Shown: in pieces, positions 1 through 64,000 of the stretch | Layout: every line of letters begins with the position of its first letter | Position numbering within the stretch: the first letter of the stretch is position 1 | Assembly (NCBI GenBank): GCA_050250375.1 | Contig: JBFWOS010000002.1 | Location: 374,345-438,344 of the forward strand | Direction of reading: 5' to 3' | Length of the DNA: 64,000 bases | DNA from: Candidatus Omnitrophota bacterium | GTDB taxonomy: Bacteria > Omnitrophota > Gorgyraeia > Zapsychrales > Zapsychraceae | Translations under genes and position numbers: made by a program | Notes under the pieces: model-generated | Told to the model about the DNA's origin: nothing | Seen by the model: the letters and a program-made list of their open reading frames with translations, nothing else | Databases searched by the model: none

Positions 1-173
1 GCGGAACTACTTGCGCGGTTGTTTTAGGTATATGAGTAGATGAGTGAAGCGAAAAAGAAGTGTAAAGTTAAAGGTTTAACGTTTAAAACTAAAGTGTTAA
101 TAAGTTAAGATTTTTTTATCGGTTTCATTTTAAACTTTTCACGTTAAACTTCTTGTTTTTAACCATTAAGAAT

Positions 174-1289
174 ATGATCCGTATTTTATTTATAATTTGG
201 TCTCTCGAACGCGGCGGCGCGGAACGGTTTTTAGCCGGATTGCTGGAGCATATGGACCGGACCCGTTTTGACCCGGTCCTGTGCTGCATGAACTGGAAAG
301 GGGAATGGGCAGAACCGCTGGAGAAAAAAGGGATAAAAGTCATCGCGCTCAACAAAAAAAACGGGATTGATTTGAAAGCCTTTCGGGCATTAGTCCGTAT
401 TATTAGAGAAGGGCGGTTTCAAATTGTTAATACCCATTTGTGGCTGGCTGATGTGATGGGCCGTGTGGCCGCAATTCTTTGCGGCGTACCGGTGATCATA
501 ACGACCGCTCAGAATGTGGATGTTTGGAAGAAATGGCATCACCGCCTGGTTGACCGGATCTTATCTTATAGAACGACAAAAATGATCGCCGTATCCAATG
601 CCGTAAAAGAATATTACCATCGCCAGGTCGGTTTTCCGGCGGCTAAGATTGAGGTTATACCGAACGCGATTGATGTATCCGCTTATGAGGATGCGGGGGA
701 TGTAACCTATCTGCAGAAAGAATTCGATCTGAAGCCGGGAGATTTTGTGCTGGCCTGCATCGGCCGGCTGAATTTACAAAAAGGGCATAAATATCTTCTT
801 GAGAGTTTAAAAGAAATATATAATGAAATGCCTGATTTGAAGGTTTTAATCGTGGGGGATGGCGAAGAACGGGACAATTTGAAACGAACCGCTGAAAACG
901 ATGGGATTATGCCGATGTTGCGATTTACCGGACAGCGCAAAGATATCCCGCAGGTCTTGGCATTATCCAAGGCGCTTATTTTGCCGTCGATTTTTGAAGG
1001 ATTGCCGTTATGTGTGCTGGAGGCGATGGCATCGGCCCGTCCGGTGATCGCGACCGATGTCGGCGGCACAAAAGAATTGGCGGTTGACGGCCAAACGGCA
1101 TTTATCGTTGAACCGAAAAGGCCGGAGTTGTTATCGGAAGCGGTCAGGCGGTTACGCGCGCTTCCTGATCAAGGCCGGCAGATGGGGATCAACGGGCGTG
1201 AAATCGTCAGACGAGAATTTTCGATTTCGACGATTACACGAAAAACATCAGATATGTTTGAACATTTAGTTGAGGGTGTCAATGTTTAA
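174..1289 (+). CDS. GT4-family (GT-B fold) glycosyltransferase
   Basis: N-terminal RILFIIWSLERGGAE and C-terminal EGLPLCVLEAMASARPVIATDVGG motifs typical of group-1 glycosyltransferases. ORF track starts at 153; I prefer the in-frame ATG at 174 (MIRILFII), which puts the conserved GGAE motif at the usual distance from the N-terminus. Confidence 0.78.
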   Translation: MIRILFIIWSLERGGAERFLAGLLEHMDRTRFDPVLCCMNWKGEWAEPLEKKGIKVIALNKKNGIDLKAFRALVRIIREGRFQIVNTHLWLADVMGRVAAILCGVPVIITTAQNVDVWKKWHHRLVDRILSYRTTKMIAVSNAVKEYYHRQVGFPAAKIEVIPNAIDVSAYEDAGDVTYLQKEFDLKPGDFVLACIGRLNLQKGHKYLLESLKEIYNEMPDLKVLIVGDGEERDNLKRTAENDGIMPMLRFTGQRKDIPQVLALSKALILPSIFEGLPLCVLEAMASARPVIATDVGGTKELAVDGQTAFIVEPKRPELLSEAVRRLRALPDQGRQMGINGREIVRREFSISTITRKTSDMFEHLVEGVNV

Positions 1290-4200
1290 GAAATTATTAT
1301 TTATTGCATTTATTTGGTATTTGCCATTGCAGTTAAAACTGCCTAATTTCCCGATCTTCCCGATGATCAATATTTTATTTATATTGTTAACGGGAGTCTT
1401 TTTAAGTTCGCGAAACGAAAAATTTGTCCGGCCCAGATTTGAGACACCGTTAATGTTTTTTCTAATTATATGGATGTTTTCTTTTGTATACGCGTGTATG
1501 TTCACGGATGGCATGCCGCGAGTTGAAATTGCCCGTGAATTTAAAAGGCTTTATTTATTGCCCTTGGGATACTTTATACTCTCAAGATGCATCACGGATA
1601 AAAAGGAAATTCCATTTTATTTTGCGGCCTTTCTTTTATGTCTTGTATTTGCTGGGCATAATACTTTACGTAATGGGGTTCTTGCCGGCGCGAATTATGC
1701 AATCCATAAAAGATCTTCCGGGCCTTTCGGGACGGACTGGCAGGCTTCGGATATAGCCGGAGGTTATATTGCTACCTTTACGCCATTGTTGGTTTCCTTT
1801 TTCTTTTTTTCTCGTCAACGTATGAGTAAATTATTAAGCGCAGTTGGTGTCGGTGCTTGTGGTCTTGGTTTGATGGCGACGTATTCCCGTGGTTCCATGA
1901 TGGCGTTACTCTTTGCTTGTATTGCTATTGTTATTGTGGGAACAAATGAACTTGCCAAGGAATCAAAGATTAATTTTTTGGTGATTATTATAGGATTGGT
2001 GGTTGGTTGTGTTTTTTGGAAAGCATGGGTTCCGCAATCGATAATTGCCAGGGTTGAAGGTACTATAGAATTGGATGACGAAGAAAAGGATTATTACGAT
2101 TATTCATTAACCGATGATGAAGGCGATAGTGTGCTGGATCAGAGTTCTCAATTGCGGATGAAAGCGTGGAACGAAGGGCTTCAATTCTTTATGGACAATC
2201 CTCTTACTGGAATCGGATTCCGACAAGTACAGTTTCAATTAGGCCATGACCCACACAACACTTTTGTTCTGATTGCCTCAGAAATGGGTGCGGTTGGATT
2301 TCTGATATTTGTCTGGCTTATATTCAGTGTTATGGGGCATGGGTTTAGATTAATGGGAACGGAATATAATAATCTTGCTGTAGGAACAGTCGGGATGATG
2401 GTTGGATTTATCGTGGTGAATTGTTTTTATTCTAATTTTTTCCGGGATAACGTTGCGGGCAGTTTTTGGGTAATACTGGCTATTATAGCAGCTGCCGATA
2501 ATTTCAGAGATGACCAATCCGATTCAACCAATAATAATTCAGATTTACCTGGAAATAAACGACAGACCTACGCGGAGTATCGTAAAAAATACTTAAAAAG
2601 CGTGTTGTTTATCTTTTTTGTGTTTTGTTTTACATCGTCTGCGATGGCCAGCGAAGTTAAAATTGAGAGATGGTGGTCTGAAAAGAATGTTTCACATTTG
2701 AGTGTACTAGATGATTTAAAGCCAGGATTGACTGGCGAGATATATTATGTTGATGGATTAAATGGAAATGACAACAATTATGGAAATTCATTGAAGTTCC
2801 CTTTTAAGAATATAGGTCGGGGAATTCAAAATTTAAAAGCCGGAGATATATTATTAATTAAAGCGGGTATTTATAAGGAAAAACTTTGGATTCAAACCGC
2901 TGGAACTCCTGAAAAACCTGTGATCATTGGTCCATATGGTGATGGTGAAGTCATTCTTGATGCTTCACTTGAAATAGACTCGTGGCAACCTTATAAAGGA
3001 AATATTTACAAGGTCAGTTGCAGTAAAGAAGTAGGTGCTGTGGTCATTGATGAAAATCCATTATTTCCAAATTATAATTTATATGAGCTGTCAGAAAATC
3101 AATGGTATTACGATATTGCTAACAAACTTTTGTATGTCTACCTTAAGAATGGCGAAAATCCAAATAATCATCCTGTAGGTGTCGTCGAATATTCAAAATA
3201 CAATCATGCGGTTTTTCTTAATGGTGCCCGCCACGTCTTTCTTTACGGGTTGACAGTGCGCTACGCGGGAGGTAAAGGAATTGAGATTTTAGGCCCGTAC
3301 AATCGGATAGAGCAGTGCAATATCAAGTTTAATGCGGCGCACGGCATAGGTATGTTTCGTTATGAAAATCAACATTCTGATTACACATCAGTTGTTAAGA
3401 ATCACGTATATCATAATTTTTTAATCAATTGGCCCAGAGGGCGTTGGCCATATAAAAATGGCGGGTGGGGAATGGGCATCGCCGGTTCTGCCAGTGAAAA
3501 TGGAGTGATCACCGGAAACGTTGTCCATAAGAACGGAGGAGAAGGTATTGGCGTTCCAGTTGTCGGAGGGCAAGTAATTGATAATATTGTGTATGATAAC
3601 TGGAGTGTGAATATTTATTCAGACAGTTCTTCAAAGGCAATTATTGACCGGAATTTAATCTATTGTGAAGATATAGATCCGGCGGACTTAACAAATAATA
3701 AGGATGAAAGACCTTGGGATGGCAGGAGCCTTAAACGTTTGAGAGCCGAGGGAATTATGACGGCGGATGAAGATGAGCCTGCGCTAAGCCATGATCTAAA
3801 AATAACAAATAATATCATCATAGGTTGTAGGAAGGGGGTTTCGCACTACGGCCCTGCTGCTTGGTCCGGATTGAAGGATGTGCTTGTTGCACATAATACG
3901 ATTATTTTGCCAGATGCAGACGGAATTTGGGAAGATTTTGTCGGAATTAATGTCCCATGGAATGAAGGCAATAACGCCGGGACCGTTTATCGGAATAATA
4001 TTGTTTATGCAACTCACAAAGATACATTGTTGGTTAACGTGGCGCATGATCCGTTATACAGAATTGAACCATTCCATGGGATTGCATTTGATCACAACAT
4101 TTGGTATCACACATCTCGAAAGAAACCATTTTATTTTGGGATCCCGCTGATAACCTTTTTTCAGGATTATGATTTTAAAGGCTGGCTGAAACGGGGGGAG

Positions 4201-4404
4201 GATAGAGATATTGATCGTGATAGTCAATATAAAGACCCTATGTTTGTTAATCGTATAGGTTTTACGGCAGAGTCCGTTAAACTCATGAAAAATTCACCGG
4301 CTGTGAATTCAGGAAAAATTATAGAGGGGCTTAAGACCGATTATATGGGAAATCCCAGGGATGAACGGCCTGATATCGGGGCGTTGGAGGTCATGTTCCA
4401 GTGA
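1282..4404 (+). CDS. O-antigen ligase / Wzy-like polymerase membrane domain (exosortase-associated O-ligase-like) fused to a C-terminal right-handed parallel beta-helix (pectin-lyase-fold) domain
   Basis: About 420 aa of polytopic membrane protein with a Wzy_C-like core (SRGSMMALLFACIAIVIVG, and so on). This is followed by about 600 aa with repeated NxxGxGIxV / NGGEGIGV beta-helix rungs. ATG at 1282 is preceded by GAGGGTG; the ORF-track TTG at 1270 is less likely. Confidence 0.7.
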   Translation: MFKKLLFIAFIWYLPLQLKLPNFPIFPMINILFILLTGVFLSSRNEKFVRPRFETPLMFFLIIWMFSFVYACMFTDGMPRVEIAREFKRLYLLPLGYFILSRCITDKKEIPFYFAAFLLCLVFAGHNTLRNGVLAGANYAIHKRSSGPFGTDWQASDIAGGYIATFTPLLVSFFFFSRQRMSKLLSAVGVGACGLGLMATYSRGSMMALLFACIAIVIVGTNELAKESKINFLVIIIGLVVGCVFWKAWVPQSIIARVEGTIELDDEEKDYYDYSLTDDEGDSVLDQSSQLRMKAWNEGLQFFMDNPLTGIGFRQVQFQLGHDPHNTFVLIASEMGAVGFLIFVWLIFSVMGHGFRLMGTEYNNLAVGTVGMMVGFIVVNCFYSNFFRDNVAGSFWVILAIIAAADNFRDDQSDSTNNNSDLPGNKRQTYAEYRKKYLKSVLFIFFVFCFTSSAMASEVKIERWWSEKNVSHLSVLDDLKPGLTGEIYYVDGLNGNDNNYGNSLKFPFKNIGRGIQNLKAGDILLIKAGIYKEKLWIQTAGTPEKPVIIGPYGDGEVILDASLEIDSWQPYKGNIYKVSCSKEVGAVVIDENPLFPNYNLYELSENQWYYDIANKLLYVYLKNGENPNNHPVGVVEYSKYNHAVFLNGARHVFLYGLTVRYAGGKGIEILGPYNRIEQCNIKFNAAHGIGMFRYENQHSDYTSVVKNHVYHNFLINWPRGRWPYKNGGWGMGIAGSASENGVITGNVVHKNGGEGIGVPVVGGQVIDNIVYDNWSVNIYSDSSSKAIIDRNLIYCEDIDPADLTNNKDERPWDGRSLKRLRAEGIMTADEDEPALSHDLKITNNIIIGCRKGVSHYGPAAWSGLKDVLVAHNTIILPDADGIWEDFVGINVPWNEGNNAGTVYRNNIVYATHKDTLLVNVAHDPLYRIEPFHGIAFDHNIWYHTSRKKPFYFGIPLITFFQDYDFKGWLKRGEDRDIDRDSQYKDPMFVNRIGFTAESVKLMKNSPAVNSGKIIEGLKTDYMGNPRDERPDIGALEVMFQ

Positions 4405-5543
4405 GTATTGATGTAAATAAAATCAAGGTGCTTTTCGTTCATCCCAACAATAAACTCACCGGCCAGGAATTCTCGCTGATTGAGCGGATGAGGGCGTTAA
4501 GAAAGTTCGATGTGTGGTGCGAATTGCTTTTGCCGGAAGAAGGGGATTTCAGCCGGCTGGTGGGCGAGAATGATTTTCCGATCCATTATTGCGAGATGGA
4601 CCGGTTAAAAAAGTTAAATCCGTTTCCGTATTTAAGAACTCTGAAACGGATCCATAAAATCGTTGCCGACCACAAACCAAGCCTGATTCATTGTTCGGGA
4701 ATATATCCGAACCATTTCTGCCTTCCGGTCGCGCGCTTTAATAACCTGCCGATTATCGGCCAGGTGACAACGGATGTTTACAATGAATACGATATCAGCT
4801 CTAACTTCGTCAAGAAAATGGATTTGATCATCACCTGTTCGCTGGCCGCCAAACATCATCTGGAAAAAATGGTTGAAATCGACAAAGATAAAATTATCTG
4901 TATCTACGACGGTATTTCGGAAAATAACCGGGATTTTTCCAAGGAAGAGATCGGTAAGCTGAGAGAGGAATTCAAGGTGGGGGAGGATGACAAGGTTGTC
5001 GGGCAGTTATCGGAGATCATTCCCCGTAAAGGCTGTGAATATTTTATCGAGATGGCGTACAAGGTTAAACAGTTTTTCCCGAAAGTTAAATTTTTTATTG
5101 TCGGAAAAAATCACGGTGATGAGTATGAAAGAAAACTGCGGGAGCAGATCAGGTCGTTGAAACTGGAGAAAGATGTGATCCTGACCGGGTTCAGAAAAGA
5201 TTATTACGCGTTTTTGCAGATGTTTGATGTCAGTGTGCTGGCTTCCCTGGCTGAAGGATTGGGCCGGGTCATTGTCGAAACACAATATATGGCCAAACCG
5301 GTGGTGGCAACCGCGGTGTCCGGGAATGTTGAGGCGATTGAAGACGGCAAGAACGGTATGCTGGTCCCGCCGCAGAATCCGGAAGAGCTGGCGAAAAAGG
5401 TCACCGAACTTCTGAACGATCCGGAAAAAGGCAGGACGCTGGGCGCCTGCGGTTTTATATCGGCCAAGAATACATTCAGTCTGGCGAAACACGCCAGCAC
5501 CTTAAAAGAAATGTATATCAAATTGTTAAAGGAATATCGATAA
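4401..5543 (+). CDS. GT4-family glycosyltransferase
   Basis: C-terminal GT-B motifs (VLASLAEGLGRVIVETQYMAKPVVATAVSGNVE). GTG start overlaps the upstream stop (GTGA), with GGAGG 11 nt upstream. Confidence 0.78.
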   Translation: MSIDVNKIKVLFVHPNNKLTGQEFSLIERMRALRKFDVWCELLLPEEGDFSRLVGENDFPIHYCEMDRLKKLNPFPYLRTLKRIHKIVADHKPSLIHCSGIYPNHFCLPVARFNNLPIIGQVTTDVYNEYDISSNFVKKMDLIITCSLAAKHHLEKMVEIDKDKIICIYDGISENNRDFSKEEIGKLREEFKVGEDDKVVGQLSEIIPRKGCEYFIEMAYKVKQFFPKVKFFIVGKNHGDEYERKLREQIRSLKLEKDVILTGFRKDYYAFLQMFDVSVLASLAEGLGRVIVETQYMAKPVVATAVSGNVEAIEDGKNGMLVPPQNPEELAKKVTELLNDPEKGRTLGACGFISAKNTFSLAKHASTLKEMYIKLLKEYR

Positions 5544-5564
5544 GAGAGATAAAGGTGACGAGTG

Positions 5565-6263
5565 ATGAATAAAACATCCATATTAATCCCGACAAGATTT
5601 AATAACCGTTGGCCGTTGGAACTGACGTTTCAGACGATCCGGAAATATACAAAATGCCCGTATGAGATCATCGTTGGTGACGCGGGGATGGAGCCCGAAG
5701 CGCTGGAATTCGTCAAGGCGCAGAAGGATGTCCAGATTTGTCCTTGTCCGGATCCGATCCGGCCTAAAGATACGCTGGCCCGGTTTGCCCAATCTCCTTA
5801 TTTAATGTTTGTTCATGACGACATCCAGGTGCTCAAGGATGGTTGGCTGGAGCGCAGGATTGAATTGATGGAATCGGATCCGCGGGTCGGGGTAGTCGGT
5901 GAAATGAGCCACAATTACCTTGAAGGCTGGCGCTGGAAAAGATATTTTACGTTTTCACCGATTCATAAGCGGTTTTTTCCGCTGGGAATGCTGGTCCGCA
6001 AGAAGACCCAGGACCATCTCGAGCTGAAATGGGGGATTGAACGGGGATTTGACACCGGCGGTATTGCGTATCTGCAATTCTATAAACAGAAAGACTGGAA
6101 ATATAAAAAATATTTGTTCGGACAGGATATCAAACATTGGGGGCAGATGACCTGGGTGTTAAAGGAACGCAAACACACAACGCTGAATCTAAAGGAATTA
6201 CAAGATGAACGGCAGGTCAAGGTGAATATGATCAAAGAACTGCTGGCCAAGAAACAATATTAA
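5565..6263 (+). CDS. GT2-like glycosyltransferase (divergent)
   Basis: N-terminal SILIPTRFNN...EIIVGDAG and an HDD motif resemble a GT-A fold, but it is short and divergent. AAAGGTGA RBS lies before the ATG. Confidence 0.45.
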   Translation: MNKTSILIPTRFNNRWPLELTFQTIRKYTKCPYEIIVGDAGMEPEALEFVKAQKDVQICPCPDPIRPKDTLARFAQSPYLMFVHDDIQVLKDGWLERRIELMESDPRVGVVGEMSHNYLEGWRWKRYFTFSPIHKRFFPLGMLVRKKTQDHLELKWGIERGFDTGGIAYLQFYKQKDWKYKKYLFGQDIKHWGQMTWVLKERKHTTLNLKELQDERQVKVNMIKELLAKKQY

Positions 6264-6276
6264 GAATCTGAAAACC

Positions 6277-7215
6277 ATGAATGACATCCGACATCCTTTA
6301 GTCAGTATCGTTACGCCTACCTTTAACCGCAGCCGTTTTATCGATCGTCTGGTTAAAAATGTGCTGGCGCAGACGTATCAGGATTTCGAACTCGTCCTCG
6401 TGGATGACGGATCTACTGACAATACCCGGGAGTTGGTTGACCGGTGGATTAAAGAGAATCCCGGCCGTATCCAATATGTCTATCAGCCGAACCAGGGGTC
6501 GGGAGCGGCGCGTAACAACGGGATTAAACAGGCAAAAGGTAAATATATTGCCTTTCTCGATTCTGATGATGAGTGGACGCCGGACTATCTTGACAAAATA
6601 ATGACGGTATTGGAAAAAGGTGAATTTCAATGGACCGTCACCGGTGCCCGGCGTATCGATATCGGCAAGGACGGCCGTGAGCTGGATACGAAACTGATCC
6701 GTTGTCACCTGCAGGAGTTCAGCCATTTTTTTAAACGGGAATTAAACGTATATGAAGCGTTATTGACCGGAAATGTGGTCGGTGAAACTTCACGGATTGC
6801 CGTCCTGAAACAGGCGCTTTTAGCGGTGGGCGGTTTTCGGGACCATTTGAAACTCAGCCAGGATTATGAATTATGGCTGAGGCTGGCCAAAGCCGGCTAC
6901 AAATTGTTTATAACGGATGAACCGCTGGTCCTCTACCGTAAAAGCGTGGACAGCGTCACAAAAACACGCCTGGTTGAAGGTTTGCGTTACGGGTTTGAGA
7001 TCATCTGCGAATACAGCCGGGACGCGGTGAAACTGGATCCGATGTACCGGAAATTTTATGGCGAGAAATTGTGGGGATATGCCCGTGACATTCTTCATCA
7101 GCCGAAGAGGGACTATATTTTGATTCTAAAATGCATGATCAAAAGCTTGATGTTTGATTTTAATCTGACGAGAATATTTTCTTCATTAAATACTAACATG
7201 AATGTATCCAAATGA
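6277..7215 (+). CDS. GT2-family glycosyltransferase
   Basis: Classic GT2 N-terminus VSIVTPTFNRSRFIDRLVKNVLAQTYQDFELVLVDDGSTDNT, with a DSDDE motif. Confidence 0.82.
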   Translation: MNDIRHPLVSIVTPTFNRSRFIDRLVKNVLAQTYQDFELVLVDDGSTDNTRELVDRWIKENPGRIQYVYQPNQGSGAARNNGIKQAKGKYIAFLDSDDEWTPDYLDKIMTVLEKGEFQWTVTGARRIDIGKDGRELDTKLIRCHLQEFSHFFKRELNVYEALLTGNVVGETSRIAVLKQALLAVGGFRDHLKLSQDYELWLRLAKAGYKLFITDEPLVLYRKSVDSVTKTRLVEGLRYGFEIICEYSRDAVKLDPMYRKFYGEKLWGYARDILHQPKRDYILILKCMIKSLMFDFNLTRIFSSLNTNMNVSK

Positions 7216-7979
7216 CCGATGATAAAATTATATTGATGTACCACGGGATTACGGAAGAAGGCTTGATGCCGCCTTCCGAACGTGAGGTCGGCGCCGATCT
7301 TTATGATGTCAGGGTTGAAGACTTTTCCGCCCAGCTTGAATTGATCCGTAAAAAAGGGCTGGGTGTCAAAAAAATCGAAGAGGCCGGCACCAATGACATT
7401 GTCATCACCTTTGACGATGGTGAGTTTAATAATTTCAGTCTGGCCATGCCGTTGTTAAAACAGCACCAGTTCCCGGCGTATTTTTTTGTTATTACCAAGA
7501 GAGTCGGCCGTCCGGGTTATGTGCGGATGGAAGAAATTAAGGAGATGGTAAAGCAGGGCATGATCGTCGGTTCACACGGCATGAGTCATGAGGCGCTAAC
7601 CAACCTGAAAGACACCCTGCTTAATGAAGAACTGTCGGCGTCCAAGAAATATCTGGAACGGAATCTGGGCATTACCATTAATGATCTGTCGATCCCGCGG
7701 GGGTTTTGTAATGACAAGGTGCTGGATATGGCCTACGCCGCCGGTTACAAAAATGTATTTATTTCCGGACGGCCCAAAGACCTGGTCAATACGCTTTGTC
7801 ACAGCCGGGTGGCCGTGAAGAAAAACTGGGATCTTAAGCGGTTTGAGATGGCTTTAGACCGGCAGGTTCCGATTAAGGAAACGCTGACGGAGAAGACCAA
7901 AAATTTCAGTAAGCTTATTTTACGGGAAAACGGATATAACTGGATACGCAGCACATTATTAAAATTATTTAAAGGCTGA
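7212..7979 (+). CDS. polysaccharide deacetylase (NodB homology domain; PEP-CTERM-locus type)
   Basis: ITFDDGEFNNF...VGSHGMSHEAL motifs of the carbohydrate esterase 4 / NodB domain. The position inside an exosortase locus matches the PEP-CTERM-locus deacetylase subfamily. Confidence 0.75.
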   Translation: MTDDKIILMYHGITEEGLMPPSEREVGADLYDVRVEDFSAQLELIRKKGLGVKKIEEAGTNDIVITFDDGEFNNFSLAMPLLKQHQFPAYFFVITKRVGRPGYVRMEEIKEMVKQGMIVGSHGMSHEALTNLKDTLLNEELSASKKYLERNLGITINDLSIPRGFCNDKVLDMAYAAGYKNVFISGRPKDLVNTLCHSRVAVKKNWDLKRFEMALDRQVPIKETLTEKTKNFSKLILRENGYNWIRSTLLKLFKG

Positions 7980-7999
7980 TTCGACAGGATTTAAATCAT

Positions 8000-9748
8000 A
8001 TGGCGAAATTGTTATGTTTGATGAATAACCGCAATGAAGCGTTTCCGCAGAAGGCGGTTGACGCGTTGAGTTACAACAAGGATTGGGAATTCCATTGTTA
8101 TAAAGGCGGCATGGTTTATATGGCCGCGCTGGATCTTCCCTTTAAGAATGTCAGTGATTATTGGCTGGAGGATGATCGTTATGTCCTGATGGTTGATGGA
8201 GAGATTATGTCCTGGAAGGATGAGCCTCAGGATCCTTCAACCGCGCAAAAGCTCCTCAATTTATATCGTTCCAAGGGGCCGGATATGGTCGATTATCTCA
8301 ACGGCAACTTTACTTTGTTCATTTTCGATAAACGGGAAAAATCTTTATGGGTCGCGAACGACCGGATGGGGCTAAGGCCGCTGTATTATTTCGAATACAA
8401 CGGAAAATGTTGTTTTTCATCGGAAGTAAAGGCGTTATTGGCTGATGAGGAATTCCCGGGGAAGTGCAATCTTCAATCAGTCCTTGATTTGCTGACCTAT
8501 GAATACGTCCTGGAAGACCTGACGCTGGTTGAAAATATCTTTGTCTTTCCTTATGCGTCAACCGCCCTGATTGACTCCCGCACGCAGAAACTGGTCCCGC
8601 AGCGTTATTGGGATTTTAATTATCAGCGGGTAGACCAGGCTGAATTGACCGACCGGTATATGGAACAGTATCTGGGTGTGTTCACGCAGGCGGTTGAACG
8701 CACGATGAAAGGGACGTATGCGCCGGTTGGATTGCCGCTCAGCGGAGGCCTCGATTCACGGCTGATTGCCGCGGTCATAGATCGAAGATATTTTCCATTG
8801 CATACATTCACCTTCGGGGAAAAAGGATGTGATGATGTAAAATACGCCCAGAAAATCAGCCGTATCCTGGGTGGAAGTCACCATTATATCCCGATCAAAC
8901 ATGAAGAACTGGGTTCTTTTTTTGAAAAAGGCGTTTCATACAGCGACGGGATGTTTACCTGTCTGCATTATCATTATCTGAATATGACGGATGAACTGGC
9001 CGCGCATGTCAAGATCGCACTCGACGGAATGGCCGGGGATGTTTTTCCCCGCCGGATGTATTCCTATCTTGAGGGGACAGATGTCAACGCCGCCTTTAAA
9101 GCCTTTGATACCTTTGGAGAAAATTTAAGGAGCCGGATTTTTAAGAAAGAATATGCCGGGGATCTTGCAACAGCCCGGCAAAGATTTGACGGGTTATTTG
9201 ACCGTGTGGCCAGGGCCTGTCCGGTGAGCCCGGTTGATTATCTCAATATAACCCAACGGCAGCGAAAGTTTATCAATTACGGCAAGGTCGGGAAACGCAA
9301 TTATGTTGAGATGCGGATGCCGTTTCTCGACTACGATTTTATGGATTTTTGCCTGACGATGCCGCTGGATTTCCGTTTAAACGGCAAACTTGTCAAAAAT
9401 ATTTTCAGGAAATATTATCCGGCCCTGTCCCGCGTTCCGAAGGCTGATGCCGGTCCGCTTTTTCCGAATCGAATTCAGCAGGCGGTTCATTGGAGGATGC
9501 AGGCGTTGAAAACCAAGCTTGGGATCAATTCAAGTTATGCGGATTATAAAAAATATTTCAGGACATTTTTAAAGGGGTTCATCCACGGACAACTTACGTC
9601 CGCAGAATTTAGACGGGTCCCGTATTTCGATCATCAGGAAGTGGGTCAACTGCTGGATGAGCATTTCTCCGGGCAGCAGAATTATGAAAAACAAATCGCG
9701 GCCTTGCTGACTGTTGCCATCTGGTCCAAACAATATTTTAAACAATGA
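8000..9748 (+). CDS. asparagine synthetase (AsnB)-like amidotransferase, exosortase-locus associated; N-terminal Cys nucleophile absent
   Basis: PP-loop SGGLDS motif (LPLSGGLDSRLIAAV), plus RDxxGxxPLYY and SExKAL motifs shared with AsnB. The N-terminus is MAKLLC rather than MCG. Confidence 0.72.
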   Translation: MAKLLCLMNNRNEAFPQKAVDALSYNKDWEFHCYKGGMVYMAALDLPFKNVSDYWLEDDRYVLMVDGEIMSWKDEPQDPSTAQKLLNLYRSKGPDMVDYLNGNFTLFIFDKREKSLWVANDRMGLRPLYYFEYNGKCCFSSEVKALLADEEFPGKCNLQSVLDLLTYEYVLEDLTLVENIFVFPYASTALIDSRTQKLVPQRYWDFNYQRVDQAELTDRYMEQYLGVFTQAVERTMKGTYAPVGLPLSGGLDSRLIAAVIDRRYFPLHTFTFGEKGCDDVKYAQKISRILGGSHHYIPIKHEELGSFFEKGVSYSDGMFTCLHYHYLNMTDELAAHVKIALDGMAGDVFPRRMYSYLEGTDVNAAFKAFDTFGENLRSRIFKKEYAGDLATARQRFDGLFDRVARACPVSPVDYLNITQRQRKFINYGKVGKRNYVEMRMPFLDYDFMDFCLTMPLDFRLNGKLVKNIFRKYYPALSRVPKADAGPLFPNRIQQAVHWRMQALKTKLGINSSYADYKKYFRTFLKGFIHGQLTSAEFRRVPYFDHQEVGQLLDEHFSGQQNYEKQIAALLTVAIWSKQYFKQ

Positions 9749-9754
9749 TTCATT

Positions 9755-10921
9755 ATGGTTGTTAACGGTATGAAATTTTTATTCTGGTTTTTTATGTTCC
9801 TCATTGCGTATTGTTATTTTTTTTATCCGGTTCTGTTGAGAGTTTTTGCGCGGCTGGTTCCCAGGAAAATTAACAAACAAACTATAACTCCGTCGGTATC
9901 GGTTGTTATTTCAGTCTGGAACGAAGAGGACGTCATCGAAGCCAAGCTGAACAATTTTTTAGCCCTGGATTATCCGGCAGATCAATTTGAAATCCTTATC
10001 GGATCGGACGGATCAACCGACCGGACAAATGCGATCATCAGGCAGTTTCAGGATCAAAGGATCCGCCTGGTTGAGTTGAATGACCGCAAAGGAAAAATGG
10101 CGACGCTGAACCGTCTGGTTGCGCTCGCGAAAAATGAAGTCATTATTTTTACGGACGCCCGGCAGACATTTGAACGTAATGCGATCAGGGAATTGGTCGC
10201 CAATTTTGCGGATCCCACGGTCGGATGTGTGAGCGGGGAGTTGATTTTTTCAAGTAAAGAAGGGGGGACGGCGCGGGGGATCAACCTGTACTGGAATTAT
10301 GAAAAGTTTATGAGGGATTGTGAAAGCCGGATCCATTCCATGCTGGGAGCGACCGGAGCGATTTACGCCATCCGGCGGGAACTGTACAGCGAAGTGCCGG
10401 TCGAAATAGTCCTGGATGATGTTTATATTCCTTTTAAGATTATCCAAAAAGGGTACCGCGCCATCTTTGACGGGGCCGCCAGGGCTTATGATGAAGTCGC
10501 GGACAGTCCCCGGGAAGAGTACAGGCGCAAGGCCAGGACGTTATTCGGGAATTACCAGATTTTCAAACGTTTCACGGGTTTGTTCAATCCGTTTAGCAGT
10601 CCGGTCGCCATCCAGTTTTTTTCGCATAAGTTTTTAAGGGTTATTGTTCCGTTTCTGATGATTGGAATTTTTTGTCTTAATATCGCGCTGGTTTATGATC
10701 CGTTTTACCGGATGGTGCTGGTGTTGGAAATTGTCTTTTACGGCATGGCCGTAACAGGCGCCTTGGCAAGACACCAAAAGTATGGTATTCTCAAACTTCT
10801 TTCCAGGGTCTGCTATGTGCCATATGTCTTTTGTCTGCTGAATTTTTCAGCGCTGATTGGTTTTATAAGGTACATTGGTTCAAAACAAACTATAACCTGG
10901 GAAAAGGCAAGGGCTCAATAA
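9755..10921 (+). CDS. membrane-bound GT2-family glycosyltransferase (synthase-like)
   Basis: N-terminal TM, then SVVISVWNEEDVIEAKL...ILIGSDGSTDRT, DAR and QxxRW-like region and C-terminal TM helices. Architecture resembles processive GT2 synthases. Confidence 0.7.
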   Translation: MVVNGMKFLFWFFMFLIAYCYFFYPVLLRVFARLVPRKINKQTITPSVSVVISVWNEEDVIEAKLNNFLALDYPADQFEILIGSDGSTDRTNAIIRQFQDQRIRLVELNDRKGKMATLNRLVALAKNEVIIFTDARQTFERNAIRELVANFADPTVGCVSGELIFSSKEGGTARGINLYWNYEKFMRDCESRIHSMLGATGAIYAIRRELYSEVPVEIVLDDVYIPFKIIQKGYRAIFDGAARAYDEVADSPREEYRRKARTLFGNYQIFKRFTGLFNPFSSPVAIQFFSHKFLRVIVPFLMIGIFCLNIALVYDPFYRMVLVLEIVFYGMAVTGALARHQKYGILKLLSRVCYVPYVFCLLNFSALIGFIRYIGSKQTITWEKARAQ

Positions 10922-10923
10922 TT

Positions 10924-11757
10924 ATGGAAAAACTGACCAGTTTTGTTAAATCTAACCGGAAAATACTCTTGTCATTTTTTGTCATGGCGGTCGTGTATTT
11001 TCCGACCTTGATCTGGATGTGGGACCGGTGGTGGGTCAGGGATTCTTATTATTCACACGGTTTTTTGATCCCGATTGTCAGTCTATACCTGATTTACCAG
11101 ATGAAAGACGAGCTTTCCAAGATCAAAGTTAAGGAATCACCCTGGGGCATGAGGATGGTTATCGCCGGCGTTTTGCTGCATCTTTTCGCGTCGCATCCGA
11201 ATATCCGTGTATTTTTTATATCGGGGTTTTCGATGATGTTTGTCGTGTCCGGGATAATTTTGTATTTTTACGGCGAGGAGATTTTTAAGAAAATTTCTTT
11301 TCCGTTAGCGTTTCTGGTTTTTATGATCCCGCTGCCATTGGTGGTCATCAATAAACTCAGCCTTCAGTTAAAGATGTTTGCGGCCGAGCTGGCGGCGATC
11401 ACGCTTAATAATATGCGGATTCTGGCAGTCAGGGAAGGGAGTATTATCCGGATGCGCCACGCGCAGGTTATTGTCGATGATGTGTGCAGCGGGCTGCGAT
11501 CGTTAATTTCGCTGGCAGCCCTGGGAAGTATTTTTGCTTATTGGCTGAAGGGGGCCACCTGGAAAAAATTGATATTATTTTTTTCCACCATACCGATCGC
11601 GATCATTACCAATATGTGCCGGGTGGTGGTCTTGTCCTGCATCAGTGAAATCTGGGGCACCGAATACGCCGACGGATTTGTCCATGACATGACCGGGTTT
11701 ATGGTGTTTGCGCTGGCATTTGTCATGTTATACACGGTAGGGAAATTGCTCGAATGA
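10924..11757 (+). CDS. xrtA: exosortase (XrtA/EpsH-like)
   Basis: Polytopic membrane protein with the exosortase catalytic-Cys motif DDVCSGLRSL. It sits directly upstream of an EpsI-like gene and in a locus with PEP-CTERM proteins. The ORF-track start at 10831 overlaps the previous gene; the ATG at 10924 follows its stop. Confidence 0.78.
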   Translation: MEKLTSFVKSNRKILLSFFVMAVVYFPTLIWMWDRWWVRDSYYSHGFLIPIVSLYLIYQMKDELSKIKVKESPWGMRMVIAGVLLHLFASHPNIRVFFISGFSMMFVVSGIILYFYGEEIFKKISFPLAFLVFMIPLPLVVINKLSLQLKMFAAELAAITLNNMRILAVREGSIIRMRHAQVIVDDVCSGLRSLISLAALGSIFAYWLKGATWKKLILFFSTIPIAIITNMCRVVVLSCISEIWGTEYADGFVHDMTGFMVFALAFVMLYTVGKLLE

Positions 11758-12383
11758 AAAATAAAAAATTAATCTTCGTTGGCGTGCTTGTCATTATTTC
11801 AGGGATCGTGTCCTGGACCACTTATCTCAGGGAGTACATTCAGGAAGATACGGTCAACATTCACTCATTTCCCAAGGAAATAAACGGCTGGGTCTCCGAA
11901 GAAATCCCGATCTCGGATGTTGAATACGCGATCCTGGAAACCCGCAACGCGTTTGTCCGCCGGTATACAAATCCCCAGGGAAAAGAAGTGTATATGTTTA
12001 CGGTTTATTCGCAAAAAAACCGTAAGGTTTCCCATCCCCCGGAGGTGTGTTATACCGGAGGCGGGGTCCGGGTGTCCAGCAATGAGATTGACACCATTCA
12101 TGTGCCGGAGGGTAATCTTACGATCAAGGCCCATAAACTGGGCCTTGAACAGAAAAATTACAAGCAAATCGCGTATTACTGGTTCAAGGTCGGGAAGTCT
12201 TTTACCCCCAGTTACTTCAAACAGCAATTGATGATTTTGACGAAAAATTTTGTCGGTAAGCCGGAAAGCAGTGCCCTGATCCGGGTCTCAGCGACCGTTT
12301 TAACGGATGAGGAAAGCGCCGTTGCGGATATCAAAGAGTTTACCGGTGTGATGCTCCCGCACATTTTTCAACACCTTCCTTAA
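11754..12383 (+). CDS. epsI: EpsI-family exosortase-associated protein
   Basis: About 209 aa with an N-terminal signal anchor. Its start overlaps the xrtA stop, which is the typical EpsH-EpsI gene pair arrangement. Confidence 0.6.
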   Translation: MKNKKLIFVGVLVIISGIVSWTTYLREYIQEDTVNIHSFPKEINGWVSEEIPISDVEYAILETRNAFVRRYTNPQGKEVYMFTVYSQKNRKVSHPPEVCYTGGGVRVSSNEIDTIHVPEGNLTIKAHKLGLEQKNYKQIAYYWFKVGKSFTPSYFKQQLMILTKNFVGKPESSALIRVSATVLTDEESAVADIKEFTGVMLPHIFQHLP

Positions 12384-12581
12384 TCTATATAATAAATTAA
12401 AATATGTTCACCCTGTTCAACATGTGTTGATAAAATTAAACATTACGAAGATGGATTTGTCATGGGATGTCTGTATTTGTCATAGTATGTCCTAGTGACC
12501 GGAATAAACGAAATTTATTTAAGTATATTATTTACAGCATTTTATGTAATTATTGAAATATGGGTTGATTGTGTTCTAAAG

Positions 12582-12598
12582 TTGGCACGCATATTGCT
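12582..12598 (+). promoter_or_regulatory. sigma-54 (RpoN) -24/-12 promoter TTGGCACGCATATTGCT
   Basis: Exact match to TGGCACG-N4-TTGCW with GG and GC correctly spaced, about 50 nt upstream of the sugar-transferase ATG. A sigma-54-dependent activator is encoded at 18179..19576. Confidence 0.62.
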
Positions 12599-12648
12599 CT
12601 ATTCGTGGGTACGTATATATTTATGAAAACGTTTTCACGAGGAGCAGC

Positions 12649-13503
12649 ATGACAAGAAAGAAGAAACAACTAGAAACAAGAAAAAGAATTTTAGCCGGTT
12701 TATTTGTGATGGTATTCGGCTTATGTGTGGCATCAGCCTGGGCAACGGTTTCATTCGTAAAACCTCAGGATGCTTCCCAATATATAGCGACTGCAGACCG
12801 ATCCGAGATCCCAGCTGATGTAACAGAAACAGCCAAAACACGGGCCCCGGAACCTTCAACAATGGCCCTTTTTGGCGGCGGTATCGTGGGTATGGTGATG
12901 AGTTTTATCCGAAGGACTTATGCGGCGGTCAAAAGAGTGTTTGACGTTGTGGCTTGTGTTGCCGGGGCGATCATCCTTTCGCCACTATTGATCCTGGCGG
13001 CGGTTTTGGTCAGGGTAACGTCCAAAGGCCCGATTATCTATTCGCAGACACGGGTCGGGAAAGACGGACAGCATTTCCAAATTTATAAATTTCGCACAAT
13101 GAGAGTTGATGCTGAAAAAAATACCGGTCCTGTCTGGGCGGCTAAAGATGATAAACGCTTGACCCCGGTCGGTAAATTTTTAAGAAAATCGCATATTGAT
13201 GAACTTCCCCAGCTTTTTAATGTGTTTAGAGGGGAAATGAGTGTGATCGGACCAAGACCTGAGCGGCCTGTTTTTGTCACCGAATTCAAACAGATTATCC
13301 CCAATTACGAAAATCGATTGGCGGTAAAACCCGGTATCACCGGTTTGGCCCAGGTCTGGCACCGGTATGATGAAACGATCCAGGATGTGAAGAAAAAGTT
13401 AAGATATGACCTCCTATATATCAGAAGGATGTGTTTCTGGGCTGACCTGAACATTATCCTCAGAACAGTTCGCGTTGTCATTACAGGGGAGGGAGCCCGA
13501 TAG
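12649..13503 (+). CDS. polyprenyl-phosphate sugar transferase (small PGT / EpsB-like 'bacterial sugar transferase' domain) with an N-terminal extension containing a PEP-CTERM-like motif
   Basis: C-terminal catalytic domain YKFRTMRVDAEKNTGPVWAAKDDKRLTPVGKFLRKSHIDELPQLFNVFRGEMSVIGPRPERP. The N-terminus has a signal anchor followed by PEPSTMALFGGGIVGMVMSFIRR. GAGGAG RBS is present. Confidence 0.82.
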   Translation: MTRKKKQLETRKRILAGLFVMVFGLCVASAWATVSFVKPQDASQYIATADRSEIPADVTETAKTRAPEPSTMALFGGGIVGMVMSFIRRTYAAVKRVFDVVACVAGAIILSPLLILAAVLVRVTSKGPIIYSQTRVGKDGQHFQIYKFRTMRVDAEKNTGPVWAAKDDKRLTPVGKFLRKSHIDELPQLFNVFRGEMSVIGPRPERPVFVTEFKQIIPNYENRLAVKPGITGLAQVWHRYDETIQDVKKKLRYDLLYIRRMCFWADLNIILRTVRVVITGEGAR

Positions 13504-13605
13504 ACAACACCTCATACATTACATCTTTAGGGAGATGTTTAATATAAAGATTAAAACAATGAAAAAAAACATAATCAAAAAAGTTCAAACAAGGGGAGTA
13601 GAAAA

Positions 13606-14485
13606 AATGAAGAAATTATTTTACGTACTTGCACTTGCTCTGACCGTTGCTTTACCGGCAACAGGGGCAATGGCTGATCCTGGCCCGTACGACACAACAA
13701 AATGTGCCGATAATAACGGTGGCGGTGTCTTTACAGCCTGCGAATCAAACAACACGGTTGATGTCTTTAATGCCATCAACAAGGTCTTTACAGACCGTGG
13801 TTTGGCTTCACCGGGATATACTGATAATGAAGGAACAGATGCCGTTCAATATGTTGCGCAGAACGAATTCTGGTCACAATTATCATCTGATGACTCATCA
13901 CAATTCGCTTTTATTTCGCTGACAGCGGGCAATTTAAACACCTTGGGTGTTTTTCCGGCTGGCGGTAATGCGGCAACCGATTCAACATTCTTTTCACTTA
14001 CTTTTACTGGTGAACAATTTACCGGTAATGGTACAATTGGTAATCCATATCCTGGTTTTACCAATCCGTTGAATAATGTTGATTTTGGTTTTTCACTAAA
14101 ATCAAATAATGAACCATTTTATACAAATATTCTTTCTTCAGTTCCTGGACAAAATGCTGATGGATTGGATCATATGCTGACTTTTGAATTGTCAGCCTTG
14201 GCTGGTCAAACCATCTATGTCAAATTGGATGGAAACAACGATGGGGACCTGGATGACGTCGAAGACACATTGGTAGAAATTGAACTGACCGATGAGACAT
14301 TCCTGATCGCCTGGGAAGATCTTTTTAATTCTTCTGCTGAGTTTGATTCTGATTACAATGATTCAATTTTCTTGGTTACCAAGATCAAACCAACAGACCA
14401 TGTCGTTCCTGAACCAATGAGTATGTTATTATTCGGAAGCGGTTTGGCCGGTTTAGTGGCTACTCGCCGAAGAAAAGTTTGCTAA
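13606..14485 (+). CDS. PEP-CTERM domain secreted protein (exosortase substrate)
   Basis: Signal peptide MKKLFYVLALALTVALPATGAMA; C-terminus VPEPMSMLLFGSGLAGLVATRRRKVC is a canonical PEP-CTERM sorting signal. AAGGGGAG RBS is present. The ORF-track start at 13475 has a long unconserved leader. Confidence 0.82.
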
Positions 14486-14566
14486 TTGTTTTAAAGTTGC
14501 AATTTGTTGCAGTATCTTTTTATAAAGTGACTTAAGAGAAATCTTAAGGAAGGAGGGTATATCCCG

Positions 14567-14848
14567 ATGGAAGTTTTAAAAAAGACAAAAACACTAAGAG
14601 CCTTATTTGCGGCAGCTCTTGTTCCATTCATCACCGCTTGTAATGGCGGTGGAGGTGGGGGTGGTTCAGCCCTTCTTGGCGTCGGCAGTTTATTTAGTGG
14701 CACAGGAGGCGGAGGGGAAGCCGGTCCAGGTTTACTCCCCGGTGGAGACCAAGTGGCTTCACTAACGAACCCGGAACCAGCTAGCATGTTACTTGTTGGA
14801 AGTGGAATGGCAGCGATGGCCTACTTTAACAGAAAGAGAAAGCAATAA
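14567..14848 (+). CDS. small glycine-rich PEP-CTERM protein (93 aa), possible lipobox
   Basis: C-terminus NPEPASMLLVGSGMAAMAYFNRKRKQ; signal peptide ending ITAC; poly-Gly tracts; GGAGGG RBS. Confidence 0.68.
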   Translation: MEVLKKTKTLRALFAAALVPFITACNGGGGGGGSALLGVGSLFSGTGGGGEAGPGLLPGGDQVASLTNPEPASMLLVGSGMAAMAYFNRKRKQ

Positions 14849-14884
14849 GAAAAGTCTGAAATTGACGATACAAGGCAAAAAAAT

Positions 14885-14924
14885 AAGGCAGGTTATTTAA
14901 AAAATAGCTTGCCTTATTTTTTTA
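14885..14924 (+). terminator. rho-independent terminator
   Basis: AAGGCAGG ... CTTGCCTT stem followed by TTATTTTTTT immediately after the last PEP-CTERM gene. Confidence 0.6.
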
Positions 14925-15127
14925 TCTTCGAAGGAAGATATTTATAAAAAACTAAATGGTTTCCCATAAATTTTATGGATTTGTCATTGACGGTGATTAA
15001 ACCCTATGCTACGATCATTGGCATAATATATTCGTACATAATGGTTTACCCGAATTTAAGATAATCAGACGGCTTTTATTCTTTGTCTTGAATTATTGAT
15101 GTTCGGGACAAGGGGATAGGTAAATAT

Positions 15128-15991
15128 ATGAAAGAGAAAAAATCACAACCTAAAATTTTTACAATCCTGCGCTCATCCGTCAATACAATTTTCACGAATG
15201 ACGCCATCATTTTTCCATTCTTTGTCATTATATTTTTTCAACTGTTAATTTTGGAAATTTTGTATTTCATTCCGCAATGGCCGCTGAATGTCTTTTTCGG
15301 TCCGATCGTGGCGAAACTCTGGTCGGTTACCTATATGCATTATCCGTTTAATCTGGTACTATTGCCGAAATTATTTTATTATGCGCTAATCCCGGTTTAT
15401 ATTCTGTTGTCCAGTTTTTTGATTTGCATGGCGATTTCCGCCATTCTCATGATCAATAACGATGAAGAACCTAAAGTGGGGGTAATTTTCAAACGGCTGC
15501 TTCCTTCCTATATATATATCGTTGTATGTTCGGTGATCACATTTTTCTTTATCAAACTTTTTATGCAGGGTTATGACCTGATTTATGAACGGGCGATGAA
15601 TATCCGCTCCCAGGCTGGGCCGATTTACTGGCTTAAAGCAACGGTTGTTCAGGGGGCGCCTTATTTTAAAGTCCTGTTGAATGTGCTGGGAACAACCATG
15701 TTTGCTTATGTGTTTCCGCTGATTGTCATTGAAAAACGCAATGTGTTTACAGCCATCATCGAGAATTTGAAATATGTGATAACAGCCCCGATTAAGACAT
15801 TCCTCATTGTCCTTATCCCGACATTGTTATATATCCTTATTCTGTTATCCCGGGGGCATGTCCCGTTTGAAGCGGAAATCCCTGAAATGCGGGTGGTATC
15901 GATCGTGGTGAGTGTTTTGGTGATGGTTTTTATTGACGCGGTCATTTATACATCCATAACAACATTTTATTTAATCAGAAAAGGACAGTAG
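15128..15991 (+). CDS. polytopic integral membrane protein, function unknown
   Basis: 287 aa with at least 7 hydrophobic helices; no recognisable motif. Confidence 0.5.
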   Translation: MKEKKSQPKIFTILRSSVNTIFTNDAIIFPFFVIIFFQLLILEILYFIPQWPLNVFFGPIVAKLWSVTYMHYPFNLVLLPKLFYYALIPVYILLSSFLICMAISAILMINNDEEPKVGVIFKRLLPSYIYIVVCSVITFFFIKLFMQGYDLIYERAMNIRSQAGPIYWLKATVVQGAPYFKVLLNVLGTTMFAYVFPLIVIEKRNVFTAIIENLKYVITAPIKTFLIVLIPTLLYILILLSRGHVPFEAEIPEMRVVSIVVSVLVMVFIDAVIYTSITTFYLIRKGQ

Positions 15992-16888
15992 ATGAAGAAG
16001 GCCTATCTATTTTTATTCGCGATTTTACTCGGGGTTTTTGCTGTTCTGACGGCCATGGACTTTCGGGGGAATTATGCCTCTGAACGGACGTTATGGAGGA
16101 TTAATAATGTTTTCGCCAAGGCGGCCCGGGATCCAAAGATTATTCCGGAAGCAACCTTCATCCGGATCGTTAACCAGTATGAACAATTTATTAAAGATTA
16201 TCCCGATTCGACCTTGTTGCCGGTAGCCCACATCCTGATCGGCCGTGTGTATATGATTAAAAAAGAATTCGGGAAGGCCAGGGATATTTATGAGGAAGTT
16301 GTAAAGTTGTATCATGACAAACCGAATATCGCTGTGGAAGTGGTGGCTGATATCGGGAGGACGTACGCGTTGGAAGAAAACGTGAATGGTGTGATCGGAA
16401 ATTACAAACGGGTCATCCAGGATTATCCGACCACCCAGATAGGGCTTCAGGCGCCCATTTTATTGACTAAATTGTATTCGGTCCGGGGAGATTCTGTTCG
16501 GACGGAAGAGGCGTATAAACAGGCGGTCGAACATTATAAAAAATTAATTAATGATAATCCCAATGACCGGATCGAATTTGACGCGTTACGGTCGCTGGGG
16601 ACATTATATCTGACGGCCAATCAAAAAAGAAAAGCGGTGGAGACCTTCGGAAAGGTTCTTGTAAAATTTCCCCAACGGGAGTATTTGACGTCGAACAGAG
16701 TTACCACCCTTATTAAAACAATTAATACGGTTGCCATCGTTGATCTGAAAGATTATGATCTTCCGGTTTCGATTTATGAAGAATTTATCAAAGTCCATCC
16801 CGACCACCCGTTTGTGAGTTCATTTAAGGATATTATCGAAAGCGTCAAATTATTAAAAGACAGTAAATTAACGATTGATGGAAAATAA
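15992..16888 (+). CDS. secreted TPR-like helical-repeat protein
   Basis: Signal peptide MKKAYLFLFAILLGVFAVLTA; helical repeat composition resembles tol-pal YbgF-like or TPR proteins. Confidence 0.42.
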   Translation: MKKAYLFLFAILLGVFAVLTAMDFRGNYASERTLWRINNVFAKAARDPKIIPEATFIRIVNQYEQFIKDYPDSTLLPVAHILIGRVYMIKKEFGKARDIYEEVVKLYHDKPNIAVEVVADIGRTYALEENVNGVIGNYKRVIQDYPTTQIGLQAPILLTKLYSVRGDSVRTEEAYKQAVEHYKKLINDNPNDRIEFDALRSLGTLYLTANQKRKAVETFGKVLVKFPQREYLTSNRVTTLIKTINTVAIVDLKDYDLPVSIYEEFIKVHPDHPFVSSFKDIIESVKLLKDSKLTIDGK

Positions 16889-16905
16889 TAAATTGAGCCT
16901 TCGAG

Positions 16906-18192
16906 ATGAAATCAGCCATTGATGAGTTAAGCCAGGCAGAATTATTTCAGAAAATCGGTGACATTTGTGCGACAGTCAACACGGCTTTGGGAGAGAAAGA
17001 TTTACTCGACGTGTCGCTTAAAAAAATTATGGAATTGTATGGAGCGACCCGCGGTTCGGTTTTTATCATTACAGAGGCCGGCCACGAGTTGATGCTCAAG
17101 AGTTCTTTCGGTATGAAGATCCAAGAAAAAGAAAGTATGATTAAACAGATGGGGCAGGGAATCGTCGGCCGGGTTGCCCAGTTAAAAGAACCGATGTACG
17201 TGGACGATATCGCGAAAGACGGCCGTTTTAGCAATTTCAAGGGCCGGGGCAGTTATTCAACGCCTTCCTTTATCTGCGCCCCGCTGATGGTCAAAGACCA
17301 GCTGATCGGCGTGATTAACATCGCTGATAAAGAGACAGGCAACCGATTTAACGAGACCGACATGCAGCTGCTGGATTTTCTTACCACCCAGGTCGCATTA
17401 AACCACCGACGGATCCAGCTGCATCAAAAATTCAAACGCATCGTTAAAGAAAAAGAAAGTCTGAAAGACCAGCTCGGCCAGACCGACCAGGAAAAAAATA
17501 AACTTAAAAAGCAGATCGTCGTCCATGAAAAGCTGGCCACCATCGGCAAGCTCGCCGGCGGTATTGCGCATGAATTCAATAATCCGCTGGACGGAGTTAT
17601 GCGGTACACGAACCTCTGTCTGGACCATATCCAGGAAGATGAGGTGGTCCGCGGATATCTGATTGAAATCAAACACGGTTTGAACCGTATGGCCAATATT
17701 GTCCGCAACCTTCTGGCCTGTTCCCGGGAGGATTATCCCGCCCAGCAATTTGTCGAGTTGAAACAGGCGTTTGAGCATGCCCTGTCCGCGAAAATGAACG
17801 AAATATTACGCAAGAATATAGTTGTTGAACGGAATATTTCCCAGAGCATTCGTCCGATCCGGGATCTTGGCATCGAACGTATTTTTACGAATTTGATCAA
17901 TAACGCAGTGGACGCCATTGACCAGGGGGGGAAGATTTCCATGAAGGCCGAGATCCATACCCAGGTTCTTGTCATTTATTTTTCCGATACGGGGCGGGGG
18001 ATCAGTCCGGAGCATATCAGCAAGGTTTTCGAACCGTTTTTTACGACCAAGGATATCGATAAAGGCTGCGGGTTGGGTCTGACGATTGTCGGGGAAATTA
18101 TCAAATCGTATGAAGGAACCATTGATATTGAAAGTGAGGTAGGGGTGGGGACGGCTTATACCATTAAAATCCCGTTAATTGACCATGATTGA
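16906..18192 (+). CDS. GAF-domain sensor histidine kinase (PrsK-like partner of the sigma-54 regulator)
   Basis: N-terminal GAF domain, HisKA H-box (HEFNNPL) and HATPase_c N/G boxes (NLINNAVDA, DTGRGI, GLGL). Confidence 0.72.
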   Translation: MKSAIDELSQAELFQKIGDICATVNTALGEKDLLDVSLKKIMELYGATRGSVFIITEAGHELMLKSSFGMKIQEKESMIKQMGQGIVGRVAQLKEPMYVDDIAKDGRFSNFKGRGSYSTPSFICAPLMVKDQLIGVINIADKETGNRFNETDMQLLDFLTTQVALNHRRIQLHQKFKRIVKEKESLKDQLGQTDQEKNKLKKQIVVHEKLATIGKLAGGIAHEFNNPLDGVMRYTNLCLDHIQEDEVVRGYLIEIKHGLNRMANIVRNLLACSREDYPAQQFVELKQAFEHALSAKMNEILRKNIVVERNISQSIRPIRDLGIERIFTNLINNAVDAIDQGGKISMKAEIHTQVLVIYFSDTGRGISPEHISKVFEPFFTTKDIDKGCGLGLTIVGEIIKSYEGTIDIESEVGVGTAYTIKIPLIDHD

Positions 18193-19576
18193 TAAACGCG
18201 ACAACCAGAAATATAACATTATGGTGGTGGACGACGAGCCGCTGATCCGGGAATCTTTGTTCGAGATTTTCAAGATCGAAGGATTCCGGGTGCAGATGGC
18301 ATCATCCGCCGAAGAAGCGCTGAAAGTCCTGGAAAAACATCCGGCGGATATTATTATCACCGATTTGAAATTGCCGAGAATGAGCGGCCTTGAGCTGCTC
18401 CAGGAAGTAAAAAAGAATTATGAAAGAACGGAAGTCATCGTGATCACCGGGTACGGATCGATCGAGACGGCCGTAGAAGCCATGAAGATCGGCGCCTTTG
18501 ATTATATAACCAAACCGATCAATGACAGTGAGATTAAGCTTATTATCGGGAATATTGTCGGGAAACTCAGGCTGATTGAAGAAAACGTCGCTTTAAGGGG
18601 GTTGATCGCCAAGGACAAACGCAAATCGCTGGCCGGGATGATCGGTTCCAGCCAGAAAATGCAGGCGGTTTACAACATCATCGATTCCGTCGCGTCCACA
18701 AACGCCACGATCTTGATTACCGGAGAGAGCGGTACAGGTAAGGGGATGGTGGCCAAGGCAATTCATTATTGTGATGAAAACCGTAAAAATAAACCGTTTG
18801 TTGAAATCAGCTGCGGGGCGCTCTCGGAGACCCTGCTGGAAAGCGAACTCTTTGGGCATATGAAGGGGGCTTTCACGGGAGCGATCAAGGACAAAGAAGG
18901 GCGCTTTGAATACGCAAAGGGTGGAACAATCTTTCTCGATGAAATCGACGCGTTTTCTCCCAGCCTTCAGGTAAAACTGTTAAAGGTTTTGCAGGACGGT
19001 GTCTTTGAGCGGGTCGGCGATAATGTGACCCGCAAGGCCGATGCCAGGATTATCGTGGCAACCAACCAGCAGTTGACGGATCTCGTCGATGAAGGGACAT
19101 TCCGTGAAGATTTGTATTACCGGATCAATGTCATCGCGATCCAGATGCCGCCCCTGCGGGACCGCAAGGACGATATCAAAGTGCTGGTTGACTTTTTCCT
19201 GGATCTCTACAGCAAATCAAACAATAAGAAGATTTCCGGCGTTTCCGATGAAGTGATCAAGATGTTTAAGAACTACAATTGGCCGGGCAATATCCGTGAA
19301 CTGGAAAACGCCATTGAAGGGGCGGTGATTATGGCCAAGACCGAGACCGTTCAGAAACAGGATGTACCGAATTATGCCAAATTTGATGAAACGGAGATCC
19401 GGTCGACGGAGATTAAATCGTTAAAGAAGGCGACTGAACAACCTGAACGGGAGCATATTATTTCCATACTTAACGAATGTAATTGGAACAGGAACAAGGC
19501 TGCTGCTGCGTTGGGGGTTAACCGGACAACTTTATACAATAAAATGAAAAAATATCATATTCTGGATAAAAAATAA
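18179..19576 (+). CDS. sigma-54-dependent Fis-family response regulator (NtrC-type; PrsR-like)
   Basis: Receiver domain (VVDDEP...DLKLP), AAA+ sigma-54 interaction domain with GESGTGKG Walker A and GAFTGA motif, and a C-terminal Fis-type HTH. Confidence 0.88.
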   Translation: MTMIDKRDNQKYNIMVVDDEPLIRESLFEIFKIEGFRVQMASSAEEALKVLEKHPADIIITDLKLPRMSGLELLQEVKKNYERTEVIVITGYGSIETAVEAMKIGAFDYITKPINDSEIKLIIGNIVGKLRLIEENVALRGLIAKDKRKSLAGMIGSSQKMQAVYNIIDSVASTNATILITGESGTGKGMVAKAIHYCDENRKNKPFVEISCGALSETLLESELFGHMKGAFTGAIKDKEGRFEYAKGGTIFLDEIDAFSPSLQVKLLKVLQDGVFERVGDNVTRKADARIIVATNQQLTDLVDEGTFREDLYYRINVIAIQMPPLRDRKDDIKVLVDFFLDLYSKSNNKKISGVSDEVIKMFKNYNWPGNIRELENAIEGAVIMAKTETVQKQDVPNYAKFDETEIRSTEIKSLKKATEQPEREHIISILNECNWNRNKAAAALGVNRTTLYNKMKKYHILDKK

Positions 19577-19582
19577 ATACCT

Positions 19583-20608
19583 ATGACCGATAATAAATCC
19601 CGAAAATTAGCGCAACAATTAATTATCAAAGACAAGTGGTGGGACATGCTTTCACGGTTTATCGATGTCCTGCGGATTAATATTTATATTGTCGACCGGG
19701 CCGGTAAAATTATCCTCCCTCCGGAGGAGAGCAAATACGGCGGACGGTTGTTGGCCCATCCGGAGCTGGGCTTCGATATTTTCAAGGAAGGGGACCAGTT
19801 TGAGGCCCAGTTTGTGCACCACACCCACTACCTTGAAACCGTGAACCGGTATGATTTGTTCAGTTACGCGATTCCGCTCAAGACCACCGCGCAGGAAATG
19901 ATTGCGTATGTCATGGTCGGGCCGATCATCCTTAACAAGCGATTGGAGATAAGTGAATATGTAAATCAGGCCAAGTTGATCGGTGCCAATGAGGACGACG
20001 TTCTTAATGAAGTCAACGAAATCCGGGTCGTGTCCAATATCATGATGAACTCGATTATCAATCTGCTTACCGAAATTGTCCGGGACAGCATTGAAATCAA
20101 TTCACTCAACGAGTCGACAATGACTGAAAATACGGTCTCCCAGAAGATGTGGGAAAAAGAGTTTGAAACGATTGCCAATGAGATTTATTCGACGGTGCGG
20201 GTAGACGAACTGTTGATCACCCTGCTGGATGTGGCTTTGAAAATGACTGATACGGAGTGCGGTTCGGTCATGATGCTCGACCGTAACACCAATGAATTGA
20301 CCATCAAGGCGTCCAAGGGCCTGAATGATCTTAAGATTCAGGGGATCCGTGTCAAGGTTGGAGACGGGATCGCCGGACTGGTGGCCAAGGTCAAGGCCCC
20401 GCTCATCATTGATGGCGGAAATCCGGATAACCGTGTCGCCCATATGTTGACCCGGCCGGAGATTCGAAAAGCTTTAGTCATGCCATTGGTTTCCAAAAAC
20501 CGCTGTTATGGAATTCTGAATCTGCACACCAACGGGGCGAATGACAAGATTGTTGAAAATCTTGATAATCTCCAATATCTGACCCAGTTATTATCCTCAG
20601 CGTTTTAA
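19583..20608 (+). CDS. GAF domain-containing protein
   Basis: C-terminal GAF-like region (TECGSVMMLD...GIAGLVA); no output domain. Confidence 0.5.
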   Translation: MTDNKSRKLAQQLIIKDKWWDMLSRFIDVLRINIYIVDRAGKIILPPEESKYGGRLLAHPELGFDIFKEGDQFEAQFVHHTHYLETVNRYDLFSYAIPLKTTAQEMIAYVMVGPIILNKRLEISEYVNQAKLIGANEDDVLNEVNEIRVVSNIMMNSIINLLTEIVRDSIEINSLNESTMTENTVSQKMWEKEFETIANEIYSTVRVDELLITLLDVALKMTDTECGSVMMLDRNTNELTIKASKGLNDLKIQGIRVKVGDGIAGLVAKVKAPLIIDGGNPDNRVAHMLTRPEIRKALVMPLVSKNRCYGILNLHTNGANDKIVENLDNLQYLTQLLSSAF

Positions 20609-20693
20609 AAGATTTTGTATCCCTTGAAGCGGATGATATACTTTCCACATGTTATATTTTGGCAATTTATTGATACTAAATAATCTGTAAAAT

Positions 20694-21719
20694 ATGAAAA
20701 AGACAATCTTAGTGGTGGGCGGGGCTGGTTATATCGGTTCGCATGCTTTTGTCGAACTCCTGAATTCAGGGTATGACGCGGCTGTGATTGATAACTTCTC
20801 AAACGCCGAACATAAAGTGATCGGCCGGCTCAAAGAATTGACGGATACGGATGTCAGGCTTTACGAAGGCGATTGCAACGACCGGGCCTTTATGGATCAG
20901 GTTTTCCGTAAGGAGGCAGGCGTGTGCGGGGTGATCCATTTCGCGGCGTTTAAAGCGGTCGGCGAGTCCGTTAGGGATCCTCTGAAATATTACCAGAATA
21001 ATATCGGGTCCACGCTAGTCCTGCTGGATACGATGATCCGGCACCAGGTCGAACTGTTCGTTTTTTCATCGTCTTGCACCGTCTACGGACAGCCGGATCA
21101 ATTGCCGGTGACCGAATTAACGCCGAAAAAGCAGGCGCAGTCTCCGTACGGGAATACCAAAAGAATTTGCGAGGAAATCATCGAAGATTGTGTGACGAGC
21201 GGGGCGCCCATCAAGGCCGTCATGCTGAGGTATTTCAATCCCATCGGTGCTCATCCTTCAGCACTGATCGGCGAGTTACCGCTGGGTGTGCCGAATAACC
21301 TTGTTCCGTTCGTGACCCAGACCGTCGCCGGGATCAGGGAAAAACTAACGGTTTTTGGCAATGATTACAAGACTCCGGACGGCACCTGTGTTCGGGATTA
21401 TATTCATGTGGTTGATCTGGCCAAGGCTCATGTCAAGGCTCTGGATTTTCTGTTAACGGTTAAAGAGAAGAATCATTTTGATTTAATTAATGTCGGGACC
21501 GGGAAGGGGAACAGCGTTATGGAAGTGATCAAGACTTTTGAAAGGGTTACAGGGAAGAAAGTGAATCATGAAATCGGCCCCAGACGGGACGGCGACGTTG
21601 AGGCGGTCTATGCAAACGCGGACAAGGCCAAGGCTGTTATCGGTTGGGAAGCCGGGCTTACCCTGGAAGATGCATTAAAAGACGCCTGGAATTGGCAAAA
21701 AAGTCTGAAACAGTCCTAG
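20694..21719 (+). CDS. galE: UDP-glucose 4-epimerase
   Basis: N-terminal VVGGAGYIGSH Rossmann motif, YxxxK, and full-length similarity to GalE. Confidence 0.85.
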   Translation: MKKTILVVGGAGYIGSHAFVELLNSGYDAAVIDNFSNAEHKVIGRLKELTDTDVRLYEGDCNDRAFMDQVFRKEAGVCGVIHFAAFKAVGESVRDPLKYYQNNIGSTLVLLDTMIRHQVELFVFSSSCTVYGQPDQLPVTELTPKKQAQSPYGNTKRICEEIIEDCVTSGAPIKAVMLRYFNPIGAHPSALIGELPLGVPNNLVPFVTQTVAGIREKLTVFGNDYKTPDGTCVRDYIHVVDLAKAHVKALDFLLTVKEKNHFDLINVGTGKGNSVMEVIKTFERVTGKKVNHEIGPRRDGDVEAVYANADKAKAVIGWEAGLTLEDALKDAWNWQKSLKQS

Positions 21720-21727
21720 GAGATTAT

Positions 21728-22699
21728 ATGAAAACAGTTTTATTGACCGGAGCGGCCGGATTTATAGGATCCAAAACGGCAGAATTCTTGCTGGCCGATA
21801 AAATCAGGGTCGTCGGCCTTGATAATTTGAATGACTACTACGATGTGAAGATCAAGCAGCACCGCTTAAGGTCTCTTAGAGGTCATAAGAATTTTATATT
21901 CCATAAAGGGGATATAGAGAACCAGACGGTCTTAAAGAAAATATTTAAGCAATATAAATTTGATGCGGTGGTTAATCTGGCGGCCCGCGCCGGTGTCCGC
22001 TACAGCATGATCAATCCCTATGTGTATTTTTCGACGAATACCCAGGGGACGCTGAATTTGCTTGAGCTGTGCAAGGATTTTAAGATCAACAAATTTGTTC
22101 TGGCGTCAACGTCTTCTCTATATGCGGGGCAGAAAATGCCCTTTACCGAAAAATTGGCGGTCAATACGCCCATTTCTTCCTATGCCGCCAGCAAGAAGGC
22201 GGCTGAAGTGACGTGTTACACCTACCATTATTTATACGGGATTGATGTGACGATCCTGCGGTATTTCACGGTCTACGGACCAGCCGGCCGCCCTGATATG
22301 TGTATGTTCCGGTTCATTAAGTGGATTGATGAGGGTAAGCCGATTGAACTATTTGGTGATGGTTCGCAAAGCCGTGATTTTACCTATGTGGATGATATCG
22401 CCAAGGGCACGATTAAGGCGATGCGCAAGGTCGGCTTTGAGGTGATCAATCTTGGGGGCGGTAACAAACCTTACAAATTAACCTATATTATAAAGCTGAT
22501 CGAAAAGTATTTGGGAAAAAAAGTGAAGATCAGGCATTTCGATTTTCATAAAACGGATCTGAGGGCAACATGGGCCAATATTCACAAGGCCAAACAAATT
22601 CTGAAATGGGAGCCCAAAATAGGTCTGGAAGAAGGGGTCAGGCGTTGTGTGCAATGGTACGTGGACAACAAAAGCTGGGTAAAAGACGTCAAACTATAA
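21728..22699 (+). CDS. NAD-dependent nucleotide-sugar epimerase (UDP-glucuronate 4-epimerase-like)
   Basis: TGAAGFIGS Rossmann motif, YAASKKAAE catalytic YxxxK, and DVTILRYFTVYGPAGRPDM. ATG at 21728 is preceded by GGAG; the ORF-track start at 21644 overlaps galE. Confidence 0.8.
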   Translation: MKTVLLTGAAGFIGSKTAEFLLADKIRVVGLDNLNDYYDVKIKQHRLRSLRGHKNFIFHKGDIENQTVLKKIFKQYKFDAVVNLAARAGVRYSMINPYVYFSTNTQGTLNLLELCKDFKINKFVLASTSSLYAGQKMPFTEKLAVNTPISSYAASKKAAEVTCYTYHYLYGIDVTILRYFTVYGPAGRPDMCMFRFIKWIDEGKPIELFGDGSQSRDFTYVDDIAKGTIKAMRKVGFEVINLGGGNKPYKLTYIIKLIEKYLGKKVKIRHFDFHKTDLRATWANIHKAKQILKWEPKIGLEEGVRRCVQWYVDNKSWVKDVKL

Positions 22700-23529
22700 A
22701 ATGGTATTTAATTTTCCTCCTGACGGCGGCTTCGTTATTCCTTCCGCTGTTTTCCTCCGGGGTCGTTGAATCTAAAGAGCGGCCGGACTCCATTTATCCT
22801 CCGTTAATTGATGCTGTGATTCTTCGGTTAAAACAATCCTACGGAATTCAGTTTTGTTATTATGGAATCGACAAGGCCGGATTCAAAGATGGCGATATGG
22901 CCTTTGAAGAAGCCGATATGTCTGATTATAAAAGGCTGTACCGGTATATCCAGATTTTTGACGAAGAGATTCAAAAGTACCCGGCCGATTTTTTTCGACA
23001 GGAGAATTTGAAAGAAATCTATTTTGTAAAGAGGTTGTTTCATAAGGAAAACAACGCGGAAGGTCTCTATGACTATCGAAAGAAAATTATCTTTTTTGAT
23101 TTTGCGAGCCAAGGGGGAGGGATGCTGGTTGCGAGGCACAATATTCATCATGAGATATTTCATGCGCTTGATACCAATACGTTTAACTGGAAGGAGCAGG
23201 ATTGGGAGGATCTGAATGAGCCGGATTTTGAGTATGTTAAAACCGGAAAGGTTTTTATCGGTGGTGAAAAAAATGAATCCAATTATTTTGCTCCCCACCG
23301 AAAAGGGTTTGTTACTTATTACGCGATGAAGTCTGCTTACGAAGACAAGGCGGAGGTGTTTGCCTGTCTTTTTATCAAATCTCAAAATCGTTTAATCCAC
23401 CGGTGGGCGTTAAACGATCCTATCCTTGAGAAAAAAATCCAGGCCATCAAGCGGTTCCTGAAAGAGTATTCACAGGGGCAGATTGATGAGTTGTATTTTG
23501 AAAAACTCTGGAAAAATTTCACCAAATAA
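22654..23529 (+). CDS. secreted hypothetical protein with HExxH motif (possible zinc-dependent hydrolase)
   Basis: Signal-peptide-like KWYLIFLLTAASLFLPLFSS and a HEIFHALD motif. Start is uncertain: the chosen ATG overlaps the epimerase 3' end by 46 nt. Confidence 0.4.
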   Translation: MVRGQQKLGKRRQTIKWYLIFLLTAASLFLPLFSSGVVESKERPDSIYPPLIDAVILRLKQSYGIQFCYYGIDKAGFKDGDMAFEEADMSDYKRLYRYIQIFDEEIQKYPADFFRQENLKEIYFVKRLFHKENNAEGLYDYRKKIIFFDFASQGGGMLVARHNIHHEIFHALDTNTFNWKEQDWEDLNEPDFEYVKTGKVFIGGEKNESNYFAPHRKGFVTYYAMKSAYEDKAEVFACLFIKSQNRLIHRWALNDPILEKKIQAIKRFLKEYSQGQIDELYFEKLWKNFTK

Positions 23530-23669
23530 CAGTCAGGTTGTTCGTTAAAAAATCATAAAAAGATGTTAACATCTCTTAATGCCATATTATAATAAGCACA
23601 TGCTCATAATAAACGCCATGTTAATGTGAGCATTTGATTAAAATAATATTACGTTTAAAAGGTGCCAGC

Positions 23670-24047
23670 ATGAAAAAAGGCCGCCGGAAAAAAGTTCGTT
23701 ATATCCAGCAAATGCCTCAGGTTTCTCAGTTCTCGCCCCGCGGCAAGCCGGGTCGTCCGGATGAAGTCGAATTAAAAGTTGATGAATTCGAGGCGATCAA
23801 GCTTGCCGATTACCAGGGATATGATCAATCTGAAGGCGCTCAGGCTATGGGTATTTCCCGGGCCAGTTTTGGGCGCATCTTGCGGAGCGCCCGTAAAGTT
23901 CTGGCAACCGCGATGGTTGACGGTAAGATTATTCGTATCCGTATCGGTGATGTGCAGGTTGGCGTTCGTCAAAAGAATCTTCCGGTCAAAGATAAGTCTG
24001 CTTCTGATGTTCAAAAGGCCGAGCAAACCCTAAGAGATATATTCTAA
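23670..24047 (+). CDS. DUF134 (UPF0251) family putative DNA-binding protein
   Basis: RRKKVRY...FSPRGKPGRP...EAIKLADYQGYDQSEGAQAMGISRASFGRILRSARKVLA matches the DUF134 signature (sigma-70 region-4-like HTH). AAAAGGTG RBS is present. Confidence 0.6.
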   Translation: MKKGRRKKVRYIQQMPQVSQFSPRGKPGRPDEVELKVDEFEAIKLADYQGYDQSEGAQAMGISRASFGRILRSARKVLATAMVDGKIIRIRIGDVQVGVRQKNLPVKDKSASDVQKAEQTLRDIF

Positions 24048-24301
24048 AGTACGATAAAAGCGCCCAAGGCCAAGGTGGTTCCTTATAAGCTTTGATGCTT
24101 TTGACTGCGTTTTTATTTTTCTACAAACTTCCTATAATACATCTTATGTTAACTAGATTATATATAAAACCCTGATTTATTGGGACTTTGCGGAAGTTTG
24201 GTTTGTTTTTATTTAGTGAGTTTTGGCTGGTTAAAAGGATAAAAAAACTTATCCGAAGAATTTACGGGCTTCCAGATTTCATCTGCTTTTAATCTTCTGT
24301 A

Positions 24302-24712
24302 TTATTTAAACGAAACGAATTCCGGCTCCTTCTGGTGCGGGGTCATGGCTTCAGCCGTTTCGATATCAATTTCCAGCAGGATAAAATTCGGGTCATCGAT
24401 TCCCCCGAAATATTGTTTTAACATGGGAATCGTATCCCATAAAAGCTGTTTGTTTTCTTTATTGGTTGTTATCTTTCCCTTGCCGGCCAGGCGGGCATAC
24501 CACATTTTTCGGTCCACAAAACAAATCTCAACCTGGGGGTTTTTCTCAATCTGTTTGATTGTCCTTGACCGGCCTAACAGGGCGACCAGCAGCTGGTCAT
24601 GGTCGGTTAAGAAAGGCATCATGGGCCGGACACGCGGCTGGTTCCCTTCCATCGTTGCTAAAAGACCGAAACCGGTATCTCTGATTAGATCAATCACATC
24701 ATCTTTTGTCAT
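24302..24712 (-). CDS. pyridoxamine 5'-phosphate oxidase-like FMN-binding protein
   Basis: 136 aa with a split-barrel PNPOx-like pattern (LLATMEGNQPRVRPM). Confidence 0.55.
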   Translation of the reverse strand: MTKDDVIDLIRDTGFGLLATMEGNQPRVRPMMPFLTDHDQLLVALLGRSRTIKQIEKNPQVEICFVDRKMWYARLAGKGKITTNKENKQLLWDTIPMLKQYFGGIDDPNFILLEIDIETAEAMTPHQKEPEFVSFK

Positions 24713-24753
24713 GTCTGAACCCTTTCTTTTTAAAAAGTGTACCGAATGATTTG

Positions 24754-25578
24754 TTAACTGGGCGATAAAATTCCCTTAATTTTTTCTTTGAATTTATCCG
24801 TATCTAACTGGTTTTGATTGGAGATTCTCACAATTTCGGCCGCGATGGAGACCGCAATTTCTGCCGGTGATTGCGCGCCGATATCAATACCGGCCGGGAT
24901 GTTGATCCTTTTTAACGATTTTTGCGTTACTCCGGCATCTTTAAGCCGTTTAAAAAATTTGATTCGTTTGGCTTTGCTGGATATGACGCCTATGTAACCG
25001 GCCTTTGAGTTGATCGCGATTTCCAGGCATTCATAATCAAACTCATTGCCCTGGGTCACAATCATGATATAGGTATTCTGATCGATTTTGCATTGTTTTA
25101 GTTTGTCTTTATAGTTTCCGGAAAAAACCTGATCAACGTGGATGAGCTTTTTTTTATTCGCAAATTCTTTTCGGTTGTCGATGACCGTCACATGGAAATC
25201 CAGGATTTTACAAATCATCGAGAATGGCAGTCCGATATGGCCGGCCCCGCAAAGGATCAGTTTGTTTTGCTGGGTAAAAGGTTCAATAAATACTTTGATT
25301 TGACCGCCGCAAACAGACTGGCCCTTTTGTCCGAAATAGTCATACGTAACCAGTTTTGGTTTTTTTGATTTTATGGCATCCAGGCATTGCTGCTGGGCGT
25401 CTTTTTCATTGCGCCCGCCGCCGATTGATCCAAAGGAAGTCCCGTCTTCCAGGACCACCATCTTTGCTCCGGCCTTGCGTGGTGTTCCTTTCAGGGTGCT
25501 TTCGATGATTGTGGCGAAAGCAAACATCTGGCCATTCTTTTCAGCAGTTAATGCCCGGCTGAGCAGTTCATGGTCCAT
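24754..25578 (-). CDS. xdhC: XdhC/CoxI-family molybdenum-hydroxylase accessory protein
   Basis: N-terminal XdhC_CoxI domain and C-terminal Rossmann-like domain (LILCGAGHIG). Confidence 0.75.
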   Translation of the reverse strand: MDHELLSRALTAEKNGQMFAFATIIESTLKGTPRKAGAKMVVLEDGTSFGSIGGGRNEKDAQQQCLDAIKSKKPKLVTYDYFGQKGQSVCGGQIKVFIEPFTQQNKLILCGAGHIGLPFSMICKILDFHVTVIDNRKEFANKKKLIHVDQVFSGNYKDKLKQCKIDQNTYIMIVTQGNEFDYECLEIAINSKAGYIGVISSKAKRIKFFKRLKDAGVTQKSLKRINIPAGIDIGAQSPAEIAVSIAAEIVRISNQNQLDTDKFKEKIKGILSPS

Positions 25579-25579
25579 C

Positions 25580-26143
25580 TTAATTGCTTACGACATAGGC
25601 ATTGAGGATTTTTTGTTCTTCAATCGGACGGTCACCTGGACCCGTCGGTGTCTGTTCAATGGCGCCAACAACGGTAATTCCTGATACAACCTCGCCGAAA
25701 ATGGTGTGTTTCATATTGAGCCACTGGGTCGCGGCGGTCGTGATGAAGAACTGTGAACCGTTTGTGTTGGGGCCGGCATTCGCCATGGCCAGCAATCCGG
25801 GACGGTCAAAGGTTAGGGCCGGGGACACTTCGTCTGCAAACTTACCGCCCCAGATACTTTCTCCTCCCCGTCCGGTACCGGTTGGATCTCCTCCCTGAAT
25901 CATGAAATTAGGGATAACCCGGTGAAAGATAAGCCCATTATAGTAGCCGTTGTTGATATGTCCGATGAAGTTTTCACAGGTTTTCGGGGTAATATCACAA
26001 AATAAATTGATTTCGATGTCTCCCTGGTTTGTTTGCAGGACAACGGTTGTTGGGGCCATTTGGGCGGTTCCTTTGTTTGCGGTTAATACGAGGATTGAGA
26101 TTAAAGCGATTAAACAAATAAATAGACTGATAATTTTTTTCAT
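25580..26143 (-). CDS. secreted cyclophilin-type peptidyl-prolyl cis-trans isomerase
   Basis: Signal peptide; FHRVIPNFMIQGGD and GPNTNGSQFFIT cyclophilin motifs. Confidence 0.88.
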   Translation of the reverse strand: MKKIISLFICLIALISILVLTANKGTAQMAPTTVVLQTNQGDIEINLFCDITPKTCENFIGHINNGYYNGLIFHRVIPNFMIQGGDPTGTGRGGESIWGGKFADEVSPALTFDRPGLLAMANAGPNTNGSQFFITTAATQWLNMKHTIFGEVVSGITVVGAIEQTPTGPGDRPIEEQKILNAYVVSN

Positions 26144-26286
26144 TTTTTGTCCTTTTTTAGTCTTAGAATGTGCCGGTGATTTTATTGATTTTTATGACAA
26201 TCCTGAATTCGTCAAATATTTTAAACAAAAAGATTTTACCACAGCATACTTCGTGGGGGAACTATCTTTTTTGACGGCATTGAGGT

Positions 26287-27318
26287 TTACGTTTCTTTGG
26301 CTGAATCATCGTTTCGCAGGGAATCCGGGGTTGTTGAATCCGGTTTTTTCATGCGGTCCATTTCCAGATTTTTTTCCAGGATGGCCTCTTCCAGATCGGC
26401 CGCCTTATCTTTCAATTGTTCGGCTTGTATTTTTTGCTGTTCTGTCTCCATCCGGGCGTTTTTCAAGGAAAATTGAAGTTCTTTAGCCCGGTCTTTGACT
26501 TCTTTAATTTCACTTTCAAGGATCGCTTTGAGTTTAAAAAAATCTTCCCGGTTTTTTAGTTCATTCGTTAATTGATCTTCTGCCTGAGCCAGTTTCCGGC
26601 TGTTTTCGTGGAATAACGCCTCTAATTTTTCATATTTGTTTTTCCATTCCTCCAGATGGGCGGAAGATTCCTGTTCACGTTTGGCCGAGGATGAGTTTTG
26701 TTCGCCGGCGTCATCGTAATGCGTCGTTGTCAGTGAAGCCGTACCGGTTCCGGCGGGTTCATTCCGGTTATTTATGTTTTCTTTGGCGGACAGCGTTTCA
26801 TCATTGGATGGCGGCTTGGATTTCTTTGTCAGATTGGCAAATTTCGTGGCTTGCGGGATGTCATCCTGTGGATTAACTCTTTTCTTTCCGAAAGTCAGTT
26901 TCATGGACAGCTTATCCATAAAACTATTCGATTTCTTCGGTTCAGGCTGTTCCGGATCGTTTGCAGCAGGTGTAATTTTAAGCAGTCGACTCTCCATATC
27001 CGTTGGGGGCTTCTTTCCAAAAAACTTTTTAATGAATGGATTATTTCGTGTGGATGATTGATTCGTTGTTTGATTTTTGATCGGGGCTAATTTTGTTTGA
27101 TTAATGGCGTTTGTCTTTTGAGCCGGGGGTGCAGTAACGGCAGACAATTTTCTTTTGGGATGGGCGATTTTACCGGTCACATCGAAATGTTTCAGGTCTT
27201 CCGGGGCAATTTTCTCAATTTGATTTTGGTCAGAATCATTTTTCATCAGCCACAGCACATAACCGATGCCGCACAGACTGACACCTACGACCGTACAATA
27301 TATATAAAATAAAGGCAA
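26287..27318 (-). CDS. membrane-anchored low-complexity / coiled-coil protein
   Basis: N-terminal TM, Lys/Pro-rich linker, and C-terminal heptad-rich Glu/Lys segment. Confidence 0.45.
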   Translation of the reverse strand: MPLFYIYCTVVGVSLCGIGYVLWLMKNDSDQNQIEKIAPEDLKHFDVTGKIAHPKRKLSAVTAPPAQKTNAINQTKLAPIKNQTTNQSSTRNNPFIKKFFGKKPPTDMESRLLKITPAANDPEQPEPKKSNSFMDKLSMKLTFGKKRVNPQDDIPQATKFANLTKKSKPPSNDETLSAKENINNRNEPAGTGTASLTTTHYDDAGEQNSSSAKREQESSAHLEEWKNKYEKLEALFHENSRKLAQAEDQLTNELKNREDFFKLKAILESEIKEVKDRAKELQFSLKNARMETEQQKIQAEQLKDKAADLEEAILEKNLEMDRMKKPDSTTPDSLRNDDSAKET

Positions 27319-27379
27319 GGATTCCCTCCTGTTTAAAAGATACCCTCCCCCCTACCGTTAAATGGCCGAAATTGGGGGA

Positions 27380-27409
27380 TTGACAATTCTGTAAACCTAA
27401 ATGTATAAT
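27380..27409 (+). promoter_or_regulatory. sigma-70-type promoter TTGACA-N18-TATAAT
   Basis: Near-consensus -35 and -10 hexamers directly before the mocA-like gene. The ORF-track ATG at 27401 lies inside the -10 box. Confidence 0.5.
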
Positions 27410-27415
27410 TGGGTT

Positions 27416-28006
27416 ATGTTATCATGCCTCTTGTTAGCCGCTGGTCAAAGCCAACGTTTCGGATCACCCAAGGCCCTAGTCAAATTTAAAGACCAACTCA
27501 TTATTCAGCGGTTGCAGCAAACAATCCTTGATGCCAAAATTGACGAGTTGATTATTGTGTTAGGTGCCCATGCTCAGGAGATTGAACCTTTCCTATTAAA
27601 ACACAGTCAAGTTCAGTTTGTCTACAACAAAGATTATAATTTTGGCCAAACGTCCTCATTTATCAAAGGGTTAGAGAAAATAAATAAATTATCACAGGGA
27701 ATCGTTTTGTTGCCGGTGGATTATCCCTGGGTGGCTTCGGACACGATTACTGCGCTCAGGGAAGAATTCTATCGGCATTCCCGAAAAATAATTATTCCTG
27801 TCCATAACGGAAAAAAAGGACACCCCCCCATCTTTCCGATCCGGTTAAAGGATCAATTTCTAAAACTGGATTATTCACAAGGGATTAATTCGGTTTTCCG
27901 GGACGCTGGTAATGAAATTAATTTGTTTCCGGTAGACGATCCAGGGGTCATTCAGACATTCAATACCCGCGCGGAATTTGAAAAAATTACGGCAGAATTT
28001 AAGTGA
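27416..28006 (+). CDS. MobA/MocA-like molybdenum cofactor nucleotidyltransferase
   Basis: N-terminus LLAAGQSQRFGSPKAL, the MobA-type LAAGxSxRMG motif; lies next to Mo-hydroxylase genes. Start 27416 is chosen because 27401 is inside the promoter -10; the mRNA is possibly leaderless. Confidence 0.72.
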   Translation: MLSCLLLAAGQSQRFGSPKALVKFKDQLIIQRLQQTILDAKIDELIIVLGAHAQEIEPFLLKHSQVQFVYNKDYNFGQTSSFIKGLEKINKLSQGIVLLPVDYPWVASDTITALREEFYRHSRKIIIPVHNGKKGHPPIFPIRLKDQFLKLDYSQGINSVFRDAGNEINLFPVDDPGVIQTFNTRAEFEKITAEFK

Positions 28007-28019
28007 TTCCAAATTCAAA

Positions 28020-28397
28020 CTATTTTAAGACAACGACTGTCCCTTTAAAATTGGCGCGGACGTAGGCGTTACCGACAAATTGCTGGGCCGGAAGGCTTTT
28101 CCATTCTCCGGTCGCGTCGGACTGAATATTGATGACCGCATCGCCTCCCAAGATGGCCGCTTCGCGTTTCATACGTTCGACCACTTCACTTAAACTTTGT
28201 CTTCGCTCCGCGTTCACGGTCACATAGCCGATGACTTCGTGCGGCTGGGTGGCCTCCGGCATGTACTGGATATCCTTAGTTGATGATTTGGAAGGATAAT
28301 AGTTCAGAGTCGTATCTTCTGAAGAAACTTTATACAGGCTGCAGGCGGATGTAACAACGATTAAGGATAGAAGTAAAAAGATGTGATTGGTTTTCAT
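28020..28397 (-). CDS. small lipoprotein, function unknown
   Basis: Signal peptide with a lipobox-like VVTSAC. Confidence 0.4.
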   Translation of the reverse strand: MKTNHIFLLLSLIVVTSACSLYKVSSEDTTLNYYPSKSSTKDIQYMPEATQPHEVIGYVTVNAERRQSLSEVVERMKREAAILGGDAVINIQSDATGEWKSLPAQQFVGNAYVRANFKGTVVVLK

Positions 28398-30730
28398 TTT
28401 TGTTTCTCCTGTTCCTCTTTTTCATTAAGAGCTTTAATAATCTTGTCCGGTGTGATGGGCAATTCTTTGATGCGCACCCCGATCGCGTCTTCAATCGCAT
28501 TGGCGATGGCGGCTGAAGTCGGCAATAATGAAGCCTCCCCCATTCCTTTCGCGCCGAAAGGTCCTTCAGGGTCGTTTGTCTCAACGAGGATGCTTTCCAT
28601 CGGGGGCATGCCCATGGTTCGGGGTAGTCTGTAATTAGCAAAATTACCGTTCGCCGGGCGTCCTTTTTTATCAAAATGCAAATTTTCCAGAAACGTATAT
28701 CCGATCCCCATGGCCAGTGACCCCTCAATTTGTCCTTCAACGGATTGGGGGTTGATCGCCTTGCCGATGTCGTGGGCGTCATACATTTTTAAAATAGTCA
28801 CCTCGCCGGTTTCCTTATTGACCTCGACTTCAGCGATCTGGGCCTCAAAACCGTAACTGCCGGACACATTGCCTTCACCGGTCCGAAAATCAATGGGCGT
28901 GGTTTTTGGATTATAACTGCCCCGTCCGATAATCTGCCGTCCATAATTAAATGAATAGGCTAACTGCAGGGCCTTATCAAAATCCATGATGACAGTGCCG
29001 TCTTTTTTGTTAACCACTTCTTCCGCTCTAATATCTAAGTCATCACTGACTAAATTTAATTCTTCACTCACGACCGATAAAACCTGATTTTTAGCATCCC
29101 TGGCCGCCCGGATGGTGGCATTGCCGGAAATGAACGTGACCCGCGAGGCAAAACTTCCGGTATCAAAAGGGGTGATTTCCGTGTCTCCGGATTTGCATTT
29201 GATCCGGCTGTAACTGACCCCTAATTCTTGGGCGGCAATCTGGGAAAGAGCCGTATTTGAGCCCTGGCCGGTATCGGCCGCTCCCGTAAACAAATAAACG
29301 GAACCGTCCTCTTCCACTTTAACGATTGAACCGGCGGATTCATGGGATTTGTACATTTTGGAACCCATGACGTCCGCGGCGATCCCGATGCCGATCCCCC
29401 GGCACAAATGGCTTTGTTGTCCGCGTTTTTCTTTCCATTTGGCGGATGCGCAGGCCTTTTCAATACACTCTTTCAGTCCGTTGGTGGTCAGTTTCATCTG
29501 GTTGACCGTCGTCATATTCGGCGACGTGATATTTTTCATGCGGAAATCAACCGGGTCCATTCCGATGCCTTTGGCCAGCAGATCTATATGGGATTCAATC
29601 GCAAACCCCGCCTGGACCCCACCAAAGCCCCGCATGGCGCCACTAATCGGGGTATTGGTGTAGACGCGGTAACCGGTGATCCTGAAATGTTGTAATTTGT
29701 AAACCATAAAAATTCTCATGATCGCGGCGGCCAGCACGGTTGGTCCGTAACTGCAATAAGCCCCTCCGTCCGCGATGACTTCTCCGGTCATGGCGACAAT
29801 GGTCCCGTCCTTTTTAACGCCGGATTTGATCCGGTAGATCATCCCGTGTTTTCTTCGAGACGCGAGAAATTCCTCTTCCCGGTTGTAGCAGATCTTAACC
29901 GGAAGACCGCCCGCCTTTTTAGACAGCATACAGGCGGCAAAATCCATCGGCAGCATTTCCAGTTTGCCGCCGAACCCCCCGCCCACCGCCATTTTAATGA
30001 CCCGGACGTCGTTCAAGTCCATCTTAAGGGTTTTGGCCAGGGCTTCCCGGCATTTAAACGGAGCCTGGCTTGAGGCCCATAAGGTAACTTTGTTTGAAAA
30101 TATTTCCCACTGCCCGACGCAGACATGCGGTTCCATGGCGGACTGATGCGCGGCCGGCGCGTAAAATTTATCTTCCCGGACATAATCGGCCTCTTTGAGC
30201 GCGCGGTCCGGGTTCCCGAAATTGACGGGCAGTATAACCGCAATGTTATTTAACGATTCATGGATCAGAGGCGCCCCGGGTTTCATGGCTTCTTCGACAT
30301 CCACCACATGCGGCAGGATTTCATATTCGACTTTGATCAGTTTGATCGCCTGGTCAACGGTCTCTTCATCAACCGCCGCGATCGCCCCGAATTCATCGCC
30401 GATATACCGGACTTTTTCCGATTCAAGCGCCATCTGGTCAATCGTATGCGGGAAAAAATATTCATTGGATCCGAATTTGATGTTATGCGTGTCTTTGGCT
30501 GTGATGATGGCCCGCACTCCGGGAAGTTTTTCCGCTTCAGATGTGTCGATGTTGAGAATTTTTGCGTGCGGGTGCGGGGAACGGAGCATTTTCCCTATGA
30601 GCATGTTCGGGAAACTCACGTCAAACGCGTATTTGGTCTGCCCGGTGACCATCCCGAGTCCGTCAATCCGGGGGACACTTTTTCCGACGGGATCCACATA
30701 TTCTTTTTTATAGCTGGTCATTCTTGGCAT
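28394..30730 (-). CDS. xanthine dehydrogenase-family molybdopterin-binding large subunit (aldehyde oxidase / xanthine dehydrogenase type)
   Basis: GGGFGGK Mo-cofactor motif, AMRGFGG active-site loop, and a/b hammerhead and MoCo-binding domains throughout. Start is chosen at the ATG just downstream of the small-subunit stop; the ORF-track TTG at 30775 overlaps it. Confidence 0.85.
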   Translation of the reverse strand: MPRMTSYKKEYVDPVGKSVPRIDGLGMVTGQTKYAFDVSFPNMLIGKMLRSPHPHAKILNIDTSEAEKLPGVRAIITAKDTHNIKFGSNEYFFPHTIDQMALESEKVRYIGDEFGAIAAVDEETVDQAIKLIKVEYEILPHVVDVEEAMKPGAPLIHESLNNIAVILPVNFGNPDRALKEADYVREDKFYAPAAHQSAMEPHVCVGQWEIFSNKVTLWASSQAPFKCREALAKTLKMDLNDVRVIKMAVGGGFGGKLEMLPMDFAACMLSKKAGGLPVKICYNREEEFLASRRKHGMIYRIKSGVKKDGTIVAMTGEVIADGGAYCSYGPTVLAAAIMRIFMVYKLQHFRITGYRVYTNTPISGAMRGFGGVQAGFAIESHIDLLAKGIGMDPVDFRMKNITSPNMTTVNQMKLTTNGLKECIEKACASAKWKEKRGQQSHLCRGIGIGIAADVMGSKMYKSHESAGSIVKVEEDGSVYLFTGAADTGQGSNTALSQIAAQELGVSYSRIKCKSGDTEITPFDTGSFASRVTFISGNATIRAARDAKNQVLSVVSEELNLVSDDLDIRAEEVVNKKDGTVIMDFDKALQLAYSFNYGRQIIGRGSYNPKTTPIDFRTGEGNVSGSYGFEAQIAEVEVNKETGEVTILKMYDAHDIGKAINPQSVEGQIEGSLAMGIGYTFLENLHFDKKGRPANGNFANYRLPRTMGMPPMESILVETNDPEGPFGAKGMGEASLLPTSAAIANAIEDAIGVRIKELPITPDKIIKALNEKEEQEKQK

Positions 30731-30737
30731 AGATGCG

Positions 30738-31208
30738 TTATTTGTTTTTCGCCAGTTCATGGCCGGCCGTTTCAACGGCCTCGATAATCTTTAAGTATCC
30801 GGCGCACCGGCACAGATTTCCGTCAAGCGCGTAATCAATTTCTTCACGGGTCGGGGCGGTGTTCCGGTCAAGCAAAGCCTTGCCTGACATGATAAACCCG
30901 GGGATACAAAAACCGCATTGGACGGCCCCTTTGTCCAGAAATGCCTGCTGGAGCGGATGAAGTTTATCCCCTTGCGACAAACCTTCAATCGTCACGATCT
31001 CATCGGCTTCAACGGCCTTGGCCAGGGTGATGCAGGATAAAACCGCTTTGCCGTTGACGGTGACCGTACACGTTCCGCATTCAGATTCCTCACACCCTGT
31101 CTTGGTCCCGGTCAGGCCCAAATGGTCGCGTAAAACTTCCAAAAGGGTTTCATTCCCCTTTAGTTCGAGTTCGTAATTTTTCTGGTTGATGGTCAGCGTC
31201 GTTTTCAT
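30738..31208 (-). CDS. (2Fe-2S)-binding small subunit of molybdenum hydroxylase
   Basis: Two [2Fe-2S] cysteine clusters (CEESECGTCTV and QCGFCIPG...CRCAGY). Confidence 0.88.
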   Translation of the reverse strand: MKTTLTINQKNYELELKGNETLLEVLRDHLGLTGTKTGCEESECGTCTVTVNGKAVLSCITLAKAVEADEIVTIEGLSQGDKLHPLQQAFLDKGAVQCGFCIPGFIMSGKALLDRNTAPTREEIDYALDGNLCRCAGYLKIIEAVETAGHELAKNK

Positions 31209-31209
31209 A

Positions 31210-32058
31210 TCAGATATTTTGGGTTAACTCGTTCACGGCCTGTTTCAGGCTTAAACGAAACATGTGTTTTTTGTAGTCACTGCTTCGTTTATCATAAATA
31301 GTTTCGGTTATATGGTCAAGGGCTTCCTGGCCCAAGCGGGCGGATATCGGCTGCGAATTGAGAAATTCTTCCAGGGCGTAATCTCTTTGGGCAAATTCAA
31401 CGCAATTATTCAGGGCAACACGTGTGTCTGTAAATCGGGTTCCCTTTATGGTTGTCCGGATGATCAAAGATAATAACGGGATATCAACAAATTGTGATTT
31501 TTTGACGCGCCGGTAGGCTGTCCTCGTCGCCGGATCCAGCGGAAAAGAAATCTTGGTCAGGACCAGGCCGGTTTTGGCGGCATTCTTAAAAAATTCTTCA
31601 GGGTCAATGATCTGTTCTTTCAGCGATTCATCAATAAAATAAAGTTTTGCTCCCAGGCCGACCGTAACGGCCGGCATCTCCGTCCAGGTATAACGGCAGG
31701 TTAAATTGCCTCCGATGGTGGCCATGTTGCGAATCGGCTGGGTCGAGATATTTTTGCAGACAAGTTTTAACAAAGGCAGCCGTTCTGCGACCTGCTTATG
31801 GGAGTAGATATCCGAAATAGCGGTCATCGATTTTATAACAAGGGCGTTCCCTTCCACAGAGATTCCTTTTAATTCGTTAATCTTCTGCAGGCTGATAATG
31901 TGCTGGGGTGTTTTGGCCCCGTTGCGTTTCAGCAGTTTAAGCTGGTTGAGCAGAAACGTCCCCCCTGCCTGGAGTCTGGCATTCTCCAGCTTGCTGTATA
32001 ATCCGGTCAGCTCGCCGATTGTTTTCGGGGCATGAAATGTGAATGAATTCAATAACAT
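31210..32058 (-). CDS. FAD-binding medium subunit of molybdenum hydroxylase
   Basis: FAD_binding_5 and CO_deh_flav_C pattern (AGGTFLL, TIGGNL). Confidence 0.8.
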   Translation of the reverse strand: MLLNSFTFHAPKTIGELTGLYSKLENARLQAGGTFLLNQLKLLKRNGAKTPQHIISLQKINELKGISVEGNALVIKSMTAISDIYSHKQVAERLPLLKLVCKNISTQPIRNMATIGGNLTCRYTWTEMPAVTVGLGAKLYFIDESLKEQIIDPEEFFKNAAKTGLVLTKISFPLDPATRTAYRRVKKSQFVDIPLLSLIIRTTIKGTRFTDTRVALNNCVEFAQRDYALEEFLNSQPISARLGQEALDHITETIYDKRSSDYKKHMFRLSLKQAVNELTQNI

Positions 32059-32185
32059 TGTTTATGGATTTGATGATGGGTTAATTGTCTGTCTTTTTTT
32101 GTCCGTCTCCATCCTCTTCCGGTGTAACCCTTTAATGTGGGAGTAGTATATCAGAAAATCAATTTTACGCAAGAATTTCGGCGGA

Positions 32186-34027
32186 TCATCCCGTGTCCTT
32201 TGGCTTGTCCAGAAAATCCTCAACCGCGACGTCAACAACGGCAAAATCCCAGCCATGGCCGGCGATTTCTTCCTTGATGGTTTCAGCCGGTTTGTCTTTA
32301 AAAACAGACTGATGGACGTTCAGGTATGTCAGCAGGATGGTTTTATTGAACTGCTGATGTTTATTTAAATACCAGCGCATGGGTTTTTCTTCAGTCTTTC
32401 GGTTTAGGATAAACGCAATAATTCCAAAAATTAACGGTAAGGCAATGACAAAGATGGAGCTGATCAAATAATAAGCGTGGACTTCACCGAAAAGATAACC
32501 GGTTGAATGCCAGAACGCGTCAAAAACATAATGAGCGACCAGAGTACAGATAAAACCATATTTAAGATAAATGTATGAAAGGAAAATGCCCAGGATGGAG
32601 ACTTCCACGGCCCGGAACCACATGGGATATACCGGATAAGTTGAATGGGCGAATCCCCAAAGCAGTGATGACGCGATAACAGCCGCGGCCGTATTTTTAA
32701 ATATCTTCTTTCCCAGGCTGATGCCGAACATCCGGTAAAGGATTTCTTCGGAAACACTGGCCTGAAATCCAAGCGTGATCCCTGCCAGGAACGGAAAATA
32801 CGCGGATGTTAATGTGGTCATCCAGGAATACTCCACCCAGACGCCGCAATATTTCTGGCCGAGTTTTAAAATCAGGGATTGTATTCCTAGCAGGATAATA
32901 AAGACAAAATATCCCAAGAAGATGGACTTGGCCACTTCTCTGGAAAAGAATGTGGAGTGGATATATTTCAGCAGACTTCCCTGCTTTTTGTCCTTGAACA
33001 CCTCAAAGTGGATCAGTTCCCCCGAGAGCCCCGGCATCAGTACAAAGAATGAAGACATCACTGTTCCGACAAAGGCGTTGATGAAAAAACGGACCAGATA
33101 AGAATTAAACGGAGATGTCGTCACATATCCGCTGAGGATTGATTCGAAAGAATTGAAAAACCCGAGCATGGATAATGTGAACACGATGACAGAAATAAAT
33201 ATATATGTTTTCTTTGTTGTATGCATCGCCAGATGATTGCGCCGGGACACGACAAAATAGACGGCGGAAATATAGAAAATCATGCTGAATATTCGGACCA
33301 CCACGGACAAATTGTCGGATATGTTTCCCTGTTTGGCCAGATCCCGGTTAAAATCTTCCGGGACCTGAAAGGTATGATGGCTGAACCGCAGAACTTGATC
33401 ACCGGAAATAGTGATTGAAGAGATCAGTTTTCCGGTCCCCCCTTTTATGGTCCAGGGGATGGATACGTCTTTGTGCAACCAGGCGAATGTATGATCATTT
33501 CGAAAATCATAGATGGTCGTCAGGTCTCCTTTAATTTCATAATTGTCCGTGTCAAAATTGAACCGTTCATTTAAAAATCGGATCGCGTCGGCCCGGGCTT
33601 CATTTTTGGTGATGATATCAATTTTGGCTGTTTCTTCAAGAGAATGGGAGTAACCGATCACCTGCCCTGTCCGGGAGGAGACGGTGACCGCATATTGTTC
33701 TTTGTCGCCTTCCTTGAAGAAAGCAATGCTCCAGTAAAATAAGTCGAAATTATAAGTTTCAATGAATTCGTTCAGCTTATCCAGACCGATGGTCTTTTGC
33801 AGGTATTGATTTGGCATCTGAGAACGTTTGAATGTAATGGAATGCTTGAAGTCATGCAGATCGGGTTCAATGGAAGATACATATTCGTTTGCAATTTTCA
33901 GTGCCTCAGTACGGTCAACGGTCAGTGTCACAAACGTCATCTGGGGATAACTGTAAATGTACCAGATGACGATGCTTAATAACGCACAAAGCGTATATAT
34001 GATCCAGAGTTTTTTCTTCAGGTTCAC
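32186..34027 (-). CDS. CPBP-family (CAAX protease-like) intramembrane metalloprotease with a large N-terminal extracytoplasmic domain
   Basis: C-terminal EEILYRMFG, FAHSTYP and HYVFDAFW motifs (EExxxR / FxxxH / HxxxD). About 250 aa of N-terminal domain follows a signal anchor. Confidence 0.6.
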   Translation of the reverse strand: MNLKKKLWIIYTLCALLSIVIWYIYSYPQMTFVTLTVDRTEALKIANEYVSSIEPDLHDFKHSITFKRSQMPNQYLQKTIGLDKLNEFIETYNFDLFYWSIAFFKEGDKEQYAVTVSSRTGQVIGYSHSLEETAKIDIITKNEARADAIRFLNERFNFDTDNYEIKGDLTTIYDFRNDHTFAWLHKDVSIPWTIKGGTGKLISSITISGDQVLRFSHHTFQVPEDFNRDLAKQGNISDNLSVVVRIFSMIFYISAVYFVVSRRNHLAMHTTKKTYIFISVIVFTLSMLGFFNSFESILSGYVTTSPFNSYLVRFFINAFVGTVMSSFFVLMPGLSGELIHFEVFKDKKQGSLLKYIHSTFFSREVAKSIFLGYFVFIILLGIQSLILKLGQKYCGVWVEYSWMTTLTSAYFPFLAGITLGFQASVSEEILYRMFGISLGKKIFKNTAAAVIASSLLWGFAHSTYPVYPMWFRAVEVSILGIFLSYIYLKYGFICTLVAHYVFDAFWHSTGYLFGEVHAYYLISSIFVIALPLIFGIIAFILNRKTEEKPMRWYLNKHQQFNKTILLTYLNVHQSVFKDKPAETIKEEIAGHGWDFAVVDVAVEDFLDKPKDTG

Positions 34028-34041
34028 AGGGGCCTCAAGCT

Positions 34042-34725
34042 TTACAGTAAATTTATGACTTCCGTCGGTAACTCATTGAGTTCCTGGTTTCCCAGGACCT
34101 TGATCGACCAGCGCAGCAGTTTGAGTTTTTGGGATAACCTGTTGTCCGGTTCGGTGACTTTTTCCAGACGTTTCCGGGATAGAAAAAGAACTTTTTGTAA
34201 CGTATCAAACATAATCCGCGCCTCTCGCGGCCGGTTGCTGCCGTTTGAAACGATATTTTCCAGGCCGTTAAAGGCCATCTCGTTGACGGTGATATTATAG
34301 TGGTCAAGCTTTTGGATCAGGGCCGGGACCATGGATTTGTAGTATTTATAACGGTCGATTAAACACAAGGTATGCATGATTTCAACCTGGACAAACGGTG
34401 AATCAGTCCTGTTTAACCGCCGCAAAAGCATTTTTTCAATATTCTTTTTTTCTTTGGAGACGACTTCATGCGAAAAATTTTCTTTAAAGACCCGCAAAGC
34501 GGCTGCGCGCTGATATTCATTCGGCAGCGCGTCATCATTGATCATTTCAATAATGATTTCCAAGGAGTATTTTCTGTATTGTTCGGTCCCCTTGTTAAGC
34601 AGACTCTTGTCATCAAATATCGTTGAGTAGGCCGTCGGGCCGTTTGTTCCGTCAGCTCCGGCAGGAAAAGAGGAAAATAAAATATCAACCGCCAATAATA
34701 TAAGGATTCGGATAAGTAATTTCAT
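34042..34725 (-). CDS. secreted hypothetical protein (helical repeats)
   Basis: Signal peptide; no motif recognised. Confidence 0.4.
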   Translation of the reverse strand: MKLLIRILILLAVDILFSSFPAGADGTNGPTAYSTIFDDKSLLNKGTEQYRKYSLEIIIEMINDDALPNEYQRAAALRVFKENFSHEVVSKEKKNIEKMLLRRLNRTDSPFVQVEIMHTLCLIDRYKYYKSMVPALIQKLDHYNITVNEMAFNGLENIVSNGSNRPREARIMFDTLQKVLFLSRKRLEKVTEPDNRLSQKLKLLRWSIKVLGNQELNELPTEVINLL

Positions 34726-35570
34726 GAACGGGCCATCTCCAGTGACAGATCGATGGACGGAGCCGAATGGGTAATGGCTCCCAGGGAAATACGGTCCACC
34801 CCCGTCTTAGCCACCGACTGGATTGTTTTGAGAGTGATTCCCCCGGATGCTTCCAGTAAAATTTTTTTGTTTAAACGGTTCCGGATTAGAACCGCTTTTT
34901 TTATCTGAACCGGTGACATATTATCCAGCATGATCATATCCGGTTTGGACAAAATGGCCTCCGTTAATTGTTCAACCGTTTCTACTTCAATCATAATTGT
35001 TTTTTTTGTTTTGTTTTTTACTCGTTTTATATTCTCTGCAATAGACAGTCCCTTTGTTCTCGCAGCCAGGTGATTGTCTTTGATGATCACCATATCGGAT
35101 AGATTAAACCGGTGATTGATGCCGCCTCCGCAGCGCACCGCATATTTTTCAAGCCAGCGTAAAGTGGGAGTAGTTTTCCGGGTGTCTAAAATGGCCGTAT
35201 TGTATTTCTTGACCATCGAGACATATTGCTGTGTCATCGTGGCTATCCCGCTGAGGTAGGCGAGGACATTCAACGCTGAGCGTTCACCCGTAAGGATGGC
35301 CCGTGTACGGCCTTTAATCACGGCAAGACAATCCCCCTTCTTGATTCCGGTTCCGTCTTTAAATTTCGTTTGAAAAGAAATGGACTTATCCAATCGTTTG
35401 AAGACCAGCTTTGCCAGATCCATCCCGCATAATACACCGTTTTGTTTTGCGATAATTCGGGCTCCAGACCGATGGTCAGAACGGACAAGTGAATTGGTCG
35501 TAATATCCAAAGAAGGTAAATCTTCTTTGAGAAGTTGTGTTATAAAATTCTTAATCAGAGTTTTATTCAT
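34722..35570 (-). CDS. nadC: nicotinate-nucleotide pyrophosphorylase [carboxylating]
   Basis: Full-length similarity to quinolinate phosphoribosyltransferase (TGERSALNVL, LDTRKTTPTLR, KDNH). Confidence 0.86.
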   Translation of the reverse strand: MNKTLIKNFITQLLKEDLPSLDITTNSLVRSDHRSGARIIAKQNGVLCGMDLAKLVFKRLDKSISFQTKFKDGTGIKKGDCLAVIKGRTRAILTGERSALNVLAYLSGIATMTQQYVSMVKKYNTAILDTRKTTPTLRWLEKYAVRCGGGINHRFNLSDMVIIKDNHLAARTKGLSIAENIKRVKNKTKKTIMIEVETVEQLTEAILSKPDMIMLDNMSPVQIKKAVLIRNRLNKKILLEASGGITLKTIQSVAKTGVDRISLGAITHSAPSIDLSLEMARS

Positions 35571-35735
35571 AATTAATATTAATGTTAAGTATTATAATTG
35601 TAGGGGTTATAAGTTTCAAGTGTATTCTCGAAGGAGATAGAGGGGGAATTTTTACGGACGGGTATTTTATAAATGAAAAAATCCTGTCTTGTTTCAACGG
35701 CAGGATTTTTTCAGATCGTTTAGGGTCGGTAAAGA

Positions 35736-36296
35736 TTATGGGGTGTCAGCCATTGCGGGCTGTTCTTCATCAACCTGCTCTTCTCCGGTATTTGTTAACA
35801 GCTCATTTGCCTGGACTACTTCGGGGGCCGCAACGTCGACCCCTTCGGTTTTTACCTCAACTGGCAACAGCGCTCCGTCCACCGGTTCGTCACCCGGAAA
35901 ATTAAAATTGAAATCCATATTGATCGGTTCGCTGGGCATGGGTCCTTTTGATAATTTTGAGATTAGTTTCCATTTTTTAGGTCCCCAGAAAAACCATTCA
36001 AATTCAAGCTCATCGCCCGCTTTTAACTCACTGAGGTCGGTCATATTGACTAATTTAATGGTTAATCGATTGAAAGTATATAAAATATCTTCCATTTCAT
36101 TTGTTTCCCAATTGTATTCGGTAATACGAATGGCTTGGCCTGGAATGTCAATCTTGGAAAACGTACCAAATCCTGTAGCCGGAGAATGTTCCGTGGGCGA
36201 TTGGGCTTGACTGGCTTCCTGCTCCTGAGCTTCAACAGGAGGTGATATGAGTAAAGCTAAACCTGCCATTAGAATAAGTAAGTGGAATTTGAACAA
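35736..36296 (-). CDS. secreted acidic hypothetical protein
   Basis: Signal peptide MFKFHLLILMAGLALLISPPVEA; no known motif. Confidence 0.4.
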   Translation of the reverse strand: MFKFHLLILMAGLALLISPPVEAQEQEASQAQSPTEHSPATGFGTFSKIDIPGQAIRITEYNWETNEMEDILYTFNRLTIKLVNMTDLSELKAGDELEFEWFFWGPKKWKLISKLSKGPMPSEPINMDFNFNFPGDEPVDGALLPVEVKTEGVDVAAPEVVQANELLTNTGEEQVDEEQPAMADTP

Positions 36297-36397
36297 TGCC
36301 TGCTCCTTTATCTTGGTAAACCTTTTCTGGGTGTACAGGTAAATTTAGATTTCAATTATAATAAATTTAACATAAATAATAGGAATTTTTCAAGAGG

Positions 36398-36565
36398 CTA
36401 TTTTTTAAATCCGAACACGGTAAAAACCAGGTAAAAATAGGTTACGGTGAAGACCAGTCCATACCAGTACCATGGGACATCAAACAGGACCGGAACAAAC
36501 TGGACGATCATCAGCGTAAAACTGAAAACACAGATTTTCAGGAGACCGATATCCACCCAGTTCAT
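36398..36565 (-). CDS. small membrane protein
   Basis: Two hydrophobic helices; the ATG directly abuts the tag stop. Confidence 0.3.
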   Translation of the reverse strand: MNWVDIGLLKICVFSFTLMIVQFVPVLFDVPWYWYGLVFTVTYFYLVFTVFGFKK

Positions 36566-37215
36566 TTTCCTGATTTTTTGGTTCGCCCATTCTGTAAACA
36601 TAATGTCTCCTTTGGTGAGGTTGGGATTTTCTTTTGCCCGCGGACCAGCTCCTTATGCCGGAAACAGTTTGTGGCATGATCATTGACCATCCCGCTGGCC
36701 TGCATATAAGCGTAACAGATCGTCGGGCCGACAAAATTAAACCCGCGTTTGCGTAAATTGGCACTCATCGCTGTTGATTCAGCGGTTTTCGCCGGAAGTT
36801 TTTGAGATCCGGCAAACCGGTTAACTTTAGTTTTGTGCCCGACAAACTGCCAGATGTACTGATCAAACGATCCGAATTCTTCCTGAATTCGCAGGAAAGC
36901 CCTGGCGTTTTGGACTGCCGATTCGATCTTCATCCGGTTACGGATAATGCCTGTATCCTTAAGCAGACGGTTGATATCCTTTTTGGTGTAGGCGGCCACC
37001 TTGACCGGATCGAAACCGGCAAACGCTTTGCGGTACCCTTCCCGTCTGCGCAGAATAGTCAGCCAGCTTAAGCCGGCCTGGGCCCCATCAAGAATCAAGT
37101 GTTCAAAATGCTTGCGGTCATCGTGGATCGGTACCCCCCACTCATGATCGTGATAGTTGTAATAATCAGTATGACTATGCGCCCAGGCGCAACGGGTTAT
37201 TGTTTTTTCGGTCAT
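36562..37215 (-). CDS. tag: DNA-3-methyladenine glycosylase I
   Basis: RCAWA...YHDHEWG...ILDGAQAGLSW signature with Zn ligands of the Tag family. Confidence 0.82.
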   Translation of the reverse strand: MTEKTITRCAWAHSHTDYYNYHDHEWGVPIHDDRKHFEHLILDGAQAGLSWLTILRRREGYRKAFAGFDPVKVAAYTKKDINRLLKDTGIIRNRMKIESAVQNARAFLRIQEEFGSFDQYIWQFVGHKTKVNRFAGSQKLPAKTAESTAMSANLRKRGFNFVGPTICYAYMQASGMVNDHATNCFRHKELVRGQKKIPTSPKETLCLQNGRTKKSGK

Positions 37216-37241
37216 ATTTCTTTGGGATTAAAATATTGTTC

Positions 37242-37790
37242 CTAAAGGAACGGAAAATAATAAAAAATTTTGTTGATCGCTTCGGTCAGTTTGGGATGTT
37301 CGGCCCCGACCCGTTTTCCTAGAATTTTTAGAATCAGCATAAAATCTTTGAAGCCTGCGGACAGATTCTTTTTGTGGCGCATCACCTCTTCAAACTGGTG
37401 CAGGGTATCTTTGGCGAGGTCTTCGGCAGACTCGGAGGAAACCAGCTCTTCCAGATAATCGATGATCTTTTCAAATTCATTCTGCTGCAGCCAGACCCCA
37501 TGGCAATGTTCACATTTATCAATAAAAATGTCGGAATGGCTGTACGGGATGGAATGCATTTCCTTCTGACATTGCGGGCAGAGTGTGCCTTCCGGGGTAT
37601 CATCGATCAAACTTGTATCCTGGTCAAAAGGATCAAAGTCAATCCAGCGCAGATCTTCATCCGTGTCGTCTTTTGCCTTTTTGAGTTCGCCCCGGTCGAA
37701 CCAGCGTCCGTGGCAGCTCGGGCATTCGCCGATGGCCACACCTTTAAATAGGATATTTTTTAATTCATCATGACATTGCGGACATTCCAT
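37242..37790 (-). CDS. tandem zf-TFIIB-type zinc-ribbon domain protein
   Basis: Two CPxC...G...CPxCxGxW(F/L)D modules (CPQCHDEL...CPSCHGRWFD and CPQCQKEM...CEHCHGVWL). Confidence 0.6.
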   Translation of the reverse strand: MECPQCHDELKNILFKGVAIGECPSCHGRWFDRGELKKAKDDTDEDLRWIDFDPFDQDTSLIDDTPEGTLCPQCQKEMHSIPYSHSDIFIDKCEHCHGVWLQQNEFEKIIDYLEELVSSESAEDLAKDTLHQFEEVMRHKKNLSAGFKDFMLILKILGKRVGAEHPKLTEAINKIFYYFPFL

Positions 37791-38135
37791 AGGGGGTTCC
37801 TTCCTGTTTACATAATGTCCCTGATTGACTTGGCTGCGCCAGTGTTTGAATCATATTATCTTGTATAAACGATCAACCTTCAAGAATTTATTTGATTAAG
37901 ATTCTTAATGTGAGTGGAAATCTGCGGCCGGCGATGCGAAATTATACCCCCAACCCTACACGTCTCCTCACCCAAGTAAACATGCGGATTGGGGGTATAG
38001 TTCTGATAATGCTAGCGTTACCAGACTTAATCCGTTTACTTTTTCAAGTAAACGGGAAGATTGCCTTCTGTTTATATTCTATAAAAAAAGACACAGAGGG
38101 TATATTGGATAAAGTAAGTAGAAGATTACGTGTTA

Positions 38136-38450
38136 TTACTTATGTTTTGTCCCGCTGCCGGGAAGGGTTTTTGGTAAGACCGGCCTGAAAACGGCGCGCA
38201 ATAACCAGCCGATCCCTTTACCGGTCCAATAAGCCGCGACGATATTGGCCAGAAAAATCAATCCGTAAGCGTAAAAAGCCAGGTCATGATCGATAAACCG
38301 TTCAACGAAAATAATCCAGGGCAGTACCGGGATCACAACCACATAACCGCAGTACTGTCCGGAACAGGTCCGGGCGTAATACCAGCAGAAAGCCGTACCG
38401 GCCAGGTACAGCAGAACGAGCAAGACTCCGAAGAAAGATATTTTTTTCAT
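38136..38450 (-). CDS. small integral membrane protein
   Basis: Three hydrophobic helices. Confidence 0.35.
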   Translation of the reverse strand: MKKISFFGVLLVLLYLAGTAFCWYYARTCSGQYCGYVVVIPVLPWIIFVERFIDHDLAFYAYGLIFLANIVAAYWTGKGIGWLLRAVFRPVLPKTLPGSGTKHK

Positions 38451-38463
38451 GTGATAGAAGTGA

Positions 38464-39183
38464 TTAATTAATAAAACTCATGCCGAAGCCGATGAGTCCC
38501 CCGAATACTCCTCCCCAGACCACCAGCCAGCCCAGATGTTCCCGGATCATGCGTTGAATGATTTCCTTGACCATGCCCGGGGTGAGCTGGTCCAGCCGCT
38601 GATCGACGATTTCTTCAATTTTGGCGCTGACCTCGTGACTCACATGACTGGGGAGCACATTGTCTTCCAGGGCCTTTAAGAATTTCGGGCTTTTGGTCAT
38701 GTCCAGCAGGAGCAATTCCATTTTCCGTTTGAAAACGGGACGAACCGGTTCAAAGGCGATGTCGGCCTTGACCAGGTTCAGGATGTTGCCCAGGGCGTTA
38801 TCAAGGATCAATTCCACCAGACGGTCAAACATCTGGTCATAATCAATCGAATCCAGAACAGGTTTCAGATTAATATTGGCGGCCGTCGAGTTATTCTGTC
38901 CCTGAAAAAATTTGTCAACATTCTCATCCGTGAAAAATTCATTCATGATGAGGTGTTTGATGGCGGCCTTGAATTCTTCAAAGCGCTGGGGGATGACGCC
39001 TGATCCGTAAAGAAACGGCACTTTTTCAAAAAGCATGTACACGGCCAGCCAGTTCGTCAGGGCCCCGGACAGCGCGAAGAAACCGACCGACAGGGTTTGT
39101 TCCTTATAATAGTCCGGAACAAAATAACCGGCGATGATGATCAAGACAGCACACAGATTGGTGAAAAAACTTTTATTCATCAA
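38464..39183 (-). CDS. DUF445-like membrane protein
   Basis: N- and C-terminal TM helices (GWLVVWGGVFGGLIG) flanking a soluble helical domain. Confidence 0.45.
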   Translation of the reverse strand: MMNKSFFTNLCAVLIIIAGYFVPDYYKEQTLSVGFFALSGALTNWLAVYMLFEKVPFLYGSGVIPQRFEEFKAAIKHLIMNEFFTDENVDKFFQGQNNSTAANINLKPVLDSIDYDQMFDRLVELILDNALGNILNLVKADIAFEPVRPVFKRKMELLLLDMTKSPKFLKALEDNVLPSHVSHEVSAKIEEIVDQRLDQLTPGMVKEIIQRMIREHLGWLVVWGGVFGGLIGFGMSFIN

Positions 39184-39461
39184 TCTTTACGCTGGGTGAT
39201 TTCCACCAGGTGATACCCGAAGTCGGTTTTGACCGGTCCGTGGACGACCCCGACCGCTTCTTTGAAAACAACCCGGTCAAATTCAGGGACCATTTGACCC
39301 GGAGAAAATTCGCCCAGCTCCCCCCCTCTTTTCCCGGACGGGCATTTGGAAAATTGTTTCGCGACCTCCGCAAAATCTTTTCCGGTCTCAATTTCGCCTT
39401 TTAATTTCAGGCATTCTTTTTCTGTTTCAACGAGGATGTGACGTGCGCTGGCTTTGGCCAT
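39180..39461 (-). CDS. ppiC: parvulin-type peptidyl-prolyl isomerase (PpiC)
   Basis: 93 aa; ARHILV...GGELGEFSPGQMVPEFD...GYHLVE rotamase motifs. Confidence 0.82.
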   Translation of the reverse strand: MAKASARHILVETEKECLKLKGEIETGKDFAEVAKQFSKCPSGKRGGELGEFSPGQMVPEFDRVVFKEAVGVVHGPVKTDFGYHLVEITQRKD

Positions 39462-39488
39462 GACGGGTCCTTTCTTTGTGGGTTGTTC

Positions 39489-40232
39489 TTAGTTTTTCAT
39501 AAAAATGGAAATATGCTGGCTCGGCAGAACATCGATGGTTTTTATCCAAACCAGGCCGGCGGCCTTCATTTCTTTCCTTAGCTGATTAACCGTCATCTTG
39601 TGCAGCGGTTTGATCGGCAGTTGCGGGTCTTCCCCCCGGTATTCAACGAACACGACGCGGCCGTCCGCCTTCAGGGCCCGGACAATCGAGCGCATCATTT
39701 CCCTGGGATGCGAGAATTCATGATAGGCATCGACCATAAAAGCGACATCAACGCTGTTGTCCGCAAGGCCCGCGGCGTCAATTTGTCCGCGTTGGACAAT
39801 CACGTTCTGAAGATCCAAATCCCGCTTTTTTTGTTCCAGGTGGTCGATCATTTCCGGACCGATTTCAACGGTGTAAACTTTACCCTCTGGGACCAGCGGG
39901 GCGATGCGAAATGTGAAATAACCCGAACCCGCGCCGATGTCCGCCACCACGTCGTCCGGTTTCAGCGCCAGCGCGTTGATCACGGCCCGGGGTTTTTCCG
40001 TCTGTTCACGGTCATGACGTTCCAGCCATTCAATAGCCCCGTGTCCGCTGATCATTCCGGCAATCTCCCGTCCCATATAAAATTTGCCGGTGCCGTCCGG
40101 CGAGGCCTCAGCCTTCGTGTACGGGGAATGGGTTATCCTGCACAATTGAACGATAGAAAGACTGCACGCGGCCAATCCCAGGAATATCACCAGACGAAAG
40201 TATAATTTGTTGCCTTTCCTCACGCGGGACAC
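39489..40232 (-). CDS. class I SAM-dependent methyltransferase (membrane-anchored)
   Basis: VADIGAGSGYFT motif I; N-terminal signal anchor. Confidence 0.7.
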   Translation of the reverse strand: MSRVRKGNKLYFRLVIFLGLAACSLSIVQLCRITHSPYTKAEASPDGTGKFYMGREIAGMISGHGAIEWLERHDREQTEKPRAVINALALKPDDVVADIGAGSGYFTFRIAPLVPEGKVYTVEIGPEMIDHLEQKKRDLDLQNVIVQRGQIDAAGLADNSVDVAFMVDAYHEFSHPREMMRSIVRALKADGRVVFVEYRGEDPQLPIKPLHKMTVNQLRKEMKAAGLVWIKTIDVLPSQHISIFMKN

Positions 40233-40249
40233 TGCTCCCTCTAAGCGGC

Positions 40250-40645
40250 TCAGGTGTGTTCGATGTTCTGGCCGAAACCGATATCGTAACCGTCAATATC
40301 CTGGATGCCGAATTCCAGGCAGCCGTATTCCTTGACCCCGAGGTCGTAATCGATCTTGGCGCCCCTGGATCTCAGTTCATCGTAAAGCAGTTTGGCGTCA
40401 TCCACCCAGTAGTAGATGTTCCATAAATTATTAACCACTTTCCAGTGCGGTTTAATCTCCCCGGGATCTTCGACCTGGTGCAGCATCAATTCGCAAAGGT
40501 CCCGGTGGATCATGCAGAAAGTCTTTTGCTCACCGTAAAAGAGCGGTTCTTCAAATCCGCACTGGTTCATATAGTACTCGACAGATTTTTCTATACTTTT
40601 GACGATCAGAATCGGCGCGCAATTAAGAAATTTTGTTTTTTTCAT
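40250..40645 (-). CDS. VOC / glyoxalase-bleomycin-resistance family protein
   Basis: 131 aa with a beta-alpha-beta-beta-beta module pattern. Confidence 0.6.
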   Translation of the reverse strand: MKKTKFLNCAPILIVKSIEKSVEYYMNQCGFEEPLFYGEQKTFCMIHRDLCELMLHQVEDPGEIKPHWKVVNNLWNIYYWVDDAKLLYDELRSRGAKIDYDLGVKEYGCLEFGIQDIDGYDIGFGQNIEHT

Positions 40646-40747
40646 TCATTTTGTTTTTTAAGTGTTGGATCGTCTGATAACTTTATTTGATCTTCCATAA
40701 CCGACGTGTTGGTTCTTCCCTGCAGATGTTTGTTTTACTCCCGGAAA

Positions 40748-41182
40748 TTATAGCATTTTAGATTCCCTGCGTGTGACGGGAGTCTTGCCGAGCAGTTTGA
40801 GATTTTTTTTCAGGATCTGGTCCCGGATATCGTCATCTGGATTTCTGAGGACGAAATATATAATAATTCCGATGAAACCGATGATCAGGATCATCTGGAC
40901 CATTTGCTCGTTCGGGATGATCCAGGTCGTGGCCAGCAAAATTCCGGAGAAAACGCCCAGGCCGATGAATTCCCCCTTGCGTGAATCCATGACGCATTTG
41001 TCGCAGATGTATTCGCGCTGTTTTCCGAGGACCTCGTAGCGGGTGTTACCCAGGGCCTCATCGACCTTGAGATTGTAAATGCTCATGTCAAATTTAAGCA
41101 AGAGGACTTCCCCGAATTTGTCCTGGGTCGGATCGACGAGTTTGGCCTTGCGGCAGCCTTCGCATGAATATTCTTGAGACAT
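40748..41182 (-). CDS. hypothetical membrane-anchored protein with N-terminal Cys pairs
   Basis: CEGC ... CDKC possible zinc ribbon, then two TM helices. Confidence 0.38.
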   Translation of the reverse strand: MSQEYSCEGCRKAKLVDPTQDKFGEVLLLKFDMSIYNLKVDEALGNTRYEVLGKQREYICDKCVMDSRKGEFIGLGVFSGILLATTWIIPNEQMVQMILIIGFIGIIIYFVLRNPDDDIRDQILKKNLKLLGKTPVTRRESKML

Positions 41183-41251
41183 AAACGATAACCCTTTTTA
41201 TTTAAGATTCATTCTAACAGAAGCGGCCAGTTAAGAAAATAGTTAATCAAT

Positions 41252-42922
41252 TTAAATAAACAGGATCACCAGGATCTGCGCGGCCATGACACGCAGGAGC
41301 ATGACCAGCGGATAAACCGTCGCGTACGAAAGCGATACGGCGTTGGTTTTGGACTGGGCGTTGGCAAAGGCCAATGCCGGCGGATCGGTCATGCTCCCGG
41401 CCAGAAGTCCGCAAATGGTAAAATAATTGAGTTTGAGCCAGATCCGGGCGATGAAGGCCGTGATCATCAGCGGTAAAAAAGTGATGACTGCGCCGGCCGC
41501 GATCCAGCTTAATCCTTCACCCGCGACCAGGGTGTGCAGAAAATTTTTTCCTGAGGACAAACCGACACAGGACAAAAACAGGGCGATCCCGAATTCACGC
41601 AGCATAAAATTAGCGCTTTTGGGCAGATACCAGATCACCGGACCGATATGGCCCAGACGGCTCAGGCAGATCGCCGCCAGCAAGGGCCCTCCGGCCAGCC
41701 CCAGCCGGACGGGGACCGGGATCAAAGGAAGATGAATGGGAATACTGCCGATGAAAATCCCGATGGCAATGCCGATAAAAACCGGCATCAGGTGAACGAC
41801 CCCCAGTTCTTTGGGGGTGTCTCCCAGCACGCTGGACATCCTGTCAAGCGCGTCCTCTTCCCCGACAACGACGATCGTGTCGGCATACTGGATGTCCAGA
41901 TCGGGCGTGGCCGAAAATTCTATGCCGGAACGGTTGATCCTGGTCACGGTCACATCGGAAAAGCCGGACAGGCTGATTTCCTTGATACTCTTGCCGACCA
42001 TCTTCCCCTGGGTGACGATGATCCGGCGCGAAACAACCGGGCTTTTGACGTCCGCGTGCAAATTGACGGCGCTCTGGCTGCCGATCAGGACGAGGAGATT
42101 CTTCAACTTGTTTTTCGGCCCGACCGCGTGGACAGTGTCCTGCAAACGCAAGACCGTGTCGGGTTTTGCCAGAGTGACAACGTCCTGATGCATCACCCGG
42201 GAAATGACCACACCCGCCTCTTTGATAAACGGCAGTTCGGCGATTGTTTTTCCGTCGATGTTGGTGTTCTCCACGCAAAAATCCAGGGACGCCAAAGGCG
42301 GCGTGCTTTCCTTCTGGAATTTCTCAAATGCGGCCTGTTCCGTCTTCAGGTCAATCTTAAACAAAAACCGGACCAGCAGCATGGCCAGGATGATGCCCAT
42401 AATCCCGAACGGGTAGGCCATCGCGTAGGCGAGCCCCGGCAGCTGAGGGGTATTTTCAGGCAGGCCGGGCATCATCGCCAGCGTCTGCTGGGCCGCGCCC
42501 AGAGACGGCGTGTTGGTCGTCGCCCCCGAAAAAAGCCCGACGGCCGAGGCCGTGGGGACCAGCCCGGTCAGGATATAGACGGCTGTGATGGCGAAACCGC
42601 ACAGCACAACACCGGCGGCCAAAAGGTTTAGCGCCAGCCCGCTGCGTTTTAACGATGAAAAAAATCCCGGTCCGACCTGCAGGCCGATTGAATACACAAA
42701 CAGGATCAGCCCCAGCTCGCGGGTGAATTCCAGGATGTGTTGGTCGACGCCCATATGGAAATGGCCGAAGATGATCCCGGCAAACAGCACCCCGGCCACC
42801 CCCAGGCGGATGCCGAAGACAGCGACATTGCCGATCATCAGGCCGAGTGTGATCACCAGGCTGTAGATAAACAAAACGTGGGAAATATTTTCCCCGGTCA
42901 GGAGATTGATCAGTGTGTTCAT
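41252..42922 (-). CDS. YidE/YbjL-family putative transporter (AAE family, two TrkA-C domains)
   Basis: Duplicated Asp-Al_Ex membrane halves flanking a central cytoplasmic region; GC-rich. Confidence 0.72.
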   Translation of the reverse strand: MNTLINLLTGENISHVLFIYSLVITLGLMIGNVAVFGIRLGVAGVLFAGIIFGHFHMGVDQHILEFTRELGLILFVYSIGLQVGPGFFSSLKRSGLALNLLAAGVVLCGFAITAVYILTGLVPTASAVGLFSGATTNTPSLGAAQQTLAMMPGLPENTPQLPGLAYAMAYPFGIMGIILAMLLVRFLFKIDLKTEQAAFEKFQKESTPPLASLDFCVENTNIDGKTIAELPFIKEAGVVISRVMHQDVVTLAKPDTVLRLQDTVHAVGPKNKLKNLLVLIGSQSAVNLHADVKSPVVSRRIIVTQGKMVGKSIKEISLSGFSDVTVTRINRSGIEFSATPDLDIQYADTIVVVGEEDALDRMSSVLGDTPKELGVVHLMPVFIGIAIGIFIGSIPIHLPLIPVPVRLGLAGGPLLAAICLSRLGHIGPVIWYLPKSANFMLREFGIALFLSCVGLSSGKNFLHTLVAGEGLSWIAAGAVITFLPLMITAFIARIWLKLNYFTICGLLAGSMTDPPALAFANAQSKTNAVSLSYATVYPLVMLLRVMAAQILVILFI

Positions 42923-43071
42923 GGTTTTCTGGGATAAAGCTTACTAAGATTTTGGGTGAGAAAAGAATTCGAGTAAGATTTGATTATAACGCTCCTACGG
43001 GACAACTCAAGCTTTTTTTCGGATGAAGTCCCCCGCCCTTCCCCGCAGGATCATGGCCGGCGGATACACCG

Positions 43072-44457
43072 TCAAGGTTTACTTAAGGCCTCGCCAAAAG
43101 CGCCGTTGTTCTCCTTCTCCCATCCGCAGCAGACAAAAGGGATTGTCTTGGAATAAAATCCAAATGAGCTGGGGCCCTTTACGGGCTGATGAAAATTGGT
43201 ATTCTCGTTCTGCTTGAGCCATGGCCGAGGATTGATTTCCATAAATTGACGGCAGAAGATGTCCCGTGTCCCGACCATGCGTTGATAAATACCCGTGACC
43301 GTCGTGACGCACAGGATGACCGTCAGAAAAAACTGAAATGCGGTTAATTTGTCCGTTTTCCATGTCTTGCCAGGAGGAAAGGCTGAAAGGGCTAACGGCG
43401 CTAAAATGAACGTCGGCGCGAAGTACCGCGGAAATCCATCCCCCTCCCACGCGATGCCGCAATACCCGACTAAAATGAAAACGGCGGAAGAAAGCGAAAT
43501 TACCGCCAGCGGTTCAGCCGGCCGATTGTTCTTCCGTTCCCGATAGATGAAATACGCGGTGATCATTAAAATAAACAGGGGCTGGATAAACCAGGCGCTG
43601 TTTGAGCCGATATACTGAAACACCAGGGAAAGTTTATAAACAAAGGTGCTCCAGATCCCTTCATGCCGGACAGATCTCATGTAAATCCGGCCGGTCATGT
43701 TAAATCCCCCCAAAAAGTTTGGCGCGTCGTACAAGAATGATAATAATCCGCCCAGCATGACACCCAGGCATGTTCCCAGTCCGATGCGCGCCATGGCTTT
43801 TTTTCCTTCATAAACAAATCCGGCCGTAATGATTGAACCGATGCCGACCAGAAGAAATTCAATTTTACCGAGCGACAAAAGAAACGCCCCGGCCGCGCAC
43901 CAGCCGATCGAATTTTCCGATTGCCGGCCGCGCACCAGACAACCTAAAAAAAGGATCAGTAACAGAGCCGATACGGCGCCGTCATACTGGATTTGTATGG
44001 ACGCGAGGAACGGTAAAGGAAAACAGGCGAATGATGTAAGCAGAAATGTTCCCCAGAGCCGGTTTGCCGCCGGGATTATCAGGACAGCGAGAACCATGGC
44101 CGCGCCATAGATCAACAAGACCGCCGCCCGCATGAAAGTTCCCCGGTAGGGATAAAGTTTGGAAGCCGGGTCTTCAAGCTCAAATGCGTGATAGAAAACG
44201 GCATAAATGACGGCGGGAAAAACATAACCGGCCAGATTGTGTTCGGGAAGAATTTCATGGAGAGTCCCGTCAACGTCACGCGCAACGAGCAAACGCGGGG
44301 TTTTTCCGCGCACGACATTTTCAACGGCATAGGCGAACAGCCCTTCTTCTCCGCAGAGCACTGCGTTTAAAAAAGGCAGTCGGGTCAGGACGACAATCGT
44401 CAATAACAGGACGATGATTAAATTCTGGAATTTTGGAATCGGTGTGTCGTTCATCAC
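43072..44457 (-). CDS. polytopic membrane protein, possibly a GT-C-fold (ArnT/PMT-like) glycosyltransferase
   Basis: At least 10 TM helices, with an acidic motif in the first loop (EEGLFAY). Confidence 0.35.
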   Translation of the reverse strand: MMNDTPIPKFQNLIIVLLLTIVVLTRLPFLNAVLCGEEGLFAYAVENVVRGKTPRLLVARDVDGTLHEILPEHNLAGYVFPAVIYAVFYHAFELEDPASKLYPYRGTFMRAAVLLIYGAAMVLAVLIIPAANRLWGTFLLTSFACFPLPFLASIQIQYDGAVSALLLILFLGCLVRGRQSENSIGWCAAGAFLLSLGKIEFLLVGIGSIITAGFVYEGKKAMARIGLGTCLGVMLGGLLSFLYDAPNFLGGFNMTGRIYMRSVRHEGIWSTFVYKLSLVFQYIGSNSAWFIQPLFILMITAYFIYRERKNNRPAEPLAVISLSSAVFILVGYCGIAWEGDGFPRYFAPTFILAPLALSAFPPGKTWKTDKLTAFQFFLTVILCVTTVTGIYQRMVGTRDIFCRQFMEINPRPWLKQNENTNFHQPVKGPSSFGFYSKTIPFVCCGWEKENNGAFGEALSKP

Positions 44458-44582
44458 GGTTAAAGGTGTTTATGGTCTTGATCAGATTGCACGTGTCATC
44501 GTTTTTATAGTTATTCCCGCCCTCTCCTGACTAAAAACGTCCAGTCATTTTGGTGGATAAAGTCAAAAGAAGGTCTTCTTCC

Positions 44583-47054
44583 TCATGAACTTGGACGTGG
44601 TTCTTTTTTAGTCAACGGGATAAACAAGATACAACTGTATACCCCGGCGGCGATCAGTAAAAAACATTTGAAACCGACAATGGTCGAAAGATAAACGCTG
44701 GCGGCGCTGCCGATCACACTCATATACCCGTTTAACCCCCAGGCCAGGGGAACGAGATGGTTGCTGGTCTGCCCCAGTTTCTTCAGCCCCTGCGGGAACA
44801 AAATCCCCAAAAAAAGTCCGAGGGGAAGAATGCATAAAAATACAAAACATAACTTAACCGCCATGGGCCTGCCGAGTGTTTGTTCAATCAGGACGGGCAG
44901 AAAAAAGTAACCAAGGAGCAGCAGCACAATACAAATCAGTACGGTTGATTTCAGGGAAATCTTCATATTTTTTAAGACAGCATCCGACAAATATGATCCC
45001 AGCCCCAACGAAAATAACAGACCGGCCAGGATCACCGACAACGCGTAAATCGGGTTGGCCAGGTACAGGACGAACTGATTGAGCAGGCTGATCTCAACAA
45101 GCATAAACGCGAACCCGATGGCTGAAAAATAAATAAAAAACGGCAGATCGCGCGAAAAGACAATATCTTTGCGGTTAAGCCTGAAGATGACAGCGATGGC
45201 CGCGGCAACAAAGGCAATGATACAAAAAATAAATCCCATCATATATAAGTGAAAGCTGTAGTGCTGATTATAAATGGAAGACAAATCATTCTTGATAAAT
45301 GACCAGAACGTCTTGTCCGCGAACGAGTAGATATAGAAATAGTTTCCGATAAAAGGTTTGTCATCCGTAATCAGGGTTAAATTAAACTTCAGATCCAGGC
45401 TCAGCCGGTGCAAGACCCCCGAGAAATCCACGGATTTAACAATATCGGTAATCACATCGTGCACGGACTTTTGCAAGGGTGTGTTTCTCTCAATGTCATA
45501 ATGAGGAGTATAGATGGACGCAAGCCCCATCATTTTGATATGGCCTGACAGCCGGTCAATGTCGTTTTTGGAAAATCCGGATTTTTTAACGACCAGATAA
45601 GCGTTGTCAAACGGGGTCAGCATTTCCCGATAGATTGTATCGTTTTTTAAGAGTTCCCGGGCGGTGACCAGCGTAAAATGATCTGAGATGTCCGCGACCC
45701 CCGATTCCGCGAACGCCTGCCTGAGGACAGCGATGGTCCGGAGTTTGTTCCCGTTGACAATGACTATGGTCCCGTCCGGTTTAAGGACGCTCAGGACCCG
45801 TTTGAAGGCTTCTTTCGTATATAAAAATTGGGCGGAATTCGCGTTAACCCCGAGATAATTATTAACGGGCGACCCGGACCAGGAAAAGATGACGGTATCG
45901 TAACGTTTTTTTTGCGTCTCCAGAAATTGCCTCCCTTCCTGAACAACCATGTGCACATTCTCCAGGGCGAAAAATTCCTTCAGATGGAATTCCGGCAGGC
46001 TGACGGCTTTGTTGACAATCAGCGGGTTGAGTTCCACTCCCGTAATGTCCGCCGTCCCTGCGGAGTAACTGTAGGCCTCGAGCATGTCTTTGCCGGCCCC
46101 CGCCATCAGAATAAGAATATCCCGGGGCTGGTCGATCAGGAATCCTAACGACGTTGCCGAAAATTCTTCAAACAGCTTATACCTGAACGGTTGTTCCGGA
46201 TCAAACGCGTCCAGATGAGCGATCCCCGCCCCGTTATCAATGAGGAATTTGTATTTCAGATTGTTTTTTCCGCTCTCTTCGATCAGGGAAACACGTGAAT
46301 AGATGTTCCAGCCGGACCATAATTCCCGGAACACGGTCGACCGGTTGGAAAACACATTTCCCCGCGCGTAAAATGTCATGATGACGATGCTTAAAATCAA
46401 AAATACAAGACTGGATAATTTCGAGAATTTTGAGTAGCCGTAGCGGTTTTTTAAATAAAGCGCCATCGCAAAACACACCAGAGTCAAAAACAAGGCGATC
46501 GGATAAAGATCAAACCAGCTCATCAGCAGGCTGCCGAGGATGCAGCCCGCGGCCGCCCCGGTCAGGTCAAAATAATAAAACCGGGTGGCCTGCGCGGAAA
46601 AGATCTTGTAAATGATTGAAATGACCAGGCCCAAATAGAAAAAACAAATGGAGAAATATACGCCGGTGATCCCCGACAAAATGATGATATCCCGCAGGGA
46701 ACGGTCGAACGCCAGTACGCCCGTTTCCTGGTAATTGAAGACCGCCTCCATCGAGTTGGAGGCCTGAAGGCTCAACAGGGCGATCGCGATAACGGTGAAA
46801 TAGAAAAATAACAAGACGCCGAATGTATGGATAAAGGACGGGATGCGTTTTAACATTTCAGCGGCGGGAACATTCTTATATTTCCAGAACGCGTACACAC
46901 CCGCTGAACTCAGCCCCAAAAAAGCAAAGGTTATGGACAGAAACGGCAGTTTGAGATAAACCCGCAGGAAAGCGGAAAGGACGATTTGGACCGTCAAGAC
47001 CAGAAAGCTCAGCAGGAATAAAATGACAGGAAATTCTTTTTCCGTTTTATGCAT
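44583..47054 (-). CDS. large membrane protein with an embedded spermidine-synthase-like (class I methyltransferase-fold) domain
   Basis: About 330 aa of N-terminal TM region. The central soluble domain matches aminopropyltransferase-like proteins (GAGKDMLEAY...VELNPLIV...DTVIFSWS). C-terminal TM helices follow. Confidence 0.55.
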   Translation of the reverse strand: MHKTEKEFPVILFLLSFLVLTVQIVLSAFLRVYLKLPFLSITFAFLGLSSAGVYAFWKYKNVPAAEMLKRIPSFIHTFGVLLFFYFTVIAIALLSLQASNSMEAVFNYQETGVLAFDRSLRDIIILSGITGVYFSICFFYLGLVISIIYKIFSAQATRFYYFDLTGAAAGCILGSLLMSWFDLYPIALFLTLVCFAMALYLKNRYGYSKFSKLSSLVFLILSIVIMTFYARGNVFSNRSTVFRELWSGWNIYSRVSLIEESGKNNLKYKFLIDNGAGIAHLDAFDPEQPFRYKLFEEFSATSLGFLIDQPRDILILMAGAGKDMLEAYSYSAGTADITGVELNPLIVNKAVSLPEFHLKEFFALENVHMVVQEGRQFLETQKKRYDTVIFSWSGSPVNNYLGVNANSAQFLYTKEAFKRVLSVLKPDGTIVIVNGNKLRTIAVLRQAFAESGVADISDHFTLVTARELLKNDTIYREMLTPFDNAYLVVKKSGFSKNDIDRLSGHIKMMGLASIYTPHYDIERNTPLQKSVHDVITDIVKSVDFSGVLHRLSLDLKFNLTLITDDKPFIGNYFYIYSFADKTFWSFIKNDLSSIYNQHYSFHLYMMGFIFCIIAFVAAAIAVIFRLNRKDIVFSRDLPFFIYFSAIGFAFMLVEISLLNQFVLYLANPIYALSVILAGLLFSLGLGSYLSDAVLKNMKISLKSTVLICIVLLLLGYFFLPVLIEQTLGRPMAVKLCFVFLCILPLGLFLGILFPQGLKKLGQTSNHLVPLAWGLNGYMSVIGSAASVYLSTIVGFKCFLLIAAGVYSCILFIPLTKKEPRPSS

Positions 47055-47224
47055 ATATTAAAAAGGACACACAATCCTTAACGCTTTGGTCTTGATTCCG
47101 GGCTTGATTTTTAAACCATTATACACAAAATTGGATGAAAACACCTAAGATAATATAATTGAGGAAGCGAAGAATCCGGGGCCAGGAATCCGAGGCGCGC
47201 ACTGAATGATGAGCCCGCCTCCTC

Positions 47225-47273
47225 CCCCGCCTTAAACCGTAGTTATTTTGTAACATTGGGATTAGGGGGTGGA
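47225..47273. repeat. R1 repeat copy A (CCCCGCCTTAAACCGTAGTTATTTTGTAACATTGGGATTAGGGGGTGGA)
   Basis: 49-nt element. Identical copy at 49592..49640; partial copies at 47941..47967 and 48768..48800. Confidence 0.85.
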
Positions 47274-47298
47274 TTTATTGTACAGACAGCCTTTTCCT

Positions 47299-47829
47299 TT
47301 AACTATTTAATTTTAAAATGTCACATATTTCTTCGGGTAAATTGTCGCTATAATTCACAGAGCGATTAATTGTTTCTCCATCGCCATCAGTGTCAAAGTT
47401 AATTTCCATTAGGAAATACGGATGTTCACTTGTGACAATTTTGTGTAGCTCGATACCATGCAAATCAGTTTTAATTCTATTCAGAATTTGTACTGTAAGG
47501 GATTTATGAATGTAATAAAATCCACATTGGGAATTAGAACCTACACTTTCTAATATAAGACTTAAATGCCTGTATATTTTAAGACGTACCAATCCACATT
47601 CAAAAGGAATCATTTTAAGAAAGAAATTCTTGCTGGGGGCTCCCGATCCTGTCCAAAGAATTTCCACGTTGGGATCTTTCGATATTTTCTGATAGAAGCT
47701 TCTGGTTTTTCCACCTTGACCAAATATTAATATCTCAAAATCTTTGAAATTAATAGATTTAGAGCTTACAAAATTATTGATCGTTTCCCAAAAATTATTT
47801 CTTAGTAATTCGTCAGAAGTAGTTTTCAT
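47299..47829 (-). CDS. hypothetical protein, AT-rich cassette ORF
   Basis: 176 aa; no motif; AT-rich codon usage unlike flanking genes. Confidence 0.45.
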   Translation of the reverse strand: MKTTSDELLRNNFWETINNFVSSKSINFKDFEILIFGQGGKTRSFYQKISKDPNVEILWTGSGAPSKNFFLKMIPFECGLVRLKIYRHLSLILESVGSNSQCGFYYIHKSLTVQILNRIKTDLHGIELHKIVTSEHPYFLMEINFDTDGDGETINRSVNYSDNLPEEICDILKLNS

Positions 47830-47884
47830 TTATATTATTTAAGTGGAGGCCAATGACCTGGGCTTGTTTGTCCTGGAATAAATT

Positions 47885-47940
47885 AATAAATAGGGACGGA
47901 GGCTATTTATTGTCAAAAGCAGGGTCCGTCCCTAGTTATT
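47885..47940. repeat. H hairpin element copy 1 (TAGGGACGG-N26-CCGTCCCTA)
   Basis: Perfect 9-bp inverted repeat with a conserved loop. Second copy at 48801..48865; partial at about 48424..48478. Confidence 0.8.
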
Positions 47941-47967
47941 TATTTTGTAACATTGGGATTAGGGGTG
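47941..47967. repeat. R1 repeat copy B (3' portion, TATTTTGTAACATTGGGATTAGGGGTGG)
   Basis: Matches the 3' 27 nt of R1 with one G deleted; directly abuts the H element. Confidence 0.8.
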
Positions 47968-47987
47968 GCTGACCAATTATTTTTTAT

Positions 47988-48221
47988 CTATCCAAACTTC
48001 ATATTATCAGAAACAGTATCATCTTCTAAATAAAACTCAACGTCCCCCACTCCGCTCTTTCCATCATAATTACTCCGAAAATGAAAATGATTTTTTGTTT
48101 TATTTCCTTTATTTTCTTTTAGCCAATTAAGATTTGAGATTAATTTATCAATGTCTTTTTCTTTAAGTCCAATAAATAAGCCAAACCATCCCGTATTAAA
48201 GTTCTCAATATTTATGTTCAT
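47988..48221 (-). CDS. hypothetical small protein, cassette ORF
   Basis: 77 aa; AT-rich; no motif. Confidence 0.4.
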   Translation of the reverse strand: MNINIENFNTGWFGLFIGLKEKDIDKLISNLNWLKENKGNKTKNHFHFRSNYDGKSGVGDVEFYLEDDTVSDNMKFG

Positions 48222-48423
48222 AAATTCTTCCTTGCTTTATAAGATTGCATTATCTTGTCGGGGGAACATGTTCATTACCCCCATTCCTTTCACTATCATG
48301 CCAATGTGGCCCCAAACCTGGCTGGTTGGGTCCACCTTCTCTGTCCCATCGTCTTCTGGTCCATTCCAATGACGGTGTTTTCCGCCCGTATTATCACTTG
48401 CTTTTGGCTCTTCTGTCTACCCT

Positions 48424-48478
48424 TCTGGAGGGACCCAATCATCGGGATTGGCTGAAAAGCAGGGTCCGTCCCTAGTTA
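48424..48478. repeat. degenerate/partial H element
   Basis: AAAAGCAGGGTCCGTCCCTAGTTA is identical to the right arm of H. The left arm is degenerate (GGGACCC). The element supplies the TAG stop of the 93-aa ORF. Confidence 0.6.
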
Positions 48479-48753
48479 GTCTGATTATTTTCCATTTTCC
48501 TCTTATTATAAACATCTATTAATAGCTTTAAATCTTTTTCATATTCTTCTAAACTAGCCCAACCACTTTCTTTGGAAAAAGTTCTTTCTAACGTCAAATC
48601 CAAATAATTTGCTATTTGTTTCAATTTTTCAAACAACAAAATCTCACGATGTCGGTCTAGTAGTTTAATAATCTTATTAGACTTTCGTAATTCTTTAATT
48701 AAAGATTGAACACTCTGTAGATCTTTTTCCCATCTATCTTCATTAAAATTCAT
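48472..48753 (-). CDS. hypothetical small helical protein, cassette ORF
   Basis: 93 aa, charged, AT-rich; its stop codon lies inside the H-like element. Confidence 0.45.
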   Translation of the reverse strand: MNFNEDRWEKDLQSVQSLIKELRKSNKIIKLLDRHREILLFEKLKQIANYLDLTLERTFSKESGWASLEEYEKDLKLLIDVYNKRKMENNQTN

Positions 48754-48767
48754 ATTAATCTGACCTT

Positions 48768-48800
48768 CCCCGCCTTAAACCGTAGTTATTTTGTAACATT
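48768..48800. repeat. R1 repeat copy C (5' 33 nt), interrupted by the H element
   Basis: CCCCGCCTTAAACCGTAGTTATTTTGTAACATT followed immediately by H at 48801..48865. Confidence 0.8.
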
Positions 48801-48865
48801 TAATAAATAGGGACGGAGGCTATTTATTGGACAAATGTCAAAAGCAGGGTCCGTCCCTAGTTATT
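48801..48865. repeat. H hairpin element copy 2
   Basis: TAGGGACGGAGGCTATTTATTGGACAAATGTCAAAAGCAGGGTCCGTCCCTAG. It contains the TAG stop of the 101-aa ORF. Confidence 0.8.
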
Positions 48866-49162
48866 CACAATAATAAAAATTACCTTTTCCCAATAAAAGA
48901 CAAAGAATCCGAATATGTTTAATACAAGTATAAAAATAAATGCCTCGTATTTTTTACGCCAGAGTAGATAAGTTAAAATGAAATACAAAAATACCCATGC
49001 CCCCTGAAGAATGATTGTTGTCGGTTTGTCTAAGAGCCATGCCGAATTTGCACTCATAAAACTATGTGGATTCGACAATACAGTATGTGGAATATAAAGT
49101 GCAAAATAACACGCCACAATAGAATTTACTATAACAAGTAATGGAAGAACGAATTTAGCCAT
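48857..49162 (-). CDS. small membrane protein (3 TM), cassette ORF
   Basis: 101 aa, hydrophobic; ends in the CCCTAG of the H element. Confidence 0.45.
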   Translation of the reverse strand: MAKFVLPLLVIVNSIVACYFALYIPHTVLSNPHSFMSANSAWLLDKPTTIILQGAWVFLYFILTYLLWRKKYEAFIFILVLNIFGFFVFYWEKVIFIIVNN

Positions 49163-49198
49163 ATTCGTAAAATTAGGGACAGTGGACTAGACGAAAGT

Positions 49199-49537
49199 TT
49201 AAAAAAATGAAATAAGTGATAATAGAATCATGAAAGTTCCAAGAAAATAAAAGAACACTTCATATGCTTTTTTATCTGATAAACCATTAAGCATAAAACT
49301 CGTAAATCGTGAATTTTTGTCGAAATAATCTTCCATTGAGTAGATATAATCATTTGCCCAGAATTTTGAAAATATTAGTATATGTAATCCAATTAATAAA
49401 TAAATTATGGCACTATACAACTCAAGCGCTTCTTTTGATAAAAAATGATTTTTGAAGAAAGTCGTTAGAATGTTTATAAAAAGGTTCAGAATAAGAAGCC
49501 ATTTGGTAATTCTATAAAAGGCGGTATTAAGTTTCAT
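49199..49537 (-). CDS. small membrane protein (3 TM), cassette ORF
   Basis: 112 aa, hydrophobic, AT-rich. Confidence 0.45.
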   Translation of the reverse strand: MKLNTAFYRITKWLLILNLFINILTTFFKNHFLSKEALELYSAIIYLLIGLHILIFSKFWANDYIYSMEDYFDKNSRFTSFMLNGLSDKKAYEVFFYFLGTFMILLSLISFF

Positions 49538-49591
49538 ATAATTTGTGCTAAATCAAGGGTATGTCCCGTTCTCCCAATTTTAACAACCCTT

Positions 49592-49640
49592 CCCCGCCTT
49601 AAACCGTAGTTATTTTGTAACATTGGGATTAGGGGGTGGA
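49592..49640. repeat. R1 repeat copy D
   Basis: Identical to copy A over 49 nt. It supplies the last codons (S-T-P-stop) of the 140-aa ORF. Confidence 0.85.
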
Positions 49641-50051
49641 CTGTCTGACATGTTGTTTCCATTTGCCTTCTTTATCTCTCAATTCAAACTTTTCGACAAT
49701 ATCTTTGTTCTCACCTTCGCCACCTTCAACACCATCGCGCCCAAAGCTTTTAAAAGTGACAGAATAATCATCATTGACATAAAATAAAATTTCTCTATTC
49801 CATCCATCTTTAGTGGAATTAAGTGTACCGTGCAATTCCGGCAATAAATCTAAACTATTTGGTGGTTTATTGTTAGTTTGAGCATATTGTAATACTCTTT
49901 TTGTCAGTACCCTTATAATTGTAACAGTCGTTGCCTCGGGAGGTATTGGGTGTATGAAGAAAATAGCAACTAATACGGAAATCCCCAATAAGATGGCCAA
50001 AGCTTTGTACACCGCTCGCACGCGGATATGTTCTCGAATTGAAGTGTTCAT
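49629..50051 (-). CDS. putative immunity protein for the adjacent RHS toxin tip (N-terminal TM, soluble C-terminal domain)
   Basis: 140 aa; lies immediately downstream of the RHS C-terminal toxin domain, the canonical immunity position. No family recognised. Confidence 0.4.
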   Translation of the reverse strand: MNTSIREHIRVRAVYKALAILLGISVLVAIFFIHPIPPEATTVTIIRVLTKRVLQYAQTNNKPPNSLDLLPELHGTLNSTKDGWNREILFYVNDDYSVTFKSFGRDGVEGGEGENKDIVEKFELRDKEGKWKQHVRQSTP

Positions 50052-50080
50052 GGATCAATCATTGGATAATAATCTACTGT

Positions 50081-50599
50081 TTACTTGGTGGAGCCGCGGG
50101 GATGGCCAAACCCGAAGTCTTGAAGTAAATCGAACATTTCTTCTGCGAAATCACGACAACTCGAAGTTAATGGTCGATACGGAAAAGGTTTGCCAACCAA
50201 CGAATCCAGATAATTTTTTATTTCTGCATCTTCAAGAGGTGTGGTTTCAAGATAGTAGTCTTCTTTAATTTTCCCACCCTTCAGTGGATCTTCATAAATA
50301 TACCCTGTTAATCCGAATGGCCATGTAAATGTTGGTTCTGTGATAATTATACCGAAACTATATGAGCTATATTCACCGTTAGGATCTCCTACATTAATAC
50401 TTTCATGTGGCAATGGCTCTCCTATAGATGGCCCCTCTATCCAAACATCTAAACCAAACGGATCGATGAACTTTATCGGATTACTAACAGCATACTCATA
50501 AAGATTCAAACTATCCGCATACCCTATCGGATCCCTCTGCAAAAACCTGCCGATACTAGGGTCATACTGTCTGGCCCGATATAGCCGACCGGCAATCAA
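50081..50599 (-). CDS. orphan RHS-repeat-associated core C-terminus plus variable C-terminal toxin domain (truncated; no RHS repeat body, no ATG)
   Basis: RLYRARQYDPSIGRFLQRDPIGYADSLNLYEYAVSNPIKFIDPFGL matches the RHS/YD core-domain end (DPxGL). It is followed by about 125 aa of unique C-terminal sequence. The frame is continuous with pirin apart from a single TAA. Confidence 0.7.
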   Translation of the reverse strand: MIAGRLYRARQYDPSIGRFLQRDPIGYADSLNLYEYAVSNPIKFIDPFGLDVWIEGPSIGEPLPHESINVGDPNGEYSSYSFGIIITEPTFTWPFGLTGYIYEDPLKGGKIKEDYYLETTPLEDAEIKNYLDSLVGKPFPYRPLTSSCRDFAEEMFDLLQDFGFGHPRGSTK

Positions 50600-50605
50600 T
50601 CCATA

Positions 50606-51325
50606 TTATTTAAGATCAAAGAGCAAGAATTCAGAGGCTTCGGGGGATTTGAGAGTGATCTCTTGGGCGTGTTCAATCGCCGCGCCGTCCCCTGTCTTCA
50701 GGGATTGCCCGTCCAGGGTCAATTCCCCTGTAATCATCTGCACCCAGAGGCCGCGGTCCGGTGTTGCCGGATAAACCCTGCTCTGCCCCCGGGCCAATTG
50801 CCCGTGATAAACCCGCGCATCCTGGCTGATGAACAAACAGCGGTCCTCTTCGCGGTTCGACGCAAAAAGGGTTAAGCCGCGGTCTTTTTTTAAACCGGAT
50901 AACGGCAGCTGCTGATAACGCGGTTTCAACCCTTTTTCTCCCGGGAAGATCCATATCTGCAGGAAGTGAACGGGATGGGCGGCTGACGGATTAAATTCGC
51001 TATGGGTAATCCCGGTCCCGGCGCAGATCGCCTGGACCTCGCCGGCCGTCAGCACCGACCCGTGGCCGAGGCTGTCTTTGTGCTCAAGTTCCCCTTCGAT
51101 CACATACGAGATGATCTCCATGTCCCGGTGGGGATGCGCGTCAAACCCGTTGCCGGGCTGGACCGTGTCGTCATTGATGACCCGCAGGGTCCTGAAACGC
51201 GTATGCTCCGGGTCCTGATATTCCCCGAACGAAAAGGTGTGGTATGAATCCAGCCAGCCGAAATCCGCGTGCCCGCGTCCGTCCGCGTGCCGGACGGTTA
51301 TCGTTTTATTTTTGAGTTCACTCAT
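50606..51325 (-). CDS. pirin-family protein
   Basis: Bicupin with HPHRDMEI...E metal-binding motif; full length (239 aa). Confidence 0.85.
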   Translation of the reverse strand: MSELKNKTITVRHADGRGHADFGWLDSYHTFSFGEYQDPEHTRFRTLRVINDDTVQPGNGFDAHPHRDMEIISYVIEGELEHKDSLGHGSVLTAGEVQAICAGTGITHSEFNPSAAHPVHFLQIWIFPGEKGLKPRYQQLPLSGLKKDRGLTLFASNREEDRCLFISQDARVYHGQLARGQSRVYPATPDRGLWVQMITGELTLDGQSLKTGDGAAIEHAQEITLKSPEASEFLLFDLK

Positions 51326-51866
51326 GAGGGTCCATTCCAGTTTTTAATCCGTCGATGCTGGTCCGGTTTTTATCCCGCCAATATTGTTTGATCCCGTCTT
51401 CTCCCTTCTGGGCCGACCAGCGCACCAGCGCGTCACGTTCGCCCTTGAATTCGTAAAACGGGATGGAAAATCCGCAGGAGGTCTGGAGTGATTCGACGGT
51501 GATGATAAAGATCTGCCGTGTCCCGGGAAGCTGGTCAAAGTCTTTTGAAAAAGAATCCCAGCCATCCTCACCGGGATATATACAGCGTCCGGTCCCGTAG
51601 ATCCGCAGGATCAAAGGCTGCTGGGTAAAACTGCAGAACATGATCGTGATGCGTCCGTTAGTCTTCAGGTGGGCGGCGGTTTCATTCCCGCTGCCGGTCA
51701 GGCTTAAGAATCCGACGGTGGTTGGAGACAATATCCGGAAGGTGTCCATGCCTTTCGGGCTGAGGTTGATCCTCCCCCCGGCATCAGCCGTGGCGCAGAA
51801 AAAAATTTTCTGTTCCCGGATAAACGTGATCAAATTGTCGTCTAATTGAGTGAAGAATTTGGCCAT
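51318..51866 (-). CDS. pyridoxamine 5'-phosphate oxidase-related FMN-binding protein
   Basis: 182 aa with a split-barrel pattern. Confidence 0.65.
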   Translation of the reverse strand: MAKFFTQLDDNLITFIREQKIFFCATADAGGRINLSPKGMDTFRILSPTTVGFLSLTGSGNETAAHLKTNGRITIMFCSFTQQPLILRIYGTGRCIYPGEDGWDSFSKDFDQLPGTRQIFIITVESLQTSCGFSIPFYEFKGERDALVRWSAQKGEDGIKQYWRDKNRTSIDGLKTGMDPHE

Positions 51867-51881
51867 GGCCCTGCTCTTTTA

Positions 51882-52202
51882 TTATGTGTAGAAATTCACG
51901 GATGTGACAATGCCGTCTTTGAAGAGGATGTAAATATTGCGCATGCCGCGGTATTCCCAGCGGCCGATGCCCCGCAGGACCGGTTCACCCCAGACGGCCT
52001 GGACCTGGTCTTTGGTCATCCCGGGAACGACCTTGCCTTTTTCCATCGCTTTGCGGATATATTCGTCCTCGACCGGATGCAGATCCAAATACCTTAGCCG
52101 CGTGCTTTTATCCTGTATCCGCATCGGGGTGGTCGTTTCACATCCGGCCAGGGCCGCGAGCAGGCATACAACAAATAATAATTGGAGGTTAGTTTTTTTC
52201 AT
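51882..52202 (-). CDS. BamE/SmpA-OmlA-like lipoprotein
   Basis: Lipobox LAGC; GMTKDQVQAVWGEP motif typical of BamE-like domains. Start at the internal ATG (MKKTNLQLL). Confidence 0.5.
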   Translation of the reverse strand: MKKTNLQLLFVVCLLAALAGCETTTPMRIQDKSTRLRYLDLHPVEDEYIRKAMEKGKVVPGMTKDQVQAVWGEPVLRGIGRWEYRGMRNIYILFKDGIVTSVNFYT

Positions 52203-52231
52203 ATGAGGGTTTGATTGGTTATCCATATGGG

Positions 52232-52663
52232 TTAAGAATGGTTGACCTGAACATCGTCCGGATAGGGACTGCCCTTACCGGTCTCGATCAGGCTTTTCAA
52301 ACTGAGCAGGAACACGGCCCATTTGGTCGTGCAATGGGCGAACAGTTCCGATTCCTCGCTCCAGCATTCATGTTTGAAATTGACGAATGTCTGTCCGTTC
52401 GCTTCTTTCAGTTCAAAGATGATCTGAGTGTCCTGCCACTGCGGGTCGGCCTCAACGCATTGCCAGGCGACCTTGCCGGGATTTTGCTGCAGGACCTGCA
52501 TCGACGCGGCGGCATTACCGAAATAGATTTTAAAATCTCCTCCGGCTTCAAAGTCACCTTCGGCCCGGCTCCACCAGCCCGATACCCCTTCCGCGCTGGA
52601 CAGGGCCAGATAGACATTTTCCGGTTTGGCTTTAATCCCGACTTGATGATGAATGGTAAACAA
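52232..52663 (-). CDS. SRPBCC (AHSA1-like) domain protein
   Basis: 143 aa with an Aha1-like / polyketide-cyclase-like fold pattern. Confidence 0.6.
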   Translation of the reverse strand: MFTIHHQVGIKAKPENVYLALSSAEGVSGWWSRAEGDFEAGGDFKIYFGNAAASMQVLQQNPGKVAWQCVEADPQWQDTQIIFELKEANGQTFVNFKHECWSEESELFAHCTTKWAVFLLSLKSLIETGKGSPYPDDVQVNHS

Positions 52664-52732
52664 CGGACAACCCTCCTTAACATTGAATATCCGGTTAATA
52701 AATGGCGAAACGGACTGATTACAATCGGCCGC

Positions 52733-52990
52733 TCACGAGTCTGTTTTATTGCCGGTGTTGCTGATAAAGATCAGAAGAATACAGGTCACGACAATAATGC
52801 CGACGACTTTGATGGTTTTGAACGCGAATTCTTTTGCCGTTTCCCCGGTAAAAATATCAAGGACAAAACAGATACTCACACTGGCCAGAATGAGCAGTAA
52901 GAACGTCGTGGATACTTTCAGGATCATTTCCATTTGTTTGTTCATAAGCCCTCCGCGGGTGAACTTTTTGGAACCATTATAGCGTAACAA
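52733..52990 (-). CDS. small membrane protein
   Basis: Two TM helices. Confidence 0.3.
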   Translation of the reverse strand: MLRYNGSKKFTRGGLMNKQMEMILKVSTTFLLLILASVSICFVLDIFTGETAKEFAFKTIKVVGIIVVTCILLIFISNTGNKTDS

Positions 52991-53045
52991 AAAAATTTTA
53001 ACATCGCACTGACGGCATTTTTAACGTTTTACAGGCAACGCCGGA

Positions 53046-53555
53046 TTATTGATTAAAGAAGCTTCCCCCTGTGGTTACGGATAAAACCTTAGAGCCGGTT
53101 TTTCCCAGAGTGATCGGGGTGGCGGTGTATTTAAATCCCTCCGGTGACATTTTACAGCTGAACCTGAATCCCGAATCCTCCCGGTTGCAGTAATCGTCTT
53201 TAATAAAAGGCGGAAAGTTTTCGGTCAATTGGGACATCCGGCTCGGGTACACTCCGCCGTTGGCCTTGGCAAACCGTTCGGTGGCCTTGGCCATACGCGT
53301 CAGTGTCTTGCGGGCCCGGTTGTCCAGATACTCAACCCCTGGATTGGACGGGTCTTCCAGCGCCAGCAGAGACTGGATTTCCTGAAGTTTTTTTTCAAGG
53401 ATTTCTTTTTCAAGCTCCAGTTGTTTGACCTCGTCCATCAGCTGCTCATGTTTCTGGAAATCATTCTCATCTGCCCGGCCCAGGCCGGTCAACAGGCCCG
53501 GTTGGAACATAAGGCTCAAACAAAGGAGTGTGATAGTTATTGGTCTTTTATTCAT
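53046..53555 (-). CDS. secreted coiled-coil protein with pseudopilin/GspG-like C-terminal domain (paralog of 63006..63539)
   Basis: Signal peptide, heptad region, then ATERFAKANGGVYP...FRFSC...YTATPI. AGGAGAG RBS before the ATG at 53555; the ORF-track start is upstream. Confidence 0.45.
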   Translation of the reverse strand: MNKRPITITLLCLSLMFQPGLLTGLGRADENDFQKHEQLMDEVKQLELEKEILEKKLQEIQSLLALEDPSNPGVEYLDNRARKTLTRMAKATERFAKANGGVYPSRMSQLTENFPPFIKDDYCNREDSGFRFSCKMSPEGFKYTATPITLGKTGSKVLSVTTGGSFFNQ

Positions 53556-53728
53556 GGCGGTCTCTCCTGCGATCATCACGTATCTGACATAGCTGCAAAC
53601 AGACCCTATTCTACCAAGACCGGAAAAAACCTTCCAGTTAAAAATACGGAGAGAACCGATTGGCTCTGATGAAGCCCCTCCCTCCTGACAACGAATAGAG
53701 TATTGACGTGAAGGATGTCCGCCGGTCC

Positions 53729-54136
53729 TTAATCTGCCTGAAAATCGGAAAATAATGCTTTTAGGTTTTTTCGGGTGAAAAAACAAATAATCAATATATC
53801 AAAAATAAGGCCTAAATAAATTTGCCGGAATTCCCTATTGGTTATTAAATAATATTTTGAATAAATGACGGTCCCCAGGATTATATGAAGGCCGTCCAAG
53901 ATCGTTAATCGAATAAGGAGTTGTCGAAACTTATAACCGATGAACAAAATAAAATTGCCAAGTATGAAAAATCCCAGGTTTATGACAAATGATACTATGG
54001 ACAGGATTTTTACCGCTGTCGGGTAATTGATAAATTTGTTCTGCCATTCAAAGTTTGAAAAATATCCAGACAAGGAAAGTGAAGCGAACAAAATAAGAAT
54101 TACACACAATATCTTAACTAAAAAACGGAGTTTCAT
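53729..54136 (-). CDS. integral membrane protein
   Basis: Four hydrophobic helices. Confidence 0.3.
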   Translation of the reverse strand: MKLRFLVKILCVILILFASLSLSGYFSNFEWQNKFINYPTAVKILSIVSFVINLGFFILGNFILFIGYKFRQLLIRLTILDGLHIILGTVIYSKYYLITNREFRQIYLGLIFDILIICFFTRKNLKALFSDFQAD

Positions 54137-54151
54137 TGTTTGATGGCCGGT

Positions 54152-54592
54152 TTATGTTTGGTTTACATCATAAAAATGTTTCCAAACAAAAAAAGGCAGA
54201 AGGTAAAACAGTCCAAAGACCAGGCCTCCTCCAAGATAGGCGGCCCGGACCAGTGTGGGAAGATCTTCATTAAATCCTTTGGCTCCGAGCATCAACGCCA
54301 GGACGAACAGGAATATCCCGCACATCGGCCCCCAGATTTTTCGGCGCCAGTATCCGGCCCCGGTCAAAGCAATATACCCCCCGACGATACCATACAGGAT
54401 GAACAGGAAAATTTGAGTGCGGACAGGGGAAATATCCGGCCTGTACGGCAGGGGCTGGGTTTCACCAAGGAGCTCCGGGTGAAAGACAAAAACCAGCGGA
54501 AATAAGCAGATCACAATTCCGGTCAGTACGAGCAGCCGGCTGAATATTTTGATCAGGAGTAAAATTATTTTTTCACTTTGGGTCATCGTCAT
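54152..54592 (-). CDS. integral membrane protein
   Basis: Four hydrophobic helices. Confidence 0.3.
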   Translation of the reverse strand: MTMTQSEKIILLLIKIFSRLLVLTGIVICLFPLVFVFHPELLGETQPLPYRPDISPVRTQIFLFILYGIVGGYIALTGAGYWRRKIWGPMCGIFLFVLALMLGAKGFNEDLPTLVRAAYLGGGLVFGLFYLLPFFVWKHFYDVNQT

Positions 54593-55602
54593 TTTTTCAA
54601 GTGGGTTTTATATAATTCTTTGATGAGGTTTAATTCGAGTTGGGGATTCCGCGGGATCCCCAGTTTTTCCGCGGTCACCATGTCATCGTAACTCTTTTGG
54701 TATTCTTTCAGGTAAAAATATGCGGCCGATCGGTTGGCATAAAACCCCGGGACCGCGGGCATGCCTTCAATGGCCCTGGTTAAATCCTCGACGGCCCTGG
54801 CGTAATCTTTCTGGTCCAGATAAATGACGGCCCGGTTGCTGTAATTGAGCGCGGCCCCCTCCGGCGCGAGGTCAATGGCCTTGGCGAGGTCTGCCAGCGC
54901 CTCGGCCGTTTGGCCCAGACTGAAATAGGCCATCCCCCGGTTCGCATAGGTATATTCATCCGCGGGATTGAGGCGTATGGCCCGGTTGAAATCGGCCAGG
55001 GCATCCTGCGGACGGTTGAGTTTCAGGAAACATTCCCCGCGATTAGAATATCCGATATAGTCTTCGGGTTCGAGTTTGATCAGTTGAGAAAAATCGTCCG
55101 CTGCCCGGGCGTAGTCCTGAAGGGTGTAATAAGCGTTCGCGCGTTGATAATAACTGTCCCAGAGCCGGTATTTCCCGTTGATCGCGACGGTCAAATAAAC
55201 CGCGGCGGTCTGCAACTCCCCGGCCTGCGAAAATTCACCGGCTTTTTTAAACGCGTCGGCCGGATCATCGGTATCGGCTGTCACTTCTGCCGGAAGGACA
55301 GGCACGGCGGTCTGATTTTTGTTAAACGTTTCCTTGAGCAGGCGGCCGTATTCGGGACTTTCACGCGGGTACTCTTCTCCGCTGACAGATTCAATGTCCT
55401 TGAGCGAATAACGGACGACCTTGCCGTCCGGGAAGGCGACATCAATCAATTCAGCGGTCTTATTAAGGACATCTACGTCAATCACCCGGCCGTCTTTTAA
55501 CTTAATGACGGCGGACTTTAATTCTCCGCCGTGGCTGAGCGGTACGGCGATCAGCCCTGTCAGGATGAGCAGATGGATAATCCGGTAACTGGAATGATTC
55601 AA
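54589..55602 (-). CDS. secreted TPR-repeat protein
   Basis: Signal peptide; at least six 34-aa repeats with the W-LG-Y / A-F-A-P pattern. Confidence 0.72.
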   Translation of the reverse strand: MNHSSYRIIHLLILTGLIAVPLSHGGELKSAVIKLKDGRVIDVDVLNKTAELIDVAFPDGKVVRYSLKDIESVSGEEYPRESPEYGRLLKETFNKNQTAVPVLPAEVTADTDDPADAFKKAGEFSQAGELQTAAVYLTVAINGKYRLWDSYYQRANAYYTLQDYARAADDFSQLIKLEPEDYIGYSNRGECFLKLNRPQDALADFNRAIRLNPADEYTYANRGMAYFSLGQTAEALADLAKAIDLAPEGAALNYSNRAVIYLDQKDYARAVEDLTRAIEGMPAVPGFYANRSAAYFYLKEYQKSYDDMVTAEKLGIPRNPQLELNLIKELYKTHLKK

Positions 55603-55636
55603 AACAGACTCCTATTCATTTTGATTACGGTTTGGT

Positions 55637-56413
55637 TCAAATGGTTTGCCTCAGGATCTTGGCAATTTCCCAAGACGTATTTTTCCCATCCCAGTATTTA
55701 CGATGGGCTTCCACGGGAAAAAAACCGGTATTAACGGAAATGTCTTTTAGATCAATATTGCTGAAAAACGGTTTGCACCGCCGGGCGACCCCGTCGTCCG
55801 GGTCATACAGGTTATACCATCCTTTTAAATTATCAGGCAGGCGGATATCGCTGTCGGTGTGTCCCATGGCGGAAATAAACAGCGGGACCGGTGAACCCAG
55901 GGTGATCAGGGCCTTGATGGTCCAGTCCGGATCGGCCCGAAATTTCCTGAACCCGAATAGATAATCAAAGGCGATGACGCTGCCCAGCGAATGGGCAACG
56001 ACCACCAGGTCTTTGCCTTCCGCGGTGATTTCCCGAAAGCGTTCATCGATCCTTTGCAGGATGGACATCCGTCCGCTCTCTTTATCCCCCTTGTCCTTGA
56101 CATAAAAAAGGATCTGCAGGACAAGCGGGTCGATTTTTTTGGTAAAGATATTCCAGATCCCTTTTTTACGGCCGTACAGTTCGTATTCCAGTTCAGTGTA
56201 GCGGTTGGTCAGGTCTAACGTCACGTCGGCCCAGATGATTTCTTTCTGGACCAGCCGGGCCGCGGTTTCCTGCAGAGTTTGGTTGTCCATACCCGGGCCG
56301 GCCAGCTGTTTGAGATAATCTTCCTGGATCGCGTTGAACAGCCGGGTCGAATAACCGGACGACTGGGCATTAATGCCGTGGATAAAAATAATTTGGGTGT
56401 TCGCTGAAGACAT
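55637..56413 (-). CDS. alpha/beta-hydrolase (lipase-like serine hydrolase)
   Basis: GHSLG nucleophile elbow (VVAHSLGSV). Confidence 0.6.
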   Translation of the reverse strand: MSSANTQIIFIHGINAQSSGYSTRLFNAIQEDYLKQLAGPGMDNQTLQETAARLVQKEIIWADVTLDLTNRYTELEYELYGRKKGIWNIFTKKIDPLVLQILFYVKDKGDKESGRMSILQRIDERFREITAEGKDLVVVAHSLGSVIAFDYLFGFRKFRADPDWTIKALITLGSPVPLFISAMGHTDSDIRLPDNLKGWYNLYDPDDGVARRCKPFFSNIDLKDISVNTGFFPVEAHRKYWDGKNTSWEIAKILRQTI

Positions 56414-56415
56414 CG

Positions 56416-57147
56416 TTAACGGACCCGTAACTTTTTATTTTCCCGGAAATCCTTGAATTTTTCTTTTGTCGTTTTCTGGGTATCTTTGACCCCGAAGTTT
56501 CCCCAGAACGGACGGTGGAAATATGACCGGGCGAGTTCTTCATCAACGTAATTTTCGTTACGGCCCTGAAAATAAGAATAGAGTTCGGTGAGCGCCCCGC
56601 GGTGCGTGATGTCCGCAATGGTCAGCACATGATCGTTCATCAATTCATCCACCAGAGTCTTGTAGGCCTCAACAGGCTTATAGGTCCCGGTTGCAGTTTT
56701 GATGACCTTGCCCCCGTATTTGTTGTAGATGATGCTGTCAAAGTGCCAGGCCAGTATTTCCGATTTGATCTCAATCTTCTTGGCCTCGTCGATTTTGGCG
56801 TAGGGGTTCTTGCGCATGTTCCGGAAGTATTTGACGTAGGCCTCATATTCTTCAACGGTCAATTCGTACCGGTTTTCCGCAAGGATACGGTTGATGATAT
56901 GCTGGTGGATTTGTTTGGCCAGCAGGTCCATCCGGTAGGTAAATTCATACCGCCGGAATGTTTCGGCGTCCATTTCTTTTTGTTTCTGCGCCCGGAGGGT
57001 TTCATTCATCTCGAATTCAAACGGATAGATCCGGGTGTTGTTGAAAATAACGACAGCCTGTTTGTCCTGTTCCGCGGCCTGGGCGAAGGGGCTCACAACG
57101 CACAAACTTACGCACAAGACTGCTTGAATAATTCGTTTGTCCAACAT
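56416..57147 (-). CDS. secreted hypothetical protein
   Basis: Signal peptide; no motif. Confidence 0.4.
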   Translation of the reverse strand: MLDKRIIQAVLCVSLCVVSPFAQAAEQDKQAVVIFNNTRIYPFEFEMNETLRAQKQKEMDAETFRRYEFTYRMDLLAKQIHQHIINRILAENRYELTVEEYEAYVKYFRNMRKNPYAKIDEAKKIEIKSEILAWHFDSIIYNKYGGKVIKTATGTYKPVEAYKTLVDELMNDHVLTIADITHRGALTELYSYFQGRNENYVDEELARSYFHRPFWGNFGVKDTQKTTKEKFKDFRENKKLRVR

Positions 57148-57293
57148 AACGCAATCTCCTTTTTCCGAATAGTTCTAAAACGGACCATCAAATTTTCTGA
57201 TTCAGCCTTAACGGCAGAACAGAATTTATTTTATTATACATGCCAGGCCGGAACTATTTGAAGTTTATTTTTTTCGGCCGGTGATTTTTCCGG

Positions 57294-57677
57294 TTAATCC
57301 GTCTCGGCCACGGCTTCGATTTCAACCAGGCAGTCCAGCGGCAGGCGAGCGACCTGAACGGTGGAACGGGCCGGGGCCGTACCGGACTTAAAGTGTTTTG
57401 CGTAGACCTCATTCATCGCCTTGAAATCATTCATGTCCAGAAGAAATACGGTTGTCTTGACGACATGATCGATAGAGGTTCCGGCCGCGGCCAGCACCGC
57501 CTTCATGTTGGTAATGACTTGTTCGGTTTGTTCGGTAATACCGCCGTCTATTTTTTTACCTTCTTTAGTCAGCGGGATTTGACCGGCCAGGAATACAAGT
57601 TTACCGGAACGGACGGCCTGGCTGTACGGTCCGACCGGCTGCGGTGCGTGTTTGGAAAGAATGATCTTTTTTGTCAT
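57294..57677 (-). CDS. ridA: RidA/YjgF-family reactive intermediate deaminase
   Basis: 127 aa; PQPVGPYSQA...GQIP signature. Confidence 0.85.
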   Translation of the reverse strand: MTKKIILSKHAPQPVGPYSQAVRSGKLVFLAGQIPLTKEGKKIDGGITEQTEQVITNMKAVLAAAGTSIDHVVKTTVFLLDMNDFKAMNEVYAKHFKSGTAPARSTVQVARLPLDCLVEIEAVAETD

Positions 57678-58132
57678 TATACTGTCCTTCTCTGGTTTAA
57701 ATCGGTTAAATTTTTAAGCCGGAATCCGAACGGCCAATAACGGCAGGTAATGTTCAGGTTCTCGGTGATTTTGATTTCTGTTTCGGGGCTTACCGTGACG
57801 AGGCCGTGCCAGATCCCTTTAAAGACGACGACGGGACGGTCGAGGGTAAAACATTCCATGCGGTTTAGGTCTTTGGTCAGGGACACAAAAATCAGGGCCG
57901 TTCCGCTGACCGGTTCAAAGGTCTCATCACTCGCCGGATGGCATTCCAAACGGCCGATGGAACGGTCCCTCAGGACGAGATAAGCGGCGCGCCAGCCGTT
58001 CCGGTTCGGCGCGCGGTGCACGATGCGCCACAAGTTGCGGACGGGGCCCTTTTTATTTTTGTCCGGGTATTCAATCACACGGCCGTAAGGACGGAATGTT
58101 TTGGTTGTTATGGGTAATGGCCGCGGTTTCAT
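57677..58132 (-). CDS. ureidoglycolate lyase-like cupin protein
   Basis: About 150 aa; weak AllA-family resemblance. Confidence 0.45.
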   Translation of the reverse strand: MKPRPLPITTKTFRPYGRVIEYPDKNKKGPVRNLWRIVHRAPNRNGWRAAYLVLRDRSIGRLECHPASDETFEPVSGTALIFVSLTKDLNRMECFTLDRPVVVFKGIWHGLVTVSPETEIKITENLNITCRYWPFGFRLKNLTDLNQRRTV

Positions 58133-58135
58133 GGA

Positions 58136-58789
58136 TTAAAGAATATCAATAAACCCTTTGCCTTTGTTTTGTTCCTTGACGGTTTTCGGTTTTCCGTAAA
58201 CGGTGATGGTCCCGGGACCGTAATTGGTGACATCAATTGATTCGCCGGCAAAGACGTCGATCCGGGCCGATCCGGTCGAGGTGACTTGCGCGGATTTCGC
58301 GGTCAATCCGGAAAAAATCGTGCTGCCCTCTCCTTCGACGTTGAGCGTCAGATGCCCGACCGTGCCTTTGGCCAGGATCGGCCCGACCGTTTTATTGTTG
58401 ACGGTCAGGGTCTTTTGATCAACGATGGAAATATACAGGTTGGCGGTGCTGGCATGCGTGATTTCCCGGATCTCGGGCGTAACCAGTTTGATCTTGATCG
58501 GGTTTTTGGTCTGCAGGCCCCTGAGCTGGTCCAGGCGTAAAATATTGTTTTCCACGCGGGCTACAATCAACGGGTTGATATTATCATCCGCCGTGATGGT
58601 CATTTTCGGCTTTCCCCCCTGCTGAAGGGTAACTTCATAGACGCGGTCGATTAGAATTTTATCAAACGGCTCAAGGTCCCGTTCAAGACTTGCCACCCGG
58701 TTGGAGCCGCGCACCACCCCGGAATCACACCCGTTTCCGGTCAGAATCAGACTGACCCCCAGCATAATTATAAATTTGATATTCAGCAT
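58136..58789 (-). CDS. DUF2807 (GIN domain)-like beta-rich lipoprotein (paralog of 62207..62884)
   Basis: Lipoprotein signal; TITADDNI and repeated beta-strand motifs shared with the paralog. Confidence 0.45.
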   Translation of the reverse strand: MLNIKFIIMLGVSLILTGNGCDSGVVRGSNRVASLERDLEPFDKILIDRVYEVTLQQGGKPKMTITADDNINPLIVARVENNILRLDQLRGLQTKNPIKIKLVTPEIREITHASTANLYISIVDQKTLTVNNKTVGPILAKGTVGHLTLNVEGEGSTIFSGLTAKSAQVTSTGSARIDVFAGESIDVTNYGPGTITVYGKPKTVKEQNKGKGFIDIL

Positions 58790-58875
58790 TAAGCCTATTG
58801 TATCACAGGAAAAAAATGACTTTCAAAGATTCAGAGAAAAATTGCCGGACGTGTCCGGAGGAAGACCAACGGCCG

Positions 58876-59577
58876 TTACGGAGCGGGGTTTTTGACCATC
58901 GGGACAAACCGGACCGGGATGATATTTTTTTGCACGATGCCTTGCCCGGTCTTTGTGATCAGGATTAAGTCCTGTTCTTCTCTTCCGACCGGGACGACCA
59001 TGCGTCCGTCGATTTTTAATTGTTCGATCAGGGCCTGCGGGATTTCTTCAGGGGCGGCCGTTACGATGATCGCGTCGTATGGGGCATATTCTTTCCATCC
59101 GGCGTATCCGTCACCGTGTTTGACAGTTATGTTTTTATAGCCCAGCTGATTCAACAACACACGGGCCGAGTCAGCCAGCGGTTTGATGATCTCCACGGAA
59201 AACACCTCCGCCGTGATTTCTCCCAGAATAGCGGCCTGGTAACCCGACCCGGTCCCGATTTCCAGGACACGGTGGTCCTTTTTTAATTCCAGGACTTCGG
59301 TCATCAGGGCGACAATGTAAGGCTGGGAGATGGTCTGATTTTCCGCGATGGGCAGTGCCCGGTCGGTATAGGCCTGCGAGTGCAGATGTCCGGGCACAAA
59401 TAAATGCCGTTCGACCTTCAGCATCGCGTCTGTCACCCGCTGGTCCCGGATTCCCCGGCGGATGATCTGGTTTTCGACCATGGCCCGGCGGTGGGCCGCG
59501 AAAGGTTCATCATCCCTCGAACAATTCATCAATATCATGGGGAGTATCATCATCAGGATCGGGACAAGCCGTTTCAT
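58876..59577 (-). CDS. pcm: protein-L-isoaspartate O-methyltransferase
   Basis: TISQPYIVALMTE...VLEIGTGSGYQAA signature; N-terminal signal peptide. Confidence 0.86.
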   Translation of the reverse strand: MKRLVPILMMILPMILMNCSRDDEPFAAHRRAMVENQIIRRGIRDQRVTDAMLKVERHLFVPGHLHSQAYTDRALPIAENQTISQPYIVALMTEVLELKKDHRVLEIGTGSGYQAAILGEITAEVFSVEIIKPLADSARVLLNQLGYKNITVKHGDGYAGWKEYAPYDAIIVTAAPEEIPQALIEQLKIDGRMVVPVGREEQDLILITKTGQGIVQKNIIPVRFVPMVKNPAP

Positions 59578-59951
59578 TTTTGCAGGGCTTTGACGGCCTC
59601 TTCTTCCGACTGGAAGACCAGGATCTTGTCCTGGAGTTTATAGATTTCCAGCAATTTGAGAAATTCTTCAGGCACGTTGATAAAAGCAAGTTTATGGTAA
59701 TGTTTGCTGTTTTGTTCAAGGCGCTCCAGGATGTTGGCGATGGTGGATGAATCCACATCGTTCACGTTCTGGTAGTCAACTACGATGCTGAGATTGTCCC
59801 GTTCGTTGACCTGGTGCAGGCGCATCATTTCGTCGATCATCTTGCGTGATTCATGCATCGTGTGCTGGTTGATGTCCCCGTTAAGGCGGACAATGATCAG
59901 GTTGCCTTCTTCCCGGGCGATAAAACTGGGGTGCTGGTATTCGTCACTCAT
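59574..59951 (-). CDS. STAS-domain protein (anti-sigma-factor antagonist-like)
   Basis: 125 aa; STAS fold pattern. Confidence 0.55.
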   Translation of the reverse strand: MSDEYQHPSFIAREEGNLIIVRLNGDINQHTMHESRKMIDEMMRLHQVNERDNLSIVVDYQNVNDVDSSTIANILERLEQNSKHYHKLAFINVPEEFLKLLEIYKLQDKILVFQSEEEAVKALQK

Positions 59952-59954
59952 TGA

Positions 59955-60377
59955 TTATCCGTCCCATGAAGCGGTATCGTAACCGGGGTCCTGGGCCGGG
60001 GCCATTTGCGCTTCCGGCTGGTAATCGCCGCCTGAGTTTCCAGATCCTTCCGAATTCCGTTTCGGCAGAAAATGGATGTTGTTCGCCACGATGCGGACCT
60101 TGGTCTGGGTCTTGCCGTCTTTTTCCCAGCGGTCCTGTTTAAGCCGCCCTTCGACAACGATGCCGCTGCCTTTGGACAGATATTTGGCGCAGTTTTCCGC
60201 CATGGTTCCCCAGATCTCAATATCAAAATAGGAAACTTCCTGGACTTTTTGTCCGTCCTTTGAATAGACCCGGTTGTTGGCGATGGATAGGTTACAGACC
60301 GGTCGTCCGGCCGATGTAAAACGCATCTCCGGATCGCGGGTCAGGTTGCCCAGCATGTTTACACTGTTTAAGCTCAT
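59955..60377 (-). CDS. ssb: single-stranded DNA-binding protein
   Basis: OB-fold SSB signature (VNMLGNLTRDPEMRFT...VVEGRL) with an acidic C-terminal tail (DTASWDG-like). AAGGA RBS is present; the ORF-track start is upstream. Confidence 0.85.
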   Translation of the reverse strand: MSLNSVNMLGNLTRDPEMRFTSAGRPVCNLSIANNRVYSKDGQKVQEVSYFDIEIWGTMAENCAKYLSKGSGIVVEGRLKQDRWEKDGKTQTKVRIVANNIHFLPKRNSEGSGNSGGDYQPEAQMAPAQDPGYDTASWDG

Positions 60378-60405
60378 TTTATTTGATCCTTTCGGTTGAT
60401 GATGA

Positions 60406-60894
60406 TTAATGTCCGTGTCCGCAGCCGCCCTCTCCGTGCAGGTGTCCATGGGCCAGTTCATCCGGTGTGGCATCCCTGACTTCAACCACTTCAATGTCAA
60501 AACGCAGGGACTGCCCGGCAAACGGGTGATTGAAGTCCACCCTGACAGATTCTGCAAGAATTTCGAGGACGGTCACGATCTGCTCACCCTGCGGGCTGTG
60601 CACCTGCAGGTTTGTCCCGGGTTTTAATTCCTGCGGATTTTCAAATTCACTGATCGGGACTTCCTTGACCAGGTCGGCCTGGTGCGGTCCGAAGGCGTCT
60701 TCCGGGGCCAGGCTGACATTAAACTTGTCCCCCTGTTTGTGCCCGGCCAGCGCTTTTTCAAGTCCCGGCATCAGATTATTCTGACCGTGTATGTAACCCA
60801 AAGGCGGTTGCCCTTCGGAAGAATCGATCGTCTCGCCTTTTTCATTTTTGAGTTCGAAATGAAATAAGGCGACTTTTTCGTTCTCAATGTTCAT
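60406..60894 (-). CDS. slyD: FKBP-type peptidyl-prolyl isomerase SlyD with His-rich C-terminus
   Basis: FKBP core, IF insert, and C-terminal HGHLHGEGGCGHGH metal-binding tail. Confidence 0.85.
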   Translation of the reverse strand: MNIENEKVALFHFELKNEKGETIDSSEGQPPLGYIHGQNNLMPGLEKALAGHKQGDKFNVSLAPEDAFGPHQADLVKEVPISEFENPQELKPGTNLQVHSPQGEQIVTVLEILAESVRVDFNHPFAGQSLRFDIEVVEVRDATPDELAHGHLHGEGGCGHGH

Positions 60895-60974
60895 GCGTTT
60901 TCCTTTCTCGGACGCTGGCCGATGGTTGTGATTTCAACGGACGCTCAATAAAAGCGCGTATTTTAATACTTGAA

Positions 60975-61877
60975 TCAAGTGATCCGGCCATCCCGAAAAG
61001 CCACGACAAATTTCTCAGCCGGCGCGGCCTTCATTTTCGGGTAAACAATGTGTTCGCCGTTTTTCAGGGTTGCGTTCATTGTAATAGAAAGAACACCTTC
61101 CAGTCTATATTCGGCGATATCCTCAATCAGTATGACTTTTGCGGGCTGCATAAGAATATAAATGGCTTTTGATGTCATGAAAAAAGTTTTTTCGGTCAAA
61201 GAAACCAGATATTCAGCTTCCTGGATGTTTCTCATTAAATGGGATGTCTCAAAATCTTTTTTATATTTTTCATGCCCGGCGATAAATTTTTCAAATGAAT
61301 TTTGTTCGGCTTCTTTCTTGAACAGATCCGACAATGGATCCATGGTCCCTCTTTTCCATTGAATATAAGTGATTGCCATGAATTTTTGAAAGGGAGTGTT
61401 TTGTTTGGCGATCAAAGCCTGGTCAGAGATATCCATTGCTTCGGGATTAGTTTGCTGTTTTTCCAAGGTCACTCGTTCGGCAATGGCCTTTTGTTCGTCC
61501 TGCAATTCCTGTTCGAGTTTTTCTTTCCCTCTGATCAGGCGACCCAGCATGATCCCGGCCCAGCCGCAACCGAACATCACAATATATCCGAGAAATCCGC
61601 CGGCAATGAACAAAGATTGACCGCCCCCGCCGTATTTCGCGATGGTACGAAGGAGTAAAAAATAAACAAGGACTAATCCCATAATAAATCGCCCGATCGA
61701 AAAATTCCCCCGGTTATCGTGGGCGATAAAGAAAACCAGACAAGATATGATGGACGGAAGGATGGCGTCCTCAAAATCCACCTGATTCAAACGGCTCCAG
61801 ATAAGCGGGACAAAGAATAATCCTCCCAAAATAAAAATGCCTAGGCCGAATGGAATATAGTCTGATTTTCTAAACAT
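60975..61877 (-). CDS. membrane protein, function unknown
   Basis: N-terminal four TM helices and a soluble C-terminal domain. Confidence 0.4.
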   Translation of the reverse strand: MFRKSDYIPFGLGIFILGGLFFVPLIWSRLNQVDFEDAILPSIISCLVFFIAHDNRGNFSIGRFIMGLVLVYFLLLRTIAKYGGGGQSLFIAGGFLGYIVMFGCGWAGIMLGRLIRGKEKLEQELQDEQKAIAERVTLEKQQTNPEAMDISDQALIAKQNTPFQKFMAITYIQWKRGTMDPLSDLFKKEAEQNSFEKFIAGHEKYKKDFETSHLMRNIQEAEYLVSLTEKTFFMTSKAIYILMQPAKVILIEDIAEYRLEGVLSITMNATLKNGEHIVYPKMKAAPAEKFVVAFRDGRIT

Positions 61878-61886
61878 GCGATCCTT

Positions 61887-62204
61887 TTATTCCTGGTTTT
61901 GCTGCCACGCGCTGAAGCCGCCTTTCAGACTGACAGGATTGGCAAATCCGTGTTCCTTCAGAGCGGCGCATACACCCAAACTGCTGTTGCCGAAATAACA
62001 GTAACACAGGACTGTTTTGGATTTATCGGTCGTTTCCAGAAACTCTTCAAATGTGTCGGGCGTCAGATGCCGGGCGCCTTCAATATTTCCGCTTTCATAA
62101 TCCAGCCCGGAACGGATATCAATGATGATGACATCTTCCTGCCGGATCATTTGTCTGGCTTGCGCCGCGTCTACCTCTTTGATTTCTTCATCATTGGGAT
62201 TCAT
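61887..62204 (-). CDS. rhodanese-like single-domain sulfurtransferase
   Basis: Active-site CYCYFGNSS loop. Confidence 0.8.
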   Translation of the reverse strand: MNPNDEEIKEVDAAQARQMIRQEDVIIIDIRSGLDYESGNIEGARHLTPDTFEEFLETTDKSKTVLCYCYFGNSSLGVCAALKEHGFANPVSLKGGFSAWQQNQE

Positions 62205-62206
62205 CG

Positions 62207-62884
62207 TTATTTCCTTTTGATTTGCCCGGAGCCCGAGTTATCAATCGTCTGGACCTCCGGGTTACCGTAATAAATGATTTCCCCTTTTCCCCGGTTGACC
62301 GCGTTCAGTTCTTCTGTAGCGGTGACGACCACCTGACCCGGTCCGGACATCAGGACTTCACATTTCCTGGACGGCAGATCCTGCAGCAGAACGGTTCCCT
62401 TACCGGTGGAATCAATCCAGAGTTTGTCAACCTCTCCCAGTCCGGTGACCTTGCCCGAACCGGACATGGAAATATCGAGAAATTTCAATTTGAGATTGTC
62501 GAGTAAGACAGTTCCTGTTCCCTGATGGTTTATTCTCTCAATATCCGGGGATTCGATCAATATTTTAATTTCGTTCGTTGTTGTGAAGCCCTTGGAAAAT
62601 TCGAGCCGCAGGATGCCGTCAATGATCTTCGGGATAAATAAAGAAGCGATGTTGTCATCGGCCGTGACCGTAACGCGCGGGCTGATTCCCGCGGCGAGGG
62701 TGACATCAAAAGAGCGGTCGATCTGCACGCCGTCGAATTCATGGGAATCAAAGATCTGAGTGGATGTCAGACCGGAGCCGGTAATTTCACCGTCTCTGTA
62801 TTTTGACTTTCCGGCTTTCGGAAGGTTGTCGCAACCCTGTATCAGAATACATCCAAGAAAAAGAATTATAAGGGTTTTAAGCAT
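62207..62884 (-). CDS. DUF2807 (GIN domain)-like beta-rich lipoprotein
   Basis: Lipobox LIQGC; TVTADDNI motif shared with 58136..58789. Internal ATG start chosen (MLKTLIILFLGC). Confidence 0.45.
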   Translation of the reverse strand: MLKTLIILFLGCILIQGCDNLPKAGKSKYRDGEITGSGLTSTQIFDSHEFDGVQIDRSFDVTLAAGISPRVTVTADDNIASLFIPKIIDGILRLEFSKGFTTTNEIKILIESPDIERINHQGTGTVLLDNLKLKFLDISMSGSGKVTGLGEVDKLWIDSTGKGTVLLQDLPSRKCEVLMSGPGQVVVTATEELNAVNRGKGEIIYYGNPEVQTIDNSGSGQIKRK

Positions 62885-63005
62885 GATTCCGTTTTTAAAA
62901 ATGTTAAAATACCGCCAACGTTTGTAAATAATATAAATGATATTGAACGCACCGTCAATATGGTTTATGGCCAATTTGAGAGTTTGGGCGTGGTTTTCGG
63001 GCCGG

Positions 63006-63539
63006 TTAATCCCGTTCCAAGACTCCTCCTGTGCTGATGCTGATCACGGAGAATCCATCGGTTTTTTTTTCAACGGGTGTCGCGGTGAATGTATATCCAA
63101 AAATAGATGTTTCACAGGAGAACGTAAAACCGGCCATGGTTTGACCGCAGTAGTTGATTTTCAGGTATGGGACGATTGCGTCGGTCAATAGGTCCATGGC
63201 CACTGGGTAACTGCCGTAATTATCTTTGGCGTAACGTTCGGCCCCGGTCGACATATCGGTCAACGTCTTTTTAATCCGTTCTTCAACTTTTTCTATATCG
63301 ATGGTTTTGGTCCTTTCGGTCCCCTGATAGTTGCTGCGAATCGAGTTGCTTCCCGCGACTGATTCCAGAAAGCGGATCCGGGTTTTTAGATCGCTGATTT
63401 CCCGTTTTAAGGTCATATTTTCTTCTGTTAGCCGCTGAATGGTCTGTTCAGCCGACTGAGCTTGTCCTGTTTGTGGAGTCATCATGAGAACAGCCGTTAG
63501 AAAAAATGTGAATAAGAATGAAGGATTACGCATATTCAC
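63006..63539 (-). CDS. secreted coiled-coil protein with pseudopilin/GspG-like C-terminal domain
   Basis: Signal peptide, heptad region, then AERYAKDNYGSYP...FTFSC...FTATPV; paralog of 53046..53555. Confidence 0.45.
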   Translation of the reverse strand: MNMRNPSFLFTFFLTAVLMMTPQTGQAQSAEQTIQRLTEENMTLKREISDLKTRIRFLESVAGSNSIRSNYQGTERTKTIDIEKVEERIKKTLTDMSTGAERYAKDNYGSYPVAMDLLTDAIVPYLKINYCGQTMAGFTFSCETSIFGYTFTATPVEKKTDGFSVISISTGGVLERD

Positions 63540-63994
63540 TCACTTTTTTTTTGTCCGAGAGGCAGGTTTAGTTTAAAACGTTTAAATCCTAACAAATATA
63601 AAATTTGGGACACGCAGACGGTCGCGGCCAGCCCCAGGCAATAAATAACCCAAAAAGGTTCAGGCGGAATCCGGGTCAACGTATTCCCGGCTATTTTTTT
63701 TTGTTCGGGGGTTCCTTGAAAACGGTACTGGTTGGCTGAGAACGGGTTTGTGAATATCGGGATAAGAAGCCTAGGATGCCGCAACAGGTCTGTCCACCGC
63801 GGACGGCAACCGATTTTTTCGGCCAGTTCGTCCATGTACCGGGTGTACTCAACCAGGCCGGTGACCCGGTCTGACACCTTGAAAAAATTTGTTTTGTGCC
63901 ACTTTGCGTCCGCTTCAATTTCCCTGGCCATTATTTCAGGCGGAGGCAAACGGGTCCGTCCGCTTAACAGGCTGGCAAACCAGCGGGCCTGCAT
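63536..63994 (-). CDS. hypothetical protein with C-terminal TM helix (may extend beyond window)
   Basis: ORF reaches to within 6 nt of the window end. Confidence 0.35.
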   Translation of the reverse strand: MQARWFASLLSGRTRLPPPEIMAREIEADAKWHKTNFFKVSDRVTGLVEYTRYMDELAEKIGCRPRWTDLLRHPRLLIPIFTNPFSANQYRFQGTPEQKKIAGNTLTRIPPEPFWVIYCLGLAATVCVSQILYLLGFKRFKLNLPLGQKKSE

Positions 63995-64000
63995 CTCCGC

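Follow-up and report, generated by a model that had tools for sequence, protein, structure and literature searches.

Does an exosortase polysaccharide locus in which a single polypeptide chain carries both an O-antigen-ligase-like membrane domain and a parallel β-helix couple the growth of a glycan to its processing? Such a protein was predicted from a 64,000-nucleotide stretch of DNA (hereafter, the window) of an uncultured Omnitrophota bacterium. The gene (Table 1) proves to be a genuine fusion of a Wzy_C-type candidate polymerase or ligase with the neighboring gene of a secreted β-helix protein; we consider it probable that the fusion evolved repeatedly and that the β-helix is an enzyme which trims the nascent exopolysaccharide in the periplasm.

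Table 1 Features of the fused gene and its surroundings, in window positions. A slash marks the putative signal peptidase site.
Feature	Residues (aa)	Position	Strand	Basis and remarks
GT4 glycosyltransferase, directly upstream		153..1289	+	Pfam Glycos_transf_1, Glyco_transf_4; 8-nt overlap with the fused gene
Whole fused gene	1040 aa + stop codon	1282..4404	+	Open reading frame and translation
WaaL/Wzy_C-type membrane domain, 12 transmembrane helices	1-418	1282..2535	+	Pfam, PDB profile search, AF2 model, Foldseek
Large acidic periplasmic loop	246-326	2017..2259	+	Hydropathy, charge; R257, R292, W296, H325-N326 (DPHN)
Cytoplasmic linker: low-complexity stretch, then basic patch KRQTYAEYRKKYLKS	409-440	2506..2601	+	Hydropathy, charge
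13th membrane helix, relic signal peptide, ...VLFIFFVFCFTSSAMA/SE	430-459	2569..2658	+	Alignment, AF2
Right-handed parallel β-helix domain, predicted periplasmic	460-1040	2659..4401	+	
Conserved rungs, candidate active-site residues	710-856	3409..3849	+	Column conservation, 84 family members
GT4, GT2, GT2, polysaccharide deacetylase, AsnB-like amidotransferase, GT2		4401..10921	+	Pfam
Exosortase EpsH and EpsI		10924..12383	+	Pfam, NCBIfam
Priming polyprenyl glycosylphosphotransferase and PEP-CTERM protein		12649..14485	+	Pfam Bac_transf, PEP-CTERM
Multi-pass membrane protein	287 aa	15128-15991		No family assignment

Reality and origin of the fused gene

The reading frame is open throughout, from its ATG to the stop codon. 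The list of open reading frames starts it at TTG 1270; the identical database protein (P0001) begins with the ATG, and its public annotation is at present just the NCBI name 'O-antigen ligase family protein [Candidatus Omnitrophota bacterium]'. Within this one chain, Pfam recognizes Wzy_C (aa 192-344; 64.2 bits versus a cutoff of 31.7) as well as Beta_helix (aa 640-792; 57.5 bits versus a cutoff of 25.9). The identical 1040-aa protein is present in three independent assemblies, namely an NCBI MAG (a 1.0-Mb contig) and two Logan assemblies of different runs, which agrees with the predicted continuity of the two domains. The fusion is also conserved: full-length fused homologues with 70, 66, and 44% identity, all derived from other samples, likewise lie, together with others, within exosortase polysaccharide loci, and further fusions were found (P0019, P0125/L011). 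The domains are joined by 30-40 aa of in-frame sequence that is conserved within clades.

In relatives, each half has its own gene, and the two genes are either neighbors on the same strand or arranged back to back. L001/L002 carry a Wzy_C gene (402 aa) and, ~21 nt away, a β-helix gene (602 aa), with the same gene order. The first product is 44% identical to the membrane domain along its whole length (window aa 3-407), and the second maps to aa 439-1036 (46% identity), with its signal peptide falling onto helix 13 of the fused protein. Although so short a spacing would suit an artefact in which a sequencing error deleted a stop codon and joined two neighboring genes, this origin, to which we give hardly any credence, is effectively refuted by the same product in the MAG and both Logan assemblies, the fused orthologues from other samples and the clade-wise conservation of the linker. 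The original prediction had named, as one possible refutation, separate genes in relatives combined with the loss of a stop codon from the present assembly; separate genes do exist, but they are the evolutionary origin of the fusion, and no stop codon was lost.

The fusions fall into three clades with unrelated linkers and apparently arose on more than one occasion. Moreover, across phyla, 21 of 76 genome loci have a member of this Wzy-like subfamily no more than 10 kb from one of the β-helix family; in Burkholderiales and other proteobacterial MAGs, the two are back-to-back neighbors. As the halves are separate neighboring genes in relatives, the pair very likely works together. The β-helix is nevertheless dispensable for polymer production, since close colinear relatives do without it: one locus (L008) is colinear gene for gene but has no β-helix, and three others (L006, L009, L010) retain of this part only the linker and helix 13.

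Membrane domain, topology, and locus

Searched against the PDB, the family profile of the membrane domain has a sole match, the ligase WaaL (7TPG, E=1.7e-14), and Foldseek superimposes the domain on 7tpg_B with E=1.3e-9 and a TM-score of 0.60. In the full-length AF2 model, its 12 helices (H2-19 to H389-418) are arranged as nine helices, the large loop, and three more helices, in agreement with hydropathy. The loop carries 16 D/E versus 5 K/R. R203, R257, R292, W296, and H325-N326 are invariant in a 27-sequence family alignment and align with the catalytic-loop region of WaaL, which suggests a catalytic role for them. Score, fold, and loop residues together place the domain in the Wzy_C/O-antigen ligase superfamily (PF04932), as had been predicted. 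This family takes in ligases and O-oligosaccharyltransferases too. The closest NCBIfam model is TIGR03097 (PEP_O_lig_1), whose equivalog cutoff of 188.1 bits is so far above the 40.9 bits scored that the window protein lies outside this equivalog.

Behind the membrane domain, the linker is of low confidence in the AF2 model (pLDDT <50 at aa 418-428), and its YAEYRKRYL motif is retained even in relatives that have no β-helix. Helix 13 (aa 430-453 in the model) corresponds in the alignment to the signal peptide with which the stand-alone 602-aa protein begins. All six fused homologues display a basic n-region, a hydrophobic core, and an Ala at −1, located 3-6 residues ahead of an RWW motif. N-terminal signal peptides are found in 65 of 72 stand-alone β-helix relatives, and the family is therefore extracytoplasmic; because the signal peptide of a secreted protein aligns with helix 13, the fusion puts the β-helix in the periplasm near the catalytic loop. 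We propose that a short basic linker connects the cytoplasmic C-terminus of the polymerase with the former signal peptide, which, serving as a 13th membrane helix, would take the β-helix across the membrane and leave it flexibly tethered on the periplasmic side, next to the catalytic loop. The AlphaFold model, which has a pTM of 0.64 and low-confidence linkers, contains no confident inter-domain packing.

The tether may not be permanent. The retained signal-peptidase-like site means that the two halves may part after translocation: one translated chain, cut by signal peptidase I (…SSAMA/SE), would yield a soluble periplasmic β-helix enzyme and a 13-helix polymerase, and the fusion would then secure 1:1 co-expression and co-insertion instead of permanent tethering. 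In all six fused homologues, the n-h-c layout is complete, position −1 being Ala and position −3 either Ala or Val; this speaks for such a polyprotein, as do the same layout in stand-alone relatives (…YLSA/ESANRWW), the decay of the small-residue site in the β-helix-less relatives that retain helix 13, and the pLDDT below 50 around the putative cut site. The site may, however, be merely inherited, with its decay still to come, and three members of the family (P0026, P0028, P0029) are permanently anchored through an N-terminal membrane helix, so that tethering is natural for these proteins. We regard cleavage as a serious possibility, short of an even one.

The surrounding genes form an exosortase/PEP-CTERM polysaccharide locus, in line with the original prediction. 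The upstream GT4 is closest to the PEP-CTERM/XrtA glycosyltransferase model TIGR03088 but stays under its cutoff. Downstream, the order of the polysaccharide genes recurs in L008, L087, and L088. EpsH, whose start was taken from the called 277-aa gene of L087, and EpsI were recognized by both Pfam (Exosortase_EpsH, 221.7 bits; DUF3485/EpsI, 104.5 bits) and NCBIfam (TIGR02602, 181.4 bits, cutoff 105.6; TIGR02914, 83.2 bits, cutoff 42.8); the exosortase reaches the NCBIfam cutoff of no named Xrt subtype. The priming transferase scores 311.8 bits with TIGR03025 (cutoff 295.6), and the PEP-CTERM protein 26.1 bits with PF07589 (cutoff 20.7).

In this setting, the membrane domain is a candidate polymerase, or ligase, that would handle repeat units linked to undecaprenyl diphosphate on the periplasmic side of the membrane. 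A 479-aa Wzx flippase is encoded upstream and the priming transferase downstream; the fused gene is the only Wzy_C-family gene of the locus, in which neither a second one nor any other Wzy candidate from a known family was found. This context would fit a polymerase rather than a ligase, although the locus region also encodes the unassigned 287-aa multi-pass membrane protein of Table 1. The alternative is a WaaL/PglL-like ligase that transfers finished glycan to lipid or to exosortase-processed PEP-CTERM proteins, with the β-helix selecting or preparing the glycan or its acceptor. This would accord with WaaL being the only solved relative, with TIGR03097 describing an exosortase-A-associated 'putative O-glycosylation ligase', and with an exosortase and a PEP-CTERM protein being encoded in the same locus. 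However, the TIGR03097 score is far too low, the same gene pair occurs in proteobacterial loci in which no exosortase turned up as far as 10 kb away, and, given the flippase and the lack of another Wzy candidate, a ligase would leave a Wzx/Wzy pathway devoid of its polymerase. We thus think a ligase unlikely, albeit less so than the alternatives for the β-helix considered below.

Candidate active site of the β-helix

The C-terminal part folds into a right-handed parallel β-helix of ~580 aa (pectin-lyase-like fold), related to polysaccharide hydrolases, lyases, and epimerases; the Pfam match and the three-dimensional model concur here, and both bear out what had been predicted. NGGEGIGV, which had been quoted as evidence of two separate rungs, is present but occurs once, within NVVHKNGGEGIGV (aa 746-758), so one rung had been counted twice.

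In 84 aligned family members, which reach down to ~30% identity, the conserved candidate active-site residues are Y710, N712, N716-W-P-R719-G, W729, N751-G-G-E754-G, D772-N-W-S-V-N, Y779, D781, D829-E830, N843-N844, R850, and Y856. E754 is found in 84/84 sequences, E830 and D772 in 83/84 each, and D829 in 78/84. As D772 is replaced by Asn in one fused homologue (P0003), the conserved acids are not all essential. Residues clustered in this way on consecutive rungs typically mark an active-site groove.

Among solved structures, those of GH120, GH136, and PL9 enzymes come closest in fold. Sequence similarity to PDB entries lies mainly in the N-terminal cap, and structural alignments reach more of the helix. 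A profile of the conserved core (aa 690-925) gave no significant match among solved structures (best E=0.31), and the activity is thus not transferable by homology. Membership in GH120, GH136, or PL9 was rejected, as the core profile has no match among these families, and PF22842 (Pel9A-like) is merely a faint precomputed match for the window protein. Because invariant carboxylates and aromatics occupy consecutive rungs and the nearest folds are glycoside hydrolases and lyases, catalysis by the β-helix is plausible, and its activity would be glycan cleavage, presumably on the polymer of its own locus.

Two other roles are less probable. The β-helix could lack catalytic activity and bind glycan as a guide, scaffold, or ruler, keeping hold of the growing chain or linking the polymerase to export components; we find this improbable, for the invariant Glu/Asp, the Asn ladders, and the Trp/Tyr residues cluster on four consecutive rungs in 84 members, and relatives bear T9SS tails and SLH, Calx-beta, and FN3 modules, which are typical of secreted enzymes. 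Still less probable is that it modifies the polymer and leaves it uncleaved, as would, for instance, an esterase or a C5-epimerase of the AlgG or AlgE kind: the locus displays GalE and a second SDR enzyme but no uronic-acid synthesis gene was seen in it, and the core-profile match is non-significant. An AlgG/AlgE-type mannuronan C5-epimerase in particular was rejected, as the DPHD/DPHE motif is absent from aa 460-1040 and the only DPH lies in the membrane-domain loop.

More than 200 clusters at 50% identity match the full-length profile at E≤1e-30, and most of the best 150 of them align via the β-helix half. With its core motifs NWPRG, NGGEG, DNWSVN, and ADE, this uncharacterised and widespread family is a candidate new family of carbohydrate-active enzymes.

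Possible coupling and comparison with known systems

The β-helix is most likely a glycan-processing enzyme, tethered or released by signal peptidase, that would act on the nascent exopolysaccharide, cleaving or trimming it in a clearance, length-setting, or release step. Coupling of chain growth to processing or length control, as put forward in the original prediction, is plausible. The recurrent pairing of the genes speaks for it; the absence of predicted rigid docking, a core that matches no solved enzyme, the possible separation by signal peptidase, and the relatives that lack the β-helix limit how far it can be taken. The β-helix might even serve the polymerase as an integral terminator or release enzyme, held where the chain leaves the Wzy active site and possibly inside a co-polymerase cage. 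We consider this a distant prospect; if true, the growing chain would be cut at a set length or freed from its undecaprenyl-diphosphate carrier, and length or release control independent of Wzz-type rulers would have been hard-wired at least two or three times through gene fusion.

A natural fusion of a Wzy-type polymerase and an enzyme that degrades the product is Rosetta-stone evidence that both act at one place, and their families are adjacent genes in several phyla. The fused protein also offers a compact construct for studies of polymerase-glycanase coupling.

The membrane domain shares with WaaL (7TPG) the 12-helix fold, the large periplasmic loop, and the conserved Arg and His residues. 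The identity, however, is 16%, the window protein has helix 13 and a periplasmic domain of 580 aa in addition, and its gene belongs to a polysaccharide locus that also encodes a Wzx flippase and an exosortase, not to an LPS core locus. With PEP_O_lig_1 proteins the window protein has the superfamily and the kind of locus in common, but it differs in its score, far below the cutoff, and in an exosortase of no named Xrt subtype. As its core has no sequence match to GH120 (XylC, 3VST), GH136 (lacto-N-biosidases), BT_1002 (5MQP), or the PL9 pectate lyase Pel9A (1RU4), neither substrate nor mechanism can be inherited from them. RbmB, the Vibrio polysaccharide lyase, and the alginate epimerases AlgG and AlgE are likewise β-helix enzymes of polysaccharide loci, but they are separate proteins with 14-18% identity; the epimerase motif of AlgG/AlgE is missing from the β-helix of the window protein, and the sugar genes of its locus lend no support to lyase chemistry.

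Polysaccharide operons often encode a degrader of their own product (PslG, a GH39 TIM-barrel enzyme, as well as BcsZ, AlgL, PelA, and RbmB), and the purpose of these enzymes and their physical cooperation with the synthesis machinery are still debated. In the Psl pathway of Pseudomonas aeruginosa, the periplasmic endoglycosidase PslG works with the Wzy polymerase PslJ and has been proposed to be a failsafe that acts on chains straying into the periplasm (PMC13434223). Like the Psl pathway, the locus in the window would be of the Wzx/Wzy type, with an extracytoplasmic, product-acting enzyme encoded beside the polymerase. Whereas PslG is a separate protein, the partner in the window is a β-helix translated within the polymerase chain, which would locate the enzyme at the polymerase itself.

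A Wzy_C-type membrane domain and a beta-helix in one chain

The fused gene is a single open reading frame that runs from its ATG to its stop codon without interruption. Its product matches Pfam Wzy_C at amino acids 192–344 (64.2 bits against a cutoff of 31.7) and Pfam Beta_helix at amino acids 640–792 (57.5 bits against a cutoff of 25.9), which bears out the original prediction that a membrane domain and a beta-helix share one chain. The motif quoted in that prediction is also present (NVVHKNGGEGIGV, amino acids 746–758), in a single copy and not in two. Weaker Pfam matches are to NosD, DUF1565, and the chondroitinase-B cap, and an NCBIfam choice-of-anchor Q domain exceeds its cutoff at amino acids 997–1037. 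Against the NCBIfam exosortase-A ligase equivalog TIGR03097, the protein scores 40.9 bits where 188.1 are required, and it was set aside as a distant relative of that family. The public annotation of the identical database protein, P0001, reads just ‘O-antigen ligase family protein’.

P0001 belongs to an Omnitrophota MAG, where its gene lies on a 1.0-Mb NCBI contig; two Logan assemblies, built from different runs, encode the identical protein. Homologs with 70, 66, and 44% identity are fused as well and align end to end over their full length, establishing that the fusion is conserved in relatives. The independent assemblies and these diverged orthologs together rule out an assembly artifact or a lost stop codon, and the fusion is almost certainly genuine. 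There are two further fused lineages (P0019, at loci L005 and L012, and P0125, at locus L011). In the two fused loci examined, L005 (P0019) and L007 (P0004), the fused gene is followed directly by a deacetylase, a GT2, EpsH, and EpsI. When 1.84 billion representatives were searched exhaustively with a profile, only three 50%-identity clusters matched end to end, so the fused architecture is real but rare.

Split, fused, and truncated relatives

In most of its relatives, the C-terminal domain stands alone as a protein of about 600–630 amino acids. In the two Omnitrophica 4484_70.2 loci (L001 and L002), genes for a Wzy_C protein of 402 amino acids and a beta-helix protein of 602 amino acids are separated by about 21 nucleotides, and the order of genes matches the window. 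The former product aligns with amino acids 3–407 of the fused protein (44% identity) and the latter, from its residue 6, with amino acids 439–1036 (46% identity), and therefore the signal peptide of the 602-aa protein overlies the extra hydrophobic helix of the fusion. An N-terminal signal peptide or anchor is found in 65 of the 72 complete stand-alone beta-helix members, typically ending in ‘…A|E’ a few residues upstream of a conserved RWW motif, and all six fused proteins retain the same layout internally: a basic patch, a hydrophobic core, an alanine at −1, and then RWW. Four members, P0028 and P0016 (820–830 amino acids) and P0026 and P0029 (619–634 amino acids), have an N-terminal membrane anchor in place of a cleavable signal peptide, and the former two carry an extra domain of about 200 amino acids, with no Pfam match, ahead of RWW.

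A scan for the beta-helix family with one genome per species yielded 76 loci from many phyla. In 21 of them, a local profile search placed a member of the same Wzy-like subfamily no more than 10 kb away; by our estimate, which is not a computed statistic, this is far above the chance expectation for a gene that a genome carries in one or a few copies. L011 and L012 have the two genes fused, and L013 and L014 have them side by side on one strand. In L040, L042, and L044, which belong to Burkholderiales and other proteobacterial MAGs, they are back-to-back neighbors on opposite strands, 68–101 nucleotides apart, and no exosortase was detected within 10 kb of these pairs. Around the L040 pair lie two AsnB-like amidotransferases, GT4s, a GT2, and a FemAB-like acetyltransferase. 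Because a neighbor-joining tree of the membrane domain, built without support values, places the fusions in three clades with split forms between them, and because the linkers of these clades are unrelated to one another, the sequences suggest that fusion happened repeatedly or was followed by fission.

The beta-helix can also be absent. Of the stand-alone relatives, P0253 is the closest to the N-terminal domain (75% identity). It ends at the linker motif YAEYRKRYL, and its locus, L008, has no beta-helix although its gene order follows that of the window gene by gene. In L006, L009, and L010 the linker and helix 13 (the extra membrane helix ahead of the beta-helix) are left with a short unrelated tail. 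In these close relatives the beta-helix has therefore been lost secondarily, and it is not essential for the pathway; universal retention of the fusion in the clade is contradicted by the same loci. Elsewhere in L009, whose Wzy gene has no beta-helix, a protein with no Pfam match on record is weakly similar to the beta-helix domain (25% identity, E = 1e-17). This distant paralog may be a replacement partner.

Coordinates of the fused gene, its relatives, and other features of interest
Sequence	Position	Strand	Product	Feature
Window	1282–4404	+	1040 aa	Fused gene (ATG at 1282, stop ending at 4404)
Window	12649–13503	+	284 aa	Priming phosphoglycosyl transferase
Window	15128–15991	+	287 aa	Multi-pass membrane protein
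Window	47988–50051			Low-GC stretch with small ORFs
Window	50081–50599	−	172 aa	ORF with Rhs/YD core-tip motif
L006	225–1658			Relative without beta-helix, keeping YAEYRKRYL
L008	9001–10311			Relative without beta-helix, keeping YAEYRKRYL
L009	9001–10464			Relative without beta-helix, keeping YAEYRKRYL
L009	5181–7328		715 aa	Distant beta-helix paralog
L010	1151–2635			Relative without beta-helix, keeping YAEYRKRYL
L040	9548–13144			Back-to-back Wzy-like and beta-helix pair

Fold and predicted topology of the fused protein

WaaL (7TPG, E = 1.7e-14) was the sole PDB match to a 27-sequence profile of the N-terminal domain. It also came up in the Foldseek search with the full-length AlphaFold model (E = 1.3e-9, TM-score 0.60), where every other match was to a non-membrane protein. 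Hydropathy and the model concur on the helix layout: nine helices, an acidic loop (amino acids 246–326) bearing the conserved R257, R292, W296, and H325-N326, three more helices, a basic linker (amino acids 409–440), a 13th helix (amino acids 430–453 in the model), and the beta-helix. The WaaL-type arrangement has a 12-helix core with both termini in the cytoplasm. The 13th helix would therefore bring the beta-helix across to the periplasmic side, where the catalytic loop also lies, and we regard this placement as very probable. The model (mean pLDDT 88.2) supports a flexible tether rather than a defined interface because its pTM is 0.64 and pLDDT falls below 50 in its linkers; on these values, a beta-helix docked rigidly to the polymerase was rejected, and no interface is claimed.

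The profile of the beta-helix family resembles GH120, GH136, and PL9 enzymes mainly in the N-terminal cap, which is the only part matched in a single-sequence search, and a profile of the conserved core (amino acids 690–925) has no significant match in the PDB (best E = 0.31). Catalytic residues were accordingly not carried over from any of these enzymes. The core has a signature of its own, NWPRG, NGGEG, DNWSVN, and ADE, in which carboxylates are strongly conserved among family members (E754 in 84/84, E830 in 83/84, D772 in 83/84, and D829 in 78/84). D772 of DNWSVN is replaced by Asn in the fused homolog P0003 and in one stand-alone relative; either D772 is not catalytic or the copies with Asn are inactive. 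The carboxylate-rich residues, together with a locus in which no uronic-acid genes that would support a lyase were found, just GalE and an SDR enzyme of no assigned function, make us lean towards a hydrolase.

The exosortase locus and a proposed model of glycan processing

The neighborhood is an exosortase polysaccharide locus. Its order is GT4, fused gene, GT4, GT2, GT2, polysaccharide deacetylase, AsnB-like amidotransferase, GT2, EpsH, EpsI, priming phosphoglycosyl transferase, and PEP-CTERM protein, beyond which lie a TPR protein, a GAF histidine kinase, a sigma-54 response regulator, and sugar epimerases. The exosortase exceeds the cutoff of the generic TIGR02602 model alone and reaches no named Xrt subtype in NCBIfam.

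Several other features of the window deserve mention. A membrane protein within the locus (15128–15991) has no Pfam or NCBIfam match and could be an unrecognised pathway component. The priming transferase is short and has a weak PEP-CTERM motif match at amino acids 66–89, also on record for its L008 ortholog, which probably reflects its membrane helix. Farther away, an ORF has an Rhs/YD core-tip motif (…YDPSIGRFLQRDPIGYADSLNLYEYAVSNPIKFIDPFGL) at its start and continues into a unique tail of about 120 amino acids, with no long YD-repeat shell upstream; the stretch beside it has the lowest GC of the window (0.337) and small ORFs, some of them membrane-like. The two together resemble the orphan tip of a polymorphic toxin, accompanied by candidate immunity genes. 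An Rfam scan of the window returned zero RNA families.

Combining these observations, we propose the following model. As the sole Wzy_C protein of a locus with a Wzx flippase upstream and the priming transferase downstream, the membrane domain would by default be the repeat-unit polymerase, and a ligase role is also possible. The former signal peptide would deliver the beta-helix to the periplasm, where it would either remain tethered or be freed by signal peptidase I and would most likely cleave or trim the nascent polymer. Glycan cleavage is, on balance, a plausible activity of the beta-helix, and the overall reading, a polymerase fused to a periplasmic glycan-processing beta-helix, is moderately probable.

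The searched literature yielded no described Wzy and beta-helix fusion, nor any description of the cross-phylum Wzy-like/beta-helix module or of the uncharacterised core of the beta-helix family. Both domain families and the concept of a self-encoded glycanase are already known. The closest functional parallel, a glycosidase beside a polymerase, is in the Psl pathway, where PslG is encoded next to the polymerase PslJ and has been proposed to clear misdirected chains (PMC13434223); in the window, by contrast, the putative polymerase and its partner are joined in one reading frame.

Follow-up and report, generated by a model that had tools for sequence, protein, structure and literature searches.

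A conserved sigma-54-type promoter upstream of a sugar transferase/PEP-CTERM operon in an uncultured Omnitrophota bacterium, with a candidate NtrC-type regulator encoded nearby

Analysis of a 64-kb stretch of a Candidatus Omnitrophota MAG (hereafter the window) revealed a -24/-12 element, TTGGCACGCATATTGCT, which, judging from comparative sequence data, is almost certainly a genuine sigma-54-type promoter, since it is kept in 18 of 19 related loci. It is likely that this promoter drives a three-gene operon (Table 1), activated by the adjacent NtrC-type regulator via an upstream inverted-repeat element (block A). An exopolysaccharide priming gene and two exosortase-sorted surface proteins would then be placed under one sigma-54 promoter in an uncultured Omnitrophota bacterium, and the circuit may represent the Omnitrophota version of a mode of control already known in Proteobacteria.

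Table 1. Features of the analysed region, with positions in the window (profile scores are followed, after "vs", by the cut-off of the model)
Feature	Position	Strand	Characteristics
Exosortase	10831..11757	+	TIGR02602 181.4 vs 105.55; TIGR04178 signature 70.2 vs 23
EpsI, exosortase-associated protein	11754..12383	+	PF11984 104.5; TIGR02914 83.2 vs 42.8
Block A, preferred enhancer (UAS) candidate	12403..12443	+	two abutting 21-bp inverted repeats ATGTT-N11-AACAT
Block B, second enhancer or architectural-site candidate	12458..12497	+	four 10-bp-periodic TGTC(C/A)T(A/G)G units
Sigma-54 (-24/-12) promoter	12582..12598	+	17-mer TTGGCACGCATATTGCT; predicted transcription start near 12609
Leader palindrome	12625..12636	+	GAAAACGTTTTC; predicted 5' leader, 2 nt 5' of Shine-Dalgarno GAGGAG (12639-12644)
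Gene 1, PglC/WbaP-type polyprenyl-phosphate sugar-phosphate transferase	12649..13503	+	PF02397 230 bits; TIGR03025 311.8 vs 295.55
Gene 2, secreted PEP-CTERM protein	13607..14485	+	292 aa; PF07589 26.5 at residues 267-289
Gene 3, mini PEP-CTERM protein	14567..14848	+	93 aa, Gly-rich; PF07589 22.5; lipobox FITAC and PEP-CTERM signal
Intrinsic terminator	14879..14928	+	stem 14879-14921, then T run
Sigma-70-type promoter of regulator operon	14987..15015	+	TTGACG-17-TACGAT, TATGC 5' of -10
Polytopic membrane protein, first gene of module	15128..15991	+	about six hydrophobic segments
Signal-anchored TPR protein	15992..16888	+	298 aa; TPR Pfam matches; N-terminal hydrophobic segment
GAF-HisKA-HATPase_c histidine kinase	16906..18192	+	Pfam domains
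NtrC-family response regulator/sigma-54 activator	18185..19576 (ORF from 18179)	+	receiver, Sigma54_activat AAA+ (GESGTGKG, GAFTGA), HTH_8 Fis-type HTH
PocR-sensor and GAF protein, last gene of module	19583..20608	+	PF10114 47.2; GAF 45.3; no output domain

The GG and GC dinucleotides of the promoter occupy positions 12584-12585 and 12596-12597, and 50 nt separate its end from the ATG of gene 1, in agreement with the initial annotation, which had placed a sigma-54 promoter at about this distance. TTGGCACGCATATTGCT is the only exact match to TGGCAC-N5-TTGCW on either strand of the window, where 0.02 sites were expected from dinucleotide shuffles (the pattern was matched in 2 of 100). With one mismatch tolerated no extra site was found in the window, approximately 1.8 being expected.

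The comparison set comprised 19 distinct related loci carrying an orthologous sugar transferase. TGG(C/T)A(C/T)-N5-TTGCT was present on the coding strand of 18 of these Omnitrophota loci, roughly 30-120 nt upstream of the transferase start codon. Its GG, GC and TTGCT were invariant and the variation lay in the N5 spacer (GCATA, GCAAT, GTATA, ATATA, ATTAT, ACTAA and others), while the flanks showed 49% mean column identity. In two loci (L161, L164) extra genes are inserted between EpsI and the transferase, yet the promoter still accompanies the transferase gene. A fixed-pattern scan of the 19 distinct Omnitrophota loci (281 kb, excluding the window) gave 18 matches, 17 of which were promoter positions; L169 and the window each contributed one additional promoter-position match. 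The 148 control loci (1.71 Mb), with transferases from other phyla, gave seven matches to the pattern, none of them located before the transferase gene and in its orientation. The same element was also identified upstream of the gene for a mini PEP-CTERM lipoprotein that adjoins the regulator module (L165) and of a gene for a 245-aa PEP-CTERM protein (L170).

The proposed sub-operon of sugar transferase, PEP-CTERM protein and mini PEP-CTERM protein, closed by a terminator, was borne out by the analysis. The terminator is kept in L001-L004 and L162 with compensatory changes in its arms (GGCA/TGCC to GGTA/TACC in L004, TAAGG/CCTTA to TACGG/CCGTA in L162). All three PEP-CTERM ORFs that Pfam detected in the window reside in this operon, and a regular-expression scan yielded no further candidate. 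Gene 2 most likely starts at ATG 13607 rather than at the ORF start (13475); its signal peptide, MKKLFYVLALALTVALPATGAMA, is preceded by the ribosome-binding site AAGGGGAG. Orthologues of gene 3 were found in L001 and L002, and that of L165 has its own sigma-54 promoter. It had further been claimed that the gap preceding the operon is the sole one longer than 100 nt in the EPS locus. This is true only for the upstream glycosyltransferase/exosortase/EpsI genes, which are separated by gaps of at most 20 nt; in the whole locus we observed three such gaps, 12384-12648 (265 nt), 13504-13606 (103 nt) and 14849-15127 (279 nt).

A search for an enhancer upstream of the -24 element, as had been recommended, revealed two conserved elements, the inverted repeats of block A and the direct repeats of block B, but neither can be assigned to the activator. 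The repeats of block A (12403-12423 and 12423-12443) include a perfect palindrome, TCAACAtgTGTTGA, at 12417-12430, which occurs once in the window. The half-sites show little or no variation in a 12-locus alignment (A2). With a leave-one-out weight matrix, 10 of 15 loci had their locus-wide best match 150-166 nt before the -24 element, and an eleventh locus had it at a distance of 188 nt. Block B, where a 20-nt tandem repeat was detected, is present in the window and in L001-L004, L083, L161, L163, L164, L166, L168 and L169; it was absent from L005, L006, L082, L007 and L162, the last of which lacks it even though the activator gene is adjacent. Upstream of the other sigma-54 promoter, in L165, block A is weak, and an inverted block-B-like run lies at a similar distance (one unit exceeds the matrix threshold, the remainder being read by eye).

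Downstream of the operon, the regulator module has its own promoter, whose consensus, TTGAC(G/T/A)-17-TA(C/A/G)(G/A)AT, is kept in L001-L004 and L162; no sigma-54 element was found in the gap preceding the module (14849-15127). The GAF histidine kinase and the activator previously described at 16906..19576 do carry the named domains and motifs. The activator displays full-length homology to Aquifex NtrC-family structures (4L4U, 1e-100), and ten loci share its HTH, NWNRNKAAAxLG(V/I)NRTTLYNKMKK, in near-identical form. The membrane protein, for which no Pfam or NCBIfam match was obtained, and the PocR-GAF protein are syntenic in all module-bearing loci. The assignment of these regulators to the PrsK/PrsR type held in part: the logic of the system is Prs-like, but by the curated NCBIfam models the proteins do not belong to these families, every Prs cut-off being missed. 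The regulator scored 416.2 against the PrsR model (TIGR02915, cut-off 502.6), with AtoC scoring higher (437), and the kinase 88.3 against PrsK (TIGR02916, cut-off 300), over the kinase core only. PrsK is a transmembrane protein, whereas the kinase identified here is soluble, has no hydrophobic segments and carries a GAF sensor. The TPR protein is PrsT-like by locus position, but scored 29.9 against TIGR02917 (cut-off 312.2), and differs from PrsT, a lipoprotein with a model of 899 positions, in its length and signal anchor.

The kinase and activator had been regarded as cognate to the promoter. In favour of this, the module (membrane protein, TPR protein, GAF kinase, activator, PocR/GAF protein) lies downstream of the operon in the window, L001-L004, L162, L166, L168 and L169, and L007 has the kinase gene after the operon; altogether, adjacency was observed in 10 of 15 transferase- or activator-anchored loci with sufficient downstream sequence. 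In at least 14 further pairs of transferase and activator homologues the longest contigs are equal in length, which is suggestive only of the two genes lying on one contig. In the other five loci (L006, L082, L161, L163, L164), however, the promoter is present and no kinase or activator gene was found within 8 kb; the pairing is one deduced from gene neighbourhood. A possible reading is that the promoter is real but is activated by an enhancer-binding protein encoded elsewhere, while the adjacent pair controls something else. Besides these five loci, three of the six activator-anchored ones (L165, L167, L170) fit this explanation, having the module with no transferase gene within 10 kb, as does the fact that the candidate enhancer sites are not tied to the regulator. 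We nevertheless consider it unlikely, given the adjacency in most informative loci and the presence in L165 of a sigma-54 promoter and PEP-CTERM gene directly upstream of the module. Moreover, the genes downstream of the operon in L161, L163 and L164 (ABC/TP_0789-like/FeeM) match those preceding the module in L165, and thus the module is probably situated just past the 8-kb flank; no other sigma-54 activator genes were found in any locus examined. An rpoN gene was found neither in the window nor in the related loci examined, and we infer the presence of RpoN, as well as the start site, the block bound by the regulator, the kinase-regulator pairing and the signal.

The region upstream of the operon is occupied by glycosyltransferase and exosortase genes, with EpsI as the final gene of their operon. 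The exosortase fell below the cut-offs of both XrtA (180.3 vs 208) and XrtD. No convincing terminator was detected downstream of EpsI, with only a weak 5-bp stem located before its stop codon, and the best sigma-70-like match of the region (TTTTCA-17-TATAAT, 10 of 12 matches) is placed at 12365-12393; the operon may thus be expressed in part by read-through or from a second promoter. In other loci, too, a TATAAT-like run is common directly upstream of block A. That exosortase-EpsI read-through or this sigma-70 promoter is the main source of transcription, the sigma-54 element being only a conditional boost, seems quite improbable, since the -35-like part lies within conserved EpsI coding sequence and is lost in L161 and L164, where the promoter is preceded by a different gene. 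That the -24/-12 element and, at a fixed distance from it, the two upstream blocks are so strictly conserved points to selection for sigma-54 control.

A second conserved palindrome is present in the leader. Its consensus, GAAA(A/G)CG(C/T)TTTC, is kept in the window, L002-L005, L081, L083, L163, L164 and L169, and the window contains a single copy of GAAAACGTTTTC; the palindrome may act as an operator or in translation. Its presence would suit the idea that the 17-mer itself serves another purpose, either as the binding site of an unrelated protein or as part of an RNA element, in which case the leader would be transcribed from a start further upstream. This appears very improbable: conservation coincides precisely with the bases that sigma-54 contacts, the spacer being the variable part, no Rfam family matches the region, and, as was described for Proteobacteria (PMC1569441), the element is found together with PEP-CTERM genes and a gene for a sigma-54 activator. 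As for a functionless chance match, which the number of sites expected at one mismatch might suggest, we regard it as already refuted by the comparative data, considering the rarity of the exact match and the retention of its position while the flanks diverge.

According to the sigma-54 model that we favour, the promoter would keep RNA polymerase-sigma-54 in a closed complex. Transcription would begin at the predicted start once this complex is remodelled by an NtrC-type AAA+ activator, most probably the adjacent response regulator. The transcript, ending at the terminator, would encode the priming sugar-phosphate transferase with its own PEP-CTERM signal, the secreted PEP-CTERM protein and the mini PEP-CTERM lipoprotein. 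Phosphorylated by the soluble GAF kinase, the regulator may bind the two palindromes of block A, about 160 nt upstream, as tandem dimers, and looping over the TGTCC repeats and the AT-rich spacer would bring it to the promoter. Sensing of the signal presumably falls to the module's GAF, PocR, TPR and membrane proteins. With the regulator genes transcribed from their own conserved sigma-70-type promoter, and the exosortase, EpsI and glycosyltransferase genes forming a separate upstream unit, the circuit would therefore turn on polysaccharide initiation and exosortase cargo jointly.

In Proteobacteria, a sigma-54 promoter ("motif 2") upstream of PEP-CTERM genes was described together with PrsK/PrsR/PrsT, the DNA motifs being reported from this phylum only (Haft et al. 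2006, PMC1569441), and in Aquincola tertiaricarbonis pepA is RpoN1-dependent, with a mapped start site (PMC9850573). The Omnitrophota system shares with these a -24/-12 promoter and a conserved upstream element preceding PEP-CTERM genes, as well as a TPR protein, a histidine kinase and an NtrC-type Fis-HTH regulator encoded in tandem near exosortase/polysaccharide genes. In Aquincola a priming sugar transferase gene also adjoins the kinase gene (epsB2-prsK), comparable to the order of transferase and then kinase in L007. Apart from the phylum and the Prs scores, the differences include two extra conserved module genes (for the polytopic membrane protein and the PocR-GAF protein) and the main target, which is a three-gene operon headed by a transferase instead of single PEP-CTERM genes. 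The proteobacterial motif 1, a 17-nt sequence ("...TTTACA") about 63 nt upstream of the promoter, is also unlike the upstream elements found here, i.e. the palindromes at about 160 nt and the TGTCC repeats at about 90-125 nt. With classical NtrC/AtoC/ZraR activation (e.g. glnAp2, with tandem NtrC dimer sites) the system has in common the receiver, AAA+ (GAFTGA) and Fis-HTH architecture, tandem inverted-repeat sites (candidates here) 100-200 nt upstream and an AT-rich spacer fit for looping, but the direct-repeat block B between the palindromes and the promoter has no counterpart there.

Gene 1 resembles the small monotopic phosphoglycosyl transferases, its residues 89-283 being alignable with PDB structures of the WbaP and PglC catalytic domains. 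It has three hydrophobic segments and a re-entrant helix with a Ser-Pro break, of which P112 is invariant and S111 is present in at least 90% of 25 aligned homologues. Residues 1-88 matched no solved structure and, in NCBIfam, only the generic PEP-CTERM signal, and a literature search found no description of a transferase with an N-terminal internal PEP-CTERM signal. A signal peptide (residues 1-32) opens the N-terminus and is followed by a variable linker and then, at residues 66-89 (nt 12844-12915), by the internal PEP-CTERM signal (PF07589 22.9 vs a gathering score of 20.7), in which P67, E68 and P69 are invariant across 25 homologues. This protein differs from PglC and WbaP in what is predicted N-terminal to the enzyme: a signal peptide, an exported linker of roughly 35 aa and a PEP-CTERM transmembrane signal.

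The sequence TGGCACGCATATTGCT (12583–12598) fits all 11 specified positions of the pattern TGGCAC-N5-TTGCW, and its GG and GC doublets are exactly 10 bp apart, the spacing of sigma-54 promoters. It lies inside a 265-nt intergenic gap, shares the orientation of the downstream transferase gene and is plausibly spaced from it. The exact pattern occurs once in the 64-kb window when both strands are scanned (0.02 occurrences expected from dinucleotide shuffles, 2 of 100 of which produced any match), and a search allowing one mismatch yielded no extra site. The looser pattern TGGC-N7-TTGC added three sites (19032, 25520 and 32241), all on the minus strand. No further sigma-54 promoter was found ahead of PEP-CTERM genes, ahead of the regulator operon or elsewhere in the window. 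The mapped features are collected in the table.

Features of the sigma-54 operon, its control region and the adjoining regulator genes
Feature	Position (nt)	Strand	Characteristics
Block A	12403–12443		Two abutting 21-bp inverted repeats, ATGTT-N11-AACAT
Block B	12458–12497		Four 10-bp-periodic units, TGTC(C/A)T(A/G)G
Sigma-54 promoter, TTGGCACGCATATTGCT	12582–12598	+	Ends 50 nt before ATG 12649
Leader palindrome, GAAAACGTTTTC	12625–12636		Within the predicted 5' leader; 2 nt separate it from the Shine-Dalgarno sequence
Internal PEP-CTERM signal, APEPSTMALFGGGIVGMVMSFIRR	12844–12915		Residues 66–89 of gene 1 (Bac_transf sugar transferase, 12649–13503); Pfam score above gathering score
Gene 2, PEP-CTERM protein	Start most likely ATG 13607	+	Ribosome-binding site AAGGGGAG ahead
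Gene 3, 93-aa PEP-CTERM protein	14567–14848		
Terminator	14879–14928 (stem 14879–14921)	+	GC-containing stem, T run
Sigma-70-type promoter, TTGAC(G/T/A)-17-TA(C/A/G)(G/A)AT	14987–15015	+	Conserved; serves the next five genes
GAF-HisKA-HATPase kinase	16906–18192		
Activator (receiver, Sigma54_activat, HTH_8)	18185–19576		GESGTGKG and GAFTGA in the translation

The transferase matches a protein of a Candidatus Omnitrophota MAG at 100% identity and has hundreds of homologues of about 282 aa that are 60–90% identical. Comparison loci from Omnitrophota relatives were obtained by (i) a genome scan (L001–L007; L048 duplicates L002), (ii) a metagenome scan, which contributed just four extra full-length loci (L081–L084), and (iii) exact-protein look-ups anchored on the transferase (L161–L164) or on the activator (L165–L170). 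The element TGG(C/T)A(C/T)-N5-TTGCT was detected on the coding strand, roughly 30–120 nt ahead of the transferase start codon, in 18 of the 19 distinct loci encoding an orthologous transferase; the sole exception, L084, is also the most divergent. Across the loci GG, GC and TTGCT are constant and the five spacer bases vary, within intergenic DNA of 49% mean column identity, which is the pattern expected of selection for sigma-54 contacts. The element stays with the transferase gene despite insertions after the EpsI gene, which consist of a HipBA module (L161) or of two enzyme genes (L164). When the fixed pattern was scanned against the 19 distinct Omnitrophota loci (281 kb, window left out), 17 of 18 matches fell at promoter positions; 148 transferase loci of other phyla (1.71 Mb) gave seven matches, none of them ahead of the transferase gene on its strand.

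The initial annotation had placed a perfect sigma-54 promoter some 50 nt ahead of the start codon at 12649, and match (11/11), distance (50 nt) and conservation all agree with this. The genes that it named (transferase, PEP-CTERM protein, mini PEP-CTERM protein, kinase, and activator with GESGTGKG and GAFTGA motifs) and the terminator are likewise present, but its description of the upstream gap as the only one in the locus longer than 100 nt was wrong, as there are three (265, 103 and 279 nt). It had also proposed to look for the same promoter ahead of other PEP-CTERM genes: the element precedes the orthologue of gene 3 (the mini PEP-CTERM lipoprotein) in L165, which has this promoter of its own, and a 245-aa PEP-CTERM protein in L170; the window has no second copy. 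The observation is confirmed and its core interpretation holds; within the reach of sequence analysis, the sigma-54 promoter can be regarded as established. Searches for rpoN, by Pfam scans of ten further large ORFs of the window and by tblastn of 2 Mb of window and locus sequence with an approximate E. coli RpoN query, gave no match. The intact GAFTGA motif of the activator is indirect evidence for an rpoN gene.

It is worth mentioning that near-identical sigma-54-like elements were observed on the minus strand of four control loci, L025 (372), L121 (7641) and L148 (3494), all TGGCATTTCCATTGCT, and L141 (7638; TGGCATTGCCATTGCT). These loci are unrelated (three are labelled Bacteroidales and one is an unlabelled metagenome contig). 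In all four the element lies on the opposite strand; in L121 and L141 about 360 nt separate it from the transferase gene, on the upstream side. It could represent a conserved sigma-54 promoter of a divergent gene. In L161 an HTH-HipA toxin-antitoxin module (6239–7630) separates EpsI from the promoter region, with several further toxin-antitoxin pairs 3' of the operon. The promoter and both blocks (A and B) are intact in this locus and remain with the transferase gene.

No terminator-like site was found on the plus strand between 12649 and 14879. The terminator that follows gene 3 is kept in L001–L004 and L162, where changes in one arm are compensated in the other, as befits a Rho-independent terminator. 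Since this terminator is present, the regulator operon has its own sigma-70-type promoter and no sigma-54 site was found in the gap ahead of it, the regulator genes lie outside the sigma-54 unit. The upstream border is less sharp. EpsI ends at 12383 with no convincing terminator after it, and the sigma-70-like site at 12365–12393 scores best in the region, so some read-through from upstream, or a second promoter, may contribute to transcription of the operon alongside the sigma-54 promoter. Block B was also considered as a sigma-70 −35/−10 pair (TTGTCA-18-CATAGT), but the pair is not kept as such in other loci. Known RNA families had no match within 12300–15200. This includes a conserved leader stretch, cataatatattcgtacataatggtttacccgaattt (15016–15090), located 3' of the sigma-70 promoter of the regulator operon and recognisable at equivalent positions in L001–L004; it has no Rfam match.

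Two conserved blocks upstream of the sigma-54 promoter are enhancer candidates. In an alignment of 12 upstream regions (A2), the half-site bases of block A are invariant or nearly so. With a leave-one-out weight matrix searched against both strands of each whole locus, 10 of 15 loci had their best match 150–166 nt ahead of the −24 element, and one more locus had it at 188 nt. A search for an inverted-repeat enhancer 80–150 nt upstream had been suggested; palindromic block A is a candidate for it, and block B is conserved as well. Binding sites of NtrC-type activators are classically arranged as tandem palindromes at a fixed distance. Block B is present in 12 loci and absent from five, among them L162, in which the activator gene is next door, and no clear correlation was found between the presence of either block and activator adjacency across the loci. 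The L165 promoter is preceded by an inverted block-B-like run at a similar distance (one unit above the matrix threshold, the rest recognised by eye), which would be enhancer-like behaviour. We prefer to assign block A as the candidate activator site and block B as that of a second or architectural factor, solely because block A is palindromic and is kept in nearly all loci at a fixed distance. In L163 the best block-A-like match (6962–6983) lies some 950 nt ahead of the promoter, where the exosortase and EpsI genes meet, and outscores the site at the usual 160 nt.

The leader palindrome is kept as GAAA(A/G)CG(C/T)TTTC in at least 10 loci, and its centre pair covaries, being A..T in the window but G..C in both L005 and L169; it may act as an operator or in translational control. 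The sequence ATTTGTCAT, which recurs at 14979 ahead of the regulator operon, was examined as an autoregulatory site, yet it is not conserved there and the copy adjoins the −35 element of the conserved sigma-70 promoter, and this reading was dropped.

By its domains and motifs, the activator qualifies as a full NtrC-class enhancer-binding protein (receiver PF00072, 111; AAA+ sigma-54 interaction domain PF00158, 225.5, with Walker A and GAFTGA; C-terminal Fis-type HTH PF02954, 52), and PDB 4L4U matches it over its full length (1e-100). The region of its recognition helix, NWNRNKAAAxLG(V/I)NRTTLYNKMKK, is near-identical in ten loci. Genes for a membrane protein, a TPR protein, the GAF kinase, the activator and a PocR/GAF protein are kept as a block across the module-bearing loci. 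This module is situated directly 3' of the sigma-54 operon in the window and in L001–L004, L162, L166, L168 and L169; in L007 the kinase gene directly follows that of the transferase. The module is absent within 8 kb in L006, L082, L161, L163 and L164. The downstream genes of L161, L163 and L164 (ABC transporter, TP_0789-like, FeeM) resemble those preceding the module in L165, so it may be positioned just outside the 8-kb flank in these three loci. The designation of the kinase and activator as cognate to the promoter is thus favoured by their neighbourhood, which falls short of proof.

In L165 (1976–6196), L167 (3272–6692) and L170 (3320–6743) the module adjoins, and is preceded by, genes for FeeM-like N-acyltransferases and an AMP-binding/PP-binding/acyltransferase protein, with a PAS-GAF-GGDEF protein also encoded upstream in L167 and L170. 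Enzymes of these types also figure in lists of exosortase-associated genes. Another conserved neighbour, 3' of the PocR-GAF gene in L165–L170, encodes a DUF134 protein (23634–24047 in the window, where epimerase and peptidase genes are inserted between it and the module). It has a sub-threshold match to a sigma-70 region-4-like HTH (21.5 bits; gathering score 25.7), and is a candidate factor for binding block B or the leader palindrome.

To our knowledge, descriptions of PEP-CTERM genes under sigma-54 control are confined to Proteobacteria and come from a computation of 2006 and a few experiments in floc-forming Betaproteobacteria. Haft et al. reported that PEP-CTERM genes are preceded by a sigma-54 motif and, further upstream, by one of 17 nt, both stated to be shared by Proteobacteria only, and described the co-occurring PrsK (a transmembrane kinase), PrsR (NtrC-like) and PrsT (a TPR lipoprotein) (PMC1569441). 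In Aquincola, a PEP-CTERM gene was shown to be RpoN-dependent, and epsB2, encoding a priming transferase, adjoins prsK-prsR (PMC9850573). The Omnitrophota circuit resembles this system in its working logic, but its proteins fail Prs membership. The regulators had been called PrsK/PrsR-type; the domains and motifs named for them are present, but both proteins score under the curated cut-offs. The PrsR model gave 416.2 bits with the activator (cut-off 502.6), less than the AtoC model (437.4), and PrsK (TIGR02916) gave 88.3 bits with the kinase (cut-off 300), covering only the kinase core (model positions 460–679). PrsK has a transmembrane sensor region, whereas the Omnitrophota kinase has no hydrophobic segment. 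PrsT, a large TPR lipoprotein (TIGR02917), gave 29.9 bits (cut-off 312.2) with the Omnitrophota TPR protein, which has 298 aa and no lipobox Cys. The upstream motif also differs from the 17-nt motif 1 of Haft et al. (compared by its end, TTTACA), which lies about 63 nt ahead of the sigma-54 motif (PMC1569441). A TTTACA at 12532–12537, 44 nt before the promoter, is conserved in no related locus and was taken as chance.

The combination of non-Prs proteins and different enhancer sequences suggests either that the systems diverged very long ago or that sigma-54 was recruited to exosortase cargo independently. In either case the locus, with its sigma-54 promoter and neighbouring TPR protein, kinase and NtrC-type activator, would extend the same regulatory logic to Omnitrophota and support sigma-54 as a general controller of the cell exterior. 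Omnitrophota are a mostly uncultured phylum with very small cells, and the promoter, two enhancer candidates, leader palindrome and terminator amount to a precise predicted cis-regulatory map for organisms that are not yet cultivable. Our literature searches found no paper joining Omnitrophota to PEP-CTERM regulation, and nothing useful linking them with sigma-54 or rpoN.

A surprising feature of the operon is the internal PEP-CTERM signal of the transferase. All three window ORFs bearing PF07589 are located in the sigma-54 operon (transferase, 22.9 bits; gene 2, 26.5; gene 3, 22.5; gathering score 20.7), and a regular-expression scan of the window revealed no convincing extra candidate. The signal is at the extreme C-terminus of the products of genes 2 and 3, but in the transferase 195 enzyme residues follow it. 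The latter protein has three hydrophobic segments: (i) a signal peptide ending SAWA, (ii) the PEP-CTERM transmembrane segment and (iii) a PglC-type re-entrant helix. The internal signal follows the signal peptide and a linker of about 35 aa, which varies among 25 Omnitrophota homologues (60–88% identity), and precedes the PglC-like enzyme domain; P67, E68, P69, L74, F75, G76, G78 and G81 are invariant in the same 25 proteins. Residues 89–283 align with WbaP and PglC structures, and no solved structure matches residues 1–88. We found no NCBIfam model covering the whole architecture, and no paper, in the literature searched, in which a phosphoglycosyl transferase is fused to such a signal.

The predicted order is signal peptide, short exported peptide, PEP motif on the outer face, transmembrane helix and cytoplasmic PglC-like enzyme, a self-consistent topology with the PEP motif outside and the enzyme inside. 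That this priming glycosyltransferase is itself an exosortase client is a tentative idea, and we consider it rather unlikely. If exosortase did cleave or dock on the signal, protein sorting would be physically coupled to the start of exopolysaccharide synthesis. Such coupling might consist in processing that activates the enzyme, in recruitment into a shared complex or in the short peptide being transferred to the nascent glycan. Enzyme and cargo would then be induced together, as a single package, by the sigma-54 switch, and the signal would offer a direct handle on what exosortase attaches its cargo to, which could open the exosortase–polysaccharide link to experiment.

The exosortase of the locus passes the TIGR02602 family and TIGR04178 signature cut-offs, and the EpsI model is also passed; no named subtype (XrtA, XrtD or others) was reached at its cut-off. 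In the product of gene 3, a lipoprotein signal (…FITAC) and Gly-rich runs occur together with a PEP-CTERM signal at the C-terminus, which gives this very small protein two different anchoring or sorting signals. Finally, a 1044-aa protein encoded at 1270–4404, with an O-antigen-ligase/Wzy_C membrane domain, right-handed beta-helix repeats and a C-terminal choice-of-anchor Q domain, is an unusual fusion inside the polysaccharide locus.

Follow-up and report, generated by a model that had tools for sequence, protein, structure and literature searches.

The locus analysed here raises the question of why an enzyme of the sugar-priming kind should carry a PEP-CTERM sorting signal ahead of its catalytic domain, and whether a signal placed there could still be read by an exosortase. 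The gene concerned lies in a metagenome-assembled genome, and we refer to the whole 64-kb stretch of DNA that was analysed as the window. The features on which the argument relies are the following.

10924..11757, + strand: exosortase, 277 aa from its ATG (longest ORF starts at 10831), subtype unclassified; PF09721, E 1.4e-65
11754..12383, + strand: EpsI (exosortase-associated protein, DUF3485); TIGR02914, 83.2 vs 42.8; PF11984, E 8e-30
12583..12597, + strand: sigma-54-type -24/-12 promoter element TGGCACGCATATTGC, 52 nt 5' of the ATG of the fusion gene
12649..13503, + strand: PEP-CTERM::PGT fusion gene, ATG start, 284 aa; from ORF and sequence
12649..12744, + strand (residues 1-32): signal-peptide-like N-terminus (MTRKKKQLETRKR, hydrophobic core, A-W-A↓T); from sequence reading
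12745..12843, + strand (residues 33-65): short segment, predicted periplasmic, with the conserved start TVSFVKPxDA and then a variable linker; from pairwise identity
12844..12915, + strand (residues 66-89): PEP-CTERM module A-PEP-STMALFGGGIVGMVMSFI-RR; from profile scores and conservation
12931..13482, + strand (residues 95-278): Bac_transf (monotopic PGT) catalytic domain; PF02397, E 1.8e-68
12931..13020, + strand (residues 95-124): re-entrant membrane helix of the PGT core (KR...ILS-P...TSKG); from conservation and AlphaFold
13559..14485, + strand: canonical PEP-CTERM cargo, 308 aa, ending in ...VPEPMSMLLFGSGLAGLVATRRRKVC; PF07589, 26.1 vs 20.7; TIGR02595, 23.6 vs 16
14567..14848, + strand: small Gly-rich PEP-CTERM protein, 93 aa; PF07589, 22.5 vs 20.7; TIGR02595, 20.7 vs 16
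15128..16888, + strand: conserved 287-aa polytopic membrane protein and TPR protein, a pair that travels with the PEP::PGT module
16906..19576, + strand: GAF histidine kinase and sigma-54-dependent response regulator (PrsK/PrsR-like pair); from Pfam on the identical locus L086 and ORF coordinates

The fusion gene, preceded by a ribosome-binding site (GAGGAG, 4 nt 5' of the ATG), is the only Bac_transf gene of the window. Its product contains ...TRAPEPSTMALFGGGIVGMVMSFIRRTY..., with the PEP tripeptide encoded at nt 12847-12855, and is laid out as a signal-peptide-like N-terminus, a variable linker of ~33 aa (the sequence-only reading had counted 45 aa between the first helix and PEP), the PEP-CTERM module and a small monotopic phosphoglycosyl transferase (PGT). 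The AlphaFold model presents the corresponding order of helix, disordered linker, helix and Ser-Pro break. A 100% identical protein exists at NCBI under the annotation 'sugar transferase [Candidatus Omnitrophota bacterium]'. On some fusion proteins, databases already display the Pfam domains PF07589 and PF02397. The novelty is in the recognition and interpretation of the fusion, not in its raw detectability.

The identity of the C-terminal ~190 aa as a PGT domain, asserted by the sequence-only reading, is borne out by PF02397, and every mark of monotopic PGT membership (profile, Asp-Glu dyad, re-entrant helix with Ser-Pro break) is fulfilled. Across the 54 homologues that make up our conservation set, 59-88% identical overall, both residues of the dyad (D184-E185, nt 13198-13203) are invariant, as are K95, R96, D99 and P112 of the re-entrant helix. 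AlphaFold breaks that helix at residue 110, directly ahead of S111-P112, and in alignments the segment coincides with chain residue 10 of PglC, at the beginning of that protein, and with WbaP residue 274, these two being the PDB matches of the protein (E about 1e-32). The PGT core begins 5 residues past the Arg pair. Among models of exopolysaccharide transferases, TIGR03025 (EPS_sugtrans) is passed (311.8 vs a cut-off of 295.55) with coverage of profile positions 208-445 only. The earlier suggestion of an 'EpsB-type' family does not hold: TIGR03013 (EpsB_2) scores 274.8 against a cut-off of 393.35, and merely positions 252-443 of ~443 align.

Ahead of this core, the claimed succession of PEP, hydrophobic helix and Arg cluster is confirmed by profiles. 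PF07589 (PEP-CTERM) matches residues 66-89 with 22.9 bits, above its gathering score of 20.7, and the NCBIfam model TIGR02595 (PEP_CTERM) scores 18.4 bits against a cut-off of 16. The module reads P67-E68-P69, 18 mostly hydrophobic residues and R88-R89, with K95-R96 further on. It thus fulfils the membership criterion of a PEP tripeptide followed by a hydrophobic helix of at least ~14 residues and a basic cluster; that of an extreme C-terminal position is unfulfilled, since the entire PGT, 195 residues in length, comes after the Arg pair. A regular expression for PEP, helix and basic cluster, applied to the whole window, matched three substantial reading frames (105-344 codons from stop to stop), namely the fusion gene and the two PEP-CTERM genes downstream of it; a fourth match falls in a 69-codon stretch at 45036(-).

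The first helix had been taken for a signal anchor. Its K/R-rich n-region, h-region of ~15-18 residues and conserved A-W-A↓T site look instead like a cleavable signal peptide, for which cleavage is inferred from the -3/-1 rule and a signal anchor is not excluded. The putative site is well kept among the homologues (A30 and W31 in 44/54 each, A32 in 53/54, T33 in 39/54), and AlphaFold places a helix at residues 3-35. A lipoprotein signal was considered and dropped; the Cys in FGLC has Leu at -1 and is unconserved. Around the presumed cut (residues 27-41), pairwise identity among the 54 homologues is 0.47, and it falls to 0.16 over residues 42-61. The AlphaFold confidence over residues 41-76 (pLDDT <50) is consistent with a disordered stretch.

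The genes around the fusion belong to the exosortase setting. Directly upstream stand an exosortase and EpsI, as the sequence-only reading had stated, with two corrections: a 265-bp intergenic region follows epsI, and the name XrtA cannot be kept. The exosortase passes only the generic model TIGR02602 (181.4 vs 105.55); it stays below the cut-off for XrtA (TIGR03109, 180.3 vs 208) and for XrtD (200.8 vs 400), and likewise below those for XrtW, XrtV and XrtB. The motifs CSGLRS, NMCR and HDMTG are present and match the Cys/Arg/His triad. The two substrates claimed downstream are both PEP-CTERM proteins by PF07589 and TIGR02595. Of the pair that follows them, the 287-aa membrane protein has no family match and no NCBIfam match, and the match of the TPR protein is weak and PrsT-like; by tblastn, both have homologues in L003, L004, L007, L009 and L010, and at the same position in L088 and L092 a protein of ~280-290 aa without Pfam match is again followed by a TPR protein. 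The promoter element in front of the fusion gene is the sole exact match to TGGCAC-N5-TTGC in 64 kb, with about 0.06 expected per shuffled window. An exact match recurs at -60 to -90 of the orthologous gene in L001/L006, L003, L005 and L009, and one with a single mismatch in L007, L008, L010 and L011. PEP-CTERM genes preceded by sigma-54 sites had been reported before (Haft 2006, PMC1569441).

Based on this evidence, we consider it probable, with moderate confidence, that the fusion protein is a genuine PEP-CTERM protein joined through its Arg cluster to a PGT, and that the tag serves to bring the EPS-initiating PGT to the exosortase. The K/R-rich N-terminus would act as a Sec signal peptide, probably cut after A-W-A, leaving a segment of ~33 residues in the periplasm and the PEP tripeptide at the inner membrane, on its outer side. 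The Gly-rich helix would cross from outside to inside, with R88-R89 holding the cytoplasmic side, and the re-entrant helix and catalytic domain of the PGT would come next, in the cytoplasm, which is the topology that the enzyme needs. In such a topology, the PEP-helix-Arg module would therefore be shown to the neighbouring exosortase in the manner of an ordinary substrate. The PGT that makes the first lipid-linked EPS sugar might in this way be drawn to the exosortase, and possibly become dependent on it, so that sorting and polymer initiation would share one membrane site as well as their sigma-54 control. A cut at PEP appears likely; it would release a short peptide on the periplasmic side, with the PGT remaining anchored by its helix. 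Selection would act on the junction PEP-helix-Arg-PGT rather than on the cargo. Domain identity, conservation, synteny, range of architectures and promoter motif are observed; cleavage of the signal peptide, topology, recognition, docking and the cut by exosortase are each inferred in this proposal, and there is no experiment or structure in which an exosortase is seen to bind or cut the protein. Even for ordinary substrates, the chemistry of exosortases is worded as 'thought' or 'expected' (PMC12188702; PMC7468200).

Whether the junction or the exported peptide matters is addressed by the range of architectures, which we observed directly in a search with a profile of residues 60-134 for the same junction in other proteins. 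The fusion protein is one member of a wider PEP-CTERM::PGT set, not a one-off. At one end the junction has no cargo at all and the protein starts MPEP (8 clusters at 50% identity, plus L011 and L012); about 8 residues follow the signal peptide in L010, ~34 residues in the family of the present protein, and 130-260 residues, PKD domain included, in P0131, P0142, P0152, P0159, P0215 and P0161. The constant part is PEP-helix-Arg-PGT, with cargo from 0 to about 260 residues, so that, as judged from these proteins, the cargo is dispensable and the tag is not. The cargo-less MPEP forms are at or under the PEP-CTERM cut-off (L011, 15.2 vs 16; P0160, no match). Residues 5-268 of P0142 align with a stand-alone PEP-CTERM protein (L010:6676-7455) at 31% identity (E 1e-21) across signal peptide, domain and tag, and this end-to-end alignment implies that the fusions are whole PEP-CTERM proteins joined to a PGT. 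For P0131, a recent duplication of neighbouring PEP-CTERM proteins as the source of the N-terminal domain was excluded; only the tag aligns. When the catalytic domains were arranged in a tree by neighbour joining, the fusions with short and with long cargo fell together, apart from the sampled unfused PGTs, and the two MPEP forms P0160 and L011 were placed elsewhere; the tree has no support values and hence leaves a single or multiple origin of the fusion open.

The same comparison bears on the possibility that the protein is an ordinary substrate and nothing more, from which the exosortase frees and transfers the periplasmic peptide, or in the long forms the larger domain, by a cut at PEP. 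The peptide would then be the functional product, and the PGT no more than an oversized leaving group that a gene fusion has left behind, without lasting association with the exosortase. The long-cargo forms are full PEP-CTERM proteins, the proposed topology is that of a normal substrate, and the presumed mature start TVSFVKPxDA is conserved (0.47), which suggests a role of the peptide in its own right. Such a substrate function is, however, difficult to reconcile with a junction that stays constant while the cargo varies over its full range, with MPEP forms and the ~8-residue form of L010 that have nothing meaningful to release, and with a linker that is for the most part unconstrained (identity 0.16). 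We regard the substrate-only explanation as unlikely.

Slightly less credit, still in the range of the unlikely, is given to the idea of a relic, in which a read-through fusion of PEP-CTERM and PGT genes now provides an extra TM anchor that the exosortase does not recognise. Since PEP-CTERM and PGT genes adjoin in these loci, loss of a stop codon would easily produce the fusion. Were the module a mere anchor, drift comparable to that of the signal helix (mean pairwise identity 0.20) would be expected; at 0.69 over residues 62-91, it lies instead above the linker (0.16) and the re-entrant helix (0.52) and below the catalytic domain (0.76). Invariant across the 54 homologues are E68, P69, F75, G76, G78 and Y91, hence both E-P and F-G-x-G, and A66, P67, T71, L74, G81, M82, F86, R88 and T90 are conserved to at least 90%. 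P-E-P is kept in 53/54 aligned homologues, the same number as match PF07589 at E <= 0.01, and PEP is retained even where it forms the very N-terminus. The outcome that the sequence-only reading had named as its own refutation, an unconserved PEP in an ordinary TM helix, is thus not what we find, and the degree of conservation excludes an ordinary second TM helix. In favour of a relic and against recruitment, although not decisive, is a comparison of PGT tag and cargo tags over 10 loci, in which no significant same-locus effect was detected (0.44 own vs 0.42 other, permutation p = 0.10).

Gene context across distant lineages weighs further against a relic, even if some fusion loci are without a nearby exosortase. 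The scan of genome contigs stands for the matches listed, not for a census. Exosortase-EpsI is directly upstream in all PEP::PGT loci of L001-L012 and L086 whose contig reaches upstream; the pair is seen in this position here, in L001-L006 and in L008-L012. Distant loci keep the arrangement with exosortases just 30-44% identical. Canonical PEP-CTERM cargo genes adjoin the fusion in all of these loci except L011 and L012. The tag-less PGT homologues at L013-L085 gave an exosortase-like match at L050 only, where a small PGT of Gemmata without PEP tag is ~3 kb from an exosortase fragment; the tag is consequently not required in every exosortase-linked PGT system. No exosortase was found within 9 kb of P0215 and P0161 (loci L092, Elusimicrobiota, and L093, that of P0161), which speaks against recruitment as well, and P0142, P0159 and P0160 are on contigs <3 kb that offer no gene context. 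Binning errors may lie behind some of the MAG names, for instance 'Lysobacterales' for a contig of 13 kb. The organisms with fusions are uncultured (Omnitrophota, Elusimicrobiota, planctomycete-labelled MAGs). Taken with the scores above the cut-offs and the P0142 alignment, the conserved synteny lends support to homology of the module with true sorting signals.

A regulatory explanation, which we hold to be very unlikely, would have the PGT as target or pseudo-substrate: cleavage would switch the enzyme on or off, in the way of a zymogen or a degradation signal, or the tag would occupy the exosortase and so throttle cargo processing until the start of EPS synthesis. The data for recruitment of the PGT apply equally to it, the cleavage product would always be helix-RR-PGT whatever the cargo, and PGTs are known control points, a response regulator being described, for example, as activator of an initiating PGT (PMC12802240). 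Against it, the sequence gives no hint of how the periplasmic stretch might inhibit an active site located in the cytoplasm, and cargo-less forms could not be 'activated' through loss of four residues. An assembly or gene-calling error, for example a small PEP-CTERM gene and a PGT gene merged by a frameshift, has nothing specific in its favour beyond the metagenomic source and is effectively refuted by an uninterrupted ORF with the same junction in >120 clusters at 90% identity (assemblies of NCBI, ENA, JGI and Logan), together with a good ribosome-binding site.

Recruitment of the PGT to the exosortase thus remains the preferred reading, and its importance is seen against the literature. Since 2006, exosortase has been tied to EPS loci by gene neighbourhood only, and both the attachment target of its substrates and the reason for the constant EPS-gene setting are unresolved (PMC1569441; PMC7468200; PMC12188702). 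The fusion suggests a physical coupling of sorting to EPS synthesis and appears to be the most direct sequence-level evidence of it so far, with function inferred. A bolder extension, improbable in our judgement, is that exosortase and PGT form an obligatory membrane complex by way of the built-in PEP-CTERM helix, in which the flipped, PGT-primed lipid-linked glycan is the acceptor for cargo and the PGT-borne peptide is the first to be transferred. If this were true, the acceptor that has long been looked for would be identified and the mechanism of the PEP-CTERM/exosortase pathway revealed, and the monotopic PGTs would gain a fourth class of architecture. Independently of that extension, a signal of the sortase type can apparently work, or at least be maintained, off the C-terminus. 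The fusion also offers an experimental handle, in that the part left after cleavage would be a 22-kDa cytoplasmic enzyme, taggable and assayable, as opposed to the ~25-residue stub of normal substrates. We found no paper that joins PEP-CTERM/exosortase with a PGT, a priming enzyme or such a fusion; an earlier mention is not excluded.

Among known systems, the closest is PEP-CTERM/exosortase (EpsH) itself (PMC1569441), with which the fusion has in common the PEP tripeptide, Gly-rich hydrophobic helix and basic cluster, the sigma-54 promoter and, as predicted, the N-terminal signal peptide. The gene setting is likewise shared, comprising exosortase, EpsI, EPS glycosyltransferases, AsnB-like amidotransferase, TPR protein, histidine kinase and sigma-54 regulator. 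The difference is in position: the signal of the fusion is not C-terminal, 195 residues of cytoplasmic enzyme come after the Arg pair, and the cargo is only ~34 residues. The fusion resembles the TIGR03013 (EpsB_2) proteins in being a Bac_transf priming enzyme with a genetic link to an exosortase locus; in their case the link is one of neighbourhood only, whereas the fusion has the sorting tag built in.

Monotopic PGTs are classified as small, large and bifunctional, with no class for a sorting-signal extension (PMC11626204), and the architecture described here is new to the superfamily and outside that scheme. The small PGT PglC (PDB 8E37, 8G1N) is matched over its residues 10-189 by residues 94-282 of the fusion, and the two have the catalytic core, re-entrant helix, Asp-Glu dyad and Ser-Pro helix break in common; PglC starts at the re-entrant helix, whereas in the fusion 94 further residues, which include two segments that cross the membrane, come first. 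The large PGT WbaP (PDB 8T53) also carries extra TM segments N-terminal to the same core. In WbaP these constitute a four-helix bundle, accompanied by a cytoplasmic nucleotide-binding-like domain, in contrast to the cleavable-looking signal helix and PEP-CTERM helix of the fusion, and no homology was found between the two N-termini.

The LPXTG/sortase, PGF-CTERM/archaeosortase and GlyGly-CTERM/rhombosortase systems follow the same logic, in that motif, helix and basic tail together hold a precursor for its processing enzyme. To our knowledge, the signal stands last in the protein in all three systems, and the helix left over from it is discarded. In the fusion, by contrast, the leftover would be a working enzyme.

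The internal PEP motif that the sequence-only reading had placed ahead of the phosphoglycosyl transferase (PGT) domain is confirmed by domain scores and by the rarity of the pattern in the window. The ORF at 12649-13503 (+) has an ATG start preceded by GAGGAG and encodes 284 residues; an identical NCBI entry is named 'sugar transferase [Candidatus Omnitrophota bacterium]'. Its parts are these:

Residues 1-32: Sec signal peptide-like, MTRKKKQLETRKR with a hydrophobic core of 15-18 residues and A-W-A followed by T
Residues 33-65: short segment, the first ten residues (TVSFVKPxDA) moderately conserved
Residues 66-89: A-PEP-STMALFGGGIVGMVMSFI-RR; PEP-CTERM, PF07589, 22.9 bits against a gathering score of 20.7 (Pfam)
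Residues 95-278: Bac_transf, PF02397, E 1.8e-68 (Pfam)

The protein also passes the NCBIfam models TIGR02595 (PEP_CTERM; 18.4, cut-off 16) and TIGR03025 (EPS polyprenyl glycosylphosphotransferase; 311.8, cut-off 295.55). It does not belong to the EpsB-type enzymes with which a comparison was proposed earlier: TIGR03013 (XrtA-system sugar transferase) stays below cut-off (274.8 vs 393.35). Across the 64-kb window, only three substantial frames (105-344 codons stop to stop) carry the PEP-helix-basic pattern, namely the fusion ORF and the two canonical PEP-CTERM proteins directly downstream; the sole further match is a 69-codon stretch at 45036(-). The fusion is the only Bac_transf gene within the 64 kb.

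The signal-peptide-like end is retained among homologues (A30 and W31 in 44 of 54, A32 in 53), and the rest of residues 33-65 is unconstrained and predicted disordered (AlphaFold and alignment). Five residues past the Arg pair, K95-R96 begin the monotopic PGT core's re-entrant helix, which has a Ser-Pro break: P112 is invariant, and the AlphaFold model interrupts the helix at residue 110. Homologues all keep the Asp-Glu dyad D184-E185, and the solved structures of WbaP and PglC align from residue 89-94 on. Given the positive-inside rule and the need for a cytoplasmic start of the PGT core, the PEP tripeptide is inferred to be periplasmic, an orientation that would be the same as in a normal exosortase substrate.

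Had the PEP been unconserved and the segment a plain transmembrane helix, the proposal would have been refuted; conservation speaks otherwise. Nearly all of the best 120 listed relatives (59-88% identical, ~282 aa; NCBI, ENA, JGI and Logan assemblies) read ...RAPEP[ST]T[ML]ALFG[GS]GF[LI]GM..SF[VI]RRTY, with S/A-E-P-G in place of the PEP form in four. In a 54-sequence alignment, mean pairwise identity is 0.20 for the signal helix, 0.16 for the linker, 0.69 for the PEP-CTERM module (residues 62-91), 0.52 for the re-entrant helix and 0.76 for the catalytic domain. A mere helix is ruled out by that 0.69, by the invariant residues (E68, P69, F75, G76, G78, Y91) and by a PF07589 match in 53 of the 54 homologues.

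The architecture recurs. A profile of residues 60-134 (tag plus re-entrant helix), run against 1.84 billion representative proteins, gave 96 matches at E <= 1e-10, and those spanning the PEP part take three forms, told apart by their cargo (the periplasmic residues ahead of PEP):

Short cargo: ~34 residues in the window-protein family; in L010, a signal peptide and then only ~8 residues before PEP
Long cargo, 130-260 residues: P0131, P0142, P0152, P0159, P0215 and P0161 (the last with a PKD domain)
No cargo, starting MPEP...: eight clusters at 50% identity, plus L011 and L012

Bac_transf is confirmed in all long-cargo examples. PF07589 exceeds its gathering score in P0131, P0142 and P0152, as it does in P0139 (311 aa, without signal peptide), is below it in P0159 and P0215 (the latter annotated as an Elusimicrobiota protein), and is absent from P0161 in the Pfam search. 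Residues 5-268 of P0142, which take in signal peptide, domain and tag, match an unfused PEP-CTERM protein of L010 from end to end (31% identity, E 1e-21); the internal motif thus shares ancestry with genuine C-terminal sorting domains, and the long forms are complete PEP-CTERM proteins to which a PGT has been appended. In L011 the Met is the true start, there being a stop two codons before it. On TIGR02595 the MPEP forms fare less well (L011, 15.2 against 16; no match in the search of P0160). A rough neighbour-joining tree without support values unites short- and long-cargo fusions in a single PGT clade, with two of the MPEP forms falling outside it.

The long-cargo fusions, P0134 among them, share a highly basic insertion of 25-35 residues inside the PGT domain (e.g. 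RVGEDRRRSGERKKVKKCKEERRKIASPGRLF), which the window protein lacks. Separately, P0144 (2500 aa, representative library) carries no fewer than 10 PEP-CTERM modules in one uninterrupted ORF, and every Arg cluster leads straight into a signal-peptide-like hydrophobic stretch and AxA site (e.g. RRRRAGRK-AIALAALLTLVAANESAHA followed by ATLSS). The arrangement resembles a string of PEP-CTERM cargos joined as a polyprotein, its helices alternating between out-to-in and in-to-out, and would be a further case of internal PEP-CTERM signals.

The gene order in the window is GT2, exosortase, EpsI, fusion, PEP-CTERM protein(s), 287-aa membrane protein, TPR protein, GAF histidine kinase and sigma-54 response regulator. 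The exosortase and EpsI upstream and the two PEP-CTERM proteins downstream stand as first read; the XrtA label does not. The exosortase at 10924-11757 (+) passes only the generic model, with XrtA, B, C, D, V and W all below cut-off. It retains CSGLRS, NMCR and HDMTG, which we take to match the family's Cys/Arg/His triad, and is possibly an undescribed subtype associated with PGT-borne tags. Most of the order is repeated in independent loci L001-L009 at ~60-66% protein identity. Three more distant loci, from Planctomycetota/Planctomycetia-named MAGs (L010-L012), also have exosortase and EpsI directly upstream, the exosortases being only 30-44% identical. Among tagless PGT relatives (L013-L085), exosortase-like sequence was found in L050 only, whose PGT has no PEP.

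Several neighbouring features deserve mention. The window exosortase is accompanied by a separate EpsI, and the exosortases of L010 and L011 likewise fit no named subtype. The polytopic membrane protein at 15128-15991 (+) belongs to a 280-290-aa type without NCBIfam family match, with a TPR protein always next downstream; equivalents occur in L003, L007, L009, L010 (9108-9980), L088 and L092, and it accompanies the fusion even in the Elusimicrobiota locus that has no exosortase close by, and may be a part of the system that has so far gone unnoticed. Immediately ahead of the exosortase, an AsnB-like amidotransferase matches TIGR03108 (XrtA-system amidotransferase) weakly, below cut-off, and a polysaccharide deacetylase is also present (8000-9748 (+) and 7212-7979 (+) for the pair); such gene types have been discussed as candidates for producing an amino-acid-modified linking sugar in sortase-like systems (PMC7468200). 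In L011, an ORF at 5196-5582 (+) between epsI and the cargo-less gene is PilZ-like by eye (…RRHRRLDLSVPVLFTV…GGLYFRT…); the resemblance, without domain search, may point to c-di-GMP input there.

The fusion gene has its own promoter signal:

12583-12597 (+): sigma-54 -24/-12 element TGGCACGCATATTGC, perfect consensus, 52 nt before the ATG

No other exact match to TGGCAC-N5-TTGC occurs in the window (~0.06 expected). The orthologous genes of L001/L006, L003, L005 and L009 have an exact match 60-90 nt ahead of them, and those of L007, L008, L010 and L011 have one with a single mismatch; the locus encodes a GAF kinase and a sigma-54 activator. Sigma-54 sites under PrsK/PrsR control are known upstream of PEP-CTERM genes (Haft et al. 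2006, PMC1569441), but here the PGT fusion gene bears one, not cargo genes only. In one Omnitrophota genome, epsI and the fusion gene are separated by a HipBA-type toxin-antitoxin cassette (L001/L002, 6239-7630), which leaves the site undisturbed.

A genuine PEP-CTERM module, under strong selection, adjoins a complete small PGT; it is linked to exosortase-EpsI and cargo genes and has the same sigma-54 signal as they do. Cargo is dispensable, but the PEP-helix-Arg-PGT junction is not. So much is shown; the mechanism is inferred. We consider it rather probable that the tag recruits the EPS-initiating enzyme to the exosortase: the N-terminus would be exported and then trimmed, the PEP would face the periplasm, and the exosortase would recognise the module. 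Cleavage at PEP is probable but secondary. Counting against recruitment, two of the fusion loci lack an exosortase within 9 kb, same-locus co-variation of tags gave nothing significant, and biochemical evidence is absent; even for ordinary substrates exosortase chemistry is still presumed (PMC12188702; PMC7468200). Pure cargo release, with the PGT an incidental leaving group, seems unlikely, and a relic anchor is slightly less credible still. A regulatory pseudo-substrate or activation switch is more doubtful again. An artefactual fusion can practically be dismissed. The feature is real and conserved.

The feature would matter for the link, still unresolved, between exosortases and exopolysaccharide synthesis: it offers evidence at the sequence level and a practical handle, within the limit that each functional step is inferred and the host organisms are uncultured. 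The function inferred is that of PEP-CTERM substrate and small monotopic PGT at once. Compared to the PEP-CTERM domain, the module meets model score, motif and exosortase co-occurrence but fails the defining C-terminal position, held 'virtually without exception' (Haft 2006, PMC1569441). Compared to PGT families, the protein is a regular Bac_transf/TIGR03025 member; of the small, large and bifunctional monotopic classes, none has a sorting-signal extension (PMC11626204). Full-text literature searches returned no paper joining PEP-CTERM/exosortase with PGT terms or describing the fusion, earlier mention not being excluded, and both Pfam domains are already marked in databases on 25 of the 120 listed relatives; the architecture is therefore visible yet, as far as found, undiscussed. 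What is new is a non-C-terminal PEP-CTERM signal together with a new PGT architecture, each a variant of something known.
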